NCBI GenBank assembly: GCA_963701025.1 | Contig: OY969557.1 | Span: 1-34,848 of the forward strand | DNA length: 34,848 bases | Source: an uncultured bacterium | GTDB taxonomy: Bacteria > Patescibacteriota > Minisyncoccia > Phycocordibacterales > PALSA-1337 | Reading direction: 5' to 3' | Position numbers and translations under genes: made by a program | Notes under the pieces: generated by a model | Database searches by the model: none | What the model was told of the DNA's origin: nothing | What the model saw: the letters and a program-made list of their open reading frames with translations, nothing else | In this document: in pieces, positions 1 through 34,848 of the stretch | Numbering within the stretch: position 1 is the first letter of the stretch | How the letters are laid out: the number at the start of each line of letters is the position of its first letter

Positions 1-42
1 GAAGACCCGAGAGCCCTTATTTCTAGCCATTTTTTTAAGTCG

Positions 43-82
43 GTTCGAATCCCTTAAACCCGAACCTGTGAGGGATTCGAAC
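43..82. repeat. 12-bp perfect inverted repeat GTTCGAATCCCT/AGGGATTCGAAC (REP-like palindrome)
   Basis: Arms at 43-54 and 71-82; same arms at 29580-29621; lone right arm at 4014-4024. Confidence 0.8.
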
Positions 83-187
83 TTTCATACGATAAATCAT
101 TTTTTTCTTTACTTTCTTCCGCTTTTGGAGTATGGTTTCGCCAGTAGTTGAACATTGAAATAAACCAACAAACAAAAGGATTTTCCT

Positions 188-1105
188 ATGATTACTTTAT
201 CAAATGGCCATAAGTTTGAATATATGGTCGCAAGCGGCGCTCTTGCTTTTGACGGCAAAGGTTGGCCTTGGGAAAGGCCACTTGTCAAACTTGGACTTAT
301 CAAACCTGAACTCTTCACTGTTGTCATAAAATCTCTGACACGCAATCCGCGTGCCGGAAACCTTCGATGGTGGAAGCCGTGGACATGCATTCGTCTAATC
401 CGGGGCGGTTCGGTCAACAAAGTCGGTCTGACCAACCCTGGCATCGAGTGGTGGTGCAAAGAAGTCGGTCCGAGACTCGACTTAAAGAAATTCTCGATCG
501 CTGGATCAATATTCGGTGAAGGCAGAGATCTTGAAGAATCGGCTGTCATGTTGAATCGCTTCGATCTTGTTGCACTCGAAGTAAACAGCTCGTGTCCAAA
601 CACAGGGCACGCAATGCAACAGGTCGAAGCTATCGTGAGAGATGTGCAGCTCGTCAAAAGAGTTTCTCGTCATCCGATTATCACCAAAGTTTCTGTGGAT
701 CAGGACTATCTCACTATCGCCCGGGAACTTGTCGGGACTGCGGAAGCGGTCTCTCTCAATAGTGTGCCATGGAAGACGGTCTTCAATAGTGGCGAGCAAA
801 CGCCTTTGTGGAGACTCGAAAAGCAAATCGGTGCTGGAGGCGGCGGTGTTTCTGGCAAGCCGGCGCAGGAACATAATTGGTTGGCGGTGAGAAGACTTGC
901 CGCCGATGATCATCTTCCTGTAATTGCACCGAGCGTTATGGAATATGATGATATGAATTGGGTGAGAACAAGGCTTGGAGCGAAAGCCGTGAGCTTTGGT
1001 GCGATTCATCTGCCTACAAAAGGGAAACCATGGACCCTTTTTACAAATCCATGCAGACCAACCTTATTCGTAAAACGCGAAATGAAGGAGAAAGGAAAAT
1101 TATGA
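188..1105 (+). CDS. pyrD: Dihydroorotate dehydrogenase, class 1-like
   Basis: NKVGLTNPG FMN motif, EVNSSCPN catalytic Cys loop, GGGGVSGK; first gene of the pyr cluster. Confidence 0.85.
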   Translation: MITLSNGHKFEYMVASGALAFDGKGWPWERPLVKLGLIKPELFTVVIKSLTRNPRAGNLRWWKPWTCIRLIRGGSVNKVGLTNPGIEWWCKEVGPRLDLKKFSIAGSIFGEGRDLEESAVMLNRFDLVALEVNSSCPNTGHAMQQVEAIVRDVQLVKRVSRHPIITKVSVDQDYLTIARELVGTAEAVSLNSVPWKTVFNSGEQTPLWRLEKQIGAGGGGVSGKPAQEHNWLAVRRLAADDHLPVIAPSVMEYDDMNWVRTRLGAKAVSFGAIHLPTKGKPWTLFTNPCRPTLFVKREMKEKGKL

Positions 1106-2259
1106 TGTCACATGCTGAAGCGATAGAAAGTGTCACTGGGGAAAAACAAGTGATCTTCATTCCCAGATGGTTCGATCGGCACCTTCACATACGTGACGGT
1201 GAGATGATGAAGACGGTCCTGCCGTGCACGCTTAATCAGCGTGCTACAGGGGCGATCATCATGCCAAACCTTATCAGGCCTGGAGGTATTCCAGATCCAG
1301 TGGATTCGATCGAGAAGGCATTAGCCTACAAGAAGAGGATCATTCAAGCGATGACTGATCTTCGCTTTGATATAAATGCATCTGAAGCCAAACAGTGGCA
1401 TTGGGTAAATGATCACTCCGACTTCAAACTTTGCATGACTTGCTACCTTACGGATTCGATCACTCCGGAAGAAGTCGTGCGTGGTTTTGAAGAAGGTGCA
1501 TGGTGTGCGGTCAAGCTCTACATGGCCAATCAAAAAGGCCAAGGTGGAACGACTGGGTCGCACGCAGGCGTCAGAAATCTCCTTGGTCGTTATTCGGTGT
1601 TCGAAGCTATGGAGAAACATAAAATTCCATTACTGGGGCACTTCGAAGCCGTTGAGGAAGATGTGGACGAATTCGATCGCGAGATTGTCTCCATTGAACG
1701 CGACATGCTACCGATCGCCAAGAAATTCCGTGGAATGCCGATAGTTGTCGAGCATTTGACGGACGGTCGCGTTGCGGAAATTGTAGCCGAAAGCGACATG
1801 AACCTGCGGGCAACAGTGACAGCGCATCATCTCATGATCAATCGCAATGCAATGTTCTGGAATGGTATGAATCCCGTCCACTACTGCAAGCCTGTGCCGA
1901 AGCGCGAAACGCATCGGCTCAAGGTTCGCGAGTATGTGACATCCGGCGATCGTCGCTTTGGCGCCGGAACAGATTCGGCTCCGCACGATGAATCGGCCAA
2001 GTCGCGCTGTTGCGGTTGTGCGGCCGGAATATTCACCGCACCGGCGGCCGTTGAGATGTATACGACGGTATTTGACGAGGACAATGCGTTGGAACATCTT
2101 GGCCCATTTCTTTCTGAAAACTTCCTCGACCGATATGGCATGGAAGTGAGCAAGGAAATGATGACGATCAAGCGCATTCTGATGCAGATTCCGCAGAAAA
2201 TCGGCAACGTGCAGGTCTTCAAAGGAGGCACGGAACTCCAATGGAAGCTTGTTTGTTGA
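1102..2259 (+). CDS. pyrC: Dihydroorotase (E. coli-like homodimeric type)
   Basis: DRHLHIRDG (HxH), KLY carbamylated Lys, CKP, GTDSAPH; start placed at the ATGA overlap with the pyrD stop. Confidence 0.92.
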   Translation: MMSHAEAIESVTGEKQVIFIPRWFDRHLHIRDGEMMKTVLPCTLNQRATGAIIMPNLIRPGGIPDPVDSIEKALAYKKRIIQAMTDLRFDINASEAKQWHWVNDHSDFKLCMTCYLTDSITPEEVVRGFEEGAWCAVKLYMANQKGQGGTTGSHAGVRNLLGRYSVFEAMEKHKIPLLGHFEAVEEDVDEFDREIVSIERDMLPIAKKFRGMPIVVEHLTDGRVAEIVAESDMNLRATVTAHHLMINRNAMFWNGMNPVHYCKPVPKRETHRLKVREYVTSGDRRFGAGTDSAPHDESAKSRCCGCAAGIFTAPAAVEMYTTVFDEDNALEHLGPFLSENFLDRYGMEVSKEMMTIKRILMQIPQKIGNVQVFKGGTELQWKLVC

Positions 2260-2276
2260 AATTGAAAATATCACTC

Positions 2277-2312
2277 GGCCCTGGCACTTCATTGTTGTCA
2301 GGGCTGATTTTT
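2277..2312 (+). terminator. Probable intrinsic terminator after pyrC
   Basis: GGCCCTGGCA/TGTCAGGGCT stem followed by ATTTTT. Confidence 0.55.
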
Positions 2313-2429
2313 ATCTGAAGCTTTACTTTCAGACTATTTTAAAGTAGTGTTCCGCTAGAAGTCAGGAGGTTCTGACAAGCCAAACACGCAGCTTTATAGC
2401 GTTATAAACGAACATTGAAAGGAATAAAT

Positions 2430-3161
2430 ATGAAGCCAATCATTCCATTGCCAGGAGAAAATCTTTTGGAACTTGGAAAACGTTGCAATGCAGTTTATGT
2501 CTGTCCGAAAGTCGGCTCCGAGCGCAGGGGACCTTTGGTCGCCTACGCAGGGAAAGACAGCAAGGGACGGAATCTTGTCGGAGACATCTACTTCAACTTC
2601 CGGCGGATTGAGGAACACCAGGAGGTAGTCTCGGTATTTGCATGGGCAGCATTACAGAAGCTTCAGGATAAAACATTGATCGATTCGTTCGACACTATCT
2701 GCGGGATTCCGCAAGGCGGGCGGACGTTCGGCCAAGCGCTCGCACGCATCGCCCAAAAACGATTCGTGTATGCGGACAAGAAGCCGAAGCCTGCAGATTA
2801 CGCAAAATTGGGTCAGAAACAGGAATACATCTGGGATCTCTCGCAGTTTGAATTCGAAAAGGGTGAACGTGTCGCCATCGCAGAAGACGTTTACAACAAC
2901 TTCCAAAATACCGACAACACCCTGGCGGAAATCGCCGTCACCGGAGCCGAGATCGTGCTTCTCATTGGAGCACTCAATCGCTCTCCGGTTTACGACACGA
3001 CCTACAAAGGTCTGCCGGTGATCGCTTCCATCCGTGAAGCATATCCTGAATACAATCAAGACGATCCTGCGGTCGCGGCGGACATTGCCGCCGGCAAGCT
3101 CGAACTCGAAGTGAAGAAAAACTGGGCAAAACTCGTTGCGGCAATGAATGCTGTAGTGTAG
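2430..3161 (+). CDS. pyrE: Type I phosphoribosyltransferase, probable orotate PRTase
   Basis: GIPQGG, VAIAEDV PRPP-loop start, PRT fold layout; lies between pyrC and pyrF. The loop continues atypically (EDVYNNFQNT). Start at ATG 2430. Confidence 0.75.
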   Translation: MKPIIPLPGENLLELGKRCNAVYVCPKVGSERRGPLVAYAGKDSKGRNLVGDIYFNFRRIEEHQEVVSVFAWAALQKLQDKTLIDSFDTICGIPQGGRTFGQALARIAQKRFVYADKKPKPADYAKLGQKQEYIWDLSQFEFEKGERVAIAEDVYNNFQNTDNTLAEIAVTGAEIVLLIGALNRSPVYDTTYKGLPVIASIREAYPEYNQDDPAVAADIAAGKLELEVKKNWAKLVAAMNAVV

Positions 3162-3190
3162 ATTTCCCTCAACAACAAAAGGAAAAGTGT

Positions 3191-3934
3191 ATGCAAAAAA
3201 CATTGACACCGGCGGAACGTTTGATCGTTGCCGCTGACTTCAAGCCTGACCCTAAACAAGGTCAAGGCCGAGACTGGACGATTATGAAAGTGATTCGTCT
3301 TGCACAAAGCCTCAAAGGAACGGGAGTTTGTCTCAAGGTGAATTCTGCCTTGCGGGCTTGTGGTTACACTCTGATAAAACAGATCCACGAGGAAGGTCTC
3401 AAGGTTTTCGCAGATCTCAAACTCTTTGACATCGGCGAGACATTATCCACTGACGGCATCCTGTTGAAGGAAGCGAAGCCTGAACTACTCACTACTGTCT
3501 GTGTTGCAGGAGTTACCGCCATGCAGGCTTTGAAGGCTGAACTGCCGGACACGGAAGTGCTCGGCGTGACGGTTCTGACGAGTCTCAAAGATGCTGACAC
3601 GCAAGCGATGTTCACCTGTTCGACCGAAGAAGCCGTCATGCGGTTCGCCCAAGTTGCGGCAGATGCCAAGATCGACGGGCTCATCTCGTCTCCGAAAGAA
3701 GCAGAAGTGCTTCGCGCGAAATTCGGCATCGTCTTGTCGCTTAATACCCCGGCTATCCGGCCGACATGGGCGATCGTTCCTGGTGATGATCAAAATCCCG
3801 AACGGATCATGACCCCTGCAAAGGCCATCAAGGCCGGCGCAGATCGTATCGTAGTCGGTCGGCCGATCGTGAAAGCCGAAAAGCCCTACGACGCGGTCAT
3901 GCGAACAATCGAGGAGATTGCGTCTGTCACATAA
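3191..3934 (+). CDS. pyrF: Orotidine-5'-phosphate decarboxylase
   Basis: LIVAADF, DLKLFDIGET (DxKxxDIxxT), VTVLTS, PAIRP, VVGRPI. Confidence 0.95.
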   Translation: MQKTLTPAERLIVAADFKPDPKQGQGRDWTIMKVIRLAQSLKGTGVCLKVNSALRACGYTLIKQIHEEGLKVFADLKLFDIGETLSTDGILLKEAKPELLTTVCVAGVTAMQALKAELPDTEVLGVTVLTSLKDADTQAMFTCSTEEAVMRFAQVAADAKIDGLISSPKEAEVLRAKFGIVLSLNTPAIRPTWAIVPGDDQNPERIMTPAKAIKAGADRIVVGRPIVKAEKPYDAVMRTIEEIASVT

Positions 3935-3960
3935 CCCGATAATCGTTTGCGTTAATTCAA

Positions 3961-3989
3961 GTCGCCGAGATCTGTATCGGCGATTTTTT
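3961..3989 (+). terminator. Intrinsic terminator after pyrF
   Basis: GTCGCCGA/TCGGCGAT stem plus T-tract. Confidence 0.75.
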
Positions 3990-4085
3990 ATGTCTGGCAA
4001 AAATAAACCACTCGGGATTCGAACTAATTTATGAAAATTAAGAATCACTATATTTTAAGCCATGACTGAGGGGCGACCCGAGTGG

Positions 4086-4148
4086 GTTCGAACATCTTAT
4101 CCCCCGCAGTCAGTATTTAGTATCGGATGACCCTGAGGCCTCGATAAA
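4086..4148 (-). other. att-like junction homologous to the right end of the LSR2 element
   Basis: CCGCA(4104-4108)-N12-TATCGGA-N7-GAGGCCTYGATAAA has identical spacing to 29517-29560; GTTCGAAC on the other side in both. Confidence 0.55.
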
Positions 4149-4156
4149 CGGATATC

Positions 4157-4196
4157 GTCAAAACCCCGCCAAGGTTGATCCTTTGCGGGGTTTTGA
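4157..4196. terminator. Bidirectional terminator-like hairpin at the end of the minus-strand operon
   Basis: TCAAAACCCCGC ... GCGGGGTTTTGA inverted repeat right after the stop at 4198. Confidence 0.7.
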
Positions 4197-4197
4197 T

Positions 4198-4938
4198 TTA
4201 CTTGTGGCTCAAAAGACTTTTCTCCTGAATTTCTTTTATGCCCTTGGGTAACAAGTGGTAAAAACCATCTTTAAGAGCGATCAGCTTTTCTGCAACCATT
4301 GAAGCGACCGTCCTATTGAATCGGCTTTTGTTATCATCCTTTGTCTTGGAGAAAAGAAAATTGAGGTCACGCTTGTCTGCCGATGATAACACCAATATCT
4401 CTTGTCTCACGGTGAGATCGTCTCTTGCGATGAATTCCTCACCTTCAATATCAAATATGACTGGATAGCTAGGAATAGCGATCTTGTCTATCATCCTTTG
4501 AGCCTCATCCATCGAGTAATTTCCGTAGACACGGATGAACTCGGCGAATATCCAATTTGCACAAGAGAGCACGAAGCTGGCATCGATTTTATTTGCACTG
4601 AAGCCACCGAGATGCGCGACGTCGCGATTATTTCTGAAATCAAGAAGTAGTTTTGTTAGGGATGTTGCCTTCTGACGAATATGCTCGTCTATATTCGTAT
4701 CGTTCGTGACTTTATTGATGATCATGGTTTTATCCGTTGCTTTTATATCTTCACCAAAGAGTGTGATCGGCATACTCAGTAAATGTTGGAAGATGCGCAG
4801 TACGGCTTCCGCGAATCTGCCACCATTCAATTGAGCGGGTCCACAATCGTTCAATTGGAATCGACGCTTTATCTCGGTGTACTCCTCAAGAAGCTTATCC
4901 TCGAGGTTATCAGGAATGGTCTTAAGAATTTTTGTCAT
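4198..4938 (-). CDS. Putative HEPN-domain RNase with C-terminal wHTH-like region
   Basis: GRFAEAVLR upstream helix and RNNRDVAH (Rx4-6H) motif; C-terminal helix-helix-wing pattern; overlaps the upstream gene. Confidence 0.55.
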   Translation of the reverse strand: MTKILKTIPDNLEDKLLEEYTEIKRRFQLNDCGPAQLNGGRFAEAVLRIFQHLLSMPITLFGEDIKATDKTMIINKVTNDTNIDEHIRQKATSLTKLLLDFRNNRDVAHLGGFSANKIDASFVLSCANWIFAEFIRVYGNYSMDEAQRMIDKIAIPSYPVIFDIEGEEFIARDDLTVRQEILVLSSADKRDLNFLFSKTKDDNKSRFNRTVASMVAEKLIALKDGFYHLLPKGIKEIQEKSLLSHK

Positions 4939-5332
4939 CTTTTTTGAAGATGTCCTTCCAGTGCTTACCTAGGACATAAGATGCCCGAGTTTCCTTGGAT
5001 GAATCGACCCAACCGTTTTCCTTCGCACGAGTTGAAAACGTGGAAGCGTAAGGGACGCCGATCATCCCAAAACAGCTTTTCCAAACGGACTTAATTTTAA
5101 GTAAATCCACCGATACACCATCCTTTCCTCCCGACAAATAGCCGGTAATAAGAGTGAAGAATTCTTGGCCATTAAATCCTGCGGAGTACCTTTTAATAAA
5201 GGCTCTCTCGTTAAGAGAAAGATCGAGCGCCGATGTGCTTACGGTAGACACTTCATCGATTGCACCTACGCCAAATACAGCCTTTTCAAGCTTCTCCAAC
5301 CTCTCTTTCATTTCTGTGATTTCTTTTTCCAT
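4922..5332 (-). CDS. Hypothetical protein, N-terminal coiled coil + possible wHTH
   Basis: Overlapping operon ORF; EITEMKERLEKLE coil; STRAKENGWV...YVL resembles a recognition helix plus wing. Confidence 0.6.
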   Translation of the reverse strand: MEKEITEMKERLEKLEKAVFGVGAIDEVSTVSTSALDLSLNERAFIKRYSAGFNGQEFFTLITGYLSGGKDGVSVDLLKIKSVWKSCFGMIGVPYASTFSTRAKENGWVDSSKETRASYVLGKHWKDIFKKDDKNS

Positions 5333-5336
5333 ATAT

Positions 5337-5675
5337 TTATGTTCTTATGATATATTGCCACTGATCATTCTCTTTGATTCGGCGGAGTATCTTTCGGGGA
5401 GGCTTCACAAGATTCAGCAAATTCATAGATACCAGCTCTCTACTGTAGGGTTGGCCCTCTTCTTTTAATTTGTCTACGACTTGAGAAATTGCTTTCTGCG
5501 TTTTAAAGAAATCTTCGTCAATCAGCCCTTGTATCGCACCGATACAGCCGATCGCTTTCTTCGGGGTATTCTTGGCGGCATTTTTTTGAGTAGGGGAGGC
5601 ATTCGCTGGCGCGCCTTCAAGTTCGTTCAGCAATGCTCTTATCTGAGCGACTATTTCGTTAGTTGTCTTTTTCAT
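5337..5675 (-). CDS. Small wHTH-like protein with N-terminal helix and linker
   Basis: LIDEDFFKTQKAISQVVDKL...LVSMNLLNLVK...LRRIKENDQWQY winged-helix pattern. Confidence 0.65.
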   Translation of the reverse strand: MKKTTNEIVAQIRALLNELEGAPANASPTQKNAAKNTPKKAIGCIGAIQGLIDEDFFKTQKAISQVVDKLKEEGQPYSRELVSMNLLNLVKPPRKILRRIKENDQWQYIIRT

Positions 5676-6075
5676 AGTTGTTGAGGATATTCTTGGTCTT
5701 GATTTTTGAGACCTGATAGCTGGTAATGTAATAACCGTCTTCGTCTGATGTTACAAGATTGTTTCCTTTGGCTTCCTTTAGAAGTTTGAGCGTTGGATTC
5801 ACGCTTCCCTTAGGGATACCAGTCTCTTTGATGATGTCCGTGGATCTTACCCGATCGGTCTCAAGCTCACCCAGAAGGAAGAGTACCTTTTTTGCAAGAA
5901 GGAAAAGAACAATCTTGTTTTTGAGAGAATGCTTAAGGGCCGGATCGAGAAAGATTATGTTCTTACTCTTCTGATTGATTTTAATAAATGGAGACAAGAG
6001 CCCGTAGAGCTCTTTGGCGTTCACGTCGTTATCGTCCGTAAACAACTGCTTTAGCACATCGTGTTTATCTGTCAT
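5659..6075 (-). CDS. wHTH DNA-binding protein
   Basis: STDIIKETGIPKGSVNPTLKLL...LVTSDEDGYYI helix-turn-helix-wing; start moved to ATG 6075. Confidence 0.7.
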   Translation of the reverse strand: MTDKHDVLKQLFTDDNDVNAKELYGLLSPFIKINQKSKNIIFLDPALKHSLKNKIVLFLLAKKVLFLLGELETDRVRSTDIIKETGIPKGSVNPTLKLLKEAKGNNLVTSDEDGYYITSYQVSKIKTKNILNNYEKDN

Positions 6076-6138
6076 GTAGATTTGGTTAAAATTTATAATT
6101 CTCAATCGCTCGCTACAGCGGGAGGTTGATTTAGGGAT

Positions 6139-6166
6139 ATTGTAGCACTCAAAAGATTATATGCAA
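6139..6166 (-). promoter_or_regulatory. Sigma70-type promoter of the wHTH/HEPN operon
   Basis: Minus strand TTGCAT-N16-TACAAT with TG upstream of the -10 box. Confidence 0.55.
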
Positions 6167-6553
6167 GTGTTTATAGTAAATGAAAAATGGTTTTTCAAAA
6201 ATAATCGCTCTAAAACATAGTTATAAGAAGATAATTACATACACATGTTCCTTTATAAAAAGTAATCGCTTTGTTGTATTTAACTAGAAACGCCCAATAA
6301 TAAGGCTATTATTGTTTACATAGAGGTTGTAAAGACGTTCTATCAATAAAGGAACAAATATAGTATAGTTAGAAACCTGGGTTAGAAGCATATTACGCCC
6401 TATATTATATAGGTATTTCCACCTATCAGCTCATGGCTTAATAAGTTTTGTTCTTATAGATTTGAAACCACTCTGTTTAACGCTGTGGAAATAAGCCTAT
6501 TTTACTCAAAATTTAACTGAAATTCAGTAGATTTAGGTGTTTTCCTTTGAAAA

Positions 6554-7885
6554 TTAGACTGATTCTATGGTTACAACCTTCGCCGTTACCTTGATCTTCG
6601 ACTTAAAGCATCCCATGAGCTCGCGTTTTTCTTCGTTGGTGCCCTCGCATAGAATGTATTTGGCGTAAGTCTTGAGGTCGATGTCCTTATGCGTCGATTC
6701 CTGCTTCTTGATGCCGAGCACTCCTTTATGGAATTTGTTGTGGCGTTTCAACTCCTCCTCGAATTTATGCTGTATGCCGACATCGTTTAAGTCGATCTGA
6801 TCCATGATAGAGAGGAGCTGTTCAACTAACTCTTCCTCTCGTATGTACTGGCTTTTACAATGTCGGTCTTTCGATCTGCCGCATCCGTAGTAGATGTACT
6901 TGGCCACCGTGCCATCTTTCAACTGCTTGTACTTTTCCTCGGCTGATATGCTCGATCCGCAGAGGCCGCATACCATGAGCTTGGTGAAGGCGAACTCATG
7001 GCTTTGCCGTTCAATACCGTCCCGATGCATTTGTTCTTGTACTCTATCGAATAGCTCTTTTGACACGATCGGCTCATGTTTACCCTGATACCAGTTTCCA
7101 GACTTTTTCGGATACTCGAATGTGCCGTAATAGAAGGGATTTTGGAGAGTGCGGAATATATTACCTAGGGCCATATTGTGATTACCGATCGTCTTGAAGT
7201 TAAGATCGAATTTGAGCCAGTGATATATTTTTCGACCAGACCATTTTTCATCGGCCATTTTTTCGTACATCTTTTTTACGATCGGCGCCCGATCAAGATC
7301 GATGATTTTTTGGCATTTTTTGTCTATCAACTTCTGATCCAAGTATCCGACTGGAGCCATTCCTGGAAATAGCCCCATCTCTACTCTCGTTCTCAGTCCG
7401 CGCTTTACATTGATGCCTCGGTTATCATTCTCGAGCTTGGCCTGACTTCCTAGTATCATAAGGAGGAACTTTTCGTTAGGATTATTTCTGAAGCTCTGTC
7501 CATATGTCCTTATTTCCTGAAGCTTTCCGGCATCCATAAGGTCGACGATTTTACCAAGGTCACCGGCGTTGCGGCTGATCCTATCTGGTGCCCAGGTGAG
7601 AATGCCGTTGAACTTGCCTTGCCTGATTTCATCGACGATCTCATTGAAGACCGGCCTTTGCCCAGTCTCTTTAGCAGAGTGGCTTTCACGCTTCATTGTC
7701 ACGATCTCAAGTCCCTCACGTTCAGCTAGTTGGAGCATCTCCTTGATCTGGCTGTCGATGGAGAGGACTTGGCGTTCCTCTGATTCAGTACTTTTTCTCG
7801 CGTAGAGGCAGTATTTGACGGGTATGATTTCCGGGGCCTGCCTCGCTATTTGTCCCAGATTTACCCTTGTGGTTGCTTGTTGCAT
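6554..7885 (-). CDS. Large serine recombinase LSR1 (resolvase + recombinase + Zn-ribbon)
   Basis: YCLYARKST catalytic Ser, APDRISRN, CGLCG...YYGC Zn ribbon. Confidence 0.95.
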   Translation of the reverse strand: MQQATTRVNLGQIARQAPEIIPVKYCLYARKSTESEERQVLSIDSQIKEMLQLAEREGLEIVTMKRESHSAKETGQRPVFNEIVDEIRQGKFNGILTWAPDRISRNAGDLGKIVDLMDAGKLQEIRTYGQSFRNNPNEKFLLMILGSQAKLENDNRGINVKRGLRTRVEMGLFPGMAPVGYLDQKLIDKKCQKIIDLDRAPIVKKMYEKMADEKWSGRKIYHWLKFDLNFKTIGNHNMALGNIFRTLQNPFYYGTFEYPKKSGNWYQGKHEPIVSKELFDRVQEQMHRDGIERQSHEFAFTKLMVCGLCGSSISAEEKYKQLKDGTVAKYIYYGCGRSKDRHCKSQYIREEELVEQLLSIMDQIDLNDVGIQHKFEEELKRHNKFHKGVLGIKKQESTHKDIDLKTYAKYILCEGTNEEKRELMGCFKSKIKVTAKVVTIESV

Positions 7886-7914
7886 GTTTATATACCTTTT
7901 AGCCGGTATACCTC

Positions 7915-7976
7915 AAGGAATGACGCAGACCGCCCAAGGAGTCCAGAGCGTCCCGGGTGGCTATAAGTTGGTAACT
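7915..7976. repeat. Bipartite conserved site AAGGNATGACGCA-N37-39-GTTGGTAA, copy 1
   Basis: Also at 10766-10825 and 32321-32380; copies 1 and 3 share GACCGC..AAGGA(A)GTCCAGA and lie just upstream of LSR1 and LSR3. Confidence 0.7.
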
Positions 7977-8031
7977 AATGCTTCAAAATTCCCTTGAAAA
8001 TGCTAGAATTCAATATCACTCGTGCGATTTT

Positions 8032-10737
8032 ATGATTACCCTTAACGAAATCAGGAAACGGTCCGTCGCATTCGCCCATGAATGGGAACGAGAGTATAGC
8101 GAAGATGCGGAAGCAAAAAGCTTTTGGGATGGGTTTTTCAATGTCTTCGGCGTTTCTCGCAGGCGCGTAGCCACTTTTGAGTATCCGGTCAAAAAGTTAG
8201 ACGGTGGGCAGGGATATATTGATGTCATTTGGAAAGGCATTATGCTTGCTGAACATAAAACTCGTGGCAAAAGCCTGGATAAAGCATATGCTCAGGCCAG
8301 AGAGTATTTTCCCGGTTTGAAAGACCAAGAGCTTCCCCGATATATTGTCGTCTCCGATTTTGAAAAAATCCGCTTGTATGATTTGGAGACGAATAAACAT
8401 GAAGAATTTCTACTCAAAGATCTGCATAACTACGTAGACCTTTTCGGCTTTATTTCAGGCTACAGGGTTCAGGTATATGAAAAAGCAGAAGAAGCAAGCA
8501 TTGAGGCCGCTGAATTGATGGCTGATTTTCATAATGAGATAGCGAAGACGGGATATAGCGGACACGATCTTGAGGTCTTTCTCATCCGTATCCTTTTTTG
8601 TCTTTTTGCCGACAATACTGGTATTTTCCCAAAAAATCATTTCCGCGCGTATATAGAGAATAGGATCAACAAGGACGGTTCTGATCTCGGCATACATTTA
8701 TTGCAGATTTTCGATGTGCTCAATACGCCCAAGGAAAAGAGGCAGACGAATCTCGACGAGCAACTAATGGCATTTGACTATATCAACGGAGGCATCTTTG
8801 CTGAACGGATTAAGTCCGTATCGCTCGACGCGACCGCCCATCTCAAACTCATAAGGTGTTGTAAGTTCGATTGGTCGCAAATATCGGCGTCCATTTTCGG
8901 TTCATTGTTTCAAGGTGTCATGGACGAGAAAGCCCGTCGTCAGCTTGGTGCTCATTACACGTCGGAAATAAATATACTGAAGGTCATTCATCCACTTTTT
9001 CTCGATGAGCTTCACATCGAATTTGATCAGGTCAAATATGATTCCAAGAAACTTGATGCTTTCCATAAAAAGCTTTCACAGCTGACATTCCTCGATCCTG
9101 CATGCGGATGCGGAAATTTCCTCGTTATAGCGTATCGCGAGCTTCGCAAGCTTGAGATCGATATTCTACTTAAAAAGCGCACGACCAAAGACTCAAGTAT
9201 GCGGATATTCGGAGCCGATGAACTCTCGACGATAAATGTCAATCAATTCTACGGTATCGAGATCGAAGAATTTCCGGCTCTTGTCGCCCGTGTCGCGATG
9301 TATCTCGTCGATCATCAAATGAACCAATTGCTCTCTGAGAAGTTCGGCGAAATATACGCACGTATTCCTCTGCGGGAACCCGCAACGATCATCAACGCGG
9401 ATGCTTTGACTACTGATTGGGAAAAAGTTGTCTCGAAAGGTAAACTCTCATATATTCTCGGTAATCCGCCTTTTGTCGGCGCGCGCCTCATGGAGAAAAA
9501 ACAAAAGGAGATTTTCTTGAGCCTCTTTGATGATGCAAAAGGGGCTGGTAATCTTGATTTTGTTACCGCATGGTATGAGAAAGCGGCTCGATATATGGGG
9601 GGCACGCATATCAAGACCGCCTTCGTGTCCACAAACTCTATCTGCCAGGGTGAGCAGGTCGCCATTCTCTGGAAAAGATTGAAAGAAAAATATGCTGTAA
9701 CGATTCACTTCGCGCATGAGACGTTCAAATGGAATAACGACGCACCCGGCGTCGCCGCAGTCTATTGTGTTATTGTTGGCTTCGCTTGTTTTGATACTCC
9801 GAAAAAGTATCTCTATGAATACGAGACTATAAAAAGCGAGCCAAAAGAAAAAGAAGTCTCGCACATAAATGCGTATCTTGTCGCCGGTGGCGATGTGTTT
9901 ATAGAAAACAGACGAACTCCAGTATCTTCGGTGCCAGAAATCGTGTTTGGAAGCATGCCCAACGATGGAGGCAATTTTCTTTTTACTGAAAGCGAGAAAG
10001 ACGAGTTTCTAGAAGCGGAGCCAGGTGCAAAAGCCTTTATGAAAGAACTCATCAGTGCGAAAGAATATCTGAACGGCGAAAAACGTTATTGCTTGTGGCT
10101 CAAAGATATTGAGCCGAAAGCTTTGAAGGGACTGCCAAAGGTTTTGGAACGAGTGGAGAATATCAAAAGACTACGGGCTGAAAGCACTCGCAAAGAAACA
10201 CAGGAATTGGCACATTACCCGACTCTTTTTGGTGAGATACGTCAACCAGATAGTGACTATATTGCAATCCCCCGTGTCAGCTCAGAAAACAGGGTGTATA
10301 TTCCAATGAGTTTTTTCGATAAAGAAAAGATCGTCGGAGATACATGCCTTGCTGTTCCAAACGCTACACTGTATGACTTTGGTATTCTCCAATCTCTGAT
10401 GCATATGACGTGGGTATCGTATGTGTGTGGGAGGCTAAAGAGTGATTACCGTTACTCGAATACACTCGTCTACAATAATTTTCCTTGGCCGGAAAATGTG
10501 TCCGACGAACACAAGAAAAAAGTCGAGGAATATGCACAAAAAGTCCTCGATGTTCGTCTACAATCTTCACATAGCTCTCTCGCTGATTTATATGATCCAA
10601 ACACGATGCCACCGGAGCTTGTTAAAGCACACACTGATCTCGATAGGACGGTGGACGCGTGCTACGAAAAAAAGTTTTTAAACAAAGAGACCCGAATCGA
10701 ATTTTTATTCTGGTTGTATAAGGAATTGACTAAGTAA
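8032..10737 (+). CDS. MmeI-family (type IIL/IIG) fused restriction endonuclease-N6A methyltransferase
   Basis: N-terminal IDVIW..LAEHK PD-(D/E)xK, GAHYT, LDPACGCGNFL, GNPPF, C-terminal RYSNTLVYNNFPWP; start ATG 8032. Confidence 0.92.
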   Translation: MITLNEIRKRSVAFAHEWEREYSEDAEAKSFWDGFFNVFGVSRRRVATFEYPVKKLDGGQGYIDVIWKGIMLAEHKTRGKSLDKAYAQAREYFPGLKDQELPRYIVVSDFEKIRLYDLETNKHEEFLLKDLHNYVDLFGFISGYRVQVYEKAEEASIEAAELMADFHNEIAKTGYSGHDLEVFLIRILFCLFADNTGIFPKNHFRAYIENRINKDGSDLGIHLLQIFDVLNTPKEKRQTNLDEQLMAFDYINGGIFAERIKSVSLDATAHLKLIRCCKFDWSQISASIFGSLFQGVMDEKARRQLGAHYTSEINILKVIHPLFLDELHIEFDQVKYDSKKLDAFHKKLSQLTFLDPACGCGNFLVIAYRELRKLEIDILLKKRTTKDSSMRIFGADELSTINVNQFYGIEIEEFPALVARVAMYLVDHQMNQLLSEKFGEIYARIPLREPATIINADALTTDWEKVVSKGKLSYILGNPPFVGARLMEKKQKEIFLSLFDDAKGAGNLDFVTAWYEKAARYMGGTHIKTAFVSTNSICQGEQVAILWKRLKEKYAVTIHFAHETFKWNNDAPGVAAVYCVIVGFACFDTPKKYLYEYETIKSEPKEKEVSHINAYLVAGGDVFIENRRTPVSSVPEIVFGSMPNDGGNFLFTESEKDEFLEAEPGAKAFMKELISAKEYLNGEKRYCLWLKDIEPKALKGLPKVLERVENIKRLRAESTRKETQELAHYPTLFGEIRQPDSDYIAIPRVSSENRVYIPMSFFDKEKIVGDTCLAVPNATLYDFGILQSLMHMTWVSYVCGRLKSDYRYSNTLVYNNFPWPENVSDEHKKKVEEYAQKVLDVRLQSSHSSLADLYDPNTMPPELVKAHTDLDRTVDACYEKKFLNKETRIEFLFWLYKELTK

Positions 10738-10765
10738 ACCTGACTTTACTTTAAAAATAATGATA

Positions 10766-10825
10766 AAGGTATGACGCAACTCGTCTTAGAAGCCTAGGGC
10801 GTCCGAATAACTCAAGGTTGGTAAT
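10766..10825. repeat. Bipartite site, degenerate copy 2 (downstream of the MmeI-like gene)
   Basis: AAGGTATGACGCA at 10766-10778 and GTTGGTAAT at 10817, spacing matching the other copies. Confidence 0.55.
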
Positions 10826-10882
10826 CATATCGACACAGTCGACCAATTTTATGGCTAATTCTCTTAATTCGAGCTCATTTAT

Positions 10883-10919
10883 GGGCGGAAAACAAGCTGT
10901 TGGTAACTCGGCTTCGCAA
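10883..10919. repeat. Right-arm copy GGGCGG...GTTGGTAACTCGGCTTCGCAA
   Basis: Matches GTTGGTAACTGGGCTTCGCAA at 32371-32391 except one base. Confidence 0.65.
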
Positions 10920-11024
10920 AAGGCCTTGTCTAAGCTAGGGTACTGACTAAAGCTCTTTTTTGCGCTATTATTGCCTTACAACTGAATATTAGTAGTTGAC
11001 CTAACCCTTGCGGACTTTCTGTGA

Positions 11025-11165
11025 GGCATGGTCGAAAATCCCGCTAGAGATCAAAGGACTCCTCGTCAGAGTCACTCTAGCGGGTCATACCGGGAAACTG
11101 GTATGGGCAGGGCCGAAAGGTTTTGTCGCGATGGCGAGGAGTCTTTTGACGTTCCAAGACTCCCA
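11025..11165 (+). ncRNA. Candidate structured leader RNA M1, copy 1
   Basis: 10-bp stem 11040-49/11075-84, CATACCGG-GAAA-CTGGTATG, second GAAA hairpin; same layout with different stem sequence at 32465-32582. Confidence 0.6.
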
Positions 11166-11189
11166 CCGTTTAAAACCCGCTAGAGTTTT

Positions 11190-11876
11190 ATGAAAAACTT
11201 CACAAATTTTCTGAATGAAGAGAAAATTAAAGATAACATAGCTTCTTTTGAGAAAGATCATCACCCACTATCGCGTGGCGCCTCGTTTGATTATTGCTTC
11301 AATTATTTTCAAGAATTTACAGACAAGAAAAAAATTGCCAGTAAAGACAATATACAAAAAAGTTGTCTCCACCTGGCTTTTTATTTAGCCAGTTGGGGGA
11401 TGTTAAGAAATTCATTCTTATTACAAAAAAGTATGAAGTATTTTGAACCACTTATGGAATATTTTTCAACAGATGATTGCGACGTCTGGAATATAGACGT
11501 GGATAAATACGATGAAGAAAATATCATTAAATTAACTGAATGCTACGGGAAAATAAAAGATATTTTATTGAAAGGAGAGGACAAAAGACATGAAATGGGT
11601 ACTTTGGTAACAAAAATAATGTTAGGTGTATTTGGCAATGTACCAGCGTTTGATGCGTATTTCAGGAATGGTTTCGGATTTGGTACCTTTAATAAAAAAT
11701 CACTCGTTCACATTAGTGAATTTTATAAGAATGGTAACTACCCAAGACTTATCTCTGATGAAGCAAATAGAATTAAGACTTTTGATTATGATAGTGGAAA
11801 ATCAACCGATAGATCATACACCAGAGCAAAGATAGTAGACGCGATATTTTTTATAGAAGGATTTAATAAACAATAA
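11190..11876 (+). CDS. Conserved hypothetical protein (possible HhH-glycosylase-like fold)
   Basis: Clean 228-aa ORF; LAFYLASWGM and TLVTKIMLGVFGNVPAFD motifs; fold call is inference. Confidence 0.6.
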   Translation: MKNFTNFLNEEKIKDNIASFEKDHHPLSRGASFDYCFNYFQEFTDKKKIASKDNIQKSCLHLAFYLASWGMLRNSFLLQKSMKYFEPLMEYFSTDDCDVWNIDVDKYDEENIIKLTECYGKIKDILLKGEDKRHEMGTLVTKIMLGVFGNVPAFDAYFRNGFGFGTFNKKSLVHISEFYKNGNYPRLISDEANRIKTFDYDSGKSTDRSYTRAKIVDAIFFIEGFNKQ

Positions 11877-11880
11877 AAAA

Positions 11881-12960
11881 ATGAAAAAATATATATTTTC
11901 AATCGCTATACTGTCTATCGTCCCATCGGTTGCTTTTGCTTCTTGGTGGAATCCGGCCACGTGGTTTCAATCGCCCAGTGGAGAGAACAATCAGTCTGTG
12001 CAACAGCTGACACAACAATTTTCGACTACTACAGAAGCAACAAGCACAATATCAATCATCAACCAATCTGTGGCAACGACCAGTCAGGCGATGTTGCAAT
12101 CGGAAATAAACATGCTTACTATGCAGAATAATTCTTTGCAATCAAAGCTTAATAGCATCGAAAGCCAACTTGCCCTGGCGCAGAAAAACTATTCCATGTG
12201 CCAAGTTAGTCTAACGGCGGCCCAAAATACCAATACCGCTTCACAGGTTCAACAACCAACGATAGCTCCAACTGTGCCAACCGTTGCGCCATCTACAGCT
12301 TCTATCTCAGCTGACTACAATAACCCTATCGCGCATACAGTCTCAGCTGTCAGCGGTCAGTATCCTAGTCTGCCAATTCTGACGTTTGACATAGCGCCAT
12401 CAAATAATAACCAAACTCTCGGTTCCGTGACGGTAAATATAAACAACTCTGGTCAGGGAACCGTAAATACAGCTTATCTGTACGTAAGTGGCTTTAGTAC
12501 ATCTGTCGCCACGGCTGTGGTCTCCAACGGAAGTGCGACATTTTCAGATATTCGGAGCATACCGTCGTTAAGTACAAACGCTAGTCCTTACGATACTTTT
12601 ACCGTCAAGGTAGACGTATCAGGTCTGACAGACGTCGGATCATCTGAGTCGGTCTCTGCATCTGTATCGAATGTCACGATCACGGATTCAGCAGGCCATG
12701 GTGTAAATGTCACTGGGACAGCTCAAGGAAAAGTTATCACCGTGACAAATGATTCGACTGCGGATTCTTTAAATAGTGGTTCATATCCATTTAATTTAAC
12801 AGAACAAGAAGTATCAACTCCAGGAACGTATACTGTCTCAACAGGAGGATCTTCTTATAGCGTGACAGTATATCCAGATGGACTATGTTCCCAGTCTAGA
12901 GGCCCTTGCACGGAAGTCGGAGGTGGTTGGAGTTGCACAAAAGACGGATGTGGTGGTTAA
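11881..12960 (+). CDS. Secreted/surface protein: signal peptide, coiled coil, Ig-like beta domain
   Basis: MKKYIFSIAILSIVPSVAFA signal followed by SWWNP; S/T-rich; LTFD...TAYLY...TVKVD domain shared with 32644..34096. Confidence 0.8.
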   Translation: MKKYIFSIAILSIVPSVAFASWWNPATWFQSPSGENNQSVQQLTQQFSTTTEATSTISIINQSVATTSQAMLQSEINMLTMQNNSLQSKLNSIESQLALAQKNYSMCQVSLTAAQNTNTASQVQQPTIAPTVPTVAPSTASISADYNNPIAHTVSAVSGQYPSLPILTFDIAPSNNNQTLGSVTVNINNSGQGTVNTAYLYVSGFSTSVATAVVSNGSATFSDIRSIPSLSTNASPYDTFTVKVDVSGLTDVGSSESVSASVSNVTITDSAGHGVNVTGTAQGKVITVTNDSTADSLNSGSYPFNLTEQEVSTPGTYTVSTGGSSYSVTVYPDGLCSQSRGPCTEVGGGWSCTKDGCGG

Positions 12961-12967
12961 AAAATAA

Positions 12968-13429
12968 ATGAAAAAACCAGATGACAAAAAAATAACAATC
13001 TCCGATTTGATTCCGGATATGAAAAAAGACATCTACAAAATCCAGAAGGAACAGTCGGAAATAAGGTTCTACGGCAAGATTCTTGACGACAATCTCGATA
13101 AGCTTTGTAAATCTCTGGGTATAAAATTCACCGAGGACGAGCAGAGTAAATTTTATGAAATTGTTGATTATTACAGCCCGAAGTATGCAAGCGGCGATGT
13201 CATCGAATATCTCCCGTTTGATTTCGCGTGGGAACTATATAAAATTCAGAAGGAACATAATTTTGACGAAAAGCGCTTTAAGAAAAGGTATTTTGACGAG
13301 GAAATATTTGAAATAGCAAAAGATAACGATTTGGATCTGACAGAAGCCGAGGAGTTTCAAGAATTTGTGAAAAGCAATGATTTCAAAGATCCGTATGAAG
13401 CCTATGAGGCTTGGAAGTCAGACAATTAG
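12968..13429 (+). CDS. Hypothetical acidic helical protein
   Basis: 153-aa ORF closely following the previous gene; no recognisable motif. Confidence 0.65.
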   Translation: MKKPDDKKITISDLIPDMKKDIYKIQKEQSEIRFYGKILDDNLDKLCKSLGIKFTEDEQSKFYEIVDYYSPKYASGDVIEYLPFDFAWELYKIQKEHNFDEKRFKKRYFDEEIFEIAKDNDLDLTEAEEFQEFVKSNDFKDPYEAYEAWKSDN

Positions 13430-13495
13430 AAAGATACGGGCACGTCGAAAACAGCTAATCGTGGCGGTGACGAAGTAAACGGATACCCTCTCCTT

Positions 13496-14767
13496 CTATT
13501 TTTGCTCCTGCGGCGGTGCCACAGGCCTGTTCTGATAGCTCTTTTTTGCTTCCGCAAGTACCCTTGATATTTCCTCCCTCGGCGGATCTTTCCGATCGAG
13601 ATCGGTAAACTGGATGCCGCGTTCCTTGTACCATCCGAAGAGCCAATCGTAGAAGTAGGTGGTCATATGCTTGTATCCCTCAGCGCTTGTAAGGGGCCAC
13701 AGAAGATCGACGTTGCCATAATAGCGTTGATAGGAGTCATCGGCGATCGTGAAGTGCGTCCGTGGAGTGTCGATCGGCACGGATATGACGAACGGCTCCA
13801 TTTGCGCGATGAGGGGAGTTTGGTATATCACTTTTTCCGGCCTGTATCTAGGCTCCCGTCCTTCGAGTATATAGGGGTTGCTGTCGTCATCATCACGACC
13901 ATCGCGGTGCCAACCCAAGATCTTCAGCAGAAACTCTCGGGTCCATACTCCTCGGGTGAAATGTCCCCTCATCCTTTCGATACTGTCGAGATCAGGAAAC
14001 CGCTCCGGCCAGAGAATGCGCCGCTCGTCGTCGAGGAGGGGGTACGCTCGAAAGATGCCGGATAGACCTTTTTCGTCAATCTTTTTCTTGAGTCTCATAA
14101 GGAGCGAATCAGGACAGATGAGATTGCCGAGGACAACGATCCGCGTTCCCTTGCTTCCAAGCGGCAAGACCTCGCTCGTCAGCCTCTGCCAGGCGGTGTT
14201 GCGGTTCGCTTCATCCTTGGCTGTCGAGGTGTCCTCGATGTCATCGCAGATGATGAGGTCAGGACGGATCGTGCCGTACTTGAGGCCGCGGATGCTCTGC
14301 TCAAGCGACACCGATTGAATCTTCGATTCGTGATACACGAGATCGAGCGACATCTTTTTCCATTCAGCCTCGTTGTCGCTGAAGGGTCCGAAGTCCGCCC
14401 GCAGGAGTTCGTTCGAGAGAAGCTCGTCACGGATACTCGTGAAGTGACTCTTGGCCTGATCCTGCGTCTGGCTGACGATGACTGCGAACTTCTTTTGTGG
14501 CTTGCCGAGGATAGACCAGAGAATGTTGCCGGTATTCATGATTGTGGACTTGCCGGATTCCCTGAATGCCATGACGGCGATGAGCTGATGTGACGGGTTT
14601 TTCAAGATGTGGCCCATCTCGCGATGGAAGGGAGCCAGGGGATGCGAGAGGTGGTGCCGCAGATAGATGAGGCAGAACCAAAGAGGATCCTCGTAGGCAA
14701 AGCGCTTCCGTAAGTTCTGGTCGGCGAGCACTCGCTTCAGTTTTTCAAGGTCAAAATCATTCGGCAT
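13496..14767 (-). CDS. Terminase large subunit-like ATPase; nuclease domain not recognisable
   Basis: AFRESGKST Walker A, LIICDDIE Walker B, VVLGN motif III, LWPERF; C-terminal part unlike an RNase H domain. Confidence 0.75.
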   Translation of the reverse strand: MPNDFDLEKLKRVLADQNLRKRFAYEDPLWFCLIYLRHHLSHPLAPFHREMGHILKNPSHQLIAVMAFRESGKSTIMNTGNILWSILGKPQKKFAVIVSQTQDQAKSHFTSIRDELLSNELLRADFGPFSDNEAEWKKMSLDLVYHESKIQSVSLEQSIRGLKYGTIRPDLIICDDIEDTSTAKDEANRNTAWQRLTSEVLPLGSKGTRIVVLGNLICPDSLLMRLKKKIDEKGLSGIFRAYPLLDDERRILWPERFPDLDSIERMRGHFTRGVWTREFLLKILGWHRDGRDDDDSNPYILEGREPRYRPEKVIYQTPLIAQMEPFVISVPIDTPRTHFTIADDSYQRYYGNVDLLWPLTSAEGYKHMTTYFYDWLFGWYKERGIQFTDLDRKDPPREEISRVLAEAKKSYQNRPVAPPQEQK

Positions 14768-15185
14768 GGTTGGTTGGGACGGAAGGACTTCCGCCGGGAG
14801 CTAGGAATTCTTTGAAGAGCTTTTCCTCCTCCGGAGTCAGTTCAGGCACGCCTGTGGCTGGTCTGCGCACATTCTTGCCGCCGTAGCGCGGATGATTGTG
14901 TTTGAGCCAGAGGGCAATAGCCGGTAGTTTGCCTTCCTTTATGAGCTGGATCACCTGGGCTTCGCTCATGTCGTTAATGAATTCGACGCCCTGACTGAGC
15001 GCATCATCGCTGTCACGACGGAATTCGTTGTCTTCGCGTCGCCAGCGATAGTAGGTGTCGCGGGAGACCCCTGCTCGCTTGCAGGCGGCCATGACAATAG
15101 GCAACTCTCTGAGCGTGTCGACGAGCTTTTGCTTGTCATCCTTCAAGCGTTTATCGATCGTCTTTTGATAGGTGTCCTTAGTCAT
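14757..15185 (-). CDS. HTH protein, terminase small subunit-like
   Basis: IVMAACKRAGVSRDTYYRW HTH then helical oligomerisation region; overlaps the TerL-like start. Confidence 0.7.
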   Translation of the reverse strand: MTKDTYQKTIDKRLKDDKQKLVDTLRELPIVMAACKRAGVSRDTYYRWRREDNEFRRDSDDALSQGVEFINDMSEAQVIQLIKEGKLPAIALWLKHNHPRYGGKNVRRPATGVPELTPEEEKLFKEFLAPGGSPSVPTNHAE

Positions 15186-16524
15186 CGATTTTCTTGGCTT
15201 TTAGGCCGGTCGCTTTTTCCCAACGATTTCTGATGACCTCGGCGTAGACGGGTGACTTTTCCATGATAAAGCATCGGCGATTCATCTTGGTTGCGGCGAT
15301 GAGCGTCGATCCGCTTCCGCCAAAGGGTTCAAGGATGAGGTCGCCACGCTTCGTCAGGACCTTAAGATAAGGGATGAGGAGCTCAATCGGCTTCGTTCCG
15401 AAGATGATCTCCTGGCCGGACGATTTCTTGTCAGCGGCAGTGTGAGTGATATGATCAGTAGGGCAGATTTTCTTGCCCTTTTCATATTTTTCCCAGTGTG
15501 GCTTGCCGGATGTGGCGAATATAGCGTTCTCGTATTCATTTTGGAGAAGCTCATCGGATTCGGGCTCGAGGTTGAGAGCGACGTCACCGCCAGTACCGAC
15601 AAGAGCGATGTCGGTTTTATTGAAGAACTTGTACTTGGCCGAGAAGTCCTGCATTCGGTTCGGCACATGCCAGGTGATGGTGTTGCGATACTTCCAATGC
15701 TTCTCGAGCTCGTTCCAAATGATGCGGAGGTTCTTCGGATTCTCGAAGATGATGATCGAGAAGTCGGGTTTCTGTACCTTGGCTACGTTCGCCATCCATT
15801 TCTCCGTGAAGTCTGGCGGCAGGACGTCGGTCTCAAGGTACCGGCGATCGTGTTTGGCTCCGAATCCTGTGACGGCGTCGCCCTGCTTCTTTTTACCCTT
15901 TAGGTAGTCAAGGATATACGGGGGATCCGTGAAAACCATGTCGGCCTTTTCATCGCCCATAAGCCGAAGCATATCTGCCTCAACGGTCGAGTCGCCGCAG
16001 GCCAGGCGGGAATCGCCGAGCGCCCATACGTCGCTTTTCTTTATTTCGATCTCGTCTATCTTGAGCTTTTTAAGCTCCTTCTCAAGATCGAATTGCTCCG
16101 GAGTCTCCTCGACGGCGAAGATCTCGTCGAGGTCTTCCGAGCTGAATCCGGCCGTCGAAAGGAATGTCTCGTCGAAAGTGGCGAGGAGATCCCAATCCCA
16201 TTCGCCGACATTTTTGTTTAAGCGGATGTTGAGTTCCTTCTCCTTCTCGATATCTGGAATGTTGATATATACGACGGGTACTTCCTTGATGCCGAGCTCC
16301 TTTATAACGGAGAGACGGAAGTGGCCGCCTATAACGATGCCCTTGCGTTCCGGCGCGGAGTTGACGAGGAGAGGGTCGACGATGCCGTACTTACTGATGC
16401 TTTCTTTGAGATCCTTAGCCGCCTCGGTACTCCAAGTTCTAGGGTTATAGGACGCGGCTTTTAGATTTGTAACGGGGACGTATTCTACGCACAAACGAGT
16501 GTCTGCGGTTGGTTTGCTTTTCAT
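15178..16524 (-). CDS. ParB-like domain fused to N4C/N6A DNA methyltransferase
   Basis: YNPR...VIGGHFRL ParB-like; FTDPPY motif IV, TKP, LEPFGGSGST motif I. Confidence 0.88.
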   Translation of the reverse strand: MKSKPTADTRLCVEYVPVTNLKAASYNPRTWSTEAAKDLKESISKYGIVDPLLVNSAPERKGIVIGGHFRLSVIKELGIKEVPVVYINIPDIEKEKELNIRLNKNVGEWDWDLLATFDETFLSTAGFSSEDLDEIFAVEETPEQFDLEKELKKLKIDEIEIKKSDVWALGDSRLACGDSTVEADMLRLMGDEKADMVFTDPPYILDYLKGKKKQGDAVTGFGAKHDRRYLETDVLPPDFTEKWMANVAKVQKPDFSIIIFENPKNLRIIWNELEKHWKYRNTITWHVPNRMQDFSAKYKFFNKTDIALVGTGGDVALNLEPESDELLQNEYENAIFATSGKPHWEKYEKGKKICPTDHITHTAADKKSSGQEIIFGTKPIELLIPYLKVLTKRGDLILEPFGGSGSTLIAATKMNRRCFIMEKSPVYAEVIRNRWEKATGLKAKKIDD

Positions 16525-16870
16525 TTTGTTGTCAAAGTTAAAGGGACTAATAAAGAGCCGAGGCCGGTGGCCTTTTCCTTCAACAGAAAAAAGCCGAGCG
16601 GCTTTTCTCGTGTGCGAGACGATGGGTGGCTTTCACCCGTTGCTCTTATTCAGAGTATGCGCACCACTTCCTTGTTCAGGGTGTGATTCGGAAGGCTTGG
16701 ACCAGTCCCTTTTCAGGAGCCACCTTCCACCTTTGCAGGCGCTTTTTCCATCAACTGCCGACGGAGGAGTGTATCTTTTATCAAGATATTGCAAATATCA
16801 TATGCCGGTCGAACAGAAAAGTCAAGCGAAATATCTGGGGATTTCTCGAAGTGATATACTTTATTCTGTC

Positions 16871-17008
16871 ATGAAGAAACCAAAGGCCAAGAAGCCAAAA
16901 AAATACACTGAGGAAGAACAAAAGATCATTGATGAGGCGGCGCAACAACTCGCAGAGATTCTTATGGAAGTGATTATAGAAAAACAGAATGTCGCCGGGA
17001 AGAAATAG
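16871..17008 (+). CDS. Small basic/helical protein (45 aa)
   Basis: 3' part of the 16499..17008 ORF from ATG 16871 (MKKPKAKK...DEAAQQLAEILMEV), downstream of a TATACT -10-like box. Confidence 0.5.
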   Translation: MKKPKAKKPKKYTEEEQKIIDEAAQQLAEILMEVIIEKQNVAGKK

Positions 17009-17053
17009 AGGCATGGTTTATATCAGAACATCTTTTCCTAAAAGTCCAGCAAA

Positions 17054-17165
17054 TCGGACAGTCGTACATATGCTCTTGCACTGTCCGAAATGTCCGATTC
17101 GACGCGGTTGAGATGTCTCTTTGTACGATCGTACACGTGTACGATTCACAGGGTGGCCTGTCCGA
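17054..17165. repeat. Cluster of eight TGT(C/A)CGA heptamers
   Basis: Direct at 17082, 17091, 17122, 17138, 17159; inverted at 17054, 17062, 17129. Confidence 0.65.
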
Positions 17166-17263
17166 TTCGTAAAAATTGCCTTGTTATATAAAATTGACCC
17201 CTGACCCGAGTGCCTCAAGGCCAGTCTCAGAAAGATGCTAGAATACCCTTACGGGGCTTGTAC

Positions 17264-18841
17264 TCACGGGTACTTAACCCGACTAGCCCGCAAATTCGCA
17301 AAAAGCGCGAAATCGCTCGAAAAAGGCGAAAGAGAAATACCAAGTGGAGGGCGGGGCGGAATTCCCCCCTGAAACCCCCCTTCCGCCCCGCCCGCATTTT
17401 TGTTGACCGTTTGGGGAATTGCGGGAACAAATGCGAAGGGTGCGCGGGGCGAAAAAACGAGGGTGCGGTCGCGTATGACAAAGTTCGAACCGACTTTTTG
17501 GAAAAAAGATCGGATTTTAGTAGGATCACCCTCATCTGCCACAAACTTGGCTTGCTTACTCGCTTCCAGGAAATTTTTCACTGGTTCGAACCGATTTGTT
17601 GAAACCTGTGCCAAAGATGCTAATTTGTCGTTCAGAGCATGTTTTTCAGTCACCAGTTTGTTTTTGGCATTTTGATATTCTGGAAGCGTTAGAGCGTTCT
17701 CTAGGTATGCTGTCATGAGTTTGTCGAGCTTCGAATCGACGATGGTAATTTCTGCATTCACTTTATCAGTCTCATTTTTCAGAAGTTTATCATTTTCAGA
17801 TCTATCTTTTTCATTTTCAATTATTAGCCAATCAGCTACCTCGTCAGCCAGGGAGTATTTTTTCAGTTCCGTTTGCATTTGCGAAGTGATGACCTCCTCA
17901 CGAACGTATTTTTGATTGCAAACTCCTTTTCGTTTTGTGCATCGCAAATAATTATGACCTTTTTGTGTTTCTGTGGTTATGAAGCAACCGCATTCACCGC
18001 AATGGAATAGGCCTCTGTAGTCATAAGATTTCAGTTCTGACGTTTTAGGTTTGCTTTTTCTGGTCATAACCTCTTGAACATCGTCAAAAAGCTTTTTCGA
18101 GATAATAGGTTCATGCTTACCTTCATAAAATTCTCCACCATATCGAATAAGTCCATGGTAAAAGGGATTTTTCAAAAGATATTGATAGTTGGAAATAGAA
18201 AGCACGCCATCGCCAGTGCCTTTTAGACCAAGATCATTGATTTTTCTCCTGACCTGGGCGAATGTGAAATTGCCAGTGGCATATGCCTCAAAAGTCTTTT
18301 TCACGAGTATGGATTTTACCGGATCAACGACGATAGTTTTTATCTTTTTATCATTCAAATATCCCAGTGGTGCTTTTTGAGGCCATATTCCATTCTTCAA
18401 TTTCTGTCTGTGTCCGCGTTTGATGTTCTCTGACAAGTTGTCTACATAATATTTACTCTGGCCAAAGGAGATTGAAAGCATAAATTTTCCCTGCGGAGTT
18501 GCATCAAACCAGAACGTCGGGAATTTCAGATCAGTGATCTTGCCAATATCCACAAGGTAAATGACACGACCACCATCAATGGAGTTACGAGCGAGTCTGT
18601 CAGGGTGCCATGCGAGGATGCCGGAGGCCTCACCGGCTTCTATGCGGTCCAACATTTCAGCGAAAATAGGCCTGCCAGGTACTTTGGCGGTTTGTTTCTC
18701 TATAAAAGTATCGACAACATCAATTTTTTCCTTTCTAGCGAGCTCACGCAGTTCTGCCAACTGGTCAGGCAGGCTTCTGATTTGATGATCTTTGTCATCA
18801 GTCGATTTTCTGGCGTAAATAAAATATTTTTTATCACTCAT
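17264..18841 (-). CDS. Large serine recombinase LSR2 with coiled-coil insertion
   Basis: YFIYARKST, HPDRLARN, CGECG...YLRC Zn ribbon, coiled coil; its 3' end spans the predicted crossover. Confidence 0.95.
   Translation of the reverse strand: MSDKKYFIYARKSTDDKDHQIRSLPDQLAELRELARKEKIDVVDTFIEKQTAKVPGRPIFAEMLDRIEAGEASGILAWHPDRLARNSIDGGRVIYLVDIGKITDLKFPTFWFDATPQGKFMLSISFGQSKYYVDNLSENIKRGHRQKLKNGIWPQKAPLGYLNDKKIKTIVVDPVKSILVKKTFEAYATGNFTFAQVRRKINDLGLKGTGDGVLSISNYQYLLKNPFYHGLIRYGGEFYEGKHEPIISKKLFDDVQEVMTRKSKPKTSELKSYDYRGLFHCGECGCFITTETQKGHNYLRCTKRKGVCNQKYVREEVITSQMQTELKKYSLADEVADWLIIENEKDRSENDKLLKNETDKVNAEITIVDSKLDKLMTAYLENALTLPEYQNAKNKLVTEKHALNDKLASLAQVSTNRFEPVKNFLEASKQAKFVADEGDPTKIRSFFQKVGSNFVIRDRTLVFSPRAPFAFVPAIPQTVNKNAGGAEGGFQGGIPPRPPLGISLSPFSSDFALFANLRASRVKYP
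17293..17474 (-). repeat. Arm A (182 bp), inverted copy of 19123-19304
   Basis: Core-proximal ~120 bp identical; about 9 substitutions in the distal ~60 bp (manual alignment). Confidence 0.9.
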
Positions 18842-18907
18842 GAATATATTTTACCAAATTTTTGTAAAGTCAAACAGATGTTCATAACTTTTTTCACTAA
18901 ACTCTAT

Positions 18908-19070
18908 CGAGAAGCGGTCGACTTCCGCTTTTAGCTACAAGTCCCGAGCGGATGTCGGTGCGGCGAAGCACCCAGCGGTCGCTCCAAGCGACGGCTGGGG
19001 TTTTCGTGCGGAGCCGTTCGGACATCCGCGTAAAAATATCGTTAAAGCGGAAGTGGGCCGCTTCGACTCA
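18908..19070 (+). other. Long branched hairpin M2, copy 1
   Basis: Outer 21-bp stem GAAGCGGTCGACTTCCGCTTT/AAAGCGGAAGTGGGCCGCTTC; compensatory changes relative to 29067-29231. Confidence 0.7.
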
Positions 19071-19122
19071 CTTCTTGTAATTTAATTTTTATAAAAAATT
19101 ATATTTCATTTCCTTCCCCTCC

Positions 19123-19360
19123 ACGCGACCGCGCCCTCGTTTTTTTGCCTCGCGCGCCTTTTGCATTTGTCCCCGAAATTCCCAAAACGGTCAACAAAAA
19201 TGCGGGCGGGGCGGAAGGGGGGTTTCAGGGGGGAATTCCGCCCCGCCCTCCACTTGGTATTTCTCTTTCGCCTTTTTCGAGCGATTTCGCGCTTTTTGCG
19301 AATTTGCGGCAGTTTTTACTTGAAGTTCGAACATTTTTTATGGAAAATCCTCATAATTGA
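19123..19360 (+). pseudogene. 3' remnant of an LSR2-like gene in unrecombined form
   Basis: Translates as PRAPFAFVP...LFANLRQFLLEVRTFFMENPHN*; matches the LSR2 tail up to LR; no upstream recombinase body. Confidence 0.6.
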
Positions 19361-19503
19361 AGTGAAAGAAAATGGTGTCGCTCCGCGACGCTGTTTTCTT
19401 GTGGGGTTGCGCCTTCGCTCCGCTCGGCGCGTGGAGAGGGCGTGCGCGGCAGGAGGGGTGTGGGGAGGAATGCCGCGCCGCCCTGCTGATTTTTTCGCGC
19501 GGG
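19123..19503 (+). repeat. Joined A-core-B (attP-like) copy, inverted relative to the element ends
   Basis: A 19123-19304, TGCGG 19305-19309, B 19310-19503. Confidence 0.85.
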
Positions 19504-19572
19504 GTGAAGGGGAGAAAATAAGCGGCCAATGACCTTGAATTTCTGTCAAAAAGTGATAAAGTAGCTTTATAC

Positions 19573-20184
19573 ATGAACGAAATAATCTATATACTCACGA
19601 ATGAAGCCATGCCCGGCTACGTCAAGATCGGAAAGACTACAAATAATCTTGACCAGCGCGTCAGAGAATTGAGCGCTTCTACCAGCGTTCCTTTGCCGTT
19701 TACGGTTTTCTATGCCTGTAAAGTAAAAGACGCGAAGTTCGTCGAACACCAGCTTCATGACGCTTTTGATAACAATCGGGTAAATCCTCGACGAGAATTT
19801 TTTCAGATCGCTCCGGAACGAGTAGTCGCGGCTCTAAAATTGGCGGAAATCGAAAATATCACTCCCAAGAAGGATCTGATCGAATCGGAAGAAGACCGTG
19901 AGGCTCATAAGGAAGCCCTTGAGCGGCGTGGAAGATTCAATTTTGAGCTAGCCAAAATTCCGTTGGGGGCAGAGATTTATTTCAGCCGCGATGAAAACAA
20001 AAAAGCTAAAGTCGTCGATCTGCATTCATCGCAGTCTATCGAATATAACGGAGAGATCACCAGCCTTTCAACCTCCGCCCAAAGAATCCTAGGAGCCGGT
20101 TATGGTGTAGCCGGTACAGATTACTGGATGTACGACGGCGAGACCCTCGATGAGCGCAGGAGAAGGCTTGAGAATGAAGAGTAA
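19573..20184 (+). CDS. T5orf172/GIY-YIG-like nuclease-domain protein
   Basis: IYILTNEAMPGYVKIGKT..QR..L, EHQLH, REFF. Confidence 0.85.
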   Translation: MNEIIYILTNEAMPGYVKIGKTTNNLDQRVRELSASTSVPLPFTVFYACKVKDAKFVEHQLHDAFDNNRVNPRREFFQIAPERVVAALKLAEIENITPKKDLIESEEDREAHKEALERRGRFNFELAKIPLGAEIYFSRDENKKAKVVDLHSSQSIEYNGEITSLSTSAQRILGAGYGVAGTDYWMYDGETLDERRRRLENEE

Positions 20185-20190
20185 AAATAT

Positions 20191-20424
20191 ATGGGTATAT
20201 TCAATACGAAACAATCAATTGAGGAAATGGAGAAGGACATAGATAATTGCGTTCCAGAAATGCAAAAGGTTGGAGCGATGTTTATAAATTTTAAGTTACA
20301 GAAAAAAATTATTGAGGATCAGAATGTATACAATAGTAAACAACTTTTTTGGTCTCGCTTCTTAACAATAGTTACAGCGGTTCTTGCGTTAGCAACGATT
20401 GCTTTGGTTCTAGTTACAAAATAA
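20191..20424 (+). CDS. Small protein with C-terminal transmembrane helix
   Basis: Operonic spacing; hydrophobic C-terminus LTIVTAVLALATIALVLV. Confidence 0.65.
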   Translation: MGIFNTKQSIEEMEKDIDNCVPEMQKVGAMFINFKLQKKIIEDQNVYNSKQLFWSRFLTIVTAVLALATIALVLVTK

Positions 20425-20428
20425 TTTT

Positions 20429-21559
20429 ATGGCAAGTAAATCTTCAAATAAAAATTTACATAAGGCCAGCGAAGCAAAGAAAGATGAGTTTTATACCCAG
20501 CTTGTTGATATTGAAAAAGAACTCAAGCATTACAAGGAACAATTTCGTGGCAAGGTTGTCTATTGCAATTGTGATGATCCATTCGAGAGTAATTTTTTTA
20601 AATATTTTGCCGCAAATTTTAATGCTCTCGGTCTCAAAAAGTTAATAACTACCAGTTTTACAAAGTCACCAATTGCCGGAGGACAATTGCCACTTTTTGA
20701 AGTCAAAGGCTTGAAACCGAAAGGTAAAGAGCCATTTAAGATTGAAATCAATGAAGTCCCAGATTCTAATTCTGATGGCGCCATCGGTCTCTCTGATGTC
20801 GAATGGCTGTTAAGGCACGATGCGAATGTTTCTACGCCACTCAAAACAGATGGTGATTTTCGTAGTGAGGAATGTATTGAACTGCTAGATGGGGCAGATA
20901 TTGTTGTAACTAACCCGCCATTTTCTCTGTTTCGGGAATATCTAGCGCAATTGGTGGAATTTAATAAGAAATTTCTCATTATCGGTAATGTCAATTCAAT
21001 TACCTACAAAGAGTGCTTTAAACTTATCAAAGATAACAAAATGTGGCTTGGAGCAAGTATTCACAGTGGTGATCGTGAGTTTCGAGTGCCGGACGATTAC
21101 CCTCTAAATGCTGCTGGTTCTAGGATTGATAGTGATGGTCATAAATATATCCGCGTCAAAGGAGTACGTTGGTTCACTAACCTAGACTACGAAGAACGTC
21201 ATGAAGATTTGGTGCTCTATAAAAAATATTCTCCAGAAGAATATCCGAAGTATGAAAACCATGATGCCATTAATGTTAACAAAACTTCCGAAATCCCAGT
21301 TAATTATGCTGGTGCAATAGGTGTACCGATTACTTTTCTCGATAAATATAATCCAGAACAGTTTGAGATTATTGGACTAGGTATATCAAATTCAGGAAAA
21401 GAGATTGGGGTTAAGCCGTACAAAGCAGAACATAAAAAATACAGGAAGGAAATTCAAAAAAGAGGTGCTGTTGATGGTGACTTATACATGATTACGAATG
21501 GAATCGTTGATGTTCCTTATGCACGAGTTATTATAAAAAATATGAAAGTATTAAAATAA
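20429..21559 (+). CDS. EcoRI-methylase-family adenine MTase
   Basis: KKDEFYT, VYCNCDDP..SNF, GDFRSEEC, VVTNPPFSLFREY, GVPITFLDKYNPEQFEI. Confidence 0.88.
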   Translation: MASKSSNKNLHKASEAKKDEFYTQLVDIEKELKHYKEQFRGKVVYCNCDDPFESNFFKYFAANFNALGLKKLITTSFTKSPIAGGQLPLFEVKGLKPKGKEPFKIEINEVPDSNSDGAIGLSDVEWLLRHDANVSTPLKTDGDFRSEECIELLDGADIVVTNPPFSLFREYLAQLVEFNKKFLIIGNVNSITYKECFKLIKDNKMWLGASIHSGDREFRVPDDYPLNAAGSRIDSDGHKYIRVKGVRWFTNLDYEERHEDLVLYKKYSPEEYPKYENHDAINVNKTSEIPVNYAGAIGVPITFLDKYNPEQFEIIGLGISNSGKEIGVKPYKAEHKKYRKEIQKRGAVDGDLYMITNGIVDVPYARVIIKNMKVLK

Positions 21560-21560
21560 T

Positions 21561-22667
21561 ATGAAAATTGATTTACATAAAATTTCAATCCGCAAGATAA
21601 TAGTTGGCTATAAAGACAGTGCCGAAGAAGGTGTGACTGCTTATAACGGCAAACTTGATATTCGTCCAAAATATCAGCGTGAGTTTGTGTACAAAGAAAA
21701 ACAACGTGATGCAGTAATAGAAACAATCAAAAACAACTTTCCGCTAAATGTGATGTATTGGATGATTAGGGATGATGGTGGTTATGAAGTGTTGGACGGC
21801 CAACAACGCACCATCAGTATTGGTCAATATGTTAGTGGAGATTTTTCACTGAATGACCGCTTTTTTCATAATCTTACCAAAGAGGAGCAGGATAAAATTT
21901 TAGATTATGAACTAATGATTTATTTCTGCGAGGGTACCGATAAAGAACGGTTAGATTGGTTCAGAATAATTAACATCGCCGGCGAGAAGCTGACCGACCA
22001 AGAGATTCGCAACGCGGTTTATACTGGGCCGTGGCTTTCTGATGCCAAATTGAAATTCAGTAAATCGAATTGTGCGGCATACTTACTGGCGAACGACGAC
22101 GGCCAGTTGGTTAGCGGTTCCCCGATTCGCCAAGAGTACTTAGAAACCGCGCTCTCGTGGATCAACGATGGCAAAATCGAAGATTACATGGCCAAGCATC
22201 AACACGACAAAAATGCCGACAAATTGTGGCAATATTTTCAGGATGTCATTGTCTGGGTAAGGACGACATTCACGAATTACCGTAGAGAAATGAGTAGTGT
22301 ACAGTGGGGCGAGCTGTATAACCAATTCAAGGATAAAAAACTGAATGCCACAAAGCTTGAAGCCGAGGTCAAAAAGCTGATGCAAGATGAAGATGTCACC
22401 AAAAAGTCCGGCATATACCCATATATTTTGACGAGAGACGAGAAGCATCTCTCGATTCGTGCTTTCACAGACAAGATGAAGCGTGAGGCATATGAAAGAC
22501 AAGACGGGATCTGTCCGTTTTGTAAAGCTGAGAACAGGAAAAAGAAATGGGAAATTGAGGAAATGGAGGCCGATCACATTACACCTTGGCACGAAGGAGG
22601 AAAGACGATAGCAGAGAACTGTCAGATGCTCTGTAAGCAGGACAACCGGACTAAATCTGGGAAATAA
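21561..22667 (+). CDS. DUF262 (GmrS-like) + C-terminal HNH endonuclease
   Basis: KYQRE and LDGQQRT DUF262 motifs; CPFC...EADHITPW..GG.T...NCQMLC...N HNH. Confidence 0.88.
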   Translation: MKIDLHKISIRKIIVGYKDSAEEGVTAYNGKLDIRPKYQREFVYKEKQRDAVIETIKNNFPLNVMYWMIRDDGGYEVLDGQQRTISIGQYVSGDFSLNDRFFHNLTKEEQDKILDYELMIYFCEGTDKERLDWFRIINIAGEKLTDQEIRNAVYTGPWLSDAKLKFSKSNCAAYLLANDDGQLVSGSPIRQEYLETALSWINDGKIEDYMAKHQHDKNADKLWQYFQDVIVWVRTTFTNYRREMSSVQWGELYNQFKDKKLNATKLEAEVKKLMQDEDVTKKSGIYPYILTRDEKHLSIRAFTDKMKREAYERQDGICPFCKAENRKKKWEIEEMEADHITPWHEGGKTIAENCQMLCKQDNRTKSGK

Positions 22668-22669
22668 AG

Positions 22670-24037
22670 ATGATCAGCATGAATACCGAGAATTCAAAAT
22701 GGAAGAAAAAGAACTTAGCGATAGGAGATCTTTCATTGTGGGATGAAAATGCCCGTTTTTCTGATCAATACTTCGGTCTTTTAGAAGAAGATTTGCTGAA
22801 CTATTTTCTGACTGGAAAATTTCATGTTCTGAAGTTAGCAAGTGAGATGGAAAAAGACTCTGACCTTCCTCAATTAGAAAAAATTGTGGTTTGGAATGCC
22901 AACGATCGCAATGTGGTGCTCGAAGGTAATAGAAGAATCGCTGCATATAAACTGTTGGCAAATCCTAAACTGGCTGGTGCTCAGGGGGATAAATTCGCTC
23001 AGATAGGATCAAAAATCGGTATCTCGGAGGATTTTGAAGTTGAATGTCTTGTGACCGAAGACCTAGAACAGGGCTATCGGTTTATCGAGAGAAAACATCT
23101 GAATCAAAATAACGAAGTATCCTGGGGGTCTAATGAAATTGCCCATCATAAAGAGCGACGTGGCAAAGCTGGCGAGAAGGAATTGATAAGGGTTGGTATC
23201 ACGAAGGTTGTCAGTGGCCTTGGAATAGCTAAGGAGCTAAAAGAAGCGGTGCTTGGTCCGGGTTACGTGACTACTTTCTGGAGATTAACTGGCCAGACTC
23301 CTGCTCAGGAATTTTTCGGTTATTCTTTTGATAATGATAAAAAACTAAAGGTAAAAGATAGTAATTTCGGTAAGAAGCTTGAGGTCATTGTCTGGGATGT
23401 ACTCAAGAGCGGCCAACACAATGGAAAATTATTCTCTCGCTTGAACAACAAAGAGATACATGATTATTTGAAAAATATTTCTGATAAGGATTATGATAGG
23501 GCGGCAAATGAGATAAAGGTAGCGGAGAGTAAAAAGCAGGACGGCCTTTTTGGTCAATCGGGCATAACTACGGAATACAACTTTAGAAGGAAAACGCCAG
23601 TTACAAAAACGGGGAATGATCTTTTCGGCAGAACTCTTGTTCTACAGACAGGAAAGGTCAATGACATGTACCGAGCTCTTGTAGATATCGATAAGAAATC
23701 CCAAAACAATGACGCGGTATTGCCGTTCCTAGGCATGGCACTCCGTCTTTTAGTAGAAGTCGCCGCGCGCGTGTATTATGAGAACCAGAAAGATGGTAAG
23801 AATGCTAAGAAGGATCAGGTTTGTGAGATGTTTCTCAAAGAAGCCAAGAAAGAACTTAAACAACACCAGAAAAATGATATTTCGCTCACTAATGAATGGC
23901 TTTCTGATCAGAGAAATCTAGGAGCGATTCTAGATAAATATGCTCACGGAAGCATTATCTGTAAGCGTGCTGATGTATTGAAAGACTCTTTTATCGTAGC
24001 TGATATTTTGGATTTCTATTTCGGAAAGAAGTCATAA
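22670..24037 (+). CDS. ParB/Srx-like N-terminal domain + helical C-terminal domain (HEPN-like, motif degenerate)
   Basis: LWDENARF, VVLEGNRRIAA; C-terminal LRLLVE...LDKYAHG; directly upstream of a Dam-type MTase. Confidence 0.65.
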   Translation: MISMNTENSKWKKKNLAIGDLSLWDENARFSDQYFGLLEEDLLNYFLTGKFHVLKLASEMEKDSDLPQLEKIVVWNANDRNVVLEGNRRIAAYKLLANPKLAGAQGDKFAQIGSKIGISEDFEVECLVTEDLEQGYRFIERKHLNQNNEVSWGSNEIAHHKERRGKAGEKELIRVGITKVVSGLGIAKELKEAVLGPGYVTTFWRLTGQTPAQEFFGYSFDNDKKLKVKDSNFGKKLEVIVWDVLKSGQHNGKLFSRLNNKEIHDYLKNISDKDYDRAANEIKVAESKKQDGLFGQSGITTEYNFRRKTPVTKTGNDLFGRTLVLQTGKVNDMYRALVDIDKKSQNNDAVLPFLGMALRLLVEVAARVYYENQKDGKNAKKDQVCEMFLKEAKKELKQHQKNDISLTNEWLSDQRNLGAILDKYAHGSIICKRADVLKDSFIVADILDFYFGKKS

Positions 24038-24042
24038 ATTTT

Positions 24043-24897
24043 ATGCAAAAAATACCACAAACAAGAAATCAAAAATTTCACTATAGCCCATTACGATATC
24101 CTGGCGGAAAGACTTTCTTGTTTCCTTTTTTTGATGATGTTATAAAGACTAACGGGTTGAAAAAAGTCACTTATGTCGAACCATTTGCTGGTGGTGCAGG
24201 TGCTGCTCTTGCTCTGCTATTATCTGGAAAAGTCGACCGTATTGTGATCAATGACTTGGATAACGCCATTTTTGCTTTCTGGAAATCTGTAGTCTTTGAT
24301 TCAGTCAAGTTTATTAAAAAAATCAGATCTACCCCCGTTACGATCAGGGAATGGAGGAGGCAAAAAGCGATTTATAATGATCCGAAAGCCGGTCTATTTA
24401 ATCTTGGCTTCGCGACTTTTTTCCTCAACAGAACCAATACTTCTGGTATTCTGAACGGTGGACCCATTGGCGGATTGAAACAGCAGGGGAAGTATAAGAT
24501 TGACGCAAGATTCAATAAAGAAGCGTTAATCGAGCGAATACAAAAGATTGCTTTTTATAAAGATAAGATATCGGTCTTTAACAAAGATGGTGTTAATCTT
24601 ATTGGTGAGTATTTGAATAAAAAGAATGCTTTCATATATCTTGATCCGCCTTATTTTGAAAAGGGTGCTAGTCTTTATCTGAACCATTATAAAAAAGAGG
24701 ATCATGAAGCTCTTGCACGGAAGCTCAACGGTAACCCAGATGCTTTTTGGCTTCTGACTTACGATAATAAGAAAGAAATTAAAGCGCTTTACCCAGAGCG
24801 AAAAATCATTAACTTTTCTCTGAATTACAATGCTTACATATCTCGAAAAGGCAGAGAGCTGATGATTCTTTCTGACATCTTTGCAAAACAGATATGA
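24043..24897 (+). CDS. Dam-family (D12 class) N6-adenine MTase
   Basis: SPLRYPGGK, YVEPFAGG, FFLNR, YLDPPY. Confidence 0.92.
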   Translation: MQKIPQTRNQKFHYSPLRYPGGKTFLFPFFDDVIKTNGLKKVTYVEPFAGGAGAALALLLSGKVDRIVINDLDNAIFAFWKSVVFDSVKFIKKIRSTPVTIREWRRQKAIYNDPKAGLFNLGFATFFLNRTNTSGILNGGPIGGLKQQGKYKIDARFNKEALIERIQKIAFYKDKISVFNKDGVNLIGEYLNKKNAFIYLDPPYFEKGASLYLNHYKKEDHEALARKLNGNPDAFWLLTYDNKKEIKALYPERKIINFSLNYNAYISRKGRELMILSDIFAKQI

Positions 24898-25193
24898 AAC
24901 CAGAATCCAAACAGGAAATCTTGAAGCGACGGAAAGAGCTCGAGCAAGAACTCGTGGAGATGCTAAAGGAGACCGAAAGCGATTTTGAGCTTGCCGATGT
25001 GCTCGAAGCCATATACGAAGAAGAGGAGAACGACGATATGACGAAGATCATAGCCATGTTCGACAACGGCGACATGAGCCAATTGAGCAATGTCCTCGAA
25101 CTGGTTACCGATGCTTGGAACTATTTCCCCCATAAAGCTCTCGGCAGGATATCCCCGGCGGAGATGATGGTGGAGTATAATCATAAGCAATGA
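24894..25193 (+). CDS. Small acidic hypothetical protein
   Basis: ATGA overlaps on both sides; AWNYFPHKALGRISP resembles Xre/MbcA-type C-termini (weak). Confidence 0.65.
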   Translation: MKPESKQEILKRRKELEQELVEMLKETESDFELADVLEAIYEEEENDDMTKIIAMFDNGDMSQLSNVLELVTDAWNYFPHKALGRISPAEMMVEYNHKQ

Positions 25194-25834
25194 GCACCAA
25201 CATCGATTATTGGGAAAAAGTCCTTGAGAATCCGACGCCTGCGTTCAAGGCTCTTTTTGACGCTGAATTGATTTACATTCGGTCGCGCGTTCCCGGGAAT
25301 TCCAGAGTTCTTGAGATCGGTTGTGGCAACGGCAGGAATATCAAATCTATAGCTGAAGTGACCAAGGACATCATCGGAATCGACAACGATTCGAAAGCCG
25401 TGGAAGACGCAAAGAATAATCTGGCCGGATTTTCAGGCGTAAAGATAATGCTGGCCGACGCTCTCGATCTGCCATTTGCGGATAAATCTTTTGACGTCCT
25501 GATATTCCTAGATACTCTGGTCAACATGAAAGAAAACAAAGTTCAAACATTGAAGGAGATGAGCAGGGTGTTGACGGACGCCGGCAAAATAATCATCAGT
25601 GTGTATTCCGAGGATGCTTTCGACGCACGCATGGACATTTACAGGATAGTGAATGCTCCCATAAACAAGACCGAAGGTACGAAAGTCACGTTCGATGAGA
25701 GCCTGGCGGCGAATGTATCGGAGCAGTTTAGCAAAGAAGACATAGAGGGCTTGGCCGATCAGTCTGGATTGAATCTTGTCGATTGTAAAAAAGTGCCAGG
25801 AATCGCGTATATTTGTACGCTTGTTAAAAAATAA
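25190..25834 (+). CDS. Class I SAM-dependent methyltransferase
   Basis: VLEIGCGNG, GID, ADALDLPFADKSFDV, RVL...G. Confidence 0.88.
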   Translation: MSTNIDYWEKVLENPTPAFKALFDAELIYIRSRVPGNSRVLEIGCGNGRNIKSIAEVTKDIIGIDNDSKAVEDAKNNLAGFSGVKIMLADALDLPFADKSFDVLIFLDTLVNMKENKVQTLKEMSRVLTDAGKIIISVYSEDAFDARMDIYRIVNAPINKTEGTKVTFDESLAANVSEQFSKEDIEGLADQSGLNLVDCKKVPGIAYICTLVKK

Positions 25835-25836
25835 AA

Positions 25837-25874
25837 CCCGCCTACGGTTAGAACGTAGTGCGGGTCGTGACATT
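25837..25874. repeat. Hairpin direct repeat CCCGCYTACG..GAACGTA..GCGGGNCGTGACATT; probable terminator at this copy
   Basis: Second copy at 27540-27576; this copy has a T-tract on the minus strand. Confidence 0.7.
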
Positions 25875-25903
25875 GATGATCTAAGTTTCGAGCACGCTGG
25901 TGG

Positions 25904-26068
25904 TTATATATACCCCTCCAAACTTCGCCGCAACCGAGCAGTTGCTCGGTCGTTGGCTTTTGTGTCGGGGGTAATGTCCGTGATATGGCGAGCTACGCCC
26001 TTACGGAGCGCTTTAAAATGTGCTCCCACAAAGTCCGTATTTGAGGCATGTAATCTGCGATTTTTCAT
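25904..26068 (-). CDS. Possible small basic protein (54 aa)
   Basis: ATG 26068 after an A-rich leader; fits the gene/leader periodicity of this block. Confidence 0.35.
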   Translation of the reverse strand: MKNRRLHASNTDFVGAHFKALRKGVARHITDITPDTKANDRATARLRRSLEGYI

Positions 26069-26187
26069 TCTTACGAGATAGGGTTTCTTTTTTCTTTCCG
26101 TAAGCTGCACTATTGCCGTGCCCTCGAGCGTAACTGAACAAAGTCTCATGACAACCCCATGGAGACTTGTTGAAGGTAATTTTGTTT

Positions 26188-26829
26188 TCACAGATTTCCT
26201 TTCATTTCTTTCGGTTGATGGTTGATTCGCCGCATGACTAATCCTAAGAGCGGCACCGACGAGTGAAGCAGAACGCAGTTTACCTGATATACAAGGTCAC
26301 ACCACTGGTTGTTCCATCGCAGAAAAACTACAATGGTCGCCAGGACGTAACTTGTTACCCACAGTAACCACGGTCTTGGTTGTTCACATTCCCACGGTCG
26401 CGGATTTTCCGCGGTCGGTCTTTTCGTCAATGCTCGCCACATTGGAATGAATCCTGCGAAGATGGCGAACTGGACGATCAGATTGGCGTATTTGGCGGAG
26501 CCGTAGTGTTTCCACACGACCGACGCGATGACGCCGATCAGCAGAGCGACGAAGTCCCACTTGTCCGGCCACTTGAATTTCTTCAGATAGACGGCGAGGA
26601 AGAACGTCGCGATGCACAAGCCGATGTTGAGGAGCGGAATGACGCTTTTCCAAACGTCCCCGCTCATCTTTAGATAGCTCGTGGTTGAGATTGCCGAGAC
26701 GACAGACCAAATGAGCCAAGTGGCACCATTCGGTTTCGTCGCGCCCTTGATGACCTGACGATTGTAGTCGAGGTAGGCAAGGGTATAGGCGACGCCGGAG
26801 GCAATCGCCAGTATATGGCTGATTTGCAC
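26188..26829 (-). CDS. Multi-pass membrane protein
   Basis: GTG start after GAAAGG; about 6-7 hydrophobic segments; two PQ-loop-like halves (weak). Confidence 0.75.
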   Translation of the reverse strand: MQISHILAIASGVAYTLAYLDYNRQVIKGATKPNGATWLIWSVVSAISTTSYLKMSGDVWKSVIPLLNIGLCIATFFLAVYLKKFKWPDKWDFVALLIGVIASVVWKHYGSAKYANLIVQFAIFAGFIPMWRALTKRPTAENPRPWECEQPRPWLLWVTSYVLATIVVFLRWNNQWCDLVYQVNCVLLHSSVPLLGLVMRRINHQPKEMKGNL

Positions 26830-26872
26830 AAGGTGCCTTTCGTTATAGGTTTATGTTGTTGTCAGAGAGCGA

Positions 26873-26915
26873 AACTCTCAGGGGCCGCGACCTAATGTCG
26901 TAGACCCATTAGAGT
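26873..26915 (-). promoter_or_regulatory. Conserved leader hairpin M3, copy 1
   Basis: Minus strand ACTCTA.TGGGT..ACGAC-loop-GTCGCG...CCTGAGAGTT; repeated at 27496-27539 with compensatory stem changes. Confidence 0.6.
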
Positions 26916-26960
26916 GCCCCACATTACTGTGAGGCCGAGATTACTTCAATCTCGAAAGTG

Positions 26961-27455
26961 TTATGAAACTGAAACCAGCGGATGAGAAGCACAGTAGGCT
27001 TCGATCTCGTCGTGGCGCTTCTTCAACTGGTATGCAGCCTGTTGCATTGCTTGTTCATCGCTGTCTTGGCCATGGCCCCAGTTGTCCCTGAATGGGATGG
27101 CTGTTCCAGCGTAGAGAACATCTCCAGGCTTGTCGCCAATGCGGATAGAAATCCTCGCCGCAGTTTCCAGCTGGTATTCACCACCAGGATTTCCACGGAT
27201 GGGACACGTGCCACAAATGGTGACGAGTTCCCATTCAATTGTCCCTGCCCACCACCCCATCTCTTTTTCTAGGAGTAGGGCAAGCTTGGTCCAATTGGCG
27301 AACATTTCACCAAGGTGTTCCGGTGTCGGAACTACATCCTTCCAAGCTCCTGTAGCAGGCATAAACATGCCAGGGAGTTTTTTCCACCAATCACCATCGT
27401 ATACGATACCCTGCGGAGGTGTCACCGTGCGATGGCTCATTGTTGTTTTTAGCAT
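26961..27455 (-). CDS. Hypothetical protein
   Basis: 164-aa ORF, GAAAGG upstream; no motif recognised. Confidence 0.7.
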   Translation of the reverse strand: MLKTTMSHRTVTPPQGIVYDGDWWKKLPGMFMPATGAWKDVVPTPEHLGEMFANWTKLALLLEKEMGWWAGTIEWELVTICGTCPIRGNPGGEYQLETAARISIRIGDKPGDVLYAGTAIPFRDNWGHGQDSDEQAMQQAAYQLKKRHDEIEAYCASHPLVSVS

Positions 27456-27495
27456 ACTTTAACCTTTCGTTGTTGATTGTTGACTCAAAGAACTG

Positions 27496-27539
27496 AACTC
27501 TCAGGATTCGCGACGGAAGTGTCGTGAACCCAGTAGAGT
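27496..27539 (-). promoter_or_regulatory. Conserved leader hairpin M3, copy 2
   Basis: Same motif as 26873-26915. Confidence 0.6.
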
Positions 27540-27576
27540 CCCGCTTACGATTCGAACGTAAGCGGGGCGTGACATT
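27540..27576. repeat. Hairpin direct repeat, copy 2
   Basis: 10-bp perfect stem CCCGCTTACG/CGTAAGCGGG; matches 25837-25874. Confidence 0.7.
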
Positions 27577-27584
27577 TTTGTGTT

Positions 27585-28274
27585 CTAAGGAGCGATTGGC
27601 CAGCAGTATTCGTTAGCTGGATTGTATGTCCACCAAGACGGTGACCAATTCATTGATACTGCCACCGAAACCAATGCGAGGACAACGAGCGAAGCTGCCG
27701 GAGCATACCAACCCCACATCTGCATCTCCTGTCTGGCCTGGAAGACTGCTTTGCCAATGGCCGAGAACTCGACCGGACAAAATGAAGATTTCCAGATGCC
27801 AGTGAAGAGTAGGCGGTCACTCTTGCATTCAAGCGCTTCGAATCGCCAAGTGCAGAGAGCTTTCCCTCTGATTACTCTGCGATCAGCAAGGATGAAACGG
27901 CAATAGAATCTCATGCCGACCCTGACCGGATGCTTGAAGTCCACTTCCTCGTATCTTGAGGCGATGACCTCCGCTCTTTCGACGAACCGAAAGAACCGGT
28001 GAACACATGCCTTTGTCAGAGAAAGTGCCAAATCCCCGCAGAGTGTAAGACCACCGAGATCGGACTTATACAACAGAGCAGTGAACGGATTGATGTGAAC
28101 CGGATTCCAGTCACGATCAATGATTGCATGCAAGATTAGTTTCCACAGGCTGGCGCGCACGGGCTTGCATTGCCACGTGTGCCCGATGGGGACCTTTGCC
28201 AGATCCGAGGCGTTGTTGAGAATGAGTGTTTTCAAAATTATCTCCTGTTTGTTTTGGCGGATTTTAAGCTCCAT
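27585..28274 (-). CDS. MaoC-like hotdog-fold dehydratase with C-terminal TM helix
   Basis: DWNPVHIN motif, VDFKHPVRVG strand; start ATG 28274 (the longer ORF start lies within the promoter). Confidence 0.7.
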   Translation of the reverse strand: MELKIRQNKQEIILKTLILNNASDLAKVPIGHTWQCKPVRASLWKLILHAIIDRDWNPVHINPFTALLYKSDLGGLTLCGDLALSLTKACVHRFFRFVERAEVIASRYEEVDFKHPVRVGMRFYCRFILADRRVIRGKALCTWRFEALECKSDRLLFTGIWKSSFCPVEFSAIGKAVFQARQEMQMWGWYAPAASLVVLALVSVAVSMNWSPSWWTYNPANEYCWPIAP

Positions 28275-28298
28275 GTAGAGCACCAAAACTCTGTCGCA

Positions 28299-28327
28299 AT
28301 TATAGCATAACAGCATAGTAAAGTCAA
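28299..28327 (-). promoter_or_regulatory. Near-consensus sigma70 promoter
   Basis: TTGACT-N17-TATAAT with extended -10 TG. Confidence 0.75.
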
Positions 28328-28376
28328 GCAAAATCGAGGCTTAAAATAATGGCTATTTTGGACTATAATTGAAGCC

Positions 28377-28979
28377 ATGGATGATCAAAATACGCCTATA
28401 GAGCCAGCCACAGAAGCACCAGCGCAGGCTCAAGAATCTGCCCCAACTCCTATTGAGCCGGAATCTAGCCAGCCAAATGGCTCTACGCCTACCGATTTGC
28501 CCCCTGAGGCCCCAGAATCGCCTATAAACGCTTCTAGTGATACTCCCGTTGAAGATCAAAATCAAGGGGTAAACCAGCCAGAAAGCAACACCCCAGAAGA
28601 GCCAATTTCTACTCCAAATGAGCCAGAAAATCCAGTAGATGATCAATCAGCTCCAGTGCAATCTGTACCTGTCTCAGCGCCGACGCTACAGACTCCGACA
28701 GCCTCACAACCACAACCGTCGGCGCTGGAGAACCAGACCAGCTTCATCCGCGCACTTCTCGCTAAAGCGAACGCAAAACTTGGTTCAAACAGACAAAAGA
28801 AGCTCGACAAGGTTATGCTGACAGCACAAAAGAAAGGATTCATAACCAACGAACAAGCTCAAGAACTTCTGCATTGCTCCGATGCCACTGCCACTAGATA
28901 TCTTTCAAAATTGGTTCAGCAAGGAAGATTGAATCGCACAGACGGATCGCACTGGGTGAAATATATTTTTGTGCGCTGA
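28377..28979 (+). CDS. C-terminal wHTH protein with long Pro/Glu/Ser-rich disordered N-terminus
   Basis: ITNEQAQELLHCSDATATRYLSKLVQQGRL DeoR-like HTH. Confidence 0.8.
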   Translation: MDDQNTPIEPATEAPAQAQESAPTPIEPESSQPNGSTPTDLPPEAPESPINASSDTPVEDQNQGVNQPESNTPEEPISTPNEPENPVDDQSAPVQSVPVSAPTLQTPTASQPQPSALENQTSFIRALLAKANAKLGSNRQKKLDKVMLTAQKKGFITNEQAQELLHCSDATATRYLSKLVQQGRLNRTDGSHWVKYIFVR

Positions 28980-29044
28980 ATCTTGCGGCTCAGATGGTCA
29001 AACCTCTTGCGGATCAAATGGTGGATTTGAGCCGCAAGGTTTTC
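28979..29044. repeat. Iterated operator-like block R1 (2 direct + 1 inverted CTTGCGGMTCARA)
   Basis: Near-identical block at 29251-29315. Confidence 0.8.
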
Positions 29045-29066
29045 TAGATTTCTTTCTTCTTTCAAC

Positions 29067-29231
29067 CGAGAAACGGTCGACTTCCGCTTCTCACCACGAG
29101 TTCTGAGCGGATGTTTGTGCGGCGTAGCACTGCACGGTCGCCTCGGGCGACGGTGCAGGTTTCCGTGCGAAGCCGTTCTGACATCCGCGTAATGACTTTA
29201 TCTGAAGCGGAAGTGGGCCGCTTCGAGTCAC
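29067..29231 (+). other. Long branched hairpin M2, copy 2
   Basis: Covarying copy of 18908-19070. Confidence 0.7.
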
Positions 29232-29250
29232 CGGACTTTCATGCTAGGAT

Positions 29251-29315
29251 AATCTTGCGGATCAGATGGCAGAATGGCTTGCGGATCAAATGGTGGATTT
29301 GAGCCGCAAGGTTTC
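29251..29315. repeat. Iterated block R2
   Basis: Direct repeat of 28979-29044. Confidence 0.8.
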
Positions 29316-29322
29316 CTAAATA

Positions 29323-29516
29323 CCCGCGCGAAAAAATCAGCAGGGCGGCGCGGCATTCCTCCCCACACCCCTCCTGCCGCGCACGCCCTCTCCACGCGCC
29401 GAGCGGAGCGAAGGCGCAACCCCACAAGAAAACAGCGTCGCGGAGCGACACCATTTTCTTTCACTTCAATTATGAGGATTTTCCATAAAAAATGTTCGAA
29501 CTTCAAGTAAAAACTG
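29323..29516 (-). repeat. Arm B (194 bp), inverted copy of 19310-19503
   Basis: No difference seen by eye; the ORF track gives identical translations in both places. Confidence 0.9.
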
Positions 29517-29579
29517 CCGCACTTAGGTTTTATTATCGGACTATGTCGAGGCCTTGATAAATAGGCCTTGTTTGGAATC

Positions 29580-29621
29580 GTTCGAATCCCTCAAAGATTC
29601 ACCCTCTAGTGGGATTCGAAC
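29580..29621. repeat. GTTCGAATCCC/GGGATTCGAAC palindrome, copy 2
   Basis: Same arms as 43-82, different loop. Confidence 0.8.
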
Positions 29622-29652
29622 TTCATGATATAGTGAAATTATATTTTTACCT

Positions 29653-30164
29653 ATGAATTTATCAAATCTAATTCTAGCTCTTACGGCCATATTTATCGGG
29701 TGGCAATCGTGGGAGACACGTCGTTTAGTTCGATTAACAAGAATCAAGGATCTGCCTCTTTTGGATGTTGAATTTCAGGATAATGGTGCAAAGATTATAT
29801 TGAAAAATATCGGACAATCTCCGGCATACTCGCGCATCAATTAGACAGACTTCCAGATTGCGTGAAAACGAATATCTCGATTTTGACCCGCTACATAATT
29901 CTCGTTCCTCAATACTTCCTGGCGGAACCAGGGAGGTGTGGATGCACCATCAGCGCATAAGCGAAGGATCAATCGGCGGTTTTCTCGAAAGTATGCCCGT
30001 ACTGAGAAATGCCATAATGGCGAATACTGTCACGACCACTAAAAATTACCTGCAGTATTTCGATAAAGACGGAGTAAAAATTCATGAGGATCTTGTATAT
30101 AAAAGTAAGCGGAAATCGGATAGGAGGAAATCAGCAGGTATATTCAACCACTGCAGAAGTTTAG
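29653..30164 (+). CDS. N-terminally anchored hypothetical protein, split by two +1 frameshifts
   Basis: Removing one base near 29833 and one A at 30101-30104 joins the ORF pieces and ends the gene at TAG 30164, overlapping the convergent stop. Confidence 0.5.
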
Positions 30165-30940
30165 AGATTTCTGCGGGGATGATTTTGCATCGTCTTGATT
30201 ATCTGCTGATGCAATTTTGTCTGTTCCTCACGAGTGCTGATTCCGAGAGTCAGCTTATTTTTCTCTACGCCAGGTATCAGTTTTGCGCCCGGTGGTTTTG
30301 ATGTGATGAAAAAATAATGAGTGCCTTCGATGACGAACTTGCACATTTCTATACCTTCGGTCGTCACAAGGATCGGCGACATCGTAGGCATGTCATAGGT
30401 ATAAAGGCCTCTGCCTCCATCTGGAGTAGGCATAAGAGGCGGCATACATATGAAGCATGCGTATTCATCGGGTTCGCCGGGCCTTCCTTCCAAAATCATC
30501 TTTCGTAGCTCCTCCTGAACCTCAGGCTTCAGGCGCACTTGTTTGAAAGAATGGCCTTGAAGAAATGCTTGCCCGCCAAAGCATCGAAAGTAGAAAAAGC
30601 TTGAAGCGGGAATAGTCATAGGTCGGATCGTTCTCCCTAACCGCACATTCTTGCCCGTCTATATATTCCATGCGAGGAGGGAGGTTGGTTTGGAAGTTCA
30701 CCATGAAGAAATTGTGATGCATAGGTTTCAAGCTTGCCGATCACTCCGCTATCGCAACCCTGGCACAAGATACCGCCTTCGTACTCGCCATTGAATTTAA
30801 ATTGCGGTCGGTCGGTATTCAGGTAAACGATTAGGTTATTCTCTCCCGAGATGAATTTATAGAGAAAATCGCGGAATGATATGAGATTCCTTGCAGAGAT
30901 CTTTATATTCAAGACAGAGTTTGCATTGCCCTTTTTTCAT
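30161..30940 (-). CDS. HNH-like Zn-binding nuclease, split by three +1 frameshifts
   Basis: Reconstructed MKKGQCKLC...SHIIPDFLYK...LCQGCD..IGKLE...DYSRFKLFLLSMLWRASIS..FFKQVRL from adjacent frames. Confidence 0.6.
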
Positions 30941-30985
30941 GGCCAAAGTCTAACAAATTAAGATGGTTCTGAAAATTGGGATTCG

Positions 30986-32303
30986 TTACACCACCTCCAC
31001 CACTCCCTTCGTGATCTTGAGTTTCGAGCGGAAGCATCCCATAAGCTCGCGCTTCTCCTCGTTCGTGCCCTCCTTGAGGATGTATTTCGCGTAGGTCTTG
31101 ATGTCCACTTCCTCGTGCGATGCGCCTGGTTTGCCGAGTCCGAGCACCGTGCGTTGGAATTTGTTGAAGCGCTTGAGCTCGTCCTCGAACTTGTAGCGGA
31201 TGCCGTGCTCGTTGAATTCGAGCTTGCCCAGAAGACCAGTTAGCTGTTCGATCAGCACTTCCTCGCGCAAATATTTGTTACCTCTGCAATTTTTGTCGCG
31301 GGTGCGCCCGCAGCCGTAGTACACATATCTTGCGGTCGTGCCGTCTTTCAGTTGCTTGTATTTCTCCTCGGCCGATATGCACGATCCGCATGCTCCGCAG
31401 GTCATCAGTTTCGTGAAGGCGAACTCGTGGCTTTCTCGCTGGATACCGTCGCGCTTGAGCCGCGCTTGTACTTTGTCGAAGAGCTCTTGTGTCACGAGTG
31501 GCTCATGCTTGCCCTGATACCAGTTGCCGCTCTTCTTCGGGAACTCGAAGATGCCGTGATAGAAGGGATTTTGAAGAGTTCGATATACATTGCCGAGGGA
31601 AAGCGGCTTGTTGCCGGTCGTGTGGAAGTTGAGCTCGAAGCGGAGCCAGTGGTATACCTTCCGACCAGACCATTCCTCGTGTGCCACTTTCTCGAACATC
31701 TTCTTGATGACATGTCCTCGCTCGGGGTCGATGATCACCTGGCTCTTGCGATCGGCGATCCGCTGATTCAGGTATCCGGTCGGAGCGGTGCCGGGCCGGT
31801 ATCCCATCTCGCATCGCGTTCGCAGTCCGCGCTTCACGTTGATACCTCGGTTGTCGTTCTCGAACTTCGCCTGCGATCCGAGAATCATCAAGAGGAATTT
31901 CTCGTTCGGGTTATTGCGAAAACTTCTGCCCGTACGTCCGGATCTCGAGAAGCTTTCCAGCGTCCATGAGGTCGACGATCTTGCCGAGGTCACCTGCGTT
32001 ACGGCTGATGCGGTCCGGCGCCCACGTGAGGATGCCGTTATACTTCTCATCCTTGATCTCCTCGACAATCTCGTTGAAGATCGGCCGTTGGCCGGTCTCC
32101 TTGGCCGAGTGCGACTCTCGCTTCATGGCCACGATCTCCAAGTCCTCGCGCTCGGCGAGCTGGAGCATCTCCTTTACCTGGCTGTCTATGGAGAGGACTT
32201 GGCGTTCCTCCGATTCCGTCGATTTTCTGGCATAAAGGCAGTATTTCACCTTTACGGGGCTTGCCGGTTTGGGTCCAGGCCCCAACGGCCCTTGTGATTG
32301 CAT
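30986..32303 (-). CDS. Large serine recombinase LSR3, paralog of LSR1, one +1 frameshift near 31915-31925
   Basis: KYCLYARKSTESEERQVLSIDSQ in one frame, FRNNPNEKFLLMILGSQAK...CGACG in the next; collinear with LSR1. Confidence 0.9.
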
Positions 32304-32320
32304 ATGTGTCATACAGCTAC

Positions 32321-32391
32321 AAGGGATGACGCAGACCGCTAAGGAAGTCCAGATCCTTTGAAAGGGCGGAGTTGGTAACTGGGCTTCGCAA
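32321..32391. repeat. Bipartite site copy 3 with GGCTTCGCAA right arm
   Basis: Matches 7915-7976 and 10899-10919. Confidence 0.7.
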
Positions 32392-32464
32392 TCACTTGCT
32401 TTTATGGTACAGTTTCGACACAACCGAATATGTGAAAAGTAGCCTAAACCCTCGAGAAATCGGC

Positions 32465-32582
32465 GGCATGGCGAAAAACCAGTAACGGATAGAGAACCCA
32501 TCATATGGGGTCACCGTTACTGGTCATATCGGGAAACTGGTATGGGTGCCGCAAGGCATCACCCATGTGGTGGGCTTTGTGT
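32465..32582 (+). ncRNA. Candidate structured leader RNA M1, copy 2
   Basis: 11-bp stem 32478-88/32514-24, CATATCGG-GAAA-CTGGTATG, GTGCC-GCAA-GGCAT. Confidence 0.6.
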
Positions 32583-32643
32583 TAGCACTACGCGGGGTTC
32601 GGGAGTATAATTTAGTCACGTTATTATTAGATAATAAATAATC

Positions 32644-34096
32644 ATGAAAAAATATCTTATATTCACTTCTCATCCCGCTTACAGGGTTGTCGCTCATGTT
32701 ATCAGTAGCGACTCCCGTATCTGCTCAAACTGAGACCGCTTCACCGTTGTGCTACACATTCACGAAAAATCTTGGTGAAGGCAGGCCGATAAGCTCGGCT
32801 GATTCACAGGCCCTGACCGTAGCTCTTATCAACGCCGGTGTCTGGAACCAGGAATCTCCGATCACGACCTATAACGACACTGTCGCTTCTGCGGTCTCGG
32901 GATTCCAAGAAAAATACTCTGCGCAAATCCTTACTCCGAATGGCTTGTCCTACGGAACTGGATTTGTCGGTGCTTCAACCCGAGCAGAATTAAATAGCCT
33001 TTATGGAGAATGCTCGAATCCTGCTCAGCCGGCTCAACCGATCTCATCGACACAATGCCCAGCGGGATATACCTGTACTCCGGTAAATCAAAATCCTGCT
33101 CCGGTTTGTCCTCCTGGCTGGACTTGTGTGCCCGCTGGATCTACACCTTCAACTCCTATCACATCTTCCGGTGCTACAACTGTATCGTTGACTCTCGATC
33201 CGTCATCTCCCTTGACTGGTCAGACGAGCCAAACCTCCGCCATACCGGTACTTGTCTTCGACCTTAATCCTCAAAATGGAGTAGCGGCTCTCACGAGAAT
33301 CAACGCTAACATAGTTACGAGCGGAACAGGAAGCGTTACCACGGCATACCTCTATGCAAATGGCGGCTTGCTCGCAACCGCTTCTGTTCAGAATGGCATG
33401 GCGTCCTTCACGAATGTCTTCAAGCAGATGTCAGCGAATACTTACCAGGCTTACACGATTAAAGTTGATACCGCTAACACTAGCGGACTTACAATTGCGG
33501 CTTCCGTAAATACCACTTCGGGATATGGAATCGTCAATGCAACAGGAGTCAATATGGCATTGACCGGATCAGCGACGGGATATCCGATTATGATTGGTGG
33601 AAATCCTGGCTCTCCAATCACCTCGCCTATCTCTCCAGTTTCGACTGCTACCGAATCGGCATCATTGACTCTCGATCCGTCATCGCCTCTTGCCGGTCCG
33701 GTGTATCAGAATACTTCCGTACCTGTGCTCGTGTTTGATTTGAACTCGAACACGTTGGCTGATCTCCAAACTCTAGGCGTTCAGCTTTCTACGAGCGGAT
33801 CAGGTAACGTCACAATGGCTTACCTCTCTCAAGGAGGAAAGAACATTGCAACGACGACAGTGAGCGGTAATACGATCCAGTTCAACCAAATCAACGTAAC
33901 GCCTATGAATGCGAATACGTACTACCCATTCATGGTCAAAGTTGATACCACTAATCCACAAAATCTGATGGTGACAGCTTCGGTCAATCAGGGTAATGCT
34001 AGGGTTCTCGATTCGACAGGTGTGTTCATGAATGTGAACGGACAGGCGTCTGGTTATCCGATTACAGTCACCGGTGCAAGCGGACCTAGTTATTAG
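32644..34096 (+). CDS. Surface protein: signal peptide, peptidoglycan-binding-like domain, two Ig-like repeats (+1 frameshift at 32662)
   Basis: Deleting one T gives MKKYLISLLIPLTGLSLMLSVATPVSA; VSGFQEKY..GFVGASTRAELN PG-binding-like; SLTLDPSSPL.G..VLVFDL repeated twice. Confidence 0.8.
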
Positions 34097-34121
34097 TATC
34101 GATTTGTCTTAGTGAAAGTAA

Positions 34122-34153
34122 AAAACGCACTGCCGATGAAGGCGGTGCGTTTT
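34122..34153. terminator. Bidirectional intrinsic terminator
   Basis: AAAACGCACTGCC/GGCGGTGCGTTTT between convergent genes. Confidence 0.8.
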
Positions 34154-34178
34154 GCGTTGAGTGACAAACCCTGAATTG

Positions 34179-34706
34179 TTACTGATAGGATTTCGGAGTG
34201 ACCATGATCAGCGAGAACTTGAATGAATTTGTCGCATTCCAAGTCTTGATGCTTTCCTTGAAATCATGTGCTCCTCCAAAGATGATAAGGGAGTAATGAT
34301 TGGTGACAGCACCCGACAAATGGTCTTGAGCAATTATTCTCAAGACTTCTCGTTCTCTATCTGTCATCACGAGCCGTCTTGATTCCGGCGACAGCATATT
34401 AATGTCTATCATTCCACCCACCTCCACCTTTTTGATCTCCGCGAGTCCACGCGCAAGCGTTGCGGCATCTTCTGTCAATCGCGGTTCCATGCCGCTTTCG
34501 ATCGCCAGGAAGAGGGATTGCGGGTGAATGGACCATGTGCCTGTTCCATAACGATCAAAGGCCGAATGGTCATCTCCAGGCATGCCGTTTCCCGCCATCT
34601 TTTTCAGGAGTCTGATTTCCTGCGCGGTGTCCTGATTGGTCGTCGTGTGCGGGTCGGCCTCAAGTTGCTCCGAGTCTGGTCTTTGCTTCGTGCCGCTCTT
34701 CCTCAC
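34179..34706 (-). CDS. Hypothetical protein, probably the 3' part of a longer frameshifted gene
   Basis: C-terminal LIIFGGAHDF; 5' end unclear, with open frames continuing toward the window end. Confidence 0.45.
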   Translation of the reverse strand: MRKSGTKQRPDSEQLEADPHTTTNQDTAQEIRLLKKMAGNGMPGDDHSAFDRYGTGTWSIHPQSLFLAIESGMEPRLTEDAATLARGLAEIKKVEVGGMIDINMLSPESRRLVMTDREREVLRIIAQDHLSGAVTNHYSLIIFGGAHDFKESIKTWNATNSFKFSLIMVTPKSYQ

Positions 34707-34848
34707 GTTCTTTCATGTCTGCGTATAATCCTCGTCCATACTTTAAGGTTCGAGAGGATGGTGTCTTGACTGTTAGTTGTGTAGCCCTCGAAATAATATG
34801 AGGACAGATTCAACCGAGCCTGGAGATTTGTGCCAATACCGATGATAT

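What the first reader, a model, noticed from the sequence alone, without database searches (positions are those of the whole stretch)
4198..6075. Four-gene operon: three winged-helix-like proteins plus a HEPN-like RNase
Seen: overlapping ORFs under one promoter and one terminator, beside an LSR; the last has RNNRDVAH. Known: HEPN Rx4-6H domains are RNase effectors in toxin-antitoxin and abortive-infection systems. Inference: a multi-subunit DNA-sensing or DNA-coating complex (two members have N-terminal coiled helices) gating an RNase. I do not recognise this architecture as a named system.
Basis: partly seen in the sequence, partly recalled or inferred. Interest (0 to 1): 0.7.

Follow-up and report, generated by a model that had tools for sequence, protein, structure and literature searches.

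The report
Uncharacterised HEPN-like nuclease operon
A real, conserved four-gene operon encodes a predicted RNA-cutting (HEPN-like) protein with a winged-helix tail plus three small partner proteins; the set matches no family in any library searched, recurs in many bacteria, often on mobile islands next to restriction enzymes, and is most likely an undescribed phage-defence or addiction module.

Summary
Four overlapping minus-strand genes (4198-6075) sit between a conserved promoter and a strong terminator, and all are under purifying selection (dN/dS 0.03-0.12).

- **ORF4 (effector).** It has an all-alpha N-domain with an RNxRxxxH motif, kept in 129 of 134 full-length cluster representatives, and a C-terminal winged helix. 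HEPN is the best structural match in the PDB, but weakly (E about 0.8). No sequence profile confirms it.
- **Partners.** ORF3 is a helix plus a winged helix (fold search). ORF1 is a winged helix by weak profile hits. ORF2 is unproven.
- **Databases.** None of the four matches Pfam, NCBIfam, PHROGs or PADLOC at a significant level.
- **Conservation.** ORF4 relatives form about 925 clusters at 50% identity. In 24 of 27 sampled distinct places they follow one to three same-strand genes from a small modular set of partner families.
- **Context.** In 8 of those 27 places, recognised defence genes lie within 6 kb. A homologous large serine recombinase lies beside the cassette in four distinct Patescibacteria places besides the window.

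Best reading (about 50%): an effector-plus-winged-helix-partner conflict system, acting as abortive infection or toxin-antitoxin and carried as island cargo. The gating and DNA-sensing mechanism is untested. I rate it a new variant of a known kind.

The parts
4158..4196 (-). Intrinsic-terminator-like hairpin directly after the ORF4 stop codon. It could act in both directions.
   Evidence: Inverted repeat I2, 17-nt arms, 94% complementary. RNA fold -25.7 kcal/mol, z = -5.4, 0 of 200 shuffles as good.
4198..4938 (-). ORF4, 246 aa. N-terminal all-alpha HEPN-like domain (about aa 1-155, nt 4474-4938) plus C-terminal winged helix (about aa 156-240). Predicted effector.
   Evidence: AF2 model with pLDDT 86.9. 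Foldseek matches the C-terminus to MarR, Sso10a and AspA winged helices (prob 1.0) and the N-terminus to HEPN proteins 1ufb and 2hsb (E 0.8-0.9, TM 0.50-0.54). 141 close homologues and 925 clusters at 50% identity. No Pfam, NCBIfam, PHROG or PADLOC family at a significant level.
4612..4635 (-). Codons for RNNRDVAH (aa 102-109), the candidate catalytic Rx6H motif.
   Evidence: F101, R102, N103, R105, H109 and G112 are invariant in 48 homologues. RNxRxxxH is present in 129 of 134 full-length cluster representatives. It lies at a helix-helix junction with low pLDDT.
4922..5332 (-). ORF3, 136 aa. N-terminal helix (aa 2-20), disordered linker, winged-helix domain (aa 42-130). Overlaps ORF4 by 17 nt.
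   Evidence: AF2 model with pLDDT 80.5, above 90 over aa 40-130. Most Foldseek top hits are winged-helix domains: cullin WHB, ORC, MukE/F, RosR, MarR; E 0.08-0.5. Related to partner families c34 and, through c34, C7551 (hhalign probabilities 61-66% and 95%). 62 homologues, no Pfam.
5337..5675 (-). ORF2, 112 aa. N-terminal helix, low-complexity linker, conserved C-terminal domain of about 65 aa. A winged helix is suspected but not shown.
   Evidence: 452 homologues with no Pfam domain. Homologues sit in alphaproteobacterial cassettes. Only 1 of 12 members gives a weak Penicillinase_R hit. hhalign to the other partners finds nothing.
5659..6075 (-). ORF1, 138 aa. Helical N-terminal region of about 55 aa plus a MarR-like winged helix.
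   Evidence: MarR_2 hits in 6 of 10 family members, with HTH_11, IclR, TrmB and RepL hits in others, all below the curated cut-off. Homologues pair with distant ORF4 relatives in L035 and L036.
6102..6129 (-). Conserved 5' leader element (TCAACCTCCCGCTGTAGCGAGCGATTGA) between the promoter and the ORF1 start.
   Evidence: Conserved in 5 of 7 aligned loci. The RNA structure is weak: -7.7 kcal/mol, z = -1.9. Function unknown, possibly an operator.
6139..6167 (-). Sigma-70-type promoter with extended -10: CTTGCAT-N16-TGCTACAAT.
   Evidence: Near-invariant block in 7 loci spanning cassettes whose ORF4 proteins share as little as 58% identity. Coordinates.
6246..6356 (-). Operator-like inverted repeat TGTTCCTTTAT (6346-6356) and ATAAAGGAACA (6246-6256), with a CCTTAT-like middle copy (6297-6305).
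   Evidence: Both arms are invariant or nearly so in 7 loci while the surrounding sequence diverges. Coordinates. A binding role is inferred.
6554..7885 (-). Large serine recombinase, 443 aa, upstream on the same strand. The likely mobility gene of the island carrying the cassette.
   Evidence: Resolvase, Recombinase and Zn_ribbon_recom domains. A homologous recombinase lies next to the cassette in L004, L010 (fragment), L013 (opposite strand) and L031, and a serine recombinase (Resolvase and Recombinase domains) lies about 3 kb from it in L040. It is absent in L011, L012, L027 and all alphaproteobacterial loci.
7978..10737 (+). MmeI-family type IIG restriction-modification enzyme, 919 aa. Context only, not part of the operon.
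   Evidence: All five MmeI Pfam domains. PADLOC REase_MTase_IIG, 1180 bits.

Best explanation
The operon encodes a previously unclassified conflict system (anti-phage abortive infection or toxin-antitoxin-like), carried as cargo on small integrative islands.

The effector is ORF4. It has an N-terminal HEPN-like domain with a candidate catalytic R-N-x-R-x-x-x-H site, fused to a winged helix. By analogy with other HEPN nucleases it would dimerise and cut RNA.

ORF1, ORF2 and ORF3 each combine a short N-terminal helix with a small C-terminal domain, a winged helix in ORF1 and ORF3. They would assemble with ORF4 and hold the nuclease inactive and/or sense the trigger. At least one winged helix would autoregulate the operon through the conserved inverted repeat upstream of the promoter.

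Shown:
- operon structure and purifying selection;
- the conserved motif;
- winged-helix folds of ORF3 and the ORF4 C-terminus;
- modular co-occurrence of partners with ORF4 relatives across phyla;
- frequent defence and mobile-element neighbours.

Inferred:
- HEPN RNase activity;
- complex formation;
- inhibition and release;
- autoregulation;
- the defence phenotype.
For: Operon and genes:
- Four translationally coupled genes lie between a conserved promoter and a strong terminator.
- dN/dS is 0.03-0.12.

Effector:
- The ORF4 N-domain is all-alpha, and the only extended matches to it among the top 50 PDB hits with probability near 0.7 are the HEPN proteins 1ufb and 2hsb.
- R102, N103, R105 and H109 are invariant in 48 homologues.
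- RNxRxxxH is present in 129 of 134 diverse full-length representatives and in an archaeal homologue.

Co-occurrence:
- In 24 of 27 distinct places with sequence available on the upstream side, an ORF4 relative is preceded on the same strand by one to three genes. These are drawn from the partner families ORF1, ORF2, ORF3/C7551/c34 and D6983 or, in L038, a zinc-ribbon homologue of a D6983-like partner.
- NCBI locus tags show adjacency in independent MAGs: Q8Q38_01750/55/60, AAB536_02055/60/65, K8R42_05000/05/10.

Defence context, within 6 kb:
- window: MmeI type IIG;
- L011: methyltransferase; L028: AbiO/Nhi/PDC-S41-like helicase;
- L033: methyltransferase-Mrr fusion;
- L035: MmeI/type ISP plus a Cas4-like DUF2779 gene overlapping the ORF4-like stop;
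- L038: type IIG plus PemK;
- L040: serine recombinase, EcoRI methylase and GmrSD/HNH.

Mobility:
- In Campbellbacteria the recombinase and the cassette lie directly between a peptidase gene and a sensor-kinase gene, so the cassette may be the island's only cargo. This is inferred from gene content and the island ends were not mapped.

Precedent:
- In the type IX retron Kva2 a winged-helix protein encircles the HEPN active site and attenuates its toxicity (bioRxiv 10.64898/2026.07.14.738597).
- HEPN domains commonly accompany restriction-modification systems, where they are proposed as suicidal effectors (PMC3710099).
Against: - No HEPN family in Pfam or PADLOC matches ORF4 or any of 58 scanned relatives, even at E up to 0.1-1.
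- Structural matches to HEPN are not significant: E about 0.8, TM about 0.5. Helical bundles match promiscuously.
- One diverged subfamily (L040) lacks the first arginine of the motif.
- Most alphaproteobacterial copies sit among housekeeping genes with no defence neighbours.
- There is no homologue in 50,697 phage records and only one distant archaeal homologue (about 28% identity over the N-domain) in 72,556 plasmid records. Mobility outside recombinase islands is therefore not evident.
- No expression, toxicity or phage data exist, and no RNA-seq run holds the locus.
Confidence: 0.5

Rival explanations
1. It is an addiction (toxin-antitoxin) module that stabilises the recombinase-borne island rather than protecting the host from phages. 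ORF4 would be the toxin and one or more small partners the labile antitoxin and autorepressor.
For: In Campbellbacteria the recombinase and the cassette lie directly between two apparently host genes, so the cassette may be the only cargo. The genes are tightly overlapped, and a conserved operator-like repeat lies upstream of the promoter, as in type II toxin-antitoxin autoregulation. Other toxin-antitoxin pairs (RES-Xre, PemK) are neighbours in L032 and L038.
Against: Three partner genes are more than a toxin-antitoxin pair needs. Many copies are chromosomal with no mobility gene nearby. Restriction-modification and Abi-like neighbours fit defence islands equally well. The two roles are not exclusive.
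Confidence: 0.2
2. It is a regulatory or DNA-organising module of the mobile element. Four winged-helix DNA-binding proteins would control recombinase excision or integration (directionality) or coat and partition element DNA, and the ORF4 N-domain would be a non-catalytic sensor or oligomerisation domain.
For: All proteins tested carry winged helices whose best matches include MarR repressors and the centromere-binding AspA and TubR proteins. The cassette lies directly downstream of the recombinase on the same strand in the window, L004 and L031. Conserved inverted repeats lie between the recombinase gene and the cassette.
Against: Most cassettes, including the closest relative L011 (89% nt identity), have no recombinase. 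The conserved DNA block stops before the recombinase gene. The near-universal RNxRxxxH plus H86, R88, Q89 and K90 invariants look like an active site rather than a scaffold. No ParA-like ATPase or replication gene is associated.
Confidence: 0.12
3. It is a dedicated back-up arm of the neighbouring type IIG/ISP restriction enzyme, in the way PrrC works with EcoprrI. The complex would monitor the restriction enzyme and release the RNase when a phage inhibits it.
For: Type IIG/ISP or other methyltransferase-restriction genes lie beside the cassette in the window, L011, L033, L035, L038 and L040. The logic of HEPN as a second line behind restriction-modification is described in PMC3710099.
Against: The restriction-modification types differ: MmeI, ISP, EcoRI-like, Mrr fusion. 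About two thirds of the sampled places have no restriction-modification gene. The orientation to the restriction gene varies (divergent, convergent, tandem). No shared partner domain links the two.
Confidence: 0.08

Closest known systems
Type IX retron (Retron-Kva2) HEPN plus winged-helix effector pair
   Same: A HEPN nuclease whose active site is occluded, and whose toxicity is attenuated, by a winged-helix partner protein. It acts by abortive infection through RNA cleavage (bioRxiv 10.64898/2026.07.14.738597).
   Different: No reverse transcriptase or ncRNA lies at the locus. The retron HEPN lacks the Rx4-6H motif, whereas ORF4 has an invariant Rx6H. Here the effector itself carries a winged helix and has up to three partners. 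No sequence similarity was tested or found.
HEPN-MNT type II/VII toxin-antitoxin systems (e.g. TT1696 / 1ufb family)
   Same: A small stand-alone HEPN-type domain in a tightly coupled operon. 1ufb and 2hsb are the best structural matches to the ORF4 N-domain.
   Different: No minimal nucleotidyltransferase antitoxin is present. Partners are winged-helix proteins. The motif is Rx6H inside RNxRxxxH. ORF4 has an extra C-terminal winged helix. No profile match.
Restriction-linked HEPN anticodon nucleases (PrrC/RloC) and other HEPN domains embedded in restriction-modification operons
   Same: A HEPN-type effector encoded beside restriction-modification genes, a recurrent theme (PMC3710099). Restriction-modification neighbours occur in six sampled places.
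   Different: No ABC-ATPase domain. The restriction link is not obligate. The HEPN family is different and unclassified.
Abi-type HEPN proteins (AbiV, AbiD/F, AbiJ/Abi_C)
   Same: Small HEPN effectors in one- to two-gene abortive-infection systems. From memory, the Abi_C motif RNxxxxxH has the same Rx6H spacing; this is a lead, not a test.
   Different: Pfam models for these families give no hit to ORF4 or its relatives. PADLOC Abi models give no hit. The partner set is different.

Membership tests
HEPN superfamily | Rx4-6H motif at the junction before the last core helix | tested here: met
   R102-x6-H109 is invariant in 48 homologues and present in 129 of 134 representatives. It lies between helices 85-103 and 115-139 of the model. 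One diverged subfamily (L040) lacks R102.
HEPN superfamily | All-alpha up-down helical bundle fold matching known HEPN structures | tested here: inconclusive
   The N-domain is all-alpha. Foldseek gives 1ufb at E 0.82 (TM 0.50) and 2hsb at E 0.86 (TM 0.54). No PDB hit reached E <= 0.001. The whole chain was used as the query, which dilutes the signal.
HEPN superfamily | Sequence-profile match to a curated HEPN family | tested here: not met
   No HEPN family in Pfam at E <= 1 for ORF4 and 47 homologues, or at E <= 0.1 for 10 distant representatives. None in PADLOC or NCBIfam. PDB profile search gave nothing.
HEPN superfamily | Dimer with composite active site; metal-independent RNase activity | not testable with these tools
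   No multimer prediction or biochemistry was available.
Winged helix-turn-helix fold (ORF4 C-terminus, ORF3) | Three helices plus a beta-hairpin wing matching solved winged-helix domains | tested here: met
   ORF4 aa 160-240 matches MarR, Sso10a and AspA with prob 0.99-1.0 and rmsd 2-3 A over about 70 aa. ORF3 aa 42-130: most top hits are winged-helix domains, E 0.08-0.5.
Winged helix-turn-helix fold (ORF1) | Profile match to winged-helix families | tested here: inconclusive
   MarR_2 in 6 of 10 members (best E 0.0056, below the curated cut-off), plus HTH_11, IclR, TrmB and RepL hits. No structure was predicted.
Winged helix-turn-helix fold (ORF2) | Profile or fold match to winged-helix families | tested here: inconclusive
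   One weak Penicillinase_R hit in 12 members. Nothing in PDB profiles. hhalign to the other partners gives probabilities at or below 1.3%.
Any system in PADLOC-DB v2 (known and candidate defence systems) | Significant match of the component proteins to system models | tested here: not met
   Only E about 0.006-0.013 hits to generic winged-helix parts of CARF3 and WH_III-A for ORF1 and ORF4. Nothing for ORF2 or ORF3.
HEPN-MNT toxin-antitoxin | Adjacent minimal nucleotidyltransferase antitoxin | tested here: not met
   No nucleotidyltransferase domain in ORF1-3.
Type IX retron | Reverse transcriptase and msr/msd ncRNA adjacent to the HEPN and winged-helix genes | tested here: not met
   No reverse-transcriptase ORF lies in the neighbourhood. 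Rfam finds only LOOT RNAs, elsewhere in the window.
Recombinase accessory (directionality or regulatory) module | Obligate linkage to the recombinase gene | tested here: not met
   The cassette is present without a recombinase in L011, L012, L027, L028 and all alphaproteobacterial loci. DNA conservation with L011 ends at 6521, before the recombinase gene.

The most novel reading that the evidence does not exclude
ORF4 and its modular winged-helix partners define a widespread, phylum-spanning immune system missing from current defence catalogues. It comprises about 925 clusters at 50% identity, from Patescibacteria and Alphaproteobacteria to Deinococcus and haloarchaea. In it, a HEPN RNase is caged by a hetero-oligomer built only of helix-linker-winged-helix subunits that act as interchangeable sensors, possibly reporting on the integrity of neighbouring type IIG restriction enzymes. 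It would also be one of the few dedicated defence systems native to the reduced genomes of Patescibacteria.
Probability: 0.3. Interest if true: 0.75.

Novelty: new variant of a known kind. Interest (0 to 1): 0.6.

Why it matters
If the prediction holds, this adds a sizeable, uncatalogued family to the set of HEPN-based abortive-infection and toxin-antitoxin systems.

Its regulatory design is unusual. Up to three small helix-plus-winged-helix subunits, swapped modularly between lineages, accompany one effector that itself carries a winged helix.

It would also help explain how ultra-small Patescibacteria, which carry few known defences, protect themselves or stabilise their recombinase-borne islands.

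It gives a concrete, testable example of winged-helix proteins acting as nuclease cages or sensors, a mechanism so far seen only in the type IX retron.

For annotation, all four proteins are currently 'hypothetical' everywhere. A family definition alone would be useful.

Tried and rejected
- **Family libraries.** Pfam, NCBIfam, PHROGs and PADLOC scans of all four proteins and of family members gave no significant family. The only hits were sub-threshold winged-helix hits for ORF1 and the ORF4 C-terminus.
- **PDB by sequence.** Single-sequence and profile searches against PDB gave nothing meaningful.
- **Viral structures.** Foldseek against BFVD matched only the winged helix.
- **Partner relationships.** hhalign among partner families links ORF3, C7551 and c34 only. 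ORF1, ORF2, D6983 and the ORF4 winged helix are not demonstrably related. My first impression that all partners are paralogous winged helices is therefore not supported.
- **tRNA or LOOT fragment as an att site left of ORF4.** No tRNA was found, there was no LOOT similarity, and Rfam gave only terminator-like sub-threshold hits.
- **5' leader as a structured RNA.** The fold is weak, z = -1.9.
- **Phage and plasmid collections.** No phage record holds a homologue, and only one distant archaeal plasmid homologue was found.
- **Literature.** Searches on HEPN with winged helix, Patescibacteria, serine recombinase and defence found no description of this cassette.
- **Conserved large neighbours in alphaproteobacterial loci.** These turned out to be UvrA and ribonucleotide reductase, so they are coincidental housekeeping genes.
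Full report
**1. Observation**

| ORF | Coordinates | Length |
|---|---|---|
| ORF1 | 5659-6075 | 138 aa |
| ORF2 | 5337-5675 | 112 aa |
| ORF3 | 4922-5332 | 136 aa |
| ORF4 | 4198-4938 | 246 aa |

- The ORF list starts ORF1 at a TTG at 6105. The orthologue alignment shows that the conserved ATG at 6075 is the real start.
- ORF1/ORF2 and ORF3/ORF4 each overlap by 17 nt. ORF2 and ORF3 are 4 nt apart.
- RNNRDVAH is ORF4 residues 102-109 (nt 4612-4635).
- The genes are not chance ORFs. Against orthologues in three other metagenome-assembled genomes, dN/dS is 0.03-0.12 for all four.
- A hairpin at 4158-4196 directly follows the ORF4 stop. It folds at -25.7 kcal/mol, with z = -5.4 against shuffles.
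- Upstream of ORF1, an alignment of seven loci shows three features (coordinates):
  - a near-invariant promoter, CTTGCAT-N16-TGCTACAAT, at window 6139-6167;
  - a conserved leader at 6102-6129;
  - about 80-190 nt further upstream, an invariant inverted repeat, TGTTCCTTTAT ... ATAAAGGAACA, at 6346-6356 and 6246-6256.
- The generic promoter scan missed this promoter. The comparative evidence is stronger than that scan.
- The neighbour at 6554-7885 is a large serine recombinase. The gene at 7978-10737 is an MmeI-type type IIG restriction-modification enzyme.

**2. The proteins**

None of the four matches any model in Pfam, NCBIfam, PHROGs or PADLOC at a meaningful level.

*ORF4*
- It has 141 close homologues, all annotated 'hypothetical'.
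- A profile search of 1.84 billion cluster representatives finds 925 clusters at E <= 0.001. Nearly all are 245-265 aa and align end to end.
- Ten diverse representatives also lack Pfam domains.
- In 48 homologues the invariant residues are E19, K24, G40, R41, E44, Q51, K70, H86, R88, Q89, K90, F101, R102, N103, R105, H109, G112, D119, W129, E133 and R136.
- The signature RNxRxxxH is present in 129 of 134 full-length representatives and in a haloarchaeal plasmid homologue.
- One diverged subfamily (L040) has TSNRGGRH, so it lacks the first arginine.
- An AlphaFold2 model (pLDDT 86.9) shows an all-alpha domain (helices between residues 10 and 152) followed by a winged helix (about 160-240). The motif lies at a helix junction with low local confidence.
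- Foldseek against the PDB gives no hit at E <= 0.001.
  - The C-terminal domain matches MarR, Sso10a and AspA-type winged helices with probability about 1.
  - The extended matches to the N-domain with probability near 0.7 are the HEPN proteins TT1696 (1ufb: E 0.82, TM 0.50) and AF_0298 (2hsb: E 0.86, TM 0.54).
- HEPN is therefore the best available assignment. It rests on motif, secondary structure and weak fold similarity, not on a significant match.

*ORF3*
- The model has pLDDT 80.5, above 90 over residues 40-130.
- It is an N-terminal helix (2-20), a disordered linker and a compact domain.
- Most of that domain's top Foldseek hits are winged-helix domains: cullin WHB, ORC, MukE/F, RosR, MarR.

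*ORF1*
- It gives sub-threshold MarR_2 hits in 6 of 10 family members, plus other winged-helix families.

*ORF2*
- It has 452 homologues and no domain hit.
- Its C-terminal 65 residues look like a winged helix by eye.

**3. Conservation of the set**

I fetched 22 genome loci through the ORF4 alignment and further contigs through individual homologues.

- Counting each distinct place once, and leaving out one contig with too little upstream sequence, gives 27 places.
- In 24 of them an ORF4 relative is preceded on the same strand by one to three small genes, usually overlapping.
- The exceptions are L025 and L029 (no recognised partner upstream) and L037 (the small partner-like gene lies downstream).
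- The partners come from a limited set of families:
  - ORF1-like;
  - ORF2-like;
  - ORF3-like, which hhalign links to c34 (61-66%) and, through c34, to C7551 (c34-C7551 95%);
  - D6983-like (about 180 aa), which weakly matches longer zinc-ribbon-bearing partners in Deinococcus (L032) and, by homology to that protein, in L038.
- Arrangements seen:

| Arrangement | Where |
|---|---|
| ORF1-ORF2-ORF3-ORF4 | window and six other distinct Patescibacteria loci (five with ORF4 on the contig) |
| ORF1-C7551-ORF3-like-ORF3-ORF4 | L012 |
| ORF1-C7551-D6983-ORF4 | L028 |
| ORF2-D6983-C7551-ORF4 | several Alphaproteobacteria |
| D6983-C7551-ORF4 | Bradyrhizobium |
| ORF1-like-C7551-like-196 aa-ORF4-like | Microgenomates (L035) |
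| one partner + ORF4-like | L032, L033, L038 |

- NCBI locus tags independently show adjacency in three MAGs.
- The refutation criterion 'the four genes do not co-occur elsewhere' is therefore not met. The exact four-gene set is conserved in Patescibacteria, and the principle of ORF4 plus modular partners is conserved far more widely.

**4. Genomic context**

- At the DNA level the closest relative (L011, 89% identity) matches the window only from 4209 to 6521. That span covers the cassette and its regulatory region and stops before the recombinase gene.
- A homologous recombinase is adjacent in L004, L010 (fragment), L013 (opposite strand) and L031. A serine recombinase lies about 3 kb from the cassette in L040. 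It is absent elsewhere.
- In Campbellbacteria the recombinase and the cassette lie directly between a peptidase gene and a sensor-kinase gene. The cassette may therefore be the only cargo, although the island ends were not mapped.
- Recognised defence genes lie within 6 kb in 8 of the 27 distinct places:
  - window: MmeI;
  - L011: type II/PglX-like methyltransferase;
  - L028: AbiO/Nhi/PDC-S41-like protein;
  - L033: methyltransferase-Mrr fusion;
  - L035: MmeI/type ISP enzyme, plus a Cas4-like DUF2779 gene overlapping the ORF4-like stop codon;
  - L038: type IIG plus PemK;
  - L040: EcoRI methylase plus GmrSD/HNH.
- Most alphaproteobacterial copies lie among housekeeping genes such as UvrA and ribonucleotide reductase.
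- No homologue is present in the phage collection. The only plasmid match is one distant archaeal homologue, about 28% identity over the N-domain.

**5. Mechanism**

Best-supported reading: a conflict system in which ORF4 is a HEPN-type RNase effector and the small partners form a regulatory or sensor (antitoxin-like) assembly.

- *Shown:*
  - operon structure;
  - purifying selection;
  - a putative active-site signature conserved across phyla;
  - winged-helix folds for ORF3 and the ORF4 C-terminus;
  - modular partner exchange;
  - mobile-island and defence-island association.
- *Inferred:*
  - RNase activity;
  - hetero-oligomer formation, possibly through the N-terminal helices that ORF2, ORF3 and their relatives share;
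  - inhibition and trigger-dependent release;
  - autoregulation through the conserved inverted repeat.
- *Precedent:* in the type IX retron Kva2, a winged-helix protein surrounds the HEPN active site and attenuates HEPN toxicity (bioRxiv 10.64898/2026.07.14.738597).
- *General theme:* HEPN domains recur beside restriction-modification systems, where a suicidal back-up role has been proposed (PMC3710099).
Winged helices here may mediate protein contacts, as in MukE/F and cullin-type domains, operator binding, or both.

**6. Rivals**

- **(a) Addiction module.** It would stabilise the island. This is compatible with the minimal recombinase-plus-cassette arrangement and the toxin-antitoxin-like autoregulatory layout, and it is not exclusive with defence.
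- **(b) Element-encoded regulatory or DNA-organising module.** It would have a non-catalytic ORF4. Two facts weaken it: cassettes occur without a recombinase, and the invariant residues look like an active site.
- **(c) Dedicated back-up for type IIG restriction.** It is suggested by six restriction-modification-adjacent places. The variable restriction type and orientation, and the many copies with no restriction gene nearby, weaken it.

**7. Comparison and novelty**

- The cassette fails membership tests for HEPN-MNT (no nucleotidyltransferase), type IX retrons (no reverse transcriptase or ncRNA), PrrC/RloC (no ABC ATPase) and every PADLOC system.
- Membership of the HEPN superfamily is met for the motif, inconclusive for the fold and not met for sequence profiles.
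- I found no paper describing it. These searches cover open-access text only.
- I rate it a new variant of a known kind: HEPN effector plus proteinaceous inhibitor or sensor.
- The effector family is uncatalogued and the all-winged-helix modular partner set is unusual.
- Interest is 0.6. The family is large, cleanly delimited and experimentally tractable. Its catalytic nature and phenotype are unproven, and the general logic would not surprise specialists.

Noticed in passing
window 10998-11127 (+) and 32441-32560 (+): Two full-length LOOT RNA (RF03000) copies, at 81 and 92 bits. One lies just downstream of the MmeI gene, about 3 kb from the recombinase gene. The other overlaps the 5' end of a second recombinase-like gene. 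A link between LOOT RNAs and serine-recombinase elements (an att site?) is unexplored.
   Followed up: partly
window 30986-32504 (-): A second large-serine-recombinase-like region is split into two overlapping ORFs (30986-32068 and 31911-32504). It is similar at the DNA level to the L004 and L031 recombinase genes and looks frameshifted or degraded.
   Followed up: partly
window 4005-4093: An inverted repeat, AAACCACTCGGG / CCCGAGTGGGTT, 60 nt apart, with each arm followed by (A/G)TTCGAAC. It lies between the pyrF terminator and the cassette terminator. It is not a tRNA, not LOOT-like and has no Rfam match. It may be an island boundary or att remnant.
   Followed up: partly
window 188-3934 (+): Four consecutive plus-strand ORFs that I read, from their translations alone, as a pyrimidine-biosynthesis cluster (pyrD-, pyrC-, pyrE- and pyrF-like). 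The cluster ends at a terminator at 3959-3986. G+C drops from about 0.50 to 0.37-0.46 across 4001-13000, consistent with an inserted island.
   Followed up: no
window 11190-11876 (+): A 228-aa ORF right after LOOT copy 1. It has no family match in Pfam, NCBIfam, PHROGs or PADLOC apart from a weak DUF2247 hit.
   Followed up: no
L035 6756-8261: In a Microgenomates contig the ORF4-like gene is followed, with overlapping stop and start, by a 501-aa DUF2779 protein with weak Cas4-like nuclease hits. This may be a variant of the system with a second nuclease.
   Followed up: partly
L032 4727-6004 and L038 4795-5967: Single large partners (425 and 390 aa) of distant ORF4 relatives begin with double zinc-ribbon motifs. 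The L032 protein weakly matches the D6983 partner family, and the L038 protein is homologous to the L032 protein. They look like fused versions of the small partners.
   Followed up: partly
L040 5399-6169: An ORF4-like protein in a recombinase, EcoRI-methylase and GmrSD/HNH island has TSNRGGRH instead of RNxRxxxH. The first arginine of the putative catalytic motif is therefore not universal.
   Followed up: no
L007 8761-8964 vs 9995-11542: Next to the alphaproteobacterial cassette lies a 67-aa duplicate of the GMP synthase C-terminus, about 1 kb from the intact guaA gene. This is the signature of an integration hot spot at the guaA 3' end.
   Followed up: no
L023 1165-4629: A class II ribonucleotide reductase upstream of the cassette appears to carry an intein-like insertion: 1154 aa against 844 aa in L013.
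   Followed up: no

What the first reader, a model, noticed from the sequence alone, without database searches (positions are those of the whole stretch)
7915..10919. MmeI-type R-M gene bracketed by direct repeats at an LSR-proximal site (integron-like cassette?)
ATGACGCA-N37-39-GTTGGTAA precedes (7915-7976) and follows (10766-10825) the gene. The right arm GTTGGTAACTNGGCTTCGCAA, which is contiguous with the site next to LSR3, reappears only at 10899-10919. This is the pattern expected if cassettes were inserted at GTTGGTAA next to a divergent recombinase gene, as in integrons but with a serine recombinase. Alternative: a duplicated divergent promoter/operator.
Basis: inference. Interest (0 to 1): 0.65.

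Follow-up and report, generated by a model that had tools for sequence, protein, structure and literature searches.

The report
Leftover recombinase control regions flank MmeI
The repeats around the MmeI restriction gene are real, but they are copies of a control region that sits in front of one very large family of serine recombinase genes in Patescibacteria; the downstream copy most likely survives from a recombinase gene that was lost, and is probably not an integron-style cassette site.

Summary
ATGACGCA-N37-39-GTTGGTAA occurs three times (7920-7974, 10771-10824, 32326-32378) against 0 expected. GTTGGTAACTNGGCTTCGCAA occurs at 10899-10919 and 32371-32391.

The motif sits directly upstream of the recombinase (LSR) gene in 73 of 80 related Patescibacteria loci. 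The family has more than 7,900 members. It shows no conserved fold, so it is probably a protein-binding DNA region. A rightward promoter often follows it.

The "right arm" is the first part of the conserved leader of a LOOT RNA gene (RF03000; 10998-11127 and 32441-32560).

DNA behind the motif is a variable cargo zone, mostly restriction-modification and other defence genes. In the 93%-identical relative, the same motif and promoter type precede a different gene. In this sub-lineage the cargo junction therefore lies after the promoter, not at GTTGGTAA.

None of 80 MmeI relatives carries the motif. Copy 2 belongs to a different recombinase lineage than copy 1. In locus L013 an equivalent second copy still holds the first 19 recombinase codons.

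Best reading (0.55): islands at a tRNA-Ser hot spot piled up and shuffled, and redundant recombinase genes were lost. Integron-like capture is not supported but not excluded (about 0.12). No reads were available to test excision.

The parts
4085..4140 (-). Probable left end of the island. The conserved junction sequence (CCTCAGGGTCATCCGATACTAAAT...) abuts a decayed tRNA-like stretch, just after pyrF.
   Evidence: In relatives the same junction, CTCGGGTCRCAC..CCGATACTAAATTGTC|GGCGGAG, abuts the 3' end of a tRNA, usually tRNA-Ser. ARAGORN finds no intact tRNA in the window.
6554..7885 (-). LSR1, a large serine recombinase gene (443 aa).
   Evidence: Pfam Resolvase, Recombinase and Zn_ribbon_recom domains. 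More than 7,900 homologues at E<=1e-100. 80 genome loci at 65-83% identity, almost all labelled Patescibacteria/CPR (a few MAGs carry other taxon labels).
7914..7979 (+). Motif copy 1, the LSR 5' control region. Block A is ATGACGC at 7920-7926. Block B is AGTCCAG at 7940-7946, followed by GCGTCC at 7948-7953. Block C is GTTGGTAA at 7967-7974.
   Evidence: nhmmer score 61.4 bits against a profile built from 65 relatives. About 91% identical to the same region in L169.
7982..8009 (+). Rightward promoter P_R1 (TTCAAA-16-TAGAAT, with TG), divergent from LSR1. It is inferred to drive MmeI.
   Evidence: Promoter scan. The same promoter type follows the motif in L169, L003, L007 and L026. Promoter-like sites follow the motif in 33 of 58 loci against about 10 expected.
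8032..10737 (+). MmeI-family type IIL restriction-modification gene (cargo). The open reading frame extends back to 7978.
   Evidence: Five MmeI Pfam domains, E-values 1e-22 to 1e-88. Homologues align from residue 18-19. None of 80 relatives has the motif or this LSR within 6 kb.
10761..10883 (+). Motif copy 2 with its tail, an orphan LSR control region of another lineage. The core is 10771-10824. A terminator-like hairpin lies at 10830-10842.
   Evidence: nhmmer score 30.8 bits. The best local alignment is to the LSR-upstream region of L019/L021 and includes about 60 nt beyond GTTGGTAA. No leftward gene is present.
10884..10997 (+). LOOT leader, which is also a remnant of a third motif. It holds a degenerate 8-mer and GTTGGTAAC (10899-10907), CTTCGCAA (10912-10919), TAAGCTAGGGTAC (10932-10944), and a promoter-like site CTGACT-17-TATTAT (10943-10971).
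   Evidence: Alignment to LOOT leaders of 16 relatives. Best matches are L014 and L052. Promoter scan.
10998..11127 (+). LOOT RNA gene, copy 1.
   Evidence: Rfam RF03000, 81 bits against a gathering score of 46.4. Own covariance model, 101 bits.
30986..32303 (-). LSR3, a frameshifted paralogue of LSR1.
   Evidence: tblastn gives two frames: residues 23-142 in one and 129-440 in another. 72-78% nucleotide identity to LSR1.
32320..32440 (+). Motif copy 3 (core 32326-32378), contiguous with its LOOT leader (from 32371). This is the compact, uninterrupted arrangement.
32441..32560 (+). LOOT RNA gene, copy 2.
   Evidence: Rfam RF03000, 91.9 bits.

Best explanation
The ATGACGC..AGTCYAG(AGCGTCC)..GTTGGTAA motif is the conserved 5' control region of one large family of serine recombinase genes. 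These genes are carried on islands that sit at the 3' ends of tRNA-Ser genes in Patescibacteria.

The motif is double-stranded DNA bound by a protein. That protein could be the recombinase itself or an island regulator; this is inferred, not shown. In many loci a rightward promoter (P_R) follows it and reads away from the recombinase gene into whatever lies next. That is either a LOOT RNA gene with its conserved leader, or variable cargo that is mostly defence genes.

In this window MmeI is such cargo behind LSR1's P_R. The motif copy after MmeI is the control region of a second recombinase module of a different lineage whose gene has been lost. The third GTTGGTAAC plus CTNGGCTTCGCAA is the start of the LOOT leader and the stub of a third module.

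The arrangement arose when related islands were added one after another and recombined with each other, and the redundant recombinase genes were then deleted. It did not arise by capture of a cassette at GTTGGTAA.

Shown here: the conservation, the positions, the lineage assignment and the varying breakpoints. Inferred: protein binding, promoter activity, and the order of events.
For: 1. The motif lies directly upstream of the LSR gene in 73 of 80 genome loci and in all 8 viral-contig hits, down to 52% LSR identity.
2. RNAalifold finds no conserved structure in 52 copies (-0.66 kcal/mol, 3 invariant pairs). What is seen is invariant blocks with spacers of varying length.
3. Extra copies precede other leftward genes: a 110-aa gene in 6 loci and a Dam-type methylase gene in L017.
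4. A rightward promoter-like site lies within 75 nt in 33 of 58 loci against about 10 expected. The first ORF behind the motif is divergent in 42 of 61 loci.
5. One P_R type is shared by the window, L169 (93% LSR identity), L003, L007 and L026. Where a downstream gene can be read (window, L169, L007, L026) it differs each time.
6. Copy 2 matches the L019/L021 type over about 125 nt, while copy 1 matches the L169/L027 type.
7. In L013 the second copy is 94.5% identical over 55 nt, brackets YcaO and DUF2268 cargo, and keeps the first 19 LSR codons.
8. LOOT-proximal copies are cut at different points: block B is kept in L043 and L025, and only the 8-mer elsewhere.
9. The island's own junction is elsewhere. 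It is a conserved arm next to a tRNA 3' end, 0.1-7 kb beyond the LSR stop codon, and at about 4085-4140 in the window.
10. None of 80 MmeI relatives has the motif.
11. The compact form LSR<-motif->LOOT exists in LSR3, L170 (84% identity), L052, L063, L002 and L008.
Against: - No remnant of recombinase coding sequence is left beside copy 2. Only 22-33 nt separate it from the MmeI stop codon, so the deletion would have been unusually tidy.
- Copy 2 keeps all three blocks with only one change at a near-invariant position. This could mean it is still in use.
- Between close relatives, identity falls from about 90% to about 55% right after GTTGGTAAC(TAA). In L050 similarity ends inside GTT|GGTAA, and in L048 just before it. 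A recombination hot spot at the 8-mer would also give this pattern.
- Direct repeats of the motif flank a gene or cargo in 8 independent loci.
- Nothing shows which protein binds the motif, or where transcripts start.
Confidence: 0.55

Rival explanations
1. This is a serine-recombinase version of an integron. The LSR binds the motif and exchanges DNA at or next to GTTGGTAA. Units of promoter plus cargo are thereby inserted or swapped between the LSR and the LOOT leader, leaving GTTGGTAA on both sides.
For: - A conserved, apparently protein-binding site lies next to the recombinase gene.
- Cargo is variable.
- GTTGGTAA(C) stands at both borders in the window, L043, L045 and L054, and approximately in L017, L024, L044 and L073.
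- Identity between close relatives ends at GTTGGTAAC. In L050 it ends within GTT|GGTAA.
- The near-identical repeat in L013 ends at GTTGGTA.
- 9-12 nt of identity is short for RecA-type recombination (general knowledge).
Against: - The P_R type is inherited together with the LSR and motif while the gene behind it differs.
- Orphan copies are cut at different left-hand points, including inside the LSR gene.
- No cargo-borne site is shared, and MmeI relatives lack the motif.
- There are never more than two full copies.
- The spacing between blocks B and C varies by more than 10 nt, which is unlike known LSR half-sites (general knowledge).
- Known LSRs recombine unlike attP and attB sites (general knowledge).
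- Overall, GTTGGTAA is not enriched on the motif strand in the flanks: 15 against 12 on the other strand and 8.6 expected.
Confidence: 0.12
2. Copy 2 is a working control region rather than a dead remnant. Its hairpin ends the MmeI transcript. Its rightward promoter adds to LOOT expression. Its leftward half starts an antisense RNA into the 3' end of MmeI, which tunes the restriction enzyme.
For: - All three blocks are kept.
- A terminator-like hairpin lies at 10830-10842.
- A promoter-like stretch lies at the same distance from GTTGGTAA as in the LSR3 copy (direct reading).
- The left half of the motif precedes leftward genes elsewhere.
Against: - Its profile score is in the lowest fifth of all copies (30.8 bits).
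- No RNA data exist for this locus. Searches found only LOOT relatives.
- No other locus shows a motif facing the 3' end of a convergent gene.
Confidence: 0.2
3. The motif is the attachment site (attP, or attL/attR) of the LSR element. The MmeI segment is a separate small element integrated into it.
For: - Phage serine integrase genes usually lie beside attP (general knowledge).
- The A/B part is an imperfect dyad, GACGC-N21-GCGTC (direct reading).
Against: - The whole motif is intact in 73 loci inside integrated islands.
- A different conserved junction abuts the tRNA on the other side of the LSR gene.
- Variable genes lie on both sides of the LSR gene.
- The MmeI segment carries no recombinase and has no relatives with the motif.
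Confidence: 0.05

Closest known systems
Integron platform (intI, Pc, attI, attC cassettes)
   Same: The recombinase gene is divergent from a promoter that reads into variable, often defence-related cargo. A conserved site lies between the recombinase gene and the cargo.
   Different: The recombinase is a serine, not a tyrosine, recombinase. There is no attC-like folded site at cargo ends and no arrays. Cargo junctions are not at one nucleotide. The conserved site lies upstream of the promoter, not downstream of it.
res site of Tn3/gamma-delta resolvase
   Same: A site of several blocks lies directly upstream of a serine recombinase gene, between divergent promoters. This makes autoregulation by the recombinase a reasonable model.
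   Different: The recombinase here is a large serine recombinase on a tRNA-linked island, not a small resolvase on a transposon. Neither binding nor resolution has been tested. No transposase partner is present.
SCC/ccr composite islands at rlmH in staphylococci
   Same: Large serine recombinases are involved. Elements are added one after another at a single chromosomal site. The result is mosaics with repeated site remnants and lost recombinase genes.
   Different: In SCC the repeats are the attachment sequences at element ends. Here the repeated unit is the internal control region upstream of the recombinase gene.
tRNA-linked genomic or defence islands with cargo next to the integrase gene
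   Same: The island sits at a tRNA 3' end, defence genes cluster next to the integrase gene, and cargo turns over quickly between relatives.
   Different: The integrase is a large serine recombinase; most tRNA islands use tyrosine integrases. The hosts are Patescibacteria. A LOOT RNA gene is a recurrent partner.
LOOT RNA motif (Rfam RF03000; Weinberg et al. 2017, PMC5737381)
   Same: Both copies pass the family threshold with full-length matches.
   Different: No genomic context or function could be found in the held literature. Here the RNA is tied to one LSR family and has a conserved leader that begins with GTTGGTAAC.

Membership tests
Integron | Tyrosine recombinase IntI | tested here: not met
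   LSR1 has Resolvase, Recombinase and Zn_ribbon_recom domains.
Integron | Each cassette ends in an attC site, an imperfect inverted repeat that folds as single-stranded DNA | tested here: not met
   No conserved structure in 52 motif copies. No motif at cargo ends in L017, L024, L043, L045 or L054. None in 80 MmeI relatives.
Integron | Arrays of several promoterless cassettes behind one promoter | tested here: not met
   At most two full motif copies per locus in 88 loci. Cargo often holds several genes, some on the other strand.
Integron | Recombination at a fixed point in the site next to the integrase gene | tested here: inconclusive
   Breakpoints cluster around the 8-mer in some pairs. 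The P_R type is co-inherited while the genes behind it differ. Orphan copies are cut at different points.
LSR attachment site (attP/attL/attR) | Lies at the element boundary and is split into hybrid sites after integration | tested here: not met
   The motif is intact and internal. A different conserved arm abuts the tRNA beyond the LSR 3' end.
LSR attachment site (attP/attL/attR) | A 40-50 bp imperfect inverted repeat around a central dinucleotide, bound by the LSR | not testable with these tools
   A partial dyad GACGC-N21-GCGTC is visible. Binding needs EMSA or footprinting.
res-type regulatory and recombination site of serine recombinases | Lies directly upstream of the recombinase gene, between divergent promoters | tested here: met
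   Position in 73 of 80 loci. Rightward promoter-like sites are enriched about 3-fold. The leftward promoter was not identified.
res-type regulatory and recombination site of serine recombinases | The recombinase binds the site, represses transcription and resolves direct repeats | not testable with these tools
   No reads cover the locus deeply enough. The best run holds only about 2x fragments.
LOOT RNA (RF03000) | Score above the Rfam gathering threshold over the full model | tested here: met
   81.0 and 91.9 bits against 46.4, model positions 1-121.
MmeI-family type IIL restriction-modification enzyme | MmeI N-terminal, helicase-spacer, methyltransferase, TRD and C-terminal domains in one polypeptide | tested here: met
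   All five Pfam domains pass their cut-offs.

The most novel reading that the evidence does not exclude
The motif is a working recombination site. The family's serine recombinase uses it to load or swap promoter-plus-cargo units between itself and the LOOT RNA leader. This would be a serine-recombinase counterpart of the integron that stocks defence genes in Patescibacteria. The LOOT RNA might take part in the reaction or in its control.
Probability: 0.1. Interest if true: 0.85.

Novelty: new variant of a known kind. Interest (0 to 1): 0.4.

Why it matters
- It gives a genomic home to LOOT RNA, for which no genomic context or function turned up in the held literature. LOOT sits divergent from one very large family of serine recombinase genes on tRNA-Ser-linked islands of Patescibacteria.
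- It defines a strongly conserved ~55-nt DNA element of unknown binding partner in front of more than 70 of these genes.
- It marks the stretch behind that element as a place where defence genes turn over quickly. That makes it a practical search site for new defence systems in a poorly studied phylum.
- Large serine recombinases are genome-engineering tools, so a family of this size with a conserved regulatory or recombination site is worth a binding test.
- As an integron-like system it would be important, but the present data do not support that.

Tried and rejected
- **Reads for an excised circle or empty site.** The best DNA run holds only about 2x exact fragments of the locus, and other runs hold diverged relatives. 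No informative joints were found.
- **RNA runs.** Only LOOT relatives were found, none from this locus, so transcript starts could not be mapped.
- **Exact-protein look-ups** of LSR1 and MmeI: not on record.
- **Rfam search on the motif region:** nothing.
- **RNA or single-stranded DNA hairpin idea for the motif.** By eye some spacers looked paired, but RNAalifold found no conserved structure. Rejected.
- **Motif as coding sequence.** An in-frame stop lies at 7913-7915 on the LSR strand (direct reading). Rejected.
- **Motif as a sigma-70 promoter for the LSR gene.** No consistent -35/-10 pair could be placed. Left open.
- **Direct repeats of the tRNA tail** to find the far end of the island: none within 8 kb.
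- **The 110-aa protein that lies between two motif copies in six relatives** (candidate regulator or directionality factor): no Pfam domain and no homologue in the window.
- **Terminal-inverted-repeat idea.** The tRNA-side arm and the GTTGGTAA end share about 9 of 16 positions by eye. Too weak to use.
- **General enrichment of GTTGGTAA on the motif strand in the flanks:** not seen, 15 against 12.
- **First pairwise identity screen** was distorted by truncated sequences. It was replaced.
- **Literature.** Nothing was found on LSRs in Patescibacteria or on serine-recombinase cassette systems. LOOT is not discussed in the main text of the paper that described it, and no supplement is held.
Full report
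**1. The observation**

The pattern ATGACGCA-N(30-45)-GTTGGTAA occurs three times on the + strand: 7920-7974, 10771-10824 and 32326-32378. No match appeared in 100 shuffles. GTTGGTAA alone occurs four times against 0.65 expected, and the extra one is at 10899. GTTGGTAACTCGGCTTCGCAA (10899-10919) and GTTGGTAACTGGGCTTCGCAA (32371-32391) differ only at the N position. Copies 1 and 2 are only about 65% identical, while copies 1 and 3 are 85% identical over the left half. They are therefore not a fresh duplication.

**2. The genes around it**

- ORF 6554-7885 (-) is a large serine recombinase, LSR1, with Resolvase, Recombinase and Zn_ribbon_recom domains.
- ORF 7978-10737 (+) has all five MmeI domains.
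- A paralogue, LSR3 (30986-32303, -), is 72-78% identical in DNA and is frameshifted.
- LSR2 (17264-18841) is only 36% identical and has no motif.
- The window starts with pyrimidine-synthesis genes. The rest is an island rich in restriction-modification and phage-like genes.
- MmeI homologues align only from residue 18-19. The likely start is therefore the ATG at 8032, and 7982-8009 is a promoter-like site, TTCAAA-16-TAGAAT with TG.

**3. What the "right arm" is**

Rfam finds two LOOT RNA genes (RF03000) at 10998-11127 (81 bits) and 32441-32560 (92 bits). Both are on the + strand and divergent from LSR1 and LSR3. The two loci align from GTTGGTAAC through the RNA.

A covariance model built here finds LOOT in 16-17 of 80 related loci. 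In all but one (L005) it is divergent from the LSR gene, and it lies 0.1-7.4 kb from it.

Most LOOT copies are preceded by the same leader of about 100 nt: (C)TGTTGGTAAC, 3-5 nt, CTTCGCAA, about 17 nt, TAAGCTARGGTAC, a short hairpin with a TATTAT-like box, ACAACTGAATA, then the RNA. The leading 8-mer is degenerate or missing in some copies. A second promoter-like site lies at 10943-10971.

**4. What the motif is**

A genome search with LSR1 found at least 543 relatives. The 80 best (65-83% identity) are almost all labelled Patescibacteria; a few MAGs carry other taxon labels. The protein database holds more than 7,900 members at E<=1e-100.

In 73 of the 80 loci a profile of the motif hits directly upstream of the LSR start. 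Eight viral-contig matches to the pattern all sit next to LSR genes that are 52-66% identical.

The conserved parts are block A (ATGACGC), block B (AGTCYAG, usually followed by AGCGTCC) and block C (GTTGGTAA). In 11 of 58 loci block C is preceded by a second, looser 8-mer 8-13 nt upstream, usually about 11. The spacing between B and C varies by more than 10 nt.

RNAalifold finds no conserved structure: -0.66 kcal/mol and three invariant pairs. An in-frame stop at 7913-7915 shows the motif is not coding. The simplest reading is a protein-binding DNA region. Which protein binds it is not known.

**5. Where the island is attached**

In about 50 loci a tRNA-Ser gene of any anticodon lies on the opposite strand, 99 nt to 7 kb beyond the LSR stop codon. 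Where the two are close, the conserved arm CTCGGGTCRCAC..CCGATACTAAATTGTC abuts the tRNA 3' end. In one locus the tRNA is tRNA-Asp. The window has this arm at about 4085-4140, next to a decayed tRNA-like stretch right after pyrF, and has no intact tRNA.

The attachment junction therefore lies on the other side of the LSR gene, and the motif is internal to the island. That argues against the motif being attP, attL or attR.

**6. Cargo behind the motif**

Between the LSR gene and LOOT, relatives carry quite different genes:
- C5 methylase with an NgoFVII-like nuclease (L045)
- TaqI-type methylase (L080)
- AAA_13 ATPase (L054)
- copper ATPase and an efflux protein (L024; assigned from their N-terminal sequences only, no Pfam scan)
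- a reverse transcriptase (L044)
- a sigma factor with surface proteins (L043; assigned from sequence only, no Pfam scan)
- a 1,601-aa protein (L040)

The first gene behind the motif in other loci is often a methylase, HsdM, HsdS, a type III res subunit, an OLD-family nuclease or a type ISP enzyme. That first ORF is divergent from the LSR gene in 42 of 61 loci. A sigma-70-like site lies within 75 nt of block C in 33 of 58 loci, against about 10 expected.

So the LSR module carries a rightward promoter that reads into a fast-changing, defence-rich zone. MmeI is one such cargo.

**7. Where the cargo junctions are**

The closest relative, P0002 (93% identity, locus L169), has the same 5' UTR and motif at about 91% identity. 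It has the same promoter type and then a different gene. P0003 (84% identity, L170) has the compact form with LOOT directly behind the motif.

Identity between the window and L169 drops to about 55% right after GTTGGTAACTAA. On its own this could mark a breakpoint at the 8-mer. Two points weigh against that reading:
- The LSR genes are 87% identical in DNA, so about 60% identity is what neutral DNA of that age would show. This is my estimate from the coding divergence.
- The promoter type ..CTTCAAAA..GAAAATGCTAGAAT is shared by the window, L169, L003, L007 and L026. Where a downstream gene can be read (window, L169, L007, L026) it differs each time.

The promoter therefore travels with the LSR and motif, and the cargo junction lies after its -10 box. 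Other close pairs lose similarity right after the 8-mer (L015 against L019), inside GTT|GGTAA (L050), or just before it (L048). The junctions cluster near the right edge of the motif but are not at one nucleotide.

**8. The second copies**

*Leftward genes.* In six loci a second copy lies 380-660 nt further on, directly upstream of a conserved 110-aa leftward gene. In L017 a partial copy precedes a leftward Dam-type methylase gene. The left half of the motif is therefore linked to leftward genes in general.

*L013.* A second copy lies 3.6 kb away, 94.5% identical over 55 nt. It brackets a YcaO-nitroreductase gene and a DUF2268 gene, and it still carries the first 19 codons of the LSR gene. That copy is clearly what is left of a recombinase gene's 5' end.

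*Window copy 2.* With its tail (10761-10883) it aligns best to the LSR-upstream region of L019/L021, including about 60 nt beyond GTTGGTAA. Copy 1 is of the L169/L027 type. The two copies thus come from different LSR lineages. Copy 2 scores 30.8 bits, in the lowest fifth of all copies.

*The stretch 10884-10997.* It matches the LOOT leaders of L014 and L052 and keeps a degenerate upstream 8-mer and perhaps a trace of block B.

*Other loci.* LOOT-proximal copies elsewhere keep block B (L043, L025) or only the 8-mer (L045, L054, L017).

These varying left ends fit deletions of different extent. They do not fit one fixed crossover.

**9. Tests aimed at the cassette idea**

- None of 80 metagenome loci with MmeI relatives (52-83% identity) has the motif or this LSR family within 6 kb.
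- No locus has more than two full copies.
- GTTGGTAA is not generally enriched on the motif strand in the flanks: 15 against 12 on the other strand and 8.6 expected.
- Reads could not be used. The best DNA run holds only about 2x fragments. RNA runs hold only LOOT relatives.

**10. Conclusion**

The most likely history is that LSR islands at a tRNA-Ser hot spot accumulated and recombined with one another, and the surplus recombinase genes were lost. This left LSR1 with its control region and promoter in front of MmeI, an orphan control region of a second lineage behind MmeI, and the stub of a third fused to the LOOT leader.

I give this 0.55. A still-functional copy 2 gets 0.2 and partly overlaps with the main reading. 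Site-specific capture at the 8-mer gets 0.12. The motif as an attachment site gets 0.05.

Evidence that keeps the capture model alive:
- the tidy left edge of copy 2;
- the clustering of breakpoints at the 8-mer;
- the recurrence of flanking repeats in eight loci.

A recombination assay and a family-wide breakpoint map would settle the question.

**11. Comparison with known systems**

The layout resembles an integron: recombinase gene, divergent promoter, variable defence cargo. It fails the defining tests that could be run here. The recombinase is not a tyrosine recombinase, there is no attC-like site, there are no arrays, and the evidence for a fixed crossover point is mixed.

In position the motif resembles the res site of Tn3-type resolvases. 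In history the locus resembles SCC composite islands built by serine recombinases. In general kind it is a tRNA-linked defence island.

Three things appear to be new:
- the conserved motif itself;
- its link to a very large LSR family in Patescibacteria;
- the link of LOOT RNA to that family.

No paper on any of these was found.

Noticed in passing
window 10998-11127 and 32441-32560; L002, L008, L011, L012, L017, L024, L043-L045, L051, L052, L054, L063, L073, L080, L170: LOOT RNA (RF03000) is a recurrent partner of one LSR family and, with one exception (L005), is divergent from the LSR gene. It has a conserved leader of about 100 nt. Relatives reach a depth of about 190 in a wastewater metatranscriptome.
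   Followed up: partly
window about 4085-4140; L024, L027, L052, L059, L060, L065, L076, L078 just after the LSR stop codon: The LSR family lies next to the 3' end of a convergent tRNA-Ser (once tRNA-Asp). The conserved junction CTCGGGTCRCAC..CCGATACTAAATTGTC|GGCGGAG is probably the real attachment arm. The window copy abuts a decayed tRNA-like stretch after pyrF.
   Followed up: partly
window 30986-32303 (-): LSR3 is split over two reading frames near residues 129-142. It is either a pseudogene or carries a sequencing error.
   Followed up: yes
window 17288-17474 / 19123-19309 and 19305-19503 / 29323-29521: Two long inverted repeats. One is 187 nt at 95% identity and overlaps the 3' end of LSR2. 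The other is 199 nt at 100% identity and brackets 9.8 kb of restriction-modification genes (EcoRI-like methylase, GmrSD-HNH, D12 methylase). This could be an invertible segment run by LSR2, or an assembly artefact.
   Followed up: no
window 18903-19070 and 29062-29230: A 131-nt repeat (79% identical), each copy closed by the hairpin GAAGCGGTCGACTTCCGCTT .. AAGCGGAAGTGGGCCGCTTC. One copy lies just upstream of LSR2. It is an unknown structured element with no Rfam match at the gathering score.
   Followed up: no
window 29-82, 4014-4038, 17481-17606, 19323-19347, 29575-29625: Scattered repeats that resemble a tRNA T-arm and are centred on the palindrome GTTCGAAC. Some occur as inverted pairs. They could be remnants of attachment sites from earlier insertions.
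   Followed up: no
L044 4915-5020 and L040 2356-2460 (locus coordinates): An RNA-like element shares the 5' domain of LOOT (GACCTAACCC..ATGGTC..AAAACC) but has a different 3' part. It lies next to a reverse transcriptase gene (RVT_1). This could be a retron-like or DRT-like defence pair.
   Followed up: partly
L040, L044, L051, L075, L078, L080, between the two motif copies: A conserved 110-aa protein with no Pfam domain. The codons for its C-terminal residues LPT are GTTGGTAA read on the other strand. It is a candidate regulator or directionality factor.
   Followed up: partly
window 13496-16524 (-); L073 cargo: A set of three genes appears both here and between the LSR gene and LOOT in L073: terminase-like ATPase, HTH protein and ParB-methylase fusion.
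   Followed up: no
window 28979-29049 / 29251-29321: A 71-nt direct repeat (87% identical) with internal CTTGCGGATCAAATGG units, flanking one of the hairpin elements.
   Followed up: no

Follow-up and report, generated by a model that had tools for sequence, protein, structure and literature searches.

LOOT RNA at two sites of a patescibacterial mobile element: a pseudoknotted fold that may act as a switching leader of the next gene

The window analysed here – the whole stretch of 34,848 nucleotides of contig OY969557.1, from an uncultured bacterium of the Patescibacteria (assembly GCA_963701025.1) – carries two copies of a structured RNA. Each lies downstream of a site adjoining a large serine recombinase (LSR) gene, as a preliminary description made from the letters had already noticed. 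The genes and RNAs of the locus are the following:

6554 to 7885, minus strand: LSR1, a large serine recombinase (Pfam Resolvase, Recombinase and Zn_ribbon_recom), divergent from RNA copy 1
7978 to 10737, plus strand: MmeI-like type IIG restriction-modification gene, between LSR1 and RNA copy 1
10998 to 11127, plus strand: core of LOOT copy 1 (P0, P1, P3, P4 and P5); RF03000, 81.0 bits, E = 6e-14
11190 to 11876, plus strand: first gene after copy 1, 228 aa, no family match
17264 to 18841: LSR2, a large serine recombinase
30986 to 32504, minus strand: LSR3, a large serine recombinase divergent from copy 2, split by a frameshift into two ORFs
32441 to 32560, plus strand: core of LOOT copy 2 as in the Rfam model; RF03000, 91.9 bits, E = 1.7e-16

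LSR1 and LSR3 share about 75% nucleotide identity. The domains of the latter are spread over its two ORFs, with a change of register by one nucleotide near 31924/31925. The type IIG gene has Pfam MmeI domains and is recognized by PADLOC as REase_MTase_IIG (1180 bits). ARAGORN, run on the whole window, found no tRNA and no tmRNA.

A cmscan search of the whole window against Rfam 15 returned just two above-threshold matches, both to LOOT RNA (RF03000). The two copies cover model positions 1–121 of 121 and are not truncated; the consensus features of the family (CCUAA, GCAUGG, AAAA and GU...GAAA...G, together with six helices) are present in both, and non-standard pairs are flagged in the apex of P3 only. 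Indeed, the core of the window copies, with its shared P0, P1, P3, P4 and P5, does not differ from that of the family. Both elements are new members of LOOT, an orphan family that was already catalogued. The preliminary description had held the motif to be unrecognized, while naming an Rfam match to a known family as the observation that would speak against this view. Two such matches, both full-length, are what we found, and because both copies stand far above the curated gathering score of 46.4 bits the motif is not an unrecognized class. To speak here of a new RNA class fails for the same reason: this one has been in Rfam since release 14. A sub-threshold match of the window to His_leader was discarded as merely a terminator hairpin. 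The LOOT motif has its origin in a survey of structured RNAs (Weinberg et al., 2017; NAR 45:10811, PMC5737381), and it figures among the examples of a 'metagenomic-based RNA' in the Rfam 14 paper (PMC7779021). Rfam gives it the type 'Gene; sRNA' and no assigned function, and a literature search, which took in the survey apart from its supplement, found no paper on what LOOT does.

Relatives were collected by an exact-pattern scan for the P4 hairpin, with one genome per GTDB species. This pattern was adopted after one drawn from the 5′ part (CCTAAMCC...GGCATGG...AAAANC) had proved unspecific, giving in viral contigs nine matches of which one was a real LOOT. The scan yielded at least 119 loci, nearly all of them in metagenome-assembled genomes of Patescibacteria/CPR and some on contigs of 0.8–0.9 Mb. 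Among the matches listed, the full LOOT architecture is found in nearly all loci, and from these matches 105 distinct sequences were kept after removal of duplicates and used for comparisons. All 18 of the comparison loci that were sampled pass the RF03000 gathering score, with 67–89 bits. In IMG/VR, the P4 pattern is present on five contigs only. The tail of window copy 1, sought by exact match, gave nothing in the GTDB genomes.

What is conserved is a compact core: P0 and P1, with the internal loop between them, are followed by the A-rich junction, P3, the invariant P4 with its GAAA cap, and P5. Most of these parts had been seen in the preliminary description, and every string that it quoted is found on the plus strand where it had been placed, in both copies. 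The common 5′ block GGCATGG(T)CGAAAA reads GGCATGGTCGAAAA at 11025 and GGCATGGCGAAAAA at 32465; the P4 hairpin, CATAYCGG-GAAA-CTGGTATG, has the same sequence in both copies; and the second GNRA hairpin, P5, is closed by GAAA in copy 1 and by GCAA in copy 2. P3 is another matter. In each copy it is a stem of 10 bp, its strands being wholly different between the copies and compensating within each, just as had been proposed:

11040 to 11049, plus strand: 5′ strand of P3 in copy 1, CCCGCTAGAG, pairing with 11075 to 11084
11075 to 11084, plus strand: 3′ strand of P3 in copy 1, CTCTAGCGGG, partner-switching, with 11040 to 11049 or, together with A11074, with 11176 to 11186
32479 to 32488 and 32514 to 32523, plus strand: complementary strands of P3 in copy 2, CCAGTAACGG and CCGTTACTGG

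The structure of both copies is far beyond chance: folding z-scores are −5.5, −5.75 and −4.25, and none of 200 shuffled sequences is equally stable. Comparison of 42 relatives, aligned with MAFFT, goes in the same direction. P0, P1 and P4 are 89–100% paired across these sequences; over the whole structure 85.5% of the cells are paired against 71.6% after shuffling, and 32 pairs have changed on both sides, values that none of 500 shuffles reached. The covariation read from two copies thus extends to more homologs. Inner P3 and P5 show low pairing percentages in this set because MAFFT mis-registers them. Pairs of the U-G and G-U kind are abundant (at one position of the pseudoknot described below, U-G is found in 37 of the 42 sequences), and the plus strand is therefore the RNA strand. 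On this point the G-U pairs, the shuffles and the covariation all agree with what had been surmised, namely a structured RNA of the plus strand that has GNRA loops and stems that covary.

The internal loop between P0 and P1, CCUAA/(U/C)AUGG, appears to resemble a receptor for GAAA tetraloops. The 11-nt receptor of this kind (CCUAAG...UAUGG) belongs to group I and group II introns and to RNase P. LOOT is like it in combining a P0/P1 loop of the form CCUAA(A/C)...(G/A)(C/U)AUGG with an invariant GAAA loop, that of P4; it is unlike it in having CAUGG or AUAUGG in the place of UAUGG, beside a G-U pair. By analogy, the GAAA loop of P4 may dock into the P0/P1 loop.

The Rfam model ends after P5 and draws the apex of P3 as a local hairpin. 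By contrast, all relatives run on past P5 into a tail, CUGGCGGGGAGC-UUUKUGUU, that can pair, and covaries, with the apical loop of P3. With this conserved tail, the RNA reaches to about 11149 in copy 1 and to about 32574 in copy 2. The pairing strands are these:

11051 to 11068, plus strand: 5′ strand of the pseudoknot of copy 1, in the P3 apical loop, TCAAAGGACTCCTCGTCA, forming 18 contiguous pairs with 11132 to 11149
11132 to 11149, plus strand: 3′ strand of the pseudoknot of copy 1, the U-rich tail TGGCGAGGAGTCTTTTGA, outside the Rfam model
32497 to 32509, plus strand: 5′ strand of the pseudoknot of copy 2, CCCATCATATGGG, forming 13 contiguous pairs, G-U included, with 32562 to 32574
32562 to 32574, plus strand: 3′ strand of the pseudoknot of copy 2, CCCATGTGGTGGG, followed by CTTTGTGTT, pairing with its own P3 loop

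The tails of the two copies are wholly different in sequence, and yet each is complementary to the loop of its own P3. In the 42-sequence MAFFT alignment the helix comprises 16 pairs, 13 of them with compensatory changes on both sides, and 91.9% of its cells are paired, a value that falls to 34–49% when the partner strand is slid out of place. With 105 sequences, 92.4% of the cells are paired against 77.5% after shuffling. The local apical hairpin of the Rfam model, which overlaps this helix, is paired in just 68.8%. Two points of the preliminary description have to be amended in consequence. The 7-nt-loop hairpin that it placed inside P3 corresponds to a real loop region, but one that is for the most part the 5′ strand of a pseudoknot whose 3′ tail had escaped notice; and while the motif was correctly located, some 27 nt of its 5′ end (the P0/P1 hairpin) and the 3′ tail had been omitted.

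A helix of 18 bp exceeds what a loop closed by P3 readily holds, so that copy 1 would have either a partial pseudoknot or the full helix with P3 open. When the transcript of copy 1 is ended at 11152, its minimum-energy nested fold contains the loop-tail helix. The full helix may therefore belong to a P3-open state, of which this computed fold would be an image.

An RNA of this kind might serve a structural or catalytic purpose, as a self-cleaving ribozyme, a former of multimers or an element related to packaging, the repeats found downstream of it being then incidental. The ornate fold, with its tetraloop-receptor-like motif, invariant P4 and long pseudoknot, invites this thought, as do the terminase genes of the neighbourhood, and a complementarity of up to 18 nt between loop and tail could leave room for pairing between molecules. 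We find this explanation improbable all the same: the LOOT copies match no ribozyme family of Rfam, the terminase genes, which most loci lack, are encoded on the other strand, and the copy of the P3 strand present at start codons, to which we return below, is too precisely placed and tracks P3 too well for chance.

Upstream of the RNA, conserved elements extend the family beyond its Rfam model. In the window they read as follows:

10899 to 10919, no strand given: upstream of copy 1, the 'LSR-linked site' of the preliminary description, with the 9-mer GTTGGTAAC and then a −35-like TTCGCA
10943 to 10988, plus strand: promoter-like site of copy 1, CTGACT, 17 nt, TATTAT, then the ACAACTGAATA box at 10978 to 10988
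32371 to 32430, plus strand: upstream of copy 2, GTTGGTAAC at 32371 to 32379 and TTCGCA at 32385 to 32390
Continuation of the same region, plus strand: TGGTACAGT, an extended −10, at 32405 to 32413, and the ACAACCGAATA box at 32420 to 32430
32582 to 32611: promoter-like site of copy 2, between LOOT and the ORF

Across loci, TTCGCA is conserved 17 nt from a TAnnnT hexamer, and a conserved box, ACAAYTGAATA, precedes P0 by 10–20 nt; in most loci it comes 6–8 nt after the hexamer. Many loci, that of copy 1 included, have a second, extended −10 (TGnTAnnAT) 6–8 nt before the box. To judge from these sequences, the upstream elements would work as a promoter, with a transcript starting near the box.

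The 9-mer GTTGGTAAC stands directly upstream of this promoter-like region, in two exact copies in the window against none expected. The type IIG gene is flanked by this 9-mer and by a duplicate of the LSR-proximal arm (7914–7976 matches 10765–10826). The same layout – LSR, arm, 9-mer, cargo, 9-mer, LOOT – recurs in three other loci, L045, L108 and L117, where the cargo is, respectively, AAA_13, AAA_21/AAA_15, and two D12 methylases with an HNH protein; there, too, it looks like defence genes. Because the cargo is bracketed in the same way in these three loci, the 9-mer is probably the crossover region of the recombinase. In a wider view, 34 loci have 5 kb of upstream sequence, and in 17 of them this stretch holds an LSR on the opposite strand. 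Where 5 kb of downstream sequence are available (40 loci), homologues of TerS and of a ParB-methyltransferase follow on the opposite strand in 17, and TerL is found in 13. At least one of LSR, TerS, ParB-methyltransferase or TerL accompanies 77 of 117 listed loci. These recombinase, terminase and ParB-methyltransferase neighbours make LOOT part of a phage-like mobile element.

Does LOOT work together with the adjacent LSR, as a guide, a scaffold or a directionality factor at the GTTGGTAAC site? The preliminary description implied a working link of this sort. A divergent upstream LSR in half of the loci is a geometry far from random; the 9-mer found on both sides of inserted defence genes is directly 5′ of the putative LOOT promoter; and in the window LSR1 with LOOT copy 1, and LSR3 with LOOT copy 2, form paired paralogous modules. 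The obvious comparison is with the bridge RNA of IS110/IS621, a guide RNA encoded beside a recombinase gene. LOOT, like it, is structured, non-coding and placed beside a recombinase gene and a recombination site. Unlike it, LOOT neighbours a large serine recombinase and not a DEDD enzyme, none of its loops complements target or donor DNA, and many of its loci have no recombinase nearby. When a LOOT is compared with the att-like site of its own locus, the longest match is 6 nt in the median, as it is for mismatched pairs, and the 9-mer is found inside none of 38 LOOTs, so that neither complementarity nor identity to the site goes beyond chance. Furthermore, the other 17 of the 34 loci with enough upstream sequence lack an LSR there; internal and downstream pairing suffices to explain the variable helices of LOOT; and serine recombinases select their sites via protein domains. 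A recombinase guide RNA was accordingly rejected, for want of complementarity to the site and of an obligate LSR neighbour, and a partnership in any of the three roles seems to us most improbable. LOOT and the LSR are linked by synteny within the mobile element, and nothing suggests that they work together. As a possible hotspot for cargo, the arrangement of LSR, 9-mer and defence genes may merit attention in its own right.

We now turn to what follows the RNA. In 104 of 105 listed loci an ORF of at least 40 aa, in the same direction, starts no more than 220 nt from the tail, the gap having a median of 47.5 nt. A hydrophobic N-terminal segment is present in 74% of these first downstream ORFs, against 21% of the other ORFs of the same loci. 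The downstream ORFs of the window (228, 359, 153 and 466 aa) have no match in Pfam, PHROGs or PADLOC, and phmmer finds essentially no homologues of the window's downstream proteins at other LOOT loci; on these results a common family of downstream genes was rejected. The genes that LOOT would control are thus predicted to be diverse and to code mostly for exported or membrane proteins. For a riboswitch, non-homologous downstream proteins are unusual.

A feature that the Rfam model does not contain either lies between the tail and the first codons of this ORF. In 51 of 122 listed loci, at least 8 nt of the sequence AAAAC followed by the 5′ strand of P3 recur without a mismatch shortly ahead of the ATG, and this repeat changes whenever P3 changes from one locus to another. 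At an identity of at least 9/11, 46% of loci have a copy of the P3 5′ strand, as do 2.4% of mismatched controls, and in 42 of 48 loci it stops 0–4 nt 5′ of the ATG. When wobble pairs are allowed, 41% of loci and 0.3% of controls reach a score of at least 20 for the duplex that the P3 3′ strand forms with the start region (−25 to +20). In the window the corresponding segments are:

11172 to 11186, plus strand: repeat of AAAAC and the P3 5′ strand at copy 1, AAAACCCGCTAGAGT, ending 3 nt before the ATG at 11190
11156 to 11163, plus strand: AAGACTCC at copy 1, complementary to the tail segment GGAGTCTT; an alternative local hairpin
32702 to 32710, plus strand: TCAGTAGCG at copy 2, 4 nt past the ATG at 32696, complementary to 32515 to 32523; a tentative assignment

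At copy 1 the P3 5′ strand is repeated exactly over 11 nt near the start codon. The minimum-energy fold of 10998–11210 pairs 11176–11186 with 11074–11084, occluding the start, and encloses P4, P5 and a hairpin of the tail (11139–11146 with 11156–11163). At copy 2 the duplex with the start region is weaker: 9 bp, two of them G-U, for a score of 20. In the family at large, a tail-to-downstream hairpin scoring at least 20 is found in 24% of loci against 8.5%, a modest enrichment that weakens the idea of such a hairpin as a general feature. In the same way, a start-occluding fold as the general ground state is not supported, as the alternative is the minimum-energy fold in 9 of the 48 loci of the start-codon type against 35 with a normal P3; the two pairings of P3 are close in energy. 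No terminator separates LOOT from the ORF in 46 of these 48 loci.

A small sub-lineage has another arrangement. In about nine related loci (L089, L104 and L109 for example), a segment in the 5′ half of the tail, AGCTGGCG, is complementary to CGCCAGCT, a sequence that doubles as the 5′ half of a terminator with a U-run after it; on its sequence, this arrangement follows terminator/antiterminator logic. A terminator type is found in about 16% of loci, while about 38% have neither expression platform.

From all this we lean, by a modest margin of confidence, towards LOOT being a cis-acting, riboswitch-like leader of the next gene that works as a conformational switch. In the LOOT fold, the apical loop of P3 and the U-rich 3′ tail form the pseudoknot. 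Alternatively, in some 40–45% of loci, the 3′ strand of P3 can pair with the copy of its 5′ strand at the start codon of the ORF, or, in the sub-lineage, the tail can find its partner in the 5′ half of a classical terminator. The formation of P3 and pseudoknot would then decide on access to the start codon or on termination of transcription. The trigger could be a small molecule, a protein or the kinetics of folding, and the switch might act in the direction of on or of off. Exchanging the strand of a helix with the start region is what translational riboswitches do, the add adenine riboswitch of Vibrio vulnificus among them. LOOT is similar in that a folded domain lies in the 5′ UTR, with a strand of a closing helix finding a second partner over the start region, and in that the presumed sensor would be coupled to translation in some lineages and to a terminator in others. 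It is dissimilar in having no known ligand, in preceding genes that are not of one family, and in its larger domain of about 150 nt, with a long pseudoknot. Several observations count against a leader switch: about 38% of loci are without either platform and the pairings of P3 are nearly equal in energy; at copy 2 a promoter-like site stands between LOOT and the ORF; and the pseudoknot helix with its U-rich tract could itself be a terminator, freeing a small RNA.

This last remark leads to a quite different proposal, in which LOOT would be a free small RNA acting in trans, comparable to the c4 RNA of phages P1 and P7 or the CI RNA of P4, and conferring element-specific immunity. It would be released at the pseudoknot and U-tract, and its variable P3 and tail strands would pair with the starts of mRNAs of the same or related elements. 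The c4 antisense RNA of P1/P7 and the CI RNA of P4 make up the Rfam family C4 (RF01695). LOOT shares with them a place on a mobile element, co-oriented with and just 5′ of a gene whose start it complements, as well as specificity sequences that vary between related elements on a conserved scaffold. Its type in Rfam, its phage-like context and the promoter-like site between copy 2 and its ORF fit this proposal; so does the tail helix, which is G+C-rich and followed by CUUUKUGUU in the manner of a terminator; and the complementarity to start regions is element-specific and co-varying, the P3 and tail sequences being orthogonal between the two window copies. LOOT nevertheless departs from c4 and CI in sequence and structure – the window gives no match to Rfam C4 at E-values up to 1 – and in holding its complementary strand in a helix and not in loops. 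Locked in a helix of 10–11 bp, the strand that should find the target is hidden in the folded RNA, and the target itself is merely 40–120 nt downstream on the same strand, usually without a classical terminator between the two. A small RNA of this kind we therefore consider unlikely, although it is the chief competitor of the leader switch.

The leader switch, to which we return, can be taken a step further, to a reading that we put forward tentatively and with some doubt. LOOT might be the sensor domain of a riboswitch-like class, uncharacterized so far, that occurs solely on mobile elements of CPR/Patescibacteria. A ligand, or a factor of phage or host, would stabilize the fold with P3 and pseudoknot, and this fold would set the translation or termination, and hence the output, of exported 'moron' proteins, whose genes lie beside the site where the recombinase would insert defence genes.

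With LOOT, then, an orphan RNA without assigned biology gains a role that can be tested, that of a pseudoknotted leader with a partner-swap at the start codon. If this is true, the family model would have to be corrected by its missing 3′ strand, and the type of the family would become cis-regulatory and not sRNA. It would also add one more to the few regulatory RNAs known in the hard-to-culture bacteria of the CPR.

Upstream of the structured RNA LOOT, between two conserved elements, the -35-like TTCGCA box and the more proximal ACAAY box (ACAAYTGAATA), lies a short hairpin, found at the comparison loci L025, L009, L109, L108, L082 and others. Its 3' strand shares nucleotides with the proximal -10-like hexamer, and its stem shows compensatory changes across loci (ATACC/GGTAT versus ATAGC/GCTAT). 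Transcription starting at the distal promoter may thus yield an extended LOOT leader that includes this hairpin.

Convergent with LOOT in many genomes is a block that comprises, in the window (13496-16524, minus strand), a ParB-N6/N4 methyltransferase, a small terminase-like HTH protein and a large terminase. In the window the terminase is not followed by portal or capsid genes, so the element resembles a satellite or remnant more closely than it does a complete prophage. Repeated and tRNA-like sequences also occur in the window:

18903-19071 and 29062-29231: repeated element of ~170 nt, 79-96% identity
19305-19503 and 29323-29521: perfect inverted repeat of 199 nt
29-82, 4014-4038 and 29580-29600: tRNA T-arm-like fragments (GGGATTCGAAC)

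ARAGORN found no tRNA in the window, and the T-arm-like fragments may be what remains of integration events at tRNA genes; such genes lie near several LOOT loci of other genomes. The ~170-nt element contains an internal inverted repeat, GAAGCGGTCGACTTCCGCTT...AAGCGGAAGTGGGCCGCTTC, and has no match in Rfam. One copy sits immediately upstream of the large serine recombinase LSR2, and the element may be a further recombination site or a further RNA.

Between the 199-nt arms lie 9.8 kb dense in restriction-modification and defence genes: PDC-S57-like, an EcoRI methylase with a type II endonuclease, PD-Lambda-5-like and a D12 methylase. An inverted copy (95%) of the LSR2 3' end adjoins this block (17288-17474 and 19123-19309). 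The arrangement could represent a segment capable of inversion, or else an artefact of assembly. LSR3 (30986-32504, minus strand) is made up of two overlapping ORFs: around 31924/31925 its alignment with LSR1 changes register by 1 nt, which makes it a frameshifted pseudogene or else the product of an assembly error.

At L045, L108, L117 and L051, as in the window (7914-10907), a 9-mer, GTTGGTAAC, flanks the insert between recombinase and LOOT on both sides; in the window a duplicate of the recombinase-proximal arm (7914-7976, matching 10765-10826) flanks it as well. Its gene there encodes a type IIG restriction-modification system, while other loci carry AAA_13, AAA_21/AAA_15, or two D12 methylases with an HNH protein. 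These genes look like anti-phage defence, and the interval may be a cargo hotspot served by the recombinase.

Follow-up and report, generated by a model that had tools for sequence, protein, structure and literature searches.

The window analyzed here, a stretch of 34,848 nucleotides from contig OY969557.1 of an uncultured patescibacterium, is an island adjoining pyrD/pyrF that carries three large serine recombinases, several restriction-modification and methylase genes, a PD-Lambda-5-like gene, and a lone terminase large subunit. Two full-length copies of the LOOT RNA (Rfam RF03000) were identified on its forward strand using cmscan, both above the gathering score of the family (46.4) over model positions 1–121. 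These copies are the motif that an earlier, sequence-only reading of the window had called M1; the "P1" and "inner hairpin" of that reading are the basal stem and the apical part, respectively, of helix H2 in the known LOOT model. The features of the two copies, all on the forward strand, are as follows.

Copy 1
10966–10971, +: promoter −10-like box TATTAT, from a promoter scan
10978–10997, +: conserved 5' leader, ACAACTGAATA...AGT, upstream of the Rfam model, with the probable transcription start at ACAA
10998–11127, +: LOOT as modelled by Rfam RF03000 (H1, H2, H3, H4); cmscan 81.0 bits, E 6e-14
11040–11049, +: segment a, the 5' strand of the H2 basal stem, 10/10 pairs with 11075–11084
11051–11068, +: segment b, comprising the A-rich bulge, 5' arm, and loop of the H2 apical hairpin; 5' strand of helix b:b' (18/18 pairing, covariation)
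11057–11073, +: H2 apical hairpin, GACTC/GAGTC with a 7-nt loop, mutually exclusive with b:b'
11075–11084, +: segment a', the 3' strand of the H2 basal stem and alternative partner of a2
11132–11149, +: segment b', the 3' strand of b:b', a GC-rich core followed by the U-rich tail TCTTTTGA (11142–11149)
11138–11163, +: competing local hairpin b':b2, GGAGTCTT (11138–11145) with AAGACTCC (11156–11163), a perfect 8 bp
11172–11186, +: AAAA linker and a2, a duplicate of the H2 5' strand 3–4 nt before the start codon; 12/12 pairs with 11074–11085
11190–11876, +: ORF of 228 aa, no known family, with an initiation region that a':a2 could mask

Copy 2
32403–32408, +: promoter −10-like box TATGGT, seen in the sequence 11 nt upstream of the start of an RNA contig
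32420–32440, +: conserved 5' leader (ACAACCGAATA...)
32420–32591, +: apparent full-length LOOT RNA, a metatranscriptome contig from run X23 (179 nt, depth 19.9, at least 99% identical)
32441–32560, +: LOOT as modelled by Rfam; cmscan 91.9 bits, E 1.7e-16
32489–32509, +: segment b, the A-rich bulge and the whole apical hairpin (32497–32509); 19/21 pairs with 32562–32582
32562–32584, +: segment b', with the U-rich tail CTTTGTGTT (32575–32583)
32582–32611, +: sigma-70-like promoter TTAGCA-18-TATAAT (10/12 matches), between the U-tract and the next ORF (ATG at 32644)

LOOT is one of the many structured RNAs that are known solely as covariance models. The family appears in Weinberg et al. 2017 (PMC5737381) and in Rfam 14 (PMC7779021), and the CaCoFold paper assigns to it six helices and about 43 base pairs (PMC7657543); in the portions of the literature available to the search, LOOT surfaces only as an entry in a reference list, in the legend of a figure, and in a single sentence about cross-covariation. 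Rfam, which classifies LOOT as an sRNA gene, models H1 as a hairpin with the conserved internal loop CCUAAAC/GGCAUGG, followed by an AAAA linker, then H2, a long hairpin consisting of a basal and an apical stem, then H3 with a GAAA loop, and H4 with a GNRA or UUCG loop. The published model stops at H4 and includes neither the 5' leader, the b:b' helix, the U-tract, a2, nor the recombinase neighbourhood. Within the literature searched, to which the supplement of the 2017 paper did not belong, no description of a 3' helix, terminator, 5' leader, duplicated strand, or recombinase association of LOOT was found.

Immediately beyond the modelled region of copy 1 lies the 3' strand of the 17-bp alternative helix that the sequence-only reading had proposed. 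The helix is present as described: 11051–11067 pairs with 11133–11149 at 17/17 positions (15 Watson-Crick and 2 G-U), and the added pair 11068:11132 brings it to 18/18 (11051–11068 with 11132–11149; 16 Watson-Crick, 2 G-U). Copy 2 was said to keep the same geometry with a different sequence, which it does, with 17/19 positions paired between 32489–32507 and 32564–32582 (13 Watson-Crick, 4 G-U, and 2 mismatches) and 19/21 when the helix is lengthened to 32489–32509 and 32562–32582.

Further LOOT loci were collected with a degenerate pattern, retaining one genome per species. The resulting 82 loci come mostly from Patescibacteria (Saccharibacteria, Parcubacteria, and Microgenomates groups), with a few on contigs labelled Gammaproteobacteria, and a sample of the genome matches was confirmed with the Rfam model at 56–100 bits. 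Seven pattern matches on viral contigs proved to be protein-coding repeats and were dropped. A segment b' of 16–21 nt, complementary to b, follows H4 directly in essentially all 82 loci. The sequence-only reading had tied its alternative helix to conservation in further homologs, and this conservation was found: over the 82 loci, the best ungapped helix that H2 forms with the next 120 nt counts 18 pairs in the median, and the controls gave medians of 9 (downstream sequence shuffled), 10 (upstream sequence), and 11 (downstream sequence taken from a different locus). The mean duplex energy is −34.2 kcal/mol with a locus's own downstream sequence, −25.2 kcal/mol with that of other loci, and −19.8 kcal/mol with upstream sequence.

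To assess covariation, 80 distinct sequences were aligned with MAFFT on sequence alone, and 21 column pairs were set from the two window copies. The CCUAA...GGCAUGG internal loop, the AAAA linker, and the GAAA-capped H3 are invariant columns in this alignment. Across the 21 column pairs of b:b', 89.5% of cells are paired, compared to 95.8% for the accepted helix H3 in the identical alignment, and shifting the partner by 1–3 columns lowers pairing to 43–50%. Compensatory changes on both sides occur in 20 of the 21 column pairs (for example, CG in 27, AU in 22, and GC in 16 sequences at one of them). Double changes between AU and GC extend into the part of the helix in which the A-tract faces the U-tract, indicating that b:b' is selected over its full length, and several conserved G-U pairs indicate that the pairing is selected at the RNA level and on this strand. 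Judged by this covariation, b:b' is a real and conserved 3' part of LOOT that is missing from the Rfam model, and it is the best-supported long helix of the RNA.

Several other accounts of b and b' were considered and discarded. A DNA-level cruciform or att site does not agree with the conserved G-U pairs and the strand specificity. Pairing between a Shine-Dalgarno and an anti-Shine-Dalgarno sequence fits only the CUCCU classes of b/b' and not the CCCAUCAU or GGUCUUCU classes. A model limited to a kissing loop fails as well, given that the class I b' alone forms a hairpin of its own and the 5' arm of b covaries directly with b'. Different b/b' classes occur within one genome, both in the two window copies and in the loci L033/L065 compared to L081; by eye, b/b' class does not correlate with recombinase clade.

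The GC core of b' is followed by a U-rich run with the consensus CUUUUUGU. Of the 8 nt that follow the core, at least 5 are T in 91% of the loci, compared to 5.4% of the windows in the following spacer; opposite the U-run, in the 5' strand, lies the A-rich bulge (AUAAAGA). Thus b:b' shows the GC-rich stem and subsequent U-tract of an intrinsic terminator, with a stem that is long-range and not a simple hairpin; a standard terminator scan made no call at copy 1. At the other end of the RNA, ACAAYTGAATA precedes CCTAA, the Rfam 5' boundary, by 10–22 nt in most of the 82 upstream sequences, and a TATAAT-like box lies 7–8 nt upstream of the conserved ACAA start across loci. The Rfam model of LOOT is truncated at both ends.

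Transcript data agree with these boundaries at copy 2. In X23, an rRNA-depleted metatranscriptome, a contig begins with the A of the conserved ACAAC/ACAAY motif, and its last aligned base lies 8 nt past the U-tract; none of the X23 contigs covers the gene downstream of copy 2. This copy therefore appears as a discrete RNA of ~170 nt with a 3' end that coincides with b' and the U-tract, the evidence being an assembled contig, the sole clean boundary in the data, and not mapped 3' ends. For close relatives of copy 1 that carry a2, RNA-library contigs span LOOT, the U-tract, and the duplicate and continue into the ORF (X10, X34, X48/X50), so that read-through molecules may exist in this type, with DNA carry-over in those libraries as a possible source. 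Contigs in runs X33–X37 and X48–X51 are long or fragmentary and include promoter DNA or break at shared words, and runs X26–X29 are DNA-like.

Helix b:b' takes up the 5' arm of the apical hairpin in H2 together with its loop and, in some classes, its 3' arm as well, so b:b' and the apical hairpin cannot coexist. The apical hairpin is nonetheless supported in its own right: its core pairs are paired in 76% of cells and covary, and the interior of H2 folds with a mean z of −2.4, below −1 in 94% of the loci. By these comparative and folding measures the apical hairpin is also real, and two overlapping structures are conserved. Helix b:b' also crosses the basal stem a:a', which forms a perfect helix of 8–14 bp almost throughout the 78 loci, with 6 bp in L026. 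Usually 0–1 nt separate a from b and 3–4 nt the end of the maximal b from a'; with spacers this short, a fully zipped b:b' of 18–21 bp next to an intact a:a' seems unlikely, and on this geometry the full b:b' is probably incompatible with the H2 basal stem.

Constrained nested folds place the two conformers close together, with a mean difference (b:b' minus H2) of +1.3 kcal/mol over 78 loci; b:b' is the more stable state in 32 of them, and in 38 the absolute difference is below 3 kcal/mol. The minimum-energy fold of the terminated copy 1 RNA contains b:b', and that of copy 2 keeps H2 and pairs the U-tract locally. Nested minimum-energy folding was accordingly rejected as an arbiter, all the more as pseudoknots lie outside its model. 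Mutually exclusive helices of the kind seen in riboswitches are present in two places, the apical hairpin against b:b' and a:a' against the duplicated strand pairing a':a2, and the two crossing helices supported by covariation that characterize an H-type pseudoknot are present in a:a' and b:b'. With nested conformers that are predicted to be near isoenergetic, a two-state switch is plausible for LOOT.

The duplicated strand at the start codon of copy 1 had also been noticed in the sequence-only reading, which placed a repeat of the P1 5' strand at 11176–11185, 4 nt before the ATG. This repeat is present: CCCGCTAGAG is found on the forward strand at 11040 and again at 11176, and its complement lies at 11075; these 3 matches compare with 0.03 expected from shuffles. 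The second copy stops 4 nt short of the ATG at 11190. The competing hairpin formed by GGAGTCTT and AAGACTCC was likewise recovered as a perfect 8 bp. Across the family, a 12-nt probe from the start of H2 has a match of at least 10/12, lying 49–73 nt after H3, in 10 of 80 loci compared to 7 of 611 mismatched controls; with 9/12 matches included, a2 is present in L018, L021, L022, L024, L026, L032, L040, L051, L062, L067, L087, and copy 1 of the window, about 15% of loci, and it is absent from copy 2. The sequence of a2 varies by locus, tracking the H2 of that locus, and AAAA precedes it as in LOOT proper. It ends 1–10 nt upstream of the start codon and in L022 contains the start codon. The a2:a' helix comprises 9–13 perfect bp, is at least as long as a:a' in 9 of the 12 loci, and in L026 (11 compared to 6), L040, L051, and the window a2 is the better complement of a'. 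This points to selection for pairing with a' and not to simple copying.

In the minimum-energy fold of the read-through copy 1 RNA, a':a2 forms a 12-bp helix (11074–11085 with 11175–11186) that encloses H3, H4, and b':b2, and the region from −15 to +3 is mostly paired. Over the 12 loci, the comparison of a:a' with a':a2 gives a mean of +0.8 kcal/mol, with 6 of the 12 favouring a2, and these two states are again near isoenergetic. In such loci, these folds suggest, a2 can mask the ribosome-binding region. Segment b2, defined by pairing with b' over at least 8 bp just after the U-tract, was found in 27% of loci, compared to 11%; with this modest enrichment, b2 was not retained as a universal element. 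As a2 and b2 are missing from most loci, translational masking is not a general function of LOOT. The earlier proposal that the duplicated strand can displace P1 and hide the initiation region thus stands for copy 1, by its minimum-energy fold, and applies to about 15% of loci only and not to copy 2.

The genes downstream of LOOT have little in common. These ORFs lie on the same strand and start 40–150 nt after the U-tract; 77 of them fall into 64 clusters with no common pathway, and no Pfam family is common to more than 3 of the 77. Pfam matches range over nucleases, zinc ribbons, pilins, proteases, and methylases, many of the products are small membrane proteins, and 50 of the 77 ORFs have an N-terminal hydrophobic segment. 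For the ORFs downstream of the two window copies, PADLOC, PHROGs, and Pfam returned no match. A typical neighbour of LOOT is a large serine recombinase gene, present within the 8-kb locus in 39 of 82 loci, and in the closest relatives of the window recombinase (57–67% identity) this gene starts 140–220 nt upstream of LOOT and is divergent from it, as at copy 2. In one Saccharibacteria genome, a 93%-identical module of 2.6 kb is present on two contigs, extending from the 3' end of the recombinase and comprising the recombinase, LOOT, and the next gene, which places LOOT inside a repeated and presumably mobile module. Several copies and sequence classes of LOOT occur per genome.

Taken together, b:b' and its competition with H2 suggest that LOOT is built as a two-state leader. 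We consider it somewhat better than an even chance (roughly 55%) that b:b' is a long-range intrinsic terminator, or 3'-terminal helix, of a ~170-nt LOOT RNA that acts as a two-state leader gating the next gene. Transcription would start at ACAA, about 20 nt upstream of the Rfam boundary, and H1, H2 with its small apical hairpin, H3, and H4 would fold in succession. The emerging b' could then nucleate on the exposed apical loop and displace the apical stem of 4–6 bp, such that the GC core of b:b' forms as the U-tract is made. Termination, which we infer along with the exclusivity of b:b' with the basal stem and the regulation of the choice, would release a stable RNA of ~170 nt, and the A-tract and U-tract would zip subsequently. 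If H2 instead stays closed and b is sequestered, the polymerase would read into the cargo gene; in read-through RNA that carries a2, this segment may take a', and b2 may sometimes capture b', hiding the start site. The outcome might depend on nothing more than folding kinetics, or be set by another RNA or by a protein from the element. Several points weigh against the terminator and switch, among them the single transcript boundary, the negative terminator scan at copy 1, and the H2-retaining fold of copy 2. In addition, the stem is non-canonical, its 5' strand lying 65–80 nt upstream and its "loop" consisting of half of H2 plus H3 and H4, and a:a' and b:b' are crossing helices that are both strongly supported, which in comparative logic usually suggests a static pseudoknot. 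On the terminator reading, the generic "alternative helix" of the sequence-only account is correct as a helix, and its primary identity, a terminator or 3'-terminal helix, was overlooked along with the conserved U-tract and the transcript 3' end. The related suggestion of an expression platform is borne out insofar as b:b' excludes the apical hairpin and the conformers are near isoenergetic; of the ligand, protein, or antisense control that it named, control by a metabolite ligand is disfavoured by the hyperdiverse downstream genes.

The most serious alternative, possible although we regard it as unlikely, is a static H-type pseudoknot in which a:a' and b:b' coexist and lock the 3' end, the apical hairpin being a transient co-transcriptional intermediate. 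LOOT would then neither switch nor sense, and would work by virtue of its folded shape as a trans-acting or protein-binding sRNA, in keeping with its Rfam class. The sequence-only reading had offered a pseudoknot as its last option, and for the basal stem and b:b' this remains a live one: the comparative support for both crossing helices is strong, that for the apical stem is lower than for b:b' (76% compared to 89.5%), and copy 2 appears as a discrete, abundant RNA followed by a gene with its own promoter-like site. However, a helix of 18–21 bp, two turns, closed by a 10-bp stem would be sterically and topologically strained; the full-length helix is selected, with compensatory changes in the A-tract:U-tract part, and the stability of the apical hairpin is significant at 94% of loci. 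Moreover, a static fold would give little reason for copies of a2 that compete for a'.

Compatible with the two-state leader, and in our estimate improbable, is a trans-acting control RNA resembling c4 of phage P1 and CI of satellite phage P4, in which a' and b' of the terminated LOOT pair with a2 and b2 on new transcripts of the same or an incoming related element and block the cargo gene. The internal a and b would keep the RNA folded or mimic the target, and the sequence classes would confer an element-specific "immunity." In favour of such a role, LOOT heads the rightward unit of a large-serine-recombinase module, as the leader of same-strand ORFs on a repeated, recombinase-bearing unit. 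Its a2 overlies the site of ribosome binding and changes in step with a', b2 shows enrichment directly behind the U-tract, and a single genome can hold more than one b/b' class. In phage P1, c4 shares an operon with the genes that it blocks (PMC8198154). Yet a' and b' are base-paired inside LOOT and not displayed in loops, and the complementary target at the downstream ribosome-binding site is confined to ~15% of loci; copy 1 has it, whereas copy 2 and the majority do not, and b2 reaches ~25%. Refolding in cis also explains the identical pairings more simply.

A metabolite riboswitch, with the LOOT core as the aptamer and b:b' or a2 as the expression platform, is highly improbable. In its favour are a fold that is both complex and conserved, with GNRA loops and internal-loop nucleotides that do not vary, as well as the mutually exclusive helices, the terminator-like element, and the masking of the ribosome site, but the downstream genes (64 clusters among 77 ORFs) share no pathway and LOOT travels with recombinase modules in several copies and classes per genome. 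Chance complementarity, or a DNA-level repeat such as a recombination site or duplication scar with no RNA role, which the wealth of recombinases and repeated motifs in the window might suggest, is very unlikely overall and already refuted for b:b', given covariation across 80 loci, a position that is constant with respect to H4, and conserved G-U pairs, which the opposite strand would read as A-C. Also counting against it are the recurrence of the 10-mer (3 compared to 0.03 expected) and loci in which a2 complements a' better than a.

With the terminator reading, LOOT gains a concrete mechanism, that of an attenuator that would also yield a stable small RNA, and a genomic role at the head of a cargo unit in recombinase-bearing modules of candidate-phyla-radiation bacteria, for which almost nothing is known about gene regulation or the control of mobile elements. 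A model of LOOT extended at both ends should improve the annotation of transcripts, terminators, and neighbouring elements. A bolder proposal, which we consider doubtful, is that LOOT is the leader-encoded control RNA of a widespread family of large-serine-recombinase elements in Patescibacteria, its two-state fold gating the cargo and its covarying, class-specific segments (a/a'/a2 and b/b'/b2) providing element-specific, immunity-like control in cis and in trans. If true, this would be a function like that of P1 c4 and P4 CI in an evolutionarily unrelated RNA, and the first regulatory logic described for mobile elements of uncultivated Patescibacteria.

Among known systems, intrinsic terminators and attenuators share with LOOT the GC-rich stem followed by a U-tract and the A-tract on the 5' side, and attenuators and riboswitch expression platforms share the competition with an upstream hairpin and, in some loci, the sequestor of the ribosome-binding site. 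Unlike the stem of an intrinsic terminator, that of LOOT is long-range and encloses two and a half hairpins; unlike in attenuators, the antiterminator would be a 4–6-bp hairpin inside a conserved RNA, and there is no coherent regulon. H-type pseudoknots likewise have two crossing helices, each covarying, whereas in LOOT the second stem reaches 21 bp, the connecting loops are very short, and a third conserved hairpin is overlapped. The c4 antisense RNA of phages P1 and P7 and the CI RNA of satellite phage P4, both leader-encoded immunity RNAs, are enterobacterial, in contrast to the patescibacterial LOOT, which has no sequence or structural homology to them and is not a member of their family; its complementary segments are internally paired, and its release would proceed by termination and not by RNase P processing. 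Citron and Schuster reportedly described, in 1990, the pairing of a'/b' of c4 with a2/b2. The resemblance of c4 and CI to LOOT, which concerns the a2-bearing loci, lies in a small stable RNA derived from the leader of its own operon on a mobile element, in short segments complementary to the RNA that recur both upstream and where ribosomes bind for the next gene, and in sequence classes that covary.

The orphan RNA family LOOT (Rfam RF03000) is strongly associated with large serine recombinases: a gene encoding such an enzyme is located within 8 kb of LOOT in 39 of the 82 loci collected, including L011, L017, L018, L021, L024, L028, L032, L033, L036, L064, L065, L067 and L083 (each handle denoting one of these loci) as well as others. 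The recombinase is usually divergent from LOOT, with the gene start 140-220 nt upstream of the RNA, and a 2.6-kb module consisting of recombinase, LOOT and the next gene is common to L033 and L065, which belong to the same genome, with 93% identity. Large serine recombinase genes of the window are:

6554-7885 (-), large serine recombinase
17264-18841 (-), large serine recombinase
30986-32504 (-), large serine recombinase adjoining LOOT copy 2, formed by two overlapping ORFs, 30986-32068 (-) and 31911-32504 (-)

In the last of these, the resolvase domain is encoded by one ORF and the recombinase and zinc-ribbon domains by the other; the split is a frameshift, and the gene is hence a pseudogene or the product of an assembly error.

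Repeated occurrences of the motif GTTGGTAACTNNGCTTC, some 100 nt upstream of LOOT as well as beside recombinase 5' ends, may be recombination sites or regulator sites. In the window, two copies of this motif flank an MmeI-type restriction-modification gene (7978-10737), as though its insertion had taken place at such a site. A 36-nt stretch is present on otherwise unrelated metagenome contigs (runs X26 and X27), with different flanks on both sides, and may represent an attachment site or a conserved promoter region; 7914-7947, upstream of the first recombinase, is 85% similar to 32320-32353.

7967-7983, 10900-10920 and 32371-32391, GTTGGTAACTNNGCTTC in the window
3696-3712 of L011, GTTGGTAACTNNGCTTC
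32298-32333, 36-nt stretch between the recombinase start and LOOT copy 2

LOOT copies 1 and 2 are separated by a defence or mobile-element island, with features at 13496-14767 (-), 15178-16524 (-) and 19573-25834 (+). It contains a lone terminase large subunit (PHROG 38, 3e-43), a ParB-methylase fusion, a T5orf172 protein, an EcoRI-type methylase, a GmrSD/HNH nuclease, a PD-Lambda-5_A-like protein and a Dam-type methylase, and is adjoined by pyrD and pyrF (188-3934).

In most loci, the Rfam LOOT boundary is preceded, at a distance of 10-22 nt, by a conserved leader, ACAAYTGAATA...AGTAG, which itself follows a TATAAT-like box. The first base of an RNA contig from run X23 coincides exactly with the start of this leader in copy 2, and the leader is probably the true LOOT transcription start. 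The Rfam model is truncated at its 5' end too.

10978-10997, conserved leader of copy 1
32420-32440, conserved leader of copy 2

Downstream of copy 2, the ATG at 32644 (MKKYLIFTS...; ORF 32644-32733) and the long ORF 32687-34096, which carries on as a signal-peptide-like sequence (...LSLMLSVATPVSAQ), are in different frames when read by eye, suggesting that the gene following this LOOT copy has a frameshift near 32680.

Compared with L024 at 2853-2861, contigs from wastewater RNA libraries (X48-X50) have LOOT, the leader, a2 (the duplicated H2 5' strand before the start codon) and the first three codons in common with this locus and then diverge completely; the same leader is therefore joined to a different gene right behind the start codon. 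Across all loci, the apical H2 hairpin and its pairing segment b' (alignment A3, columns 66-92 and 165-189) fall into a few discrete sequence classes, for example ACCCAUCAUAUGGG, ACUCCUAGUCAGAGU, GCUCGUCGUCAGAGC and CGGUCUUCUGAUCG, which have a YCNUCRU-like loop core in common, and a single genome can hold different classes. For LOOT, CaCoFold (PMC7657543) reported 28 'cross-covariations', of which these classes may be the source.

Follow-up and report, generated by a model that had tools for sequence, protein, structure and literature searches.

Layout of the element

The window, by which we mean the whole 34.8-kb stretch of DNA from an uncultured CPR bacterium that was analysed, carries an integrated element at 17288-29521. 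It belongs to a large family, specific to CPR bacteria, of small islands driven by a large serine recombinase (LSR). This 12.2-kb element is a mobile defence island with the following features.

17195-17292, + strand: target (attB side), the 3′ part of a tRNA-like small-RNA gene of ~100 nt; start approximate
17264-18841, - strand: LSR2, 525 aa, integrated tail-less form (Pfam and translation)
17288-17292: attR core (left junction of the element), reading CCGCA on the + strand
17288-17474, - strand: arm a at attR, corresponding to the last 70 LSR2 codons up to the crossover
17293-19304: LSR module, predicted to be invertible, 2012 bp between the attR and X cores
18903-19071, + strand: S1, a structured element with a rod-like fold, ~165 nt long, lying upstream of LSR2 and antisense to it
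19123-19503, + strand: X, a spare attP (a-TGCGG-b) that is complete and lies in the orientation opposite to attR and attL
19305-19309: X core, TGCGG, placed where the two repeat pairs overlap
19310-29516: cargo module, 10,207 bp between cores (Pfam)
29062-29231, + strand: S2, a second S copy, ~79% identical to S1
29323-29521, - strand: arm b with the attL core; it matches the b half of X at 100% identity and holds 17 LSR tail codons
29517-29521: attL core, CCGCA, the right junction of the element

A repeat search found exactly two long inverted repeats in the whole window. The first pair (17288-17474 and 19123-19309) spans 187 nt with 9 mismatches (95% identity), all of which fall within the 62 nt most distal from the core, leaving the 125 core-proximal nt perfect, and the second (19305-19503 and 29323-29521) is 100% identical over 199 nt. 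The two pairs share the 5 nt TGCGG at 19305-19309, matched by CCGCA at 17288-17292 and 29517-29521, and the segments between the arms measure 1648 and 9819 nt. Read from left to right, the layout is outside-core-a′, an inside a-core-b of opposite orientation, and b′-core-outside. Because of the length and identity of the repeats and their recurrence in more than 100 independently assembled relatives, this layout is not due to chance. The repeat and core geometry described in the initial annotation is thereby confirmed, including its claims of an integrated LSR element (attR at 17288, attL at 29521) and of a complete internal attP of opposite orientation. On the + strand, arm a at attR holds a GC-rich hairpin and, after it, a T-run; its reading as a terminator was made by eye, and the terminator scan did not list it.

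The cargo encodes a T5orf172 protein, an EcoRI-like methylase, a GmrSD_N/HNH nuclease, a Dam-class methylase and a SAM methyltransferase, together with genes without a recognised family and an HTH protein at 28377-28979. Neither the window cargo, searched with Pfam, nor the minimal cargos of relatives contain a recognised replication or partition domain; no RDF was recognised in the element. S1 has fold z values of -7.8 (+ strand) and -4.9 (- strand), shows a compensatory change in 16 of 43 pairs (reached by 0 of 500 shuffles) and has no Rfam match. S2 is flanked by 71-nt direct repeats (28979-29049 and 29251-29321), and a related locus (L168) carries a second S at the equivalent place.

The recombinase gene spans attP

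LSR2 contains the Pfam domains Resolvase (PF00239), Recombinase (PF07508) and Zn_ribbon_recom (PF13408), has long helices at residues 333-435 in an AF2 model, as expected of the coiled coil that accompanies the zinc ribbon of LSRs, and is identical to P0128 from an 876-kb contig. In the window the protein ends ...FANLR|ASRVKYP*, with 7 final residues encoded by the antisense strand of the target, while X holds an intact copy of the LSR 3′ end, ...FANLR|QFLLEVRTFFMENPHN*. We show that the LSR reading frame crosses attP: its 3′ part up to the crossover is arm a, and beyond that point arm b encodes a conserved helix in the final ~17 codons. We also show that insertion via attP swaps the LSR tail for target-antisense junk.

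Throughout the family, 129 of 132 ORFs are stop-free up to the core, and ORFs to which arm b is attached end in [WL]R.xL..[VI]R[TMN][FY]F.[EQ]NP. Entropy at the three codon positions of the tail is 0.69, 0.58 and 1.10; in frame the synonymous fraction reaches 27%, compared with 12-13% out of frame. Full-length LSR forms make up 24 of the best 120 protein clusters. AF2 placed a disordered linker before a terminal helix with pLDDT up to 86, in a model of modest quality (mean pLDDT 65.6). Neither the LSR gene spanning attP nor the conservation of the architecture as a family trait had been part of the initial annotation.

The target supplies a single half-site

The target small-RNA gene, which ends ...GGGTACTTAACCCGACTAGC-CCGCA and for which neither an ARAGORN nor an Rfam match was found, contains a T-arm-like hairpin, CGGG-TACTTAA-CCCG, that constitutes a B-type half-site. 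Window-type targets are occupied by other family members at four loci (L060, L096, L104 and L143) and are unoccupied, with no LSR nearby, in three other genomes (L177-L179), in one of which (L179) a terminator hairpin follows the target. These unoccupied copies bear out the initial annotation on this point; the exact window-type empty site was not found.

In the attB sites of the family the left half is not conserved, and only the right half-sites show a TTCGAA motif, which lies at +17 in arm b (38/56) and at +12 on the tRNA side (36/56). In LSR half-sites, the DBD2 motif lies ~5 bp nearer the centre in attB than in attP (PMC11722253), and the +12 and +17 positions match this P/B shift. The TTCGAA in arm b of X starts 17 nt from the core, which is the P-type spacing, and attL is left without a B-type half-site. 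We show that attB requires the tRNA-side half alone.

The layout is conserved and its sites are active

The hosts of the family are Patescibacteria, and each searched collection yielded hundreds of matches, compared with 2 in viral contigs, from which the family is nearly missing. An a/a′ repeat brackets the LSR, with an internal inverted attP, in 123 of 138 loci of relatives, and an abutting b/b′ pair surrounds a cargo of 1.7-10 kb in at least 30 of 55 loci. This layout persists across LSRs that are merely 55-60% identical; X, the second complete attP, lies immediately upstream of the LSR gene and is a hallmark of the family and no accident. At 112 of 132 loci of relatives a tRNA gene lies directly beside the 3′ end of the LSR, and arrays of family elements occur at tRNA-Ser, tRNA-Gln and tRNA-Lys genes.

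The initial annotation's view of the internal attP as a recombining site held up, in that X is joined to a second tRNA via arm a′ at five loci (L022, L054, L076, L094 and L139), in two of which (L076 and L094) the junction with the foreign tRNA falls exactly at the core. Tandem arrays at four further loci (L101, L024, L010 and L073) contain a_up-core-b_down junctions, and their two LSRs point the same way, showing that attR served as attB for a later element. Because attB in this family is specified by one half-site, attR stays reactive.

The arms of 55 of the 118 pairs compared are identical, and mismatches occur at a flat rate of ~3% per 20-nt bin along the arm. The gradient of identity towards the core that the initial annotation had taken as a sign of ongoing exchange is therefore present in the window but loses that meaning across the family. 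Core-level exchange does not explain the 95-100% identity of the arms. Chimeric arms at four loci (L042, L054, L139 and L167) show that the arms undergo homologous recombination too. At another locus (L013) the core of X is lost and the element persists.

The LSR module is found in both orientations in one relative

The tRNA-Lys locus of one relative holds the ~2-kb LSR module in both orientations, with a truncated LSR in 18 contigs (L168-L173) and a full-length LSR in 1 contig (L167). The host flank of the two forms is 99.95% identical over 9.7 kb. According to five markers, the module carried its arms along, which places the exchange within 66 nt of the core. The b side of L167 is a different, window-like variant, so the two forms differ by more than one inversion. 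For the window element a single state was seen, that with the truncated LSR, and its proteins were absent from the searched contig index.

The initial annotation had proposed that both the recombinase segment and the cargo could flip in place. The first part is supported by the inverted module in the relative, but the second is not, because the cargo has one orientation relative to the LSR in every cargo homology compared (L001, L002, L009, L014/L015, L044, L070 and L087) and, in all 4 small elements, the XRE gene lies near X.

A proposed self-inverting switch and its alternatives

On balance, and with moderate confidence, we favour a self-inverting switch in which the LSR recombines X with attR, the module inverts and the C-terminus of the LSR itself changes, while the cargo stays fixed. 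Because X and attR share arm a in opposite polarity, their recombination would invert the 2-kb LSR module, and because this would regenerate one attP-type and one attR-type site, the reaction would be reversible without a directionality factor. One orientation, the common state and that of the window, would fuse the LSR body to the junk tail; the other would fuse it to the intact tail and hairpin of X, giving a full-length LSR. The recombinase would in this way operate a switch of its own C-terminus by inverting itself. Since tandem arrays show attR to be still usable as an attB, X × attR is the likeliest mechanism of module inversion, and the cargo would not flip because attL lacks a B-type half-site. 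Counting against the proposed inversion, canonical LSRs do not, to our knowledge, recombine attP with attR.

A more far-reaching version, which we regard as possible and hold only tentatively, is that an RDF-free, reversible LSR flips its own gene between tail-less and full-length forms, that the 16-residue tethered helix is an activity or directionality module and that module orientation sets the mobility of this entire family of CPR defence islands. On that reading the C-terminal helix, modelled on a disordered tether, would be the cis equivalent of an RDF or an autoinhibitor.

It is rather unlikely that there is no switch in situ and that the orientations are independent integrations of a free circle with two equivalent inverted attPs, either of which can integrate, the gene-attached attP leading to the common truncated state and X to the rare state with an intact LSR. 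Integration of such a circle via X would give the same flipped product as inversion in situ, and exactly the same marker phase is predicted as for core inversion. Full-length LSR forms are also common, mostly on short contigs, and at two loci (L163 and L164) the LSR continues into a-core-b and then into the methylase or the HTH end of homologous cargo, which are the ends expected of the two circle isomers, though ambiguous. A circular contig was, however, not demonstrated, the ends of L163 falling inside repeats. Moreover, approximately equal use of the two sites would be expected, whereas the truncated state dominates (112/132 loci; 18 contigs versus 1); a single element has no known excision route or RDF; and the family's near absence from viral contigs (2 matches) does not suit a free circle.

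Less likely still is a passive X. On this reading, an ancient inverted duplication of attP and the LSR 3′ end left a relic that RecA-dependent gene conversion keeps alike and that is retained for its hairpins, which would shield the LSR gene from transcription of the cargo and the tRNA; the rare flips would arise by homologous recombination between arms of 120-200 nt. The 55 identical pairs among 118 and the evenly spread mismatches do call for conversion, and the chimeric arms (L042, L054, L139, L167), the persistence of L013 after loss of the X core and the GC-rich hairpin followed by a T-run in each arm fit this explanation as well. A relic would nevertheless not be expected to keep its layout across LSRs of 55-60% identity or to show protein-level constraint on its tail codons. 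The exchange also lies within 66 nt of the core and not in the longer distal part of the arm, the joining of X to tRNAs exactly at the core in L076 and L094 is site-specific rather than homologous, and the bias of 112/132 is unexpected from unbiased homologous flipping.

The initial annotation's own model, an excised circle resembling the 2-micron plasmid in which both segments flip, in the circle and in place, possibly with copy-number amplification, is very improbable. Its excision geometry is right, with ~380-bp inverted repeats between segments of 1.65 and 9.8 kb, and the LSR segment is flipped in one relative. Against it, cargo orientation was constant in all comparisons, attL has no B-type half-site and the enzyme is a serine, not a tyrosine, recombinase. 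Neither amplification nor a free circle was borne out: no replication gene was recognised in the window cargo or the small cargos of relatives, and no circle was seen.

That the internal inverted copy is an assembly artefact, a mis-join via repeats, can be practically dismissed: b arms that are 100% identical over 199 nt leave a short-read assembler unable to fix cargo orientation, and L174 is such an ambiguous path, but the a arms differ at 9 positions and the layout occurs in more than 120 independent assemblies, some of them complete chromosomes (L055) or contigs several hundred kb long.

Significance

LSRs are valued as strictly one-way tools for genome engineering. If an attB of one half-site, a reactive attR and a C-terminus swapped by recombination all hold, this widespread natural family would offer new design principles and testable parts. 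CPR bacteria (Patescibacteria) have tiny genomes in which few mobile elements have been described. The family carries restriction-modification and other defence cargo and appears to be a main vehicle for defence genes in the CPR radiation. Because of its layout, CPR contigs often break beside these recombinase genes.

Comparison with known systems

The LSR elements of phiC31, Bxb1, A118/LI and SPbeta have the same three-domain recombinase as the window element, and share with its family a short core, the reaction attP × attB to attL + attR, a chromosomal cargo island and a DBD2 motif ~5 bp farther out in the P-type half-site. Canonical elements, however, have one attP, whereas this family has two per element, inverted, with attP inside the recombinase ORF; and their attL and attR are inert without an RDF, whereas attR is used here as attB in tandem arrays. 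Unlike the usual LSR elements, the family targets the 3′ ends of tRNA genes, which are the usual insertion sites of tyrosine integrases.

As in the Hin/Gin/Cin/Pin switches (for example the Salmonella H segment), a serine recombinase gene lies inside its own segment bounded by inverted sites, and both orientations coexist in nature, here in the relative with both forms (L167 versus L168-L173). Those switches use a small serine recombinase with a C-terminal HTH, two hix-like sites and a Fis-bound enhancer, and switch a neighbouring promoter or tail-fibre gene; the window element has a 525-aa LSR that would act on attP and attR, no Fis enhancer is known for the family, and what would be switched is the recombinase's own C-terminus.

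Archaeal fuselloviruses encode tyrosine recombinases, the SSV1-type integrases, and integration into a tRNA gene partitions the integrase gene. There, as here, attP lies within the integrase ORF and integration splits the gene (129/132 family ORFs cross the core). The SSV1-type gene is split roughly in two and leaves no spare attP, whereas this family splits off only ~17 codons and keeps the spare X; a tyrosine recombinase of an archaeal virus also contrasts with a serine recombinase in Patescibacteria.

The yeast 2-micron plasmid (FLP/FRT) combines a tyrosine recombinase with autonomous replication and a role in amplification. Two long inverted repeats with recombination sites divide its circle, as they would the window element if excised. 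The plasmid has an origin and replication functions, whereas the window element is chromosomal, none were seen in it, and one segment alone appears to flip.

In shufflons (Rci/pilV) and the Mu G segment, inversion replaces one coding 3′ tail of a gene by another. Inversion would likewise swap the 3′ tail of a gene in this family, with the differences that this gene is that of the recombinase itself and that one of its tails is non-functional target junk.

Att sites of the integrated element

A repeat search over the whole window returned exactly two pairs of long inverted repeats, which overlap in TGCGG (19305-19309); its complement, CCGCA, occurs at 17288-17292 and 29517-29521.

Features of the window and related RNA copies
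188-3934: pyrimidine-synthesis genes
about 17195-17292 (+): insertion target, a small-RNA-like gene (5' ...GACCCCGACCCGAG..., 3' ...GGGTACTTAACCCGACTAGCCCGCA)
17264-18841 (-): LSR2, large serine recombinase (LSR) with Resolvase, Recombinase and Zn_ribbon_recom domains
17288-17474 vs 19123-19309: a/a' pair, 187 nt, 9 mismatches, all within the 62 nt farthest from the core
19305-19503 vs 29323-29521: b/b' pair, 199 nt, identical
18903-19071 (+) and 29062-29231 (+): S1 and S2, copies of structured element S
10998-11127 (+) and 32441-32560 (+): LOOT RNA (RF03000), also in related loci L085 (853-978, -) and L168 (5140-5251, -); 71-92 bits

The element thus reads outside-core'-a' at its left end, a-core-b at the internal site X and b'-core'-outside at its right end, a and b being the arms on either side of the core and primes marking inverted copies. 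This order bears out the proposal of the initial annotation that X is the reverse complement of the predicted excision junction.

When all related loci (L numbers) were aligned on the core, the sequence outside the LSR-proximal junction corresponded to a tRNA 3' end read in reverse complement (...TGGCGG/AGAGGGAGGGATTCGAACCC...), and that outside the far junction showed no conservation. On the tRNA side, the motif TTCGAA begins 12 nt away from the core (36 of 56 loci); within arm b the distance is 17 nt (38 of 56). Because a shift of the DBD2 motif by ~5 bp tells attB from attP half-sites in LSRs (PMC11722253), this spacing points to 17288 as attR, 29521 as attL and X as a complete attP; judged from sequence, these are true att sites. 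X is unlikely to act as an operator that overlaps the LSR promoter, its core being 120-330 nt away from the start codon. Hairpins in the arms, read by inspection only, may be candidate terminators; because their loops exceed 8 nt, they are not among the terminator-scan results.

Conservation of the internal attP

We fetched 160 related loci, 80 genomic and 80 metagenomic; the close relatives all came from Patescibacteria/CPR genomes. A tRNA gene (mostly Ser, also Gln and Lys) abuts the LSR 3' end on the opposite strand in 112 of the 132 loci with enough downstream DNA, and an a/a' inverted repeat of 45-212 nt surrounds the LSR gene in 123 of the 138 with enough upstream DNA. At least 30 of the 55 loci with at least 3 kb further upstream have a b/b' pair that abuts a' (4-6-nt overlap) and encloses 1.7-10 kb of variable cargo. 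Because the layout recurs with LSRs down to 55-60% identical to LSR2, the internal inverted attP is no accident of the window locus and, on this comparison of sequences, is a conserved family hallmark. The literature searched yielded no description of such a layout. X is dispensable for maintenance, since the element persists in L013, where the core of X is lost. A prophage family was rejected because a search of a viral collection gave just two matches.

In L175 (ENA WOOD18 scaffold), 9338-11554 has 86% DNA identity to the window LSR module (93% in arm b) but lies at a tRNA-Ser(tga) with other cargo, namely an N6_N4 methylase, a ResIII helicase and an SduA_C nuclease, so that different defence systems are shuttled by recombinase modules that are nearly the same.

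Reading frame of the recombinase across the attP

The LSR frame passes through arm a and the core in 129 of 132 loci. Continued into the tRNA side, it gives a variable junk end, such as WRRGRDSNPR..., which is T-arm antisense, or, in the window LSR2, ASRVKYP before the stop. Continued into arm b, it always stops after 15-22 codons, past the conserved motif [WL]R.xL..[VI]R[TMN][FY]F.[EQ]NP; the tail encoded in the window X is QFLLEVRTFFMENPHN, followed by a stop. Among 48 distinct b sequences, codon-position entropy was 0.69, 0.58 and 1.10, the third position being the most variable, and synonymous changes made up 27% of codon differences in the LSR frame vs 12-13% in the other two. Full-length proteins with the tail occur in 24 of the best 120 database clusters. 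The AF2 prediction for one such protein (mean pLDDT 65.6) shows a disordered linker encoded by arm a (residues 474-510) and a terminal helix (511-530, block pLDDT 69-86). Because the frame crosses the core, integration via the gene-attached attP strips this conserved C-terminal helix from the LSR, while intact copies of it are retained in X and in the b arm at attL.

Insertion target

In the window, the target is formed by the end of a conserved, gene-like stretch of ~100 nt, in which one hairpin resembles a T-arm. ARAGORN, run with introns, found no tRNA there, and Rfam at a permissive threshold gave no match for the target RNA or S in 16900-19700. The same target is occupied by other family members in four loci (L060, L096, L104, L143) and is unoccupied, with no LSR nearby, in L177-L179; in L179 a terminator hairpin follows it. 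The exact 25-mer of the empty site (outL-core-outR), which the initial annotation proposed to look for, is absent from the genome contig collection. The target may represent a tRNA-like RNA not yet described in Patescibacteria.

Both orientations of the LSR module in a relative

The truncated LSR protein P0036 is encoded on 18 contigs, convergent with a tRNA-Lys and with bipA and type-II-secretion-like genes as neighbours (L168-L173). P0138, with the same LSR body and a full-length tail, lies on the 64-kb contig L167 among the same host genes, but with the tRNA-Lys upstream of the LSR; L167 and L168 both come from peat samples. Over 9.7 kb, the host flank matches at 99.95%; the 2-kb LSR module matches at 99.5%, but in the opposite orientation. 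Five single-base markers separate the two arms: at these positions, the tRNA-side arm of L167 agrees with the X-side arm of L168, and the LSR-attached arm has retained its own variants. The arms thus moved with the module, with the exchange at most 66 nt from the core. The suggestion that the LSR segment can flip is in this way supported by a relative, but the window itself presents a single state of the module.

Downstream of the L167 LSR, however, the core-proximal part of arm a, the core and arm b belong to another variant, one that resembles the window. More than a single inversion therefore separates the two strains, and arms of different elements also recombine homologously, as chimeric arms in L042, L054 and L139 likewise show. 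Two other lines of evidence were rejected: L174 and L175 as the same LSR in both states, because their arms are 100% identical over 186 nt and the contig path is ambiguous, and contig breaks at arms as proof of flipping, because short-read assemblies break at every inverted repeat that exceeds k.

In five loci (L022, L054, L076, L139 and L094, the closest LSR2 relative), a' is joined to a second tRNA in place of b', which indicates that X is recombinationally active. In L054 (9765-11569) and L076 (53-2044), cargo-less LSR modules lie between two convergent tRNA-Ser genes, and arm a meets a tRNA at either side. Such a product would be expected from recombination of the two attPs with a pair of tRNA genes, and the arrangement implies chromosome inversion or cassette exchange.

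Proposed inversion between X and attR

Tandem arrays are common: L021, L024, L038, L101 and L110 each contain two or three LSRs of the family, all pointing the same way. The upstream LSR in arrays reads a_up-core-b_down (L101, L024, L010; a remnant in L073). Because this junction is possible only if an incoming attP recombined with a resident attR, the arrays and the lack of conservation in the left half of attB jointly show that attR remains a substrate in the family. Within one element, X × attR would be the same attP × attR reaction between inverted sites and would invert the LSR module, restoring the same two site types. Such inversion is plausible; the functional meaning of the switch is still inferred.

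The closest rival is a two-attP circle that integrates through X, the product of which is identical to that of in-situ inversion. In L163 and L164, the LSR is followed by a-core-b, which runs on into one or the other end of a homologous cargo, the pattern of two circle isomers; the contigs themselves end inside the repeats, so that circle and chromosome are indistinguishable. No RDF (recombination directionality factor), replication gene or excision route for a single element was found.

Arm pairs are 95-100% identical (55 of 118 fully so) with a flat mismatch profile, which requires gene conversion and contradicts, as a general rule, the earlier reading of a near-core identity gradient as a sign of exchange. 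Flipping of the cargo was not borne out either: cargo homologies with L001, L002, L009, L014/L015, L044, L070 and L087 all run in the same direction, which fits attL lacking a B-type half-site. In L030, L045, L055 and L071, the XRE gene lies on the side nearest to X.

Structured RNAs and surroundings of the element

S, for which Rfam gave no match, is a structured, rod-like element (~165 nt); in the long-arm subfamily it lies antisense to the LSR, on its upstream side (also L020, L081, L094, L163 and L167-L173); a second copy adjoins attL in the window and L168. Compensatory changes affect 16 of 43 pairs, a level reached in 0 of 500 shuffles, and G-U pairs favour the strand opposite the LSR. 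A gene for a 40-58-aa protein is unlikely, since the S1 and S2 peptides change non-conservatively exactly at the compensatory sites of the hairpin. LOOT lies within the cargo beside the internal attP in L085 and L168, and one window copy lies a short way upstream of the broken LSR3 and points away from it. CPR recombinase islands may thus carry LOOT as a cargo RNA.

Direct repeats of 71 nt (28979-29049 and 29251-29321, 87% identical) flank S2, each with two CTTGCGG and one CCGCAAG core-like motifs; the repeats may have been left by insertion of S or may serve as protein-binding sites. At 28377-28979 (+), a gene adjoining attL and reading outwards encodes a protein of 200 aa, which matches AbiEi_4 and DeoR HTH domains weakly, conserved at the DNA level in the same place in L001, L002, L087 and L164, and a candidate regulator or directionality factor.

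Beyond 3934, the window is a mosaic of mobile DNA, including an MmeI-type enzyme and phage-like genes. Its three LSR genes are all on the minus strand (6554-7885, LSR2, and LSR3 at 30986-32504, split into ORFs of 360 and 197 aa), and long inverted repeats flank only LSR2. The window looks like an array of islands from different recombinase families. The LSR2 protein is identical to a database entry on an 876-kb contig; exact look-ups of LSR2 and two cargo proteins in the contig index gave no match, so the window element is not traceable in other samples.

Comparison with known systems

The element matches LSR integrative elements in domain content, core logic and half-site spacing, but departs from them in its two attPs, gene-internal attP and reactive attR. 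The proposed likeness to the 2-micron plasmid holds for the geometry and for the geometry only. With Hin-type switches it shares a recombinase inside its own, putatively invertible segment, and it resembles SSV-type gene partition.

Follow-up and report, generated by a model that had tools for sequence, protein, structure and literature searches.

Integron attC sites and the (+)ssDNA attP of CTX phage are folded, strand-specific DNA hairpins that serve as crossover points for tyrosine recombinases. The bridge and seek RNAs of the IS110 family are structured elements that sit beside the recombinase gene, in the non-coding end of the mobile element. Large serine recombinases (LSRs) are prized as genome-editing tools and are thought to require just two short duplex sites; serine recombinases act on duplex DNA. 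The sequence d(GCGNAGC) is a DNA mini-hairpin. A single-strand origin (sso) is also known from an integrative element: ICEBs1 carries an orientation-specific sso (PMC4595007). For LOOT RNA, an unusual cross-covariation has been reported (PMC7657543).

We analyzed a 34,848-nt stretch of DNA (the window) for which a preliminary description had proposed two copies of a ~160-nt hairpin, here called M2. Two such copies are present on the + strand at 18910-19069 and 29069-29229, both folding much better than chance and both inside one LSR element at 17288-29521. The search for a third copy covered all 34,848 nt of the window and found none. The M2 copies are genuine members of an undescribed long-hairpin family in a CPR serine-recombinase mobile element. 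We discuss the architecture of this element, the fold of the hairpin, and the strand and molecule in which the fold is likely to matter.

Architecture of the recombinase element

Features of the window, by position:
10998-11127 and 32441-32560: LOOT (RF03000), next to LSR1 and LSR3
17264-18841, - strand: LSR2, a large serine recombinase (Pfam Resolvase, Recombinase and Zn_ribbon_recom; NCBIfam CcrB/XisF-like)
17288-29521: LSR element, with both M2 copies inside
17288-17474: arm a-bar, at the left end of the element; its 187 nt are 95% complementary to 19123-19309
18848-18856, - strand: extended -10 (TGGTAAAAT) of the LSR2 promoter, found in 18/18 LSR-linked loci
18910-19069, + strand: M2-A, the LSR-linked hairpin copy; covariance model (CM) score 152 bits; fold z = -7.6
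19123-19309: arm a (internal), starting 54 nt past M2-A; GC-rich hairpin at 19204-19248
19305-19503: arm b (internal); 199 nt, 100% complementary to 29323-29521
28377-28979, + strand: orf200, with a low-complexity N-terminus and a C-terminal winged helix-turn-helix (wHTH); weak DeoR/MarR/AbiEi HTH matches
28979-29049, + strand: D6/H motif, copy 1; a 10-mer direct repeat and a hairpin, CTTGCGGATCA..TGAGCCGCAAG
29069-29229, + strand: M2-B, the "solo" hairpin copy; CM 148 bits; 22 solo relatives
29242-29250, + strand: extended -10 (TGCTAGGAT) of a promoter that points outward, immediately behind M2-B; conserved among solo copies
29251-29321, + strand: D6/H motif, copy 2; lies between the outward promoter and b-bar and shares 87% identity with copy 1
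29323-29521: arm b-bar, right end of the element, ending with the core CCGCA (29517-29521)

From left to right, the element consists of a-bar, the leftward LSR2 gene, M2-A, the joined arms a.b, cargo, the wHTH gene, M2-B, and b-bar. The LSR2 reading frame crosses a-bar up to the element end, and its ATG lies 7 nt downstream of the -10, so that the mRNA is of the leaderless type. An exact-protein look-up of LSR2 returned no match. Orthologs with 62-93% identity adjoin 18 M2 copies in the same divergent arrangement; the position of M2-A upstream of the recombinase gene is repeated in 18 loci, where the extended -10 of the LSR promoter stands 60-103 nt left of M2.

The limits of the element follow from its crossover core. 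Arm a-bar begins with CCGCA (17288-17292), and the presence of this core at both ends (17288-17292 and 29517-29521), together with junctions in relatives, defines the element as 17288-29521. Across the family the core is 5-6 nt long and repeated at both element ends, and related elements are inserted at the 3' ends of tRNA-Gln, tRNA-Ser, or tmRNA genes. A tRNA-Gln (loci L029, L061, and L010) or a tRNA-Ser (L072) abuts a-bar, with the last bases of the tRNA overlapping the arm. The right end of the L029 element was found in locus L074 as b-bar followed by the core CAGCAA, which is common to the L074 attR and the tRNA-Gln attL of L029. The left flank of the window element contains no recognizable RNA gene. 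The LSR domain set, the tRNA or tmRNA gene abutting a-bar, and the short shared core are those of an LSR integrative element.

Three features of this element are unusual: the LSR gene is bracketed by long inverted repeats, there is an internal inverted copy of attP, and a second repeat pair surrounds the cargo. Closing the element into a circle would create the junction b-bar|a-bar, of which the internal a.b is the reverse complement; a.b is therefore an intact, inverted spare attP. Arm a-bar holds a GC-rich hairpin with a 13-bp stem (17349-17393), and arm b combines the core TGCGG (19305-19309), a conserved AAGTTCGAAC palindrome, and a GC-rich hairpin (19439-19483) followed by a T-run. Eleven further loci share the unit of a-bar, LSR, M2, and a.b, with arms that are 92-99.5% identical. 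The DNA read sets represent related strains only, as unitigs that break at repeat borders; in related peat metagenomes they break exactly at 19124, 19303-19309, and 19503. In one contig from an RNA library, arm a continues into a tRNA-like sequence. None of the literature searched describes an element with these three features, and the architecture is at least as interesting as the M2 hairpin itself.

Each M2 copy stands 20-95 nt ahead of a repeat arm, on the same strand. In the sister element L153, whose LSR is 41% identical and which is integrated at a tmRNA gene, both repeat pairs and the orf200-M2 module are kept, and the LSR-side M2 is missing. A Pfam search of all open reading frames in the element identified the LSR, methyltransferases, GmrSD/HNH, T5orf172, and wHTH proteins, and no relaxase, Rep/HUH, or primase.

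The solo position has its own conserved surroundings. M2-B lies 3' of the wHTH gene, close to the right end of the element, and in all 22 solo copies (M2-B included) a gene of the orf200 family lies ~68 nt upstream in the same orientation. The H/D6 motif occurs between the orf200 gene and the solo M2 and usually again past M2; in the window, its first copy directly follows the orf200 stop codon. An obligate pairing of M2 with the wHTH gene was considered and rejected: orf200 homologs in chromosomal loci (59-62% identity) keep H/D6 and have no M2. A terminator-like hairpin lies upstream of the solo copies. At 9-24 nt past M2, 20 of the 23-24 scanned solo copies carry the promoter motif TGnTAnnnT, as do 0/18 LSR-linked copies; this promoter is directed outward through b-bar, and after M2-B it places the 3' arm of the basal stem P1 at roughly -50 to -30. 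No conserved promoter into M2 was found on either strand, and the LSR and outward promoters both face away from it. Neither is M2 an intrinsic terminator, as the terminator scan was negative at M2 and its flanks carry no T-run; a terminator-like hairpin with a T-run is present on the + strand of arm a-bar.

A family of long irregular hairpins

M2 homologs were sought by pattern scans and then with a covariance model built from the first matches. In the metagenome pattern scan, the first 100 of 120 loci were CM-checked and gave 3 real copies, most of the others being chance matches; L211-L230 were left out. In total, 46 homologs were recovered, every one in Patescibacteria/CPR contigs, with hosts that include Parcubacteria, Saccharibacteria, Minisyncoccia, Taylorbacteria, Nomurabacteria, and unclassified bins. 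Among full copies, 41/43 occupy either of two fixed positions in the LSR element, and the orientation of M2 relative to its flanks is fixed in all copies.

A known Rfam RNA was one of the identities against which the preliminary description had set its own reading, and M2 matches none. A scan of the whole window with Rfam 15 at gathering thresholds recovered only LOOT, elsewhere in the window; a permissive scan of 18700-19300 gave no match above 24 bits; and ten related loci with 13 M2 copies yielded tRNA and tmRNA matches only.

Covariation supports one long irregular hairpin. M2-A and M2-B agree in 86% of columns, and the compensatory changes first noticed between them hold up: CCAGC/GCTGG in one is replaced by TGCAC/GTGCA in the other, and TTT/AAA by TTC/GAA. 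In the 46-sequence alignment, which was fitted to the model and whose pairing figures therefore lean towards it, standard pairs make up 96.4% of cells, versus 34-44% in controls with the partners displaced by 1-3 columns; double changes occur in 27/44 pairs, and 0/500 shuffles reach any observed measure. RNAalifold on an independent MAFFT alignment of 14 sequences agrees, with 13/44 pairs compensatory.

The hairpin stands on a basal stem, P1, of 21 bp, in which GAAGCGGTCGACTTCCGCTTC pairs with GAAGCGGAAGTGGGCCGCTTC (GAAGCGGTCGACTTCCGCTT / AAGCGGAAGTGGGCCGCTTC in M2-A). This stem is almost invariant, with 39-42/42 copies identical at most pairs, and each of its arms is itself dyadic (GAAGCGG-N7-CCGCTTC). 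In a divergent copy (L084, 7173-7346), which sits at the tip of a ~320-nt hairpin, all four P1 half-sites have changed together. Above P1 come asymmetric junction strands of conserved sequence and then helices whose sequence changes freely. The apical domain is long in copies of 190 nt and wholly missing in copies of 134-145 nt.

The internal structure first proposed for M2, a four-way fold with two opposed GCGNAGC mini-hairpins, does not survive this comparison. The strings themselves are there (GCGAAGC and GCGGAGC in M2-A, GCGTAGC and GCGAAGC in M2-B), as are two extra GCGGAGC, which lie within the repeat arm (29403 and 29440) and have mirror counterparts at 19380 and 19417. However, minimum free energy folding and RNAalifold both give a single continuous hairpin, and the bases of the supposed mini-hairpins are instead paired over long range and covary (columns 64-68 with 167-171). 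These bases make up a GGC/GCC helix with a purine-rich internal loop on top of it (GAA/GGA and variants); in the short copies this loop is a terminal one, for example GGC-GATTA-GCC. GCGNAGC occurs on both sides in 6-7/43 homologs and is absent from 26/43. Since GNA triloops are not conserved among homologs, which was the preliminary description's own criterion, the four-way model is rejected and the mini-hairpin structure as specified is wrong. In the window as a whole, GCGNAGC is mildly enriched (25 matches versus 15.2 +/- 4.4 expected).

Strand, molecule, and competing readings

Several features point to the + strand as the one that folds. For M2-A, the + strand RNA fold reaches -93.7 kcal/mol (z = -7.6, with 0/200 shuffles as good) and the - strand fold -77.7 kcal/mol. 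Across the family, RNA parameters make the + strand the stabler in 41/42 copies and DNA parameters in 42/42; restricted to the variable interior, the counts are 39/42 and 40/42, respectively. Within the stems, G.U and A.C cells stand at 83:18, with 30 of the 83 at a single P1 position, and purine-purine versus pyrimidine-pyrimidine mismatches at 39:8.

The same asymmetry is seen in the repeat arms. Arms a and a-bar, ~190 bp long and 1.65 kb apart, show 89 substitution mismatches in 11 loci, and 7 positions are gaps. Read on the + strand, 63 mismatches contain G (GA/AG 33, GT/TG 17, and GG 13) and 12 contain C (AC/CA 9, CC 2, and TC 1), alongside TT 7 and AA 6. Nearest-neighbor data rank mismatches with G as the most stable and those with C as the least stable; the observed spectrum matches this order on the + strand and inverts it on the - strand. 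Mismatches in M2 and in a/a-bar are benign solely on the + strand. Polarized against the other loci, pyrimidine-to-purine changes on this strand prevail by 12:0 in the non-coding and by 8:2 in the coding arm. A compositional bias of the replication type was examined as the cause of the asymmetry and discarded: the skew at four-fold sites is weak (0.59 purine), tracks gene orientation, and seems too weak for the ratio of polarized changes. Strand-biased mutation could still account for part of the mismatch asymmetry, and in L153 the counts are 4 versus 4 in the a arms (no bias in a small sample) and 3 versus 0 in the b arms.

Homogenization within the element also differs between its repeats. 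The inverted arms of any one element are 92-100% identical, against 72-90% for arms of different elements, whereas the direct M2 copies of one element have 35-79% interior identity and are not homogenized. Flip-flop inversion is rejected as the homogenizer, since the unique segments have the same orientation in 15/15 loci. Intrastrand pairing accounts for this pattern better than reciprocal recombination does.

If M2-A, M2-B, and a/a-bar are all to pair on one strand, the simplest molecule that allows it is single-stranded + strand DNA, and the earlier suggestion that the fold is selected on ssDNA is the best-supported reading. The part that gains support, of an indirect kind, is selection on a folded single strand, possibly DNA, to which the + strand bias of fold and mismatches and the lack of a promoter into M2 both point; beside it stays an RNA rival, discussed below, that we consider possible but less probable. 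We tentatively propose that M2 is a cis-acting, sso-like hairpin of single-stranded + strand DNA in an undescribed family of Patescibacteria LSR integrative elements. Our confidence stays short of an even call because the element encodes no ssDNA-generating enzyme, the hallmarks of ssoA are absent, serine recombinases are known from duplex DNA only, and the evidence is indirect throughout.

In this proposal, the functional form would be a single-stranded + strand, most simply DNA, with a-bar paired to a and b paired to b-bar. This pairing would bring both ends of the element next to each other on the a.b "splint", such that a duplex attP is rebuilt. Each M2 would then lie at the 3' end of a single-stranded loop and may act as a single-strand-origin-like signal that recruits RNA polymerase, primase, or a primosome, with the invariant P1 as the putative recognition site. 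Complementary-strand synthesis from M2 would proceed through the LSR gene and the cargo, which is the way single-strand origins operate. The sister element L153 keeps its M2 on the cargo loop only, a loop that, in the model, extension of the annealed 3' end could not copy and that would call for internal priming; this arrangement speaks for the proposal. As to where + strand ssDNA might come from, transformation, a host T4SS, or a lagging-strand template are guesses on our part; a conjugation-type T4SS is reported for Patescibacteria (PMC12102498).

A stronger version, which we regard as unlikely, makes the ssDNA stage obligatory: a linear + strand, arriving for example by uptake into the naturally competent host or by T4SS, would fold by both repeat pairs and rebuild attP on the splint, and the second strand would be initiated by M2 and by self-priming at the 3' end, leading to LSR expression and integration at a tRNA or tmRNA gene. 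If true, this stage would be a new route by which DNA is established after uptake, with neither homology nor a replicon.

The alternative that survives best, possible though less probable than the sso-like reading, is that M2 is a structured + strand ncRNA, a counterpart of LOOT that regulates the recombinase or cargo, or acts in processing or stabilizing the wHTH mRNA at its 3' end. Strong covariation, together with G.U pairs and purine-rich internal loops with tandem G.A on one strand, is consistent with RNA; in 22/22 solo copies M2 follows the same co-oriented gene at ~68 nt; LOOT (RF03000) holds the equivalent place beside LSR1 and LSR3; and contigs from RNA libraries of related strains contain parts of M2 joined to arm a. 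Metatranscriptome contigs, which are unstranded, touch the M2 edges. Transcription of M2 would nonetheless lack the usual signals, since a conserved promoter is absent upstream on either strand and a U-tract terminator is absent on the 3' side. The solo copies have a terminator-like hairpin ahead of them and an outward promoter right behind them, and LSR-linked copies have no co-oriented upstream gene. The + strand terminator-like hairpin with its T-run in a-bar also counts against an RNA form. The RNA depth over M2-A is no higher than in its flanks, and the M2-B region appears in none of the RNA runs examined. Further, an ncRNA does not account for the strand-specific mismatch spectrum that recurs in the arms, 1.65 kb apart, and M2 has no guide-like complementarity to the att junction. 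A guide similar to bridge RNA is rejected on the last point: the longest shared or complementary word linking the M2 interior to the att junction of its own locus measures 6.9, against 6.6 for junctions of other loci.

Less probable still is that M2 works as duplex DNA, its 21-bp dyads being operators for a dimeric wHTH protein or the recombinase that control the outward and LSR promoters, possibly via a cruciform. The P1 arms are indeed dyadic, and in L084 7173-7346 all four half-sites have changed in concert; the 3' arm occupies ~-50 to -30 of the extended -10 in 20 of 23-24 solo copies; the wHTH gene is a constant neighbor; and the position of M2 between outward-facing promoters suggests that transcription would supply negative supercoiling. 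Yet a duplex or cruciform predicts no strand bias, and the + strand is stabler in 40-42/42 copies. The interior retains complementarity rather than sequence, M2 stands at no fixed distance from the LSR promoter (60-103 nt), and the outward promoter is absent from LSR-linked copies. The wHTH homologs, moreover, occur without M2 and always with H/D6, which is the likelier wHTH site.

We consider it very improbable that M2 is a selfish or neutral palindromic repeat (MITE- or ERIC-like) whose "compensatory" changes arose by quasi-palindrome template switching: it is an imperfect palindrome with several copies per genome, often near contig ends, and H/D6 repeats flank its solo copies, but the copies are not MITE-like, a match that the preliminary description had named as refuting its reading, in that 41/43 full copies lie at one of two fixed positions inside LSR elements, no target-site duplications were found in the M2 flanks, the two positional lineages have diverged to 35-79% with the fold kept in both, the asymmetric junction sequences are conserved, and the 21-bp base is invariant while adjoining LSR proteins fall to 62% identity and arms to ~75%.

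The family matters beyond the hairpin. An LSR family with a spare inverted attP, homogenized repeats, and strand-specific hairpins would imply an unrecognized life-cycle step, in ssDNA or an associated RNA, and such a step would bear on how CPR bacteria acquire defense islands and surface proteins. These ultra-small bacteria depend on DNA uptake. Should M2 prove merely an RNA or an operator array, it would still be a new, well-supported motif family for resources such as Rfam. Besides LOOT, it is the second structured element tied to LSR genes.

Comparison with known systems

Like the RNAs of the IS110 family, M2 is structured and adjoins a recombinase gene. It differs in that its interior has no locus-specific match to the att site, no promoter leads into it, and the recombinase belongs to another family. 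The likeness to d(GCGNAGC) lies in the conserved GGC/GCC helix capped by purine mismatches of the G.A type and in the literal GCGNAGC strings of seven copies; unlike in the DNA mini-hairpin, the strings are missing from most M2 copies and their bases pair over long range.

LOOT and M2 are both limited to CPR-type genomes, and both lie upstream of, and divergent from, an LSR gene. The cross-covariation of LOOT is reminiscent of the dyad arms of P1. The two share no sequence or structure similarity, and the LOOT model gives no match to M2: LOOT comprises several hairpins with loops of the GNRA type, M2 only one, which is long, and they accompany different LSR families (35% identity).

The attC sites (treated also in PMC5737381) and the CTX attP resemble M2 in their conserved stem base, variable-length apex, and strand specificity, and in lying downstream of a co-oriented gene. 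These sites rebuild a duplex by intrastrand pairing; here, the long arms would do so, and not M2. M2 also remains intact in integrated elements, ~240-290 bp from the crossover core. An integron attC identity for M2 is rejected, as the repeat arms carry the core at their outer ends, M2 is internal, and the recombinases are of the serine type only.

The Frpo-type ssDNA promoter, with its -10 in an extended stem, was considered and set aside because the M2 flanks are unpaired (z about 0, 22/23 loci). Membership in ssoA was likewise rejected. The CS-6 loop motif (TAGCGT/A) is found in 1/46 copies and the promoter-like stem is lacking: there is no -35/-10 pair in the M2 stem, and the flanks that carry a -10 are unpaired. 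A further difference from sso systems is that the M2 element encodes no Rep, relaxase, or primase, its partner enzyme being the LSR. The broader class of sso and ssi signals, which includes ssoA and ssoU of RCR plasmids, sso1 of ICEBs1, and primosome assembly sites, nevertheless consists, like M2, of imperfect one-strand hairpins of 130-200 nt. In both, a conserved basal segment supports a variable remainder, and both reside on mobile elements, an integrative one included (PMC4595007). As computed here, M2 folds on one strand and in fixed orientation, as ssoA-type signals do, and it is located on the 3' side of the segment that would have to be copied.

Repeat arms of the LSR2 element

The integrative element of the large serine recombinase LSR2 carries hairpins in its repeat arms, and open reading frames made of their sequence:

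19204-19248, GC-rich hairpin of arm a
19439-19483, GC-rich hairpin of arm b
17349-17393 and 29343-29387, mirror copies of these hairpins
19161-19532 (+) and 29228-29506 (-), ORFs made of repeat-arm sequence

The hairpins of arms a and b are related, with 13-bp stems and G-rich 19-nt loops, and a T-run comes after each of them, on a single strand. Such hairpins would end transcripts on opposite strands, flanking the attP core. The 2 repeat-arm ORFs are probably not genes; in 1 of them the LSR2 tail (aa 457-518) is repeated and a terminator-like hairpin is present. The C-terminal ~65 residues of LSR2 itself are a low-complexity translation of arm a-bar.

Cargo and flanks

19573-25834, cargo: T5orf172; EcoRI-like adenine methyltransferase; GmrSD-N plus HNH; 455-aa unknown protein; Dam-like methyltransferase; SAM methyltransferase
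13496-16524 (-), phage- or plasmid-like genes, immediately left of the element
29638-29665 (-), near-consensus sigma-70 promoter (TTGATA-16-TATAAT), just beyond its right end

The cargo is a defence-type island, in which the EcoRI-like methyltransferase has no obvious partner endonuclease; the cargo of other elements is a ~950-aa surface protein. The left flank encodes a terminase GpA ATPase (weak match), an HTH protein, and ParB-N fused to an N6/N4 methyltransferase, and the promoter on the right is directed into arm b-bar.

M2 hairpins and H/D6 motifs in the window and at related loci

L153 3880-10172, sister element inserted at a tmRNA gene (3' end)
L084 7113-7425, divergent copy of the M2 hairpin inside a ~320-nt hairpin
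window 28979-29049 and 29251-29321, L231 6400-6470, H/D6 motif

The recombinase of the sister element is 41% identical to LSR2, and the element likewise has both inverted-repeat pairs, one of 131 nt (92%) and one of 197 nt (98%). It contains the module of the wHTH gene orf200 and M2, and lacks an LSR-adjacent M2. In the L084 copy, which lies outside the adjacent LSR2 element, the half-sites of the basal stem P1 are changed (GGGCGCAT.../...ATGCGCCC); the surrounding hairpin has a DNA fold of -106 kcal/mol (z = -13), and the 2 ORFs beside it have no Pfam match.

H/D6 combines 2 direct 10-mers with a third in inverted orientation; together they make a hairpin of 9-11 bp whose loop (ATGGTGGA/TCCACCAT) is similar to a DnaA box. 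The motif is found after orf200-family wHTH genes, even at loci without M2, and the orientation of its loop varies from locus to locus.

LOOT motifs and the paralogs LSR1 and LSR3

10998-11127 (+) and 32441-32560 (+), LOOT RNA motif (RF03000), 81 and 92 bits
7914-7947, 10765-10798 and 32320-32353, 34-nt repeat D8, close upstream of where LSR1 and LSR3 begin

LSR1 (6554-7885) and LSR3 (30986-32504, -) are paralogous. LSR3 consists of 2 overlapping ORFs (30986-32068 and 31911-32504), both aligning with LSR1 at 68-84% identity: a probable frameshift or pseudogene. At LSR1, D8 is duplicated, with 1 copy on each side of an MmeI-type restriction-modification gene (7978-10737), which looks like a cassette inserted between the LSR promoter and LOOT. 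Each LOOT copy lies upstream of, and divergent from, 1 of these LSR genes, a placement that mirrors that of the M2 copy M2-A beside LSR2.
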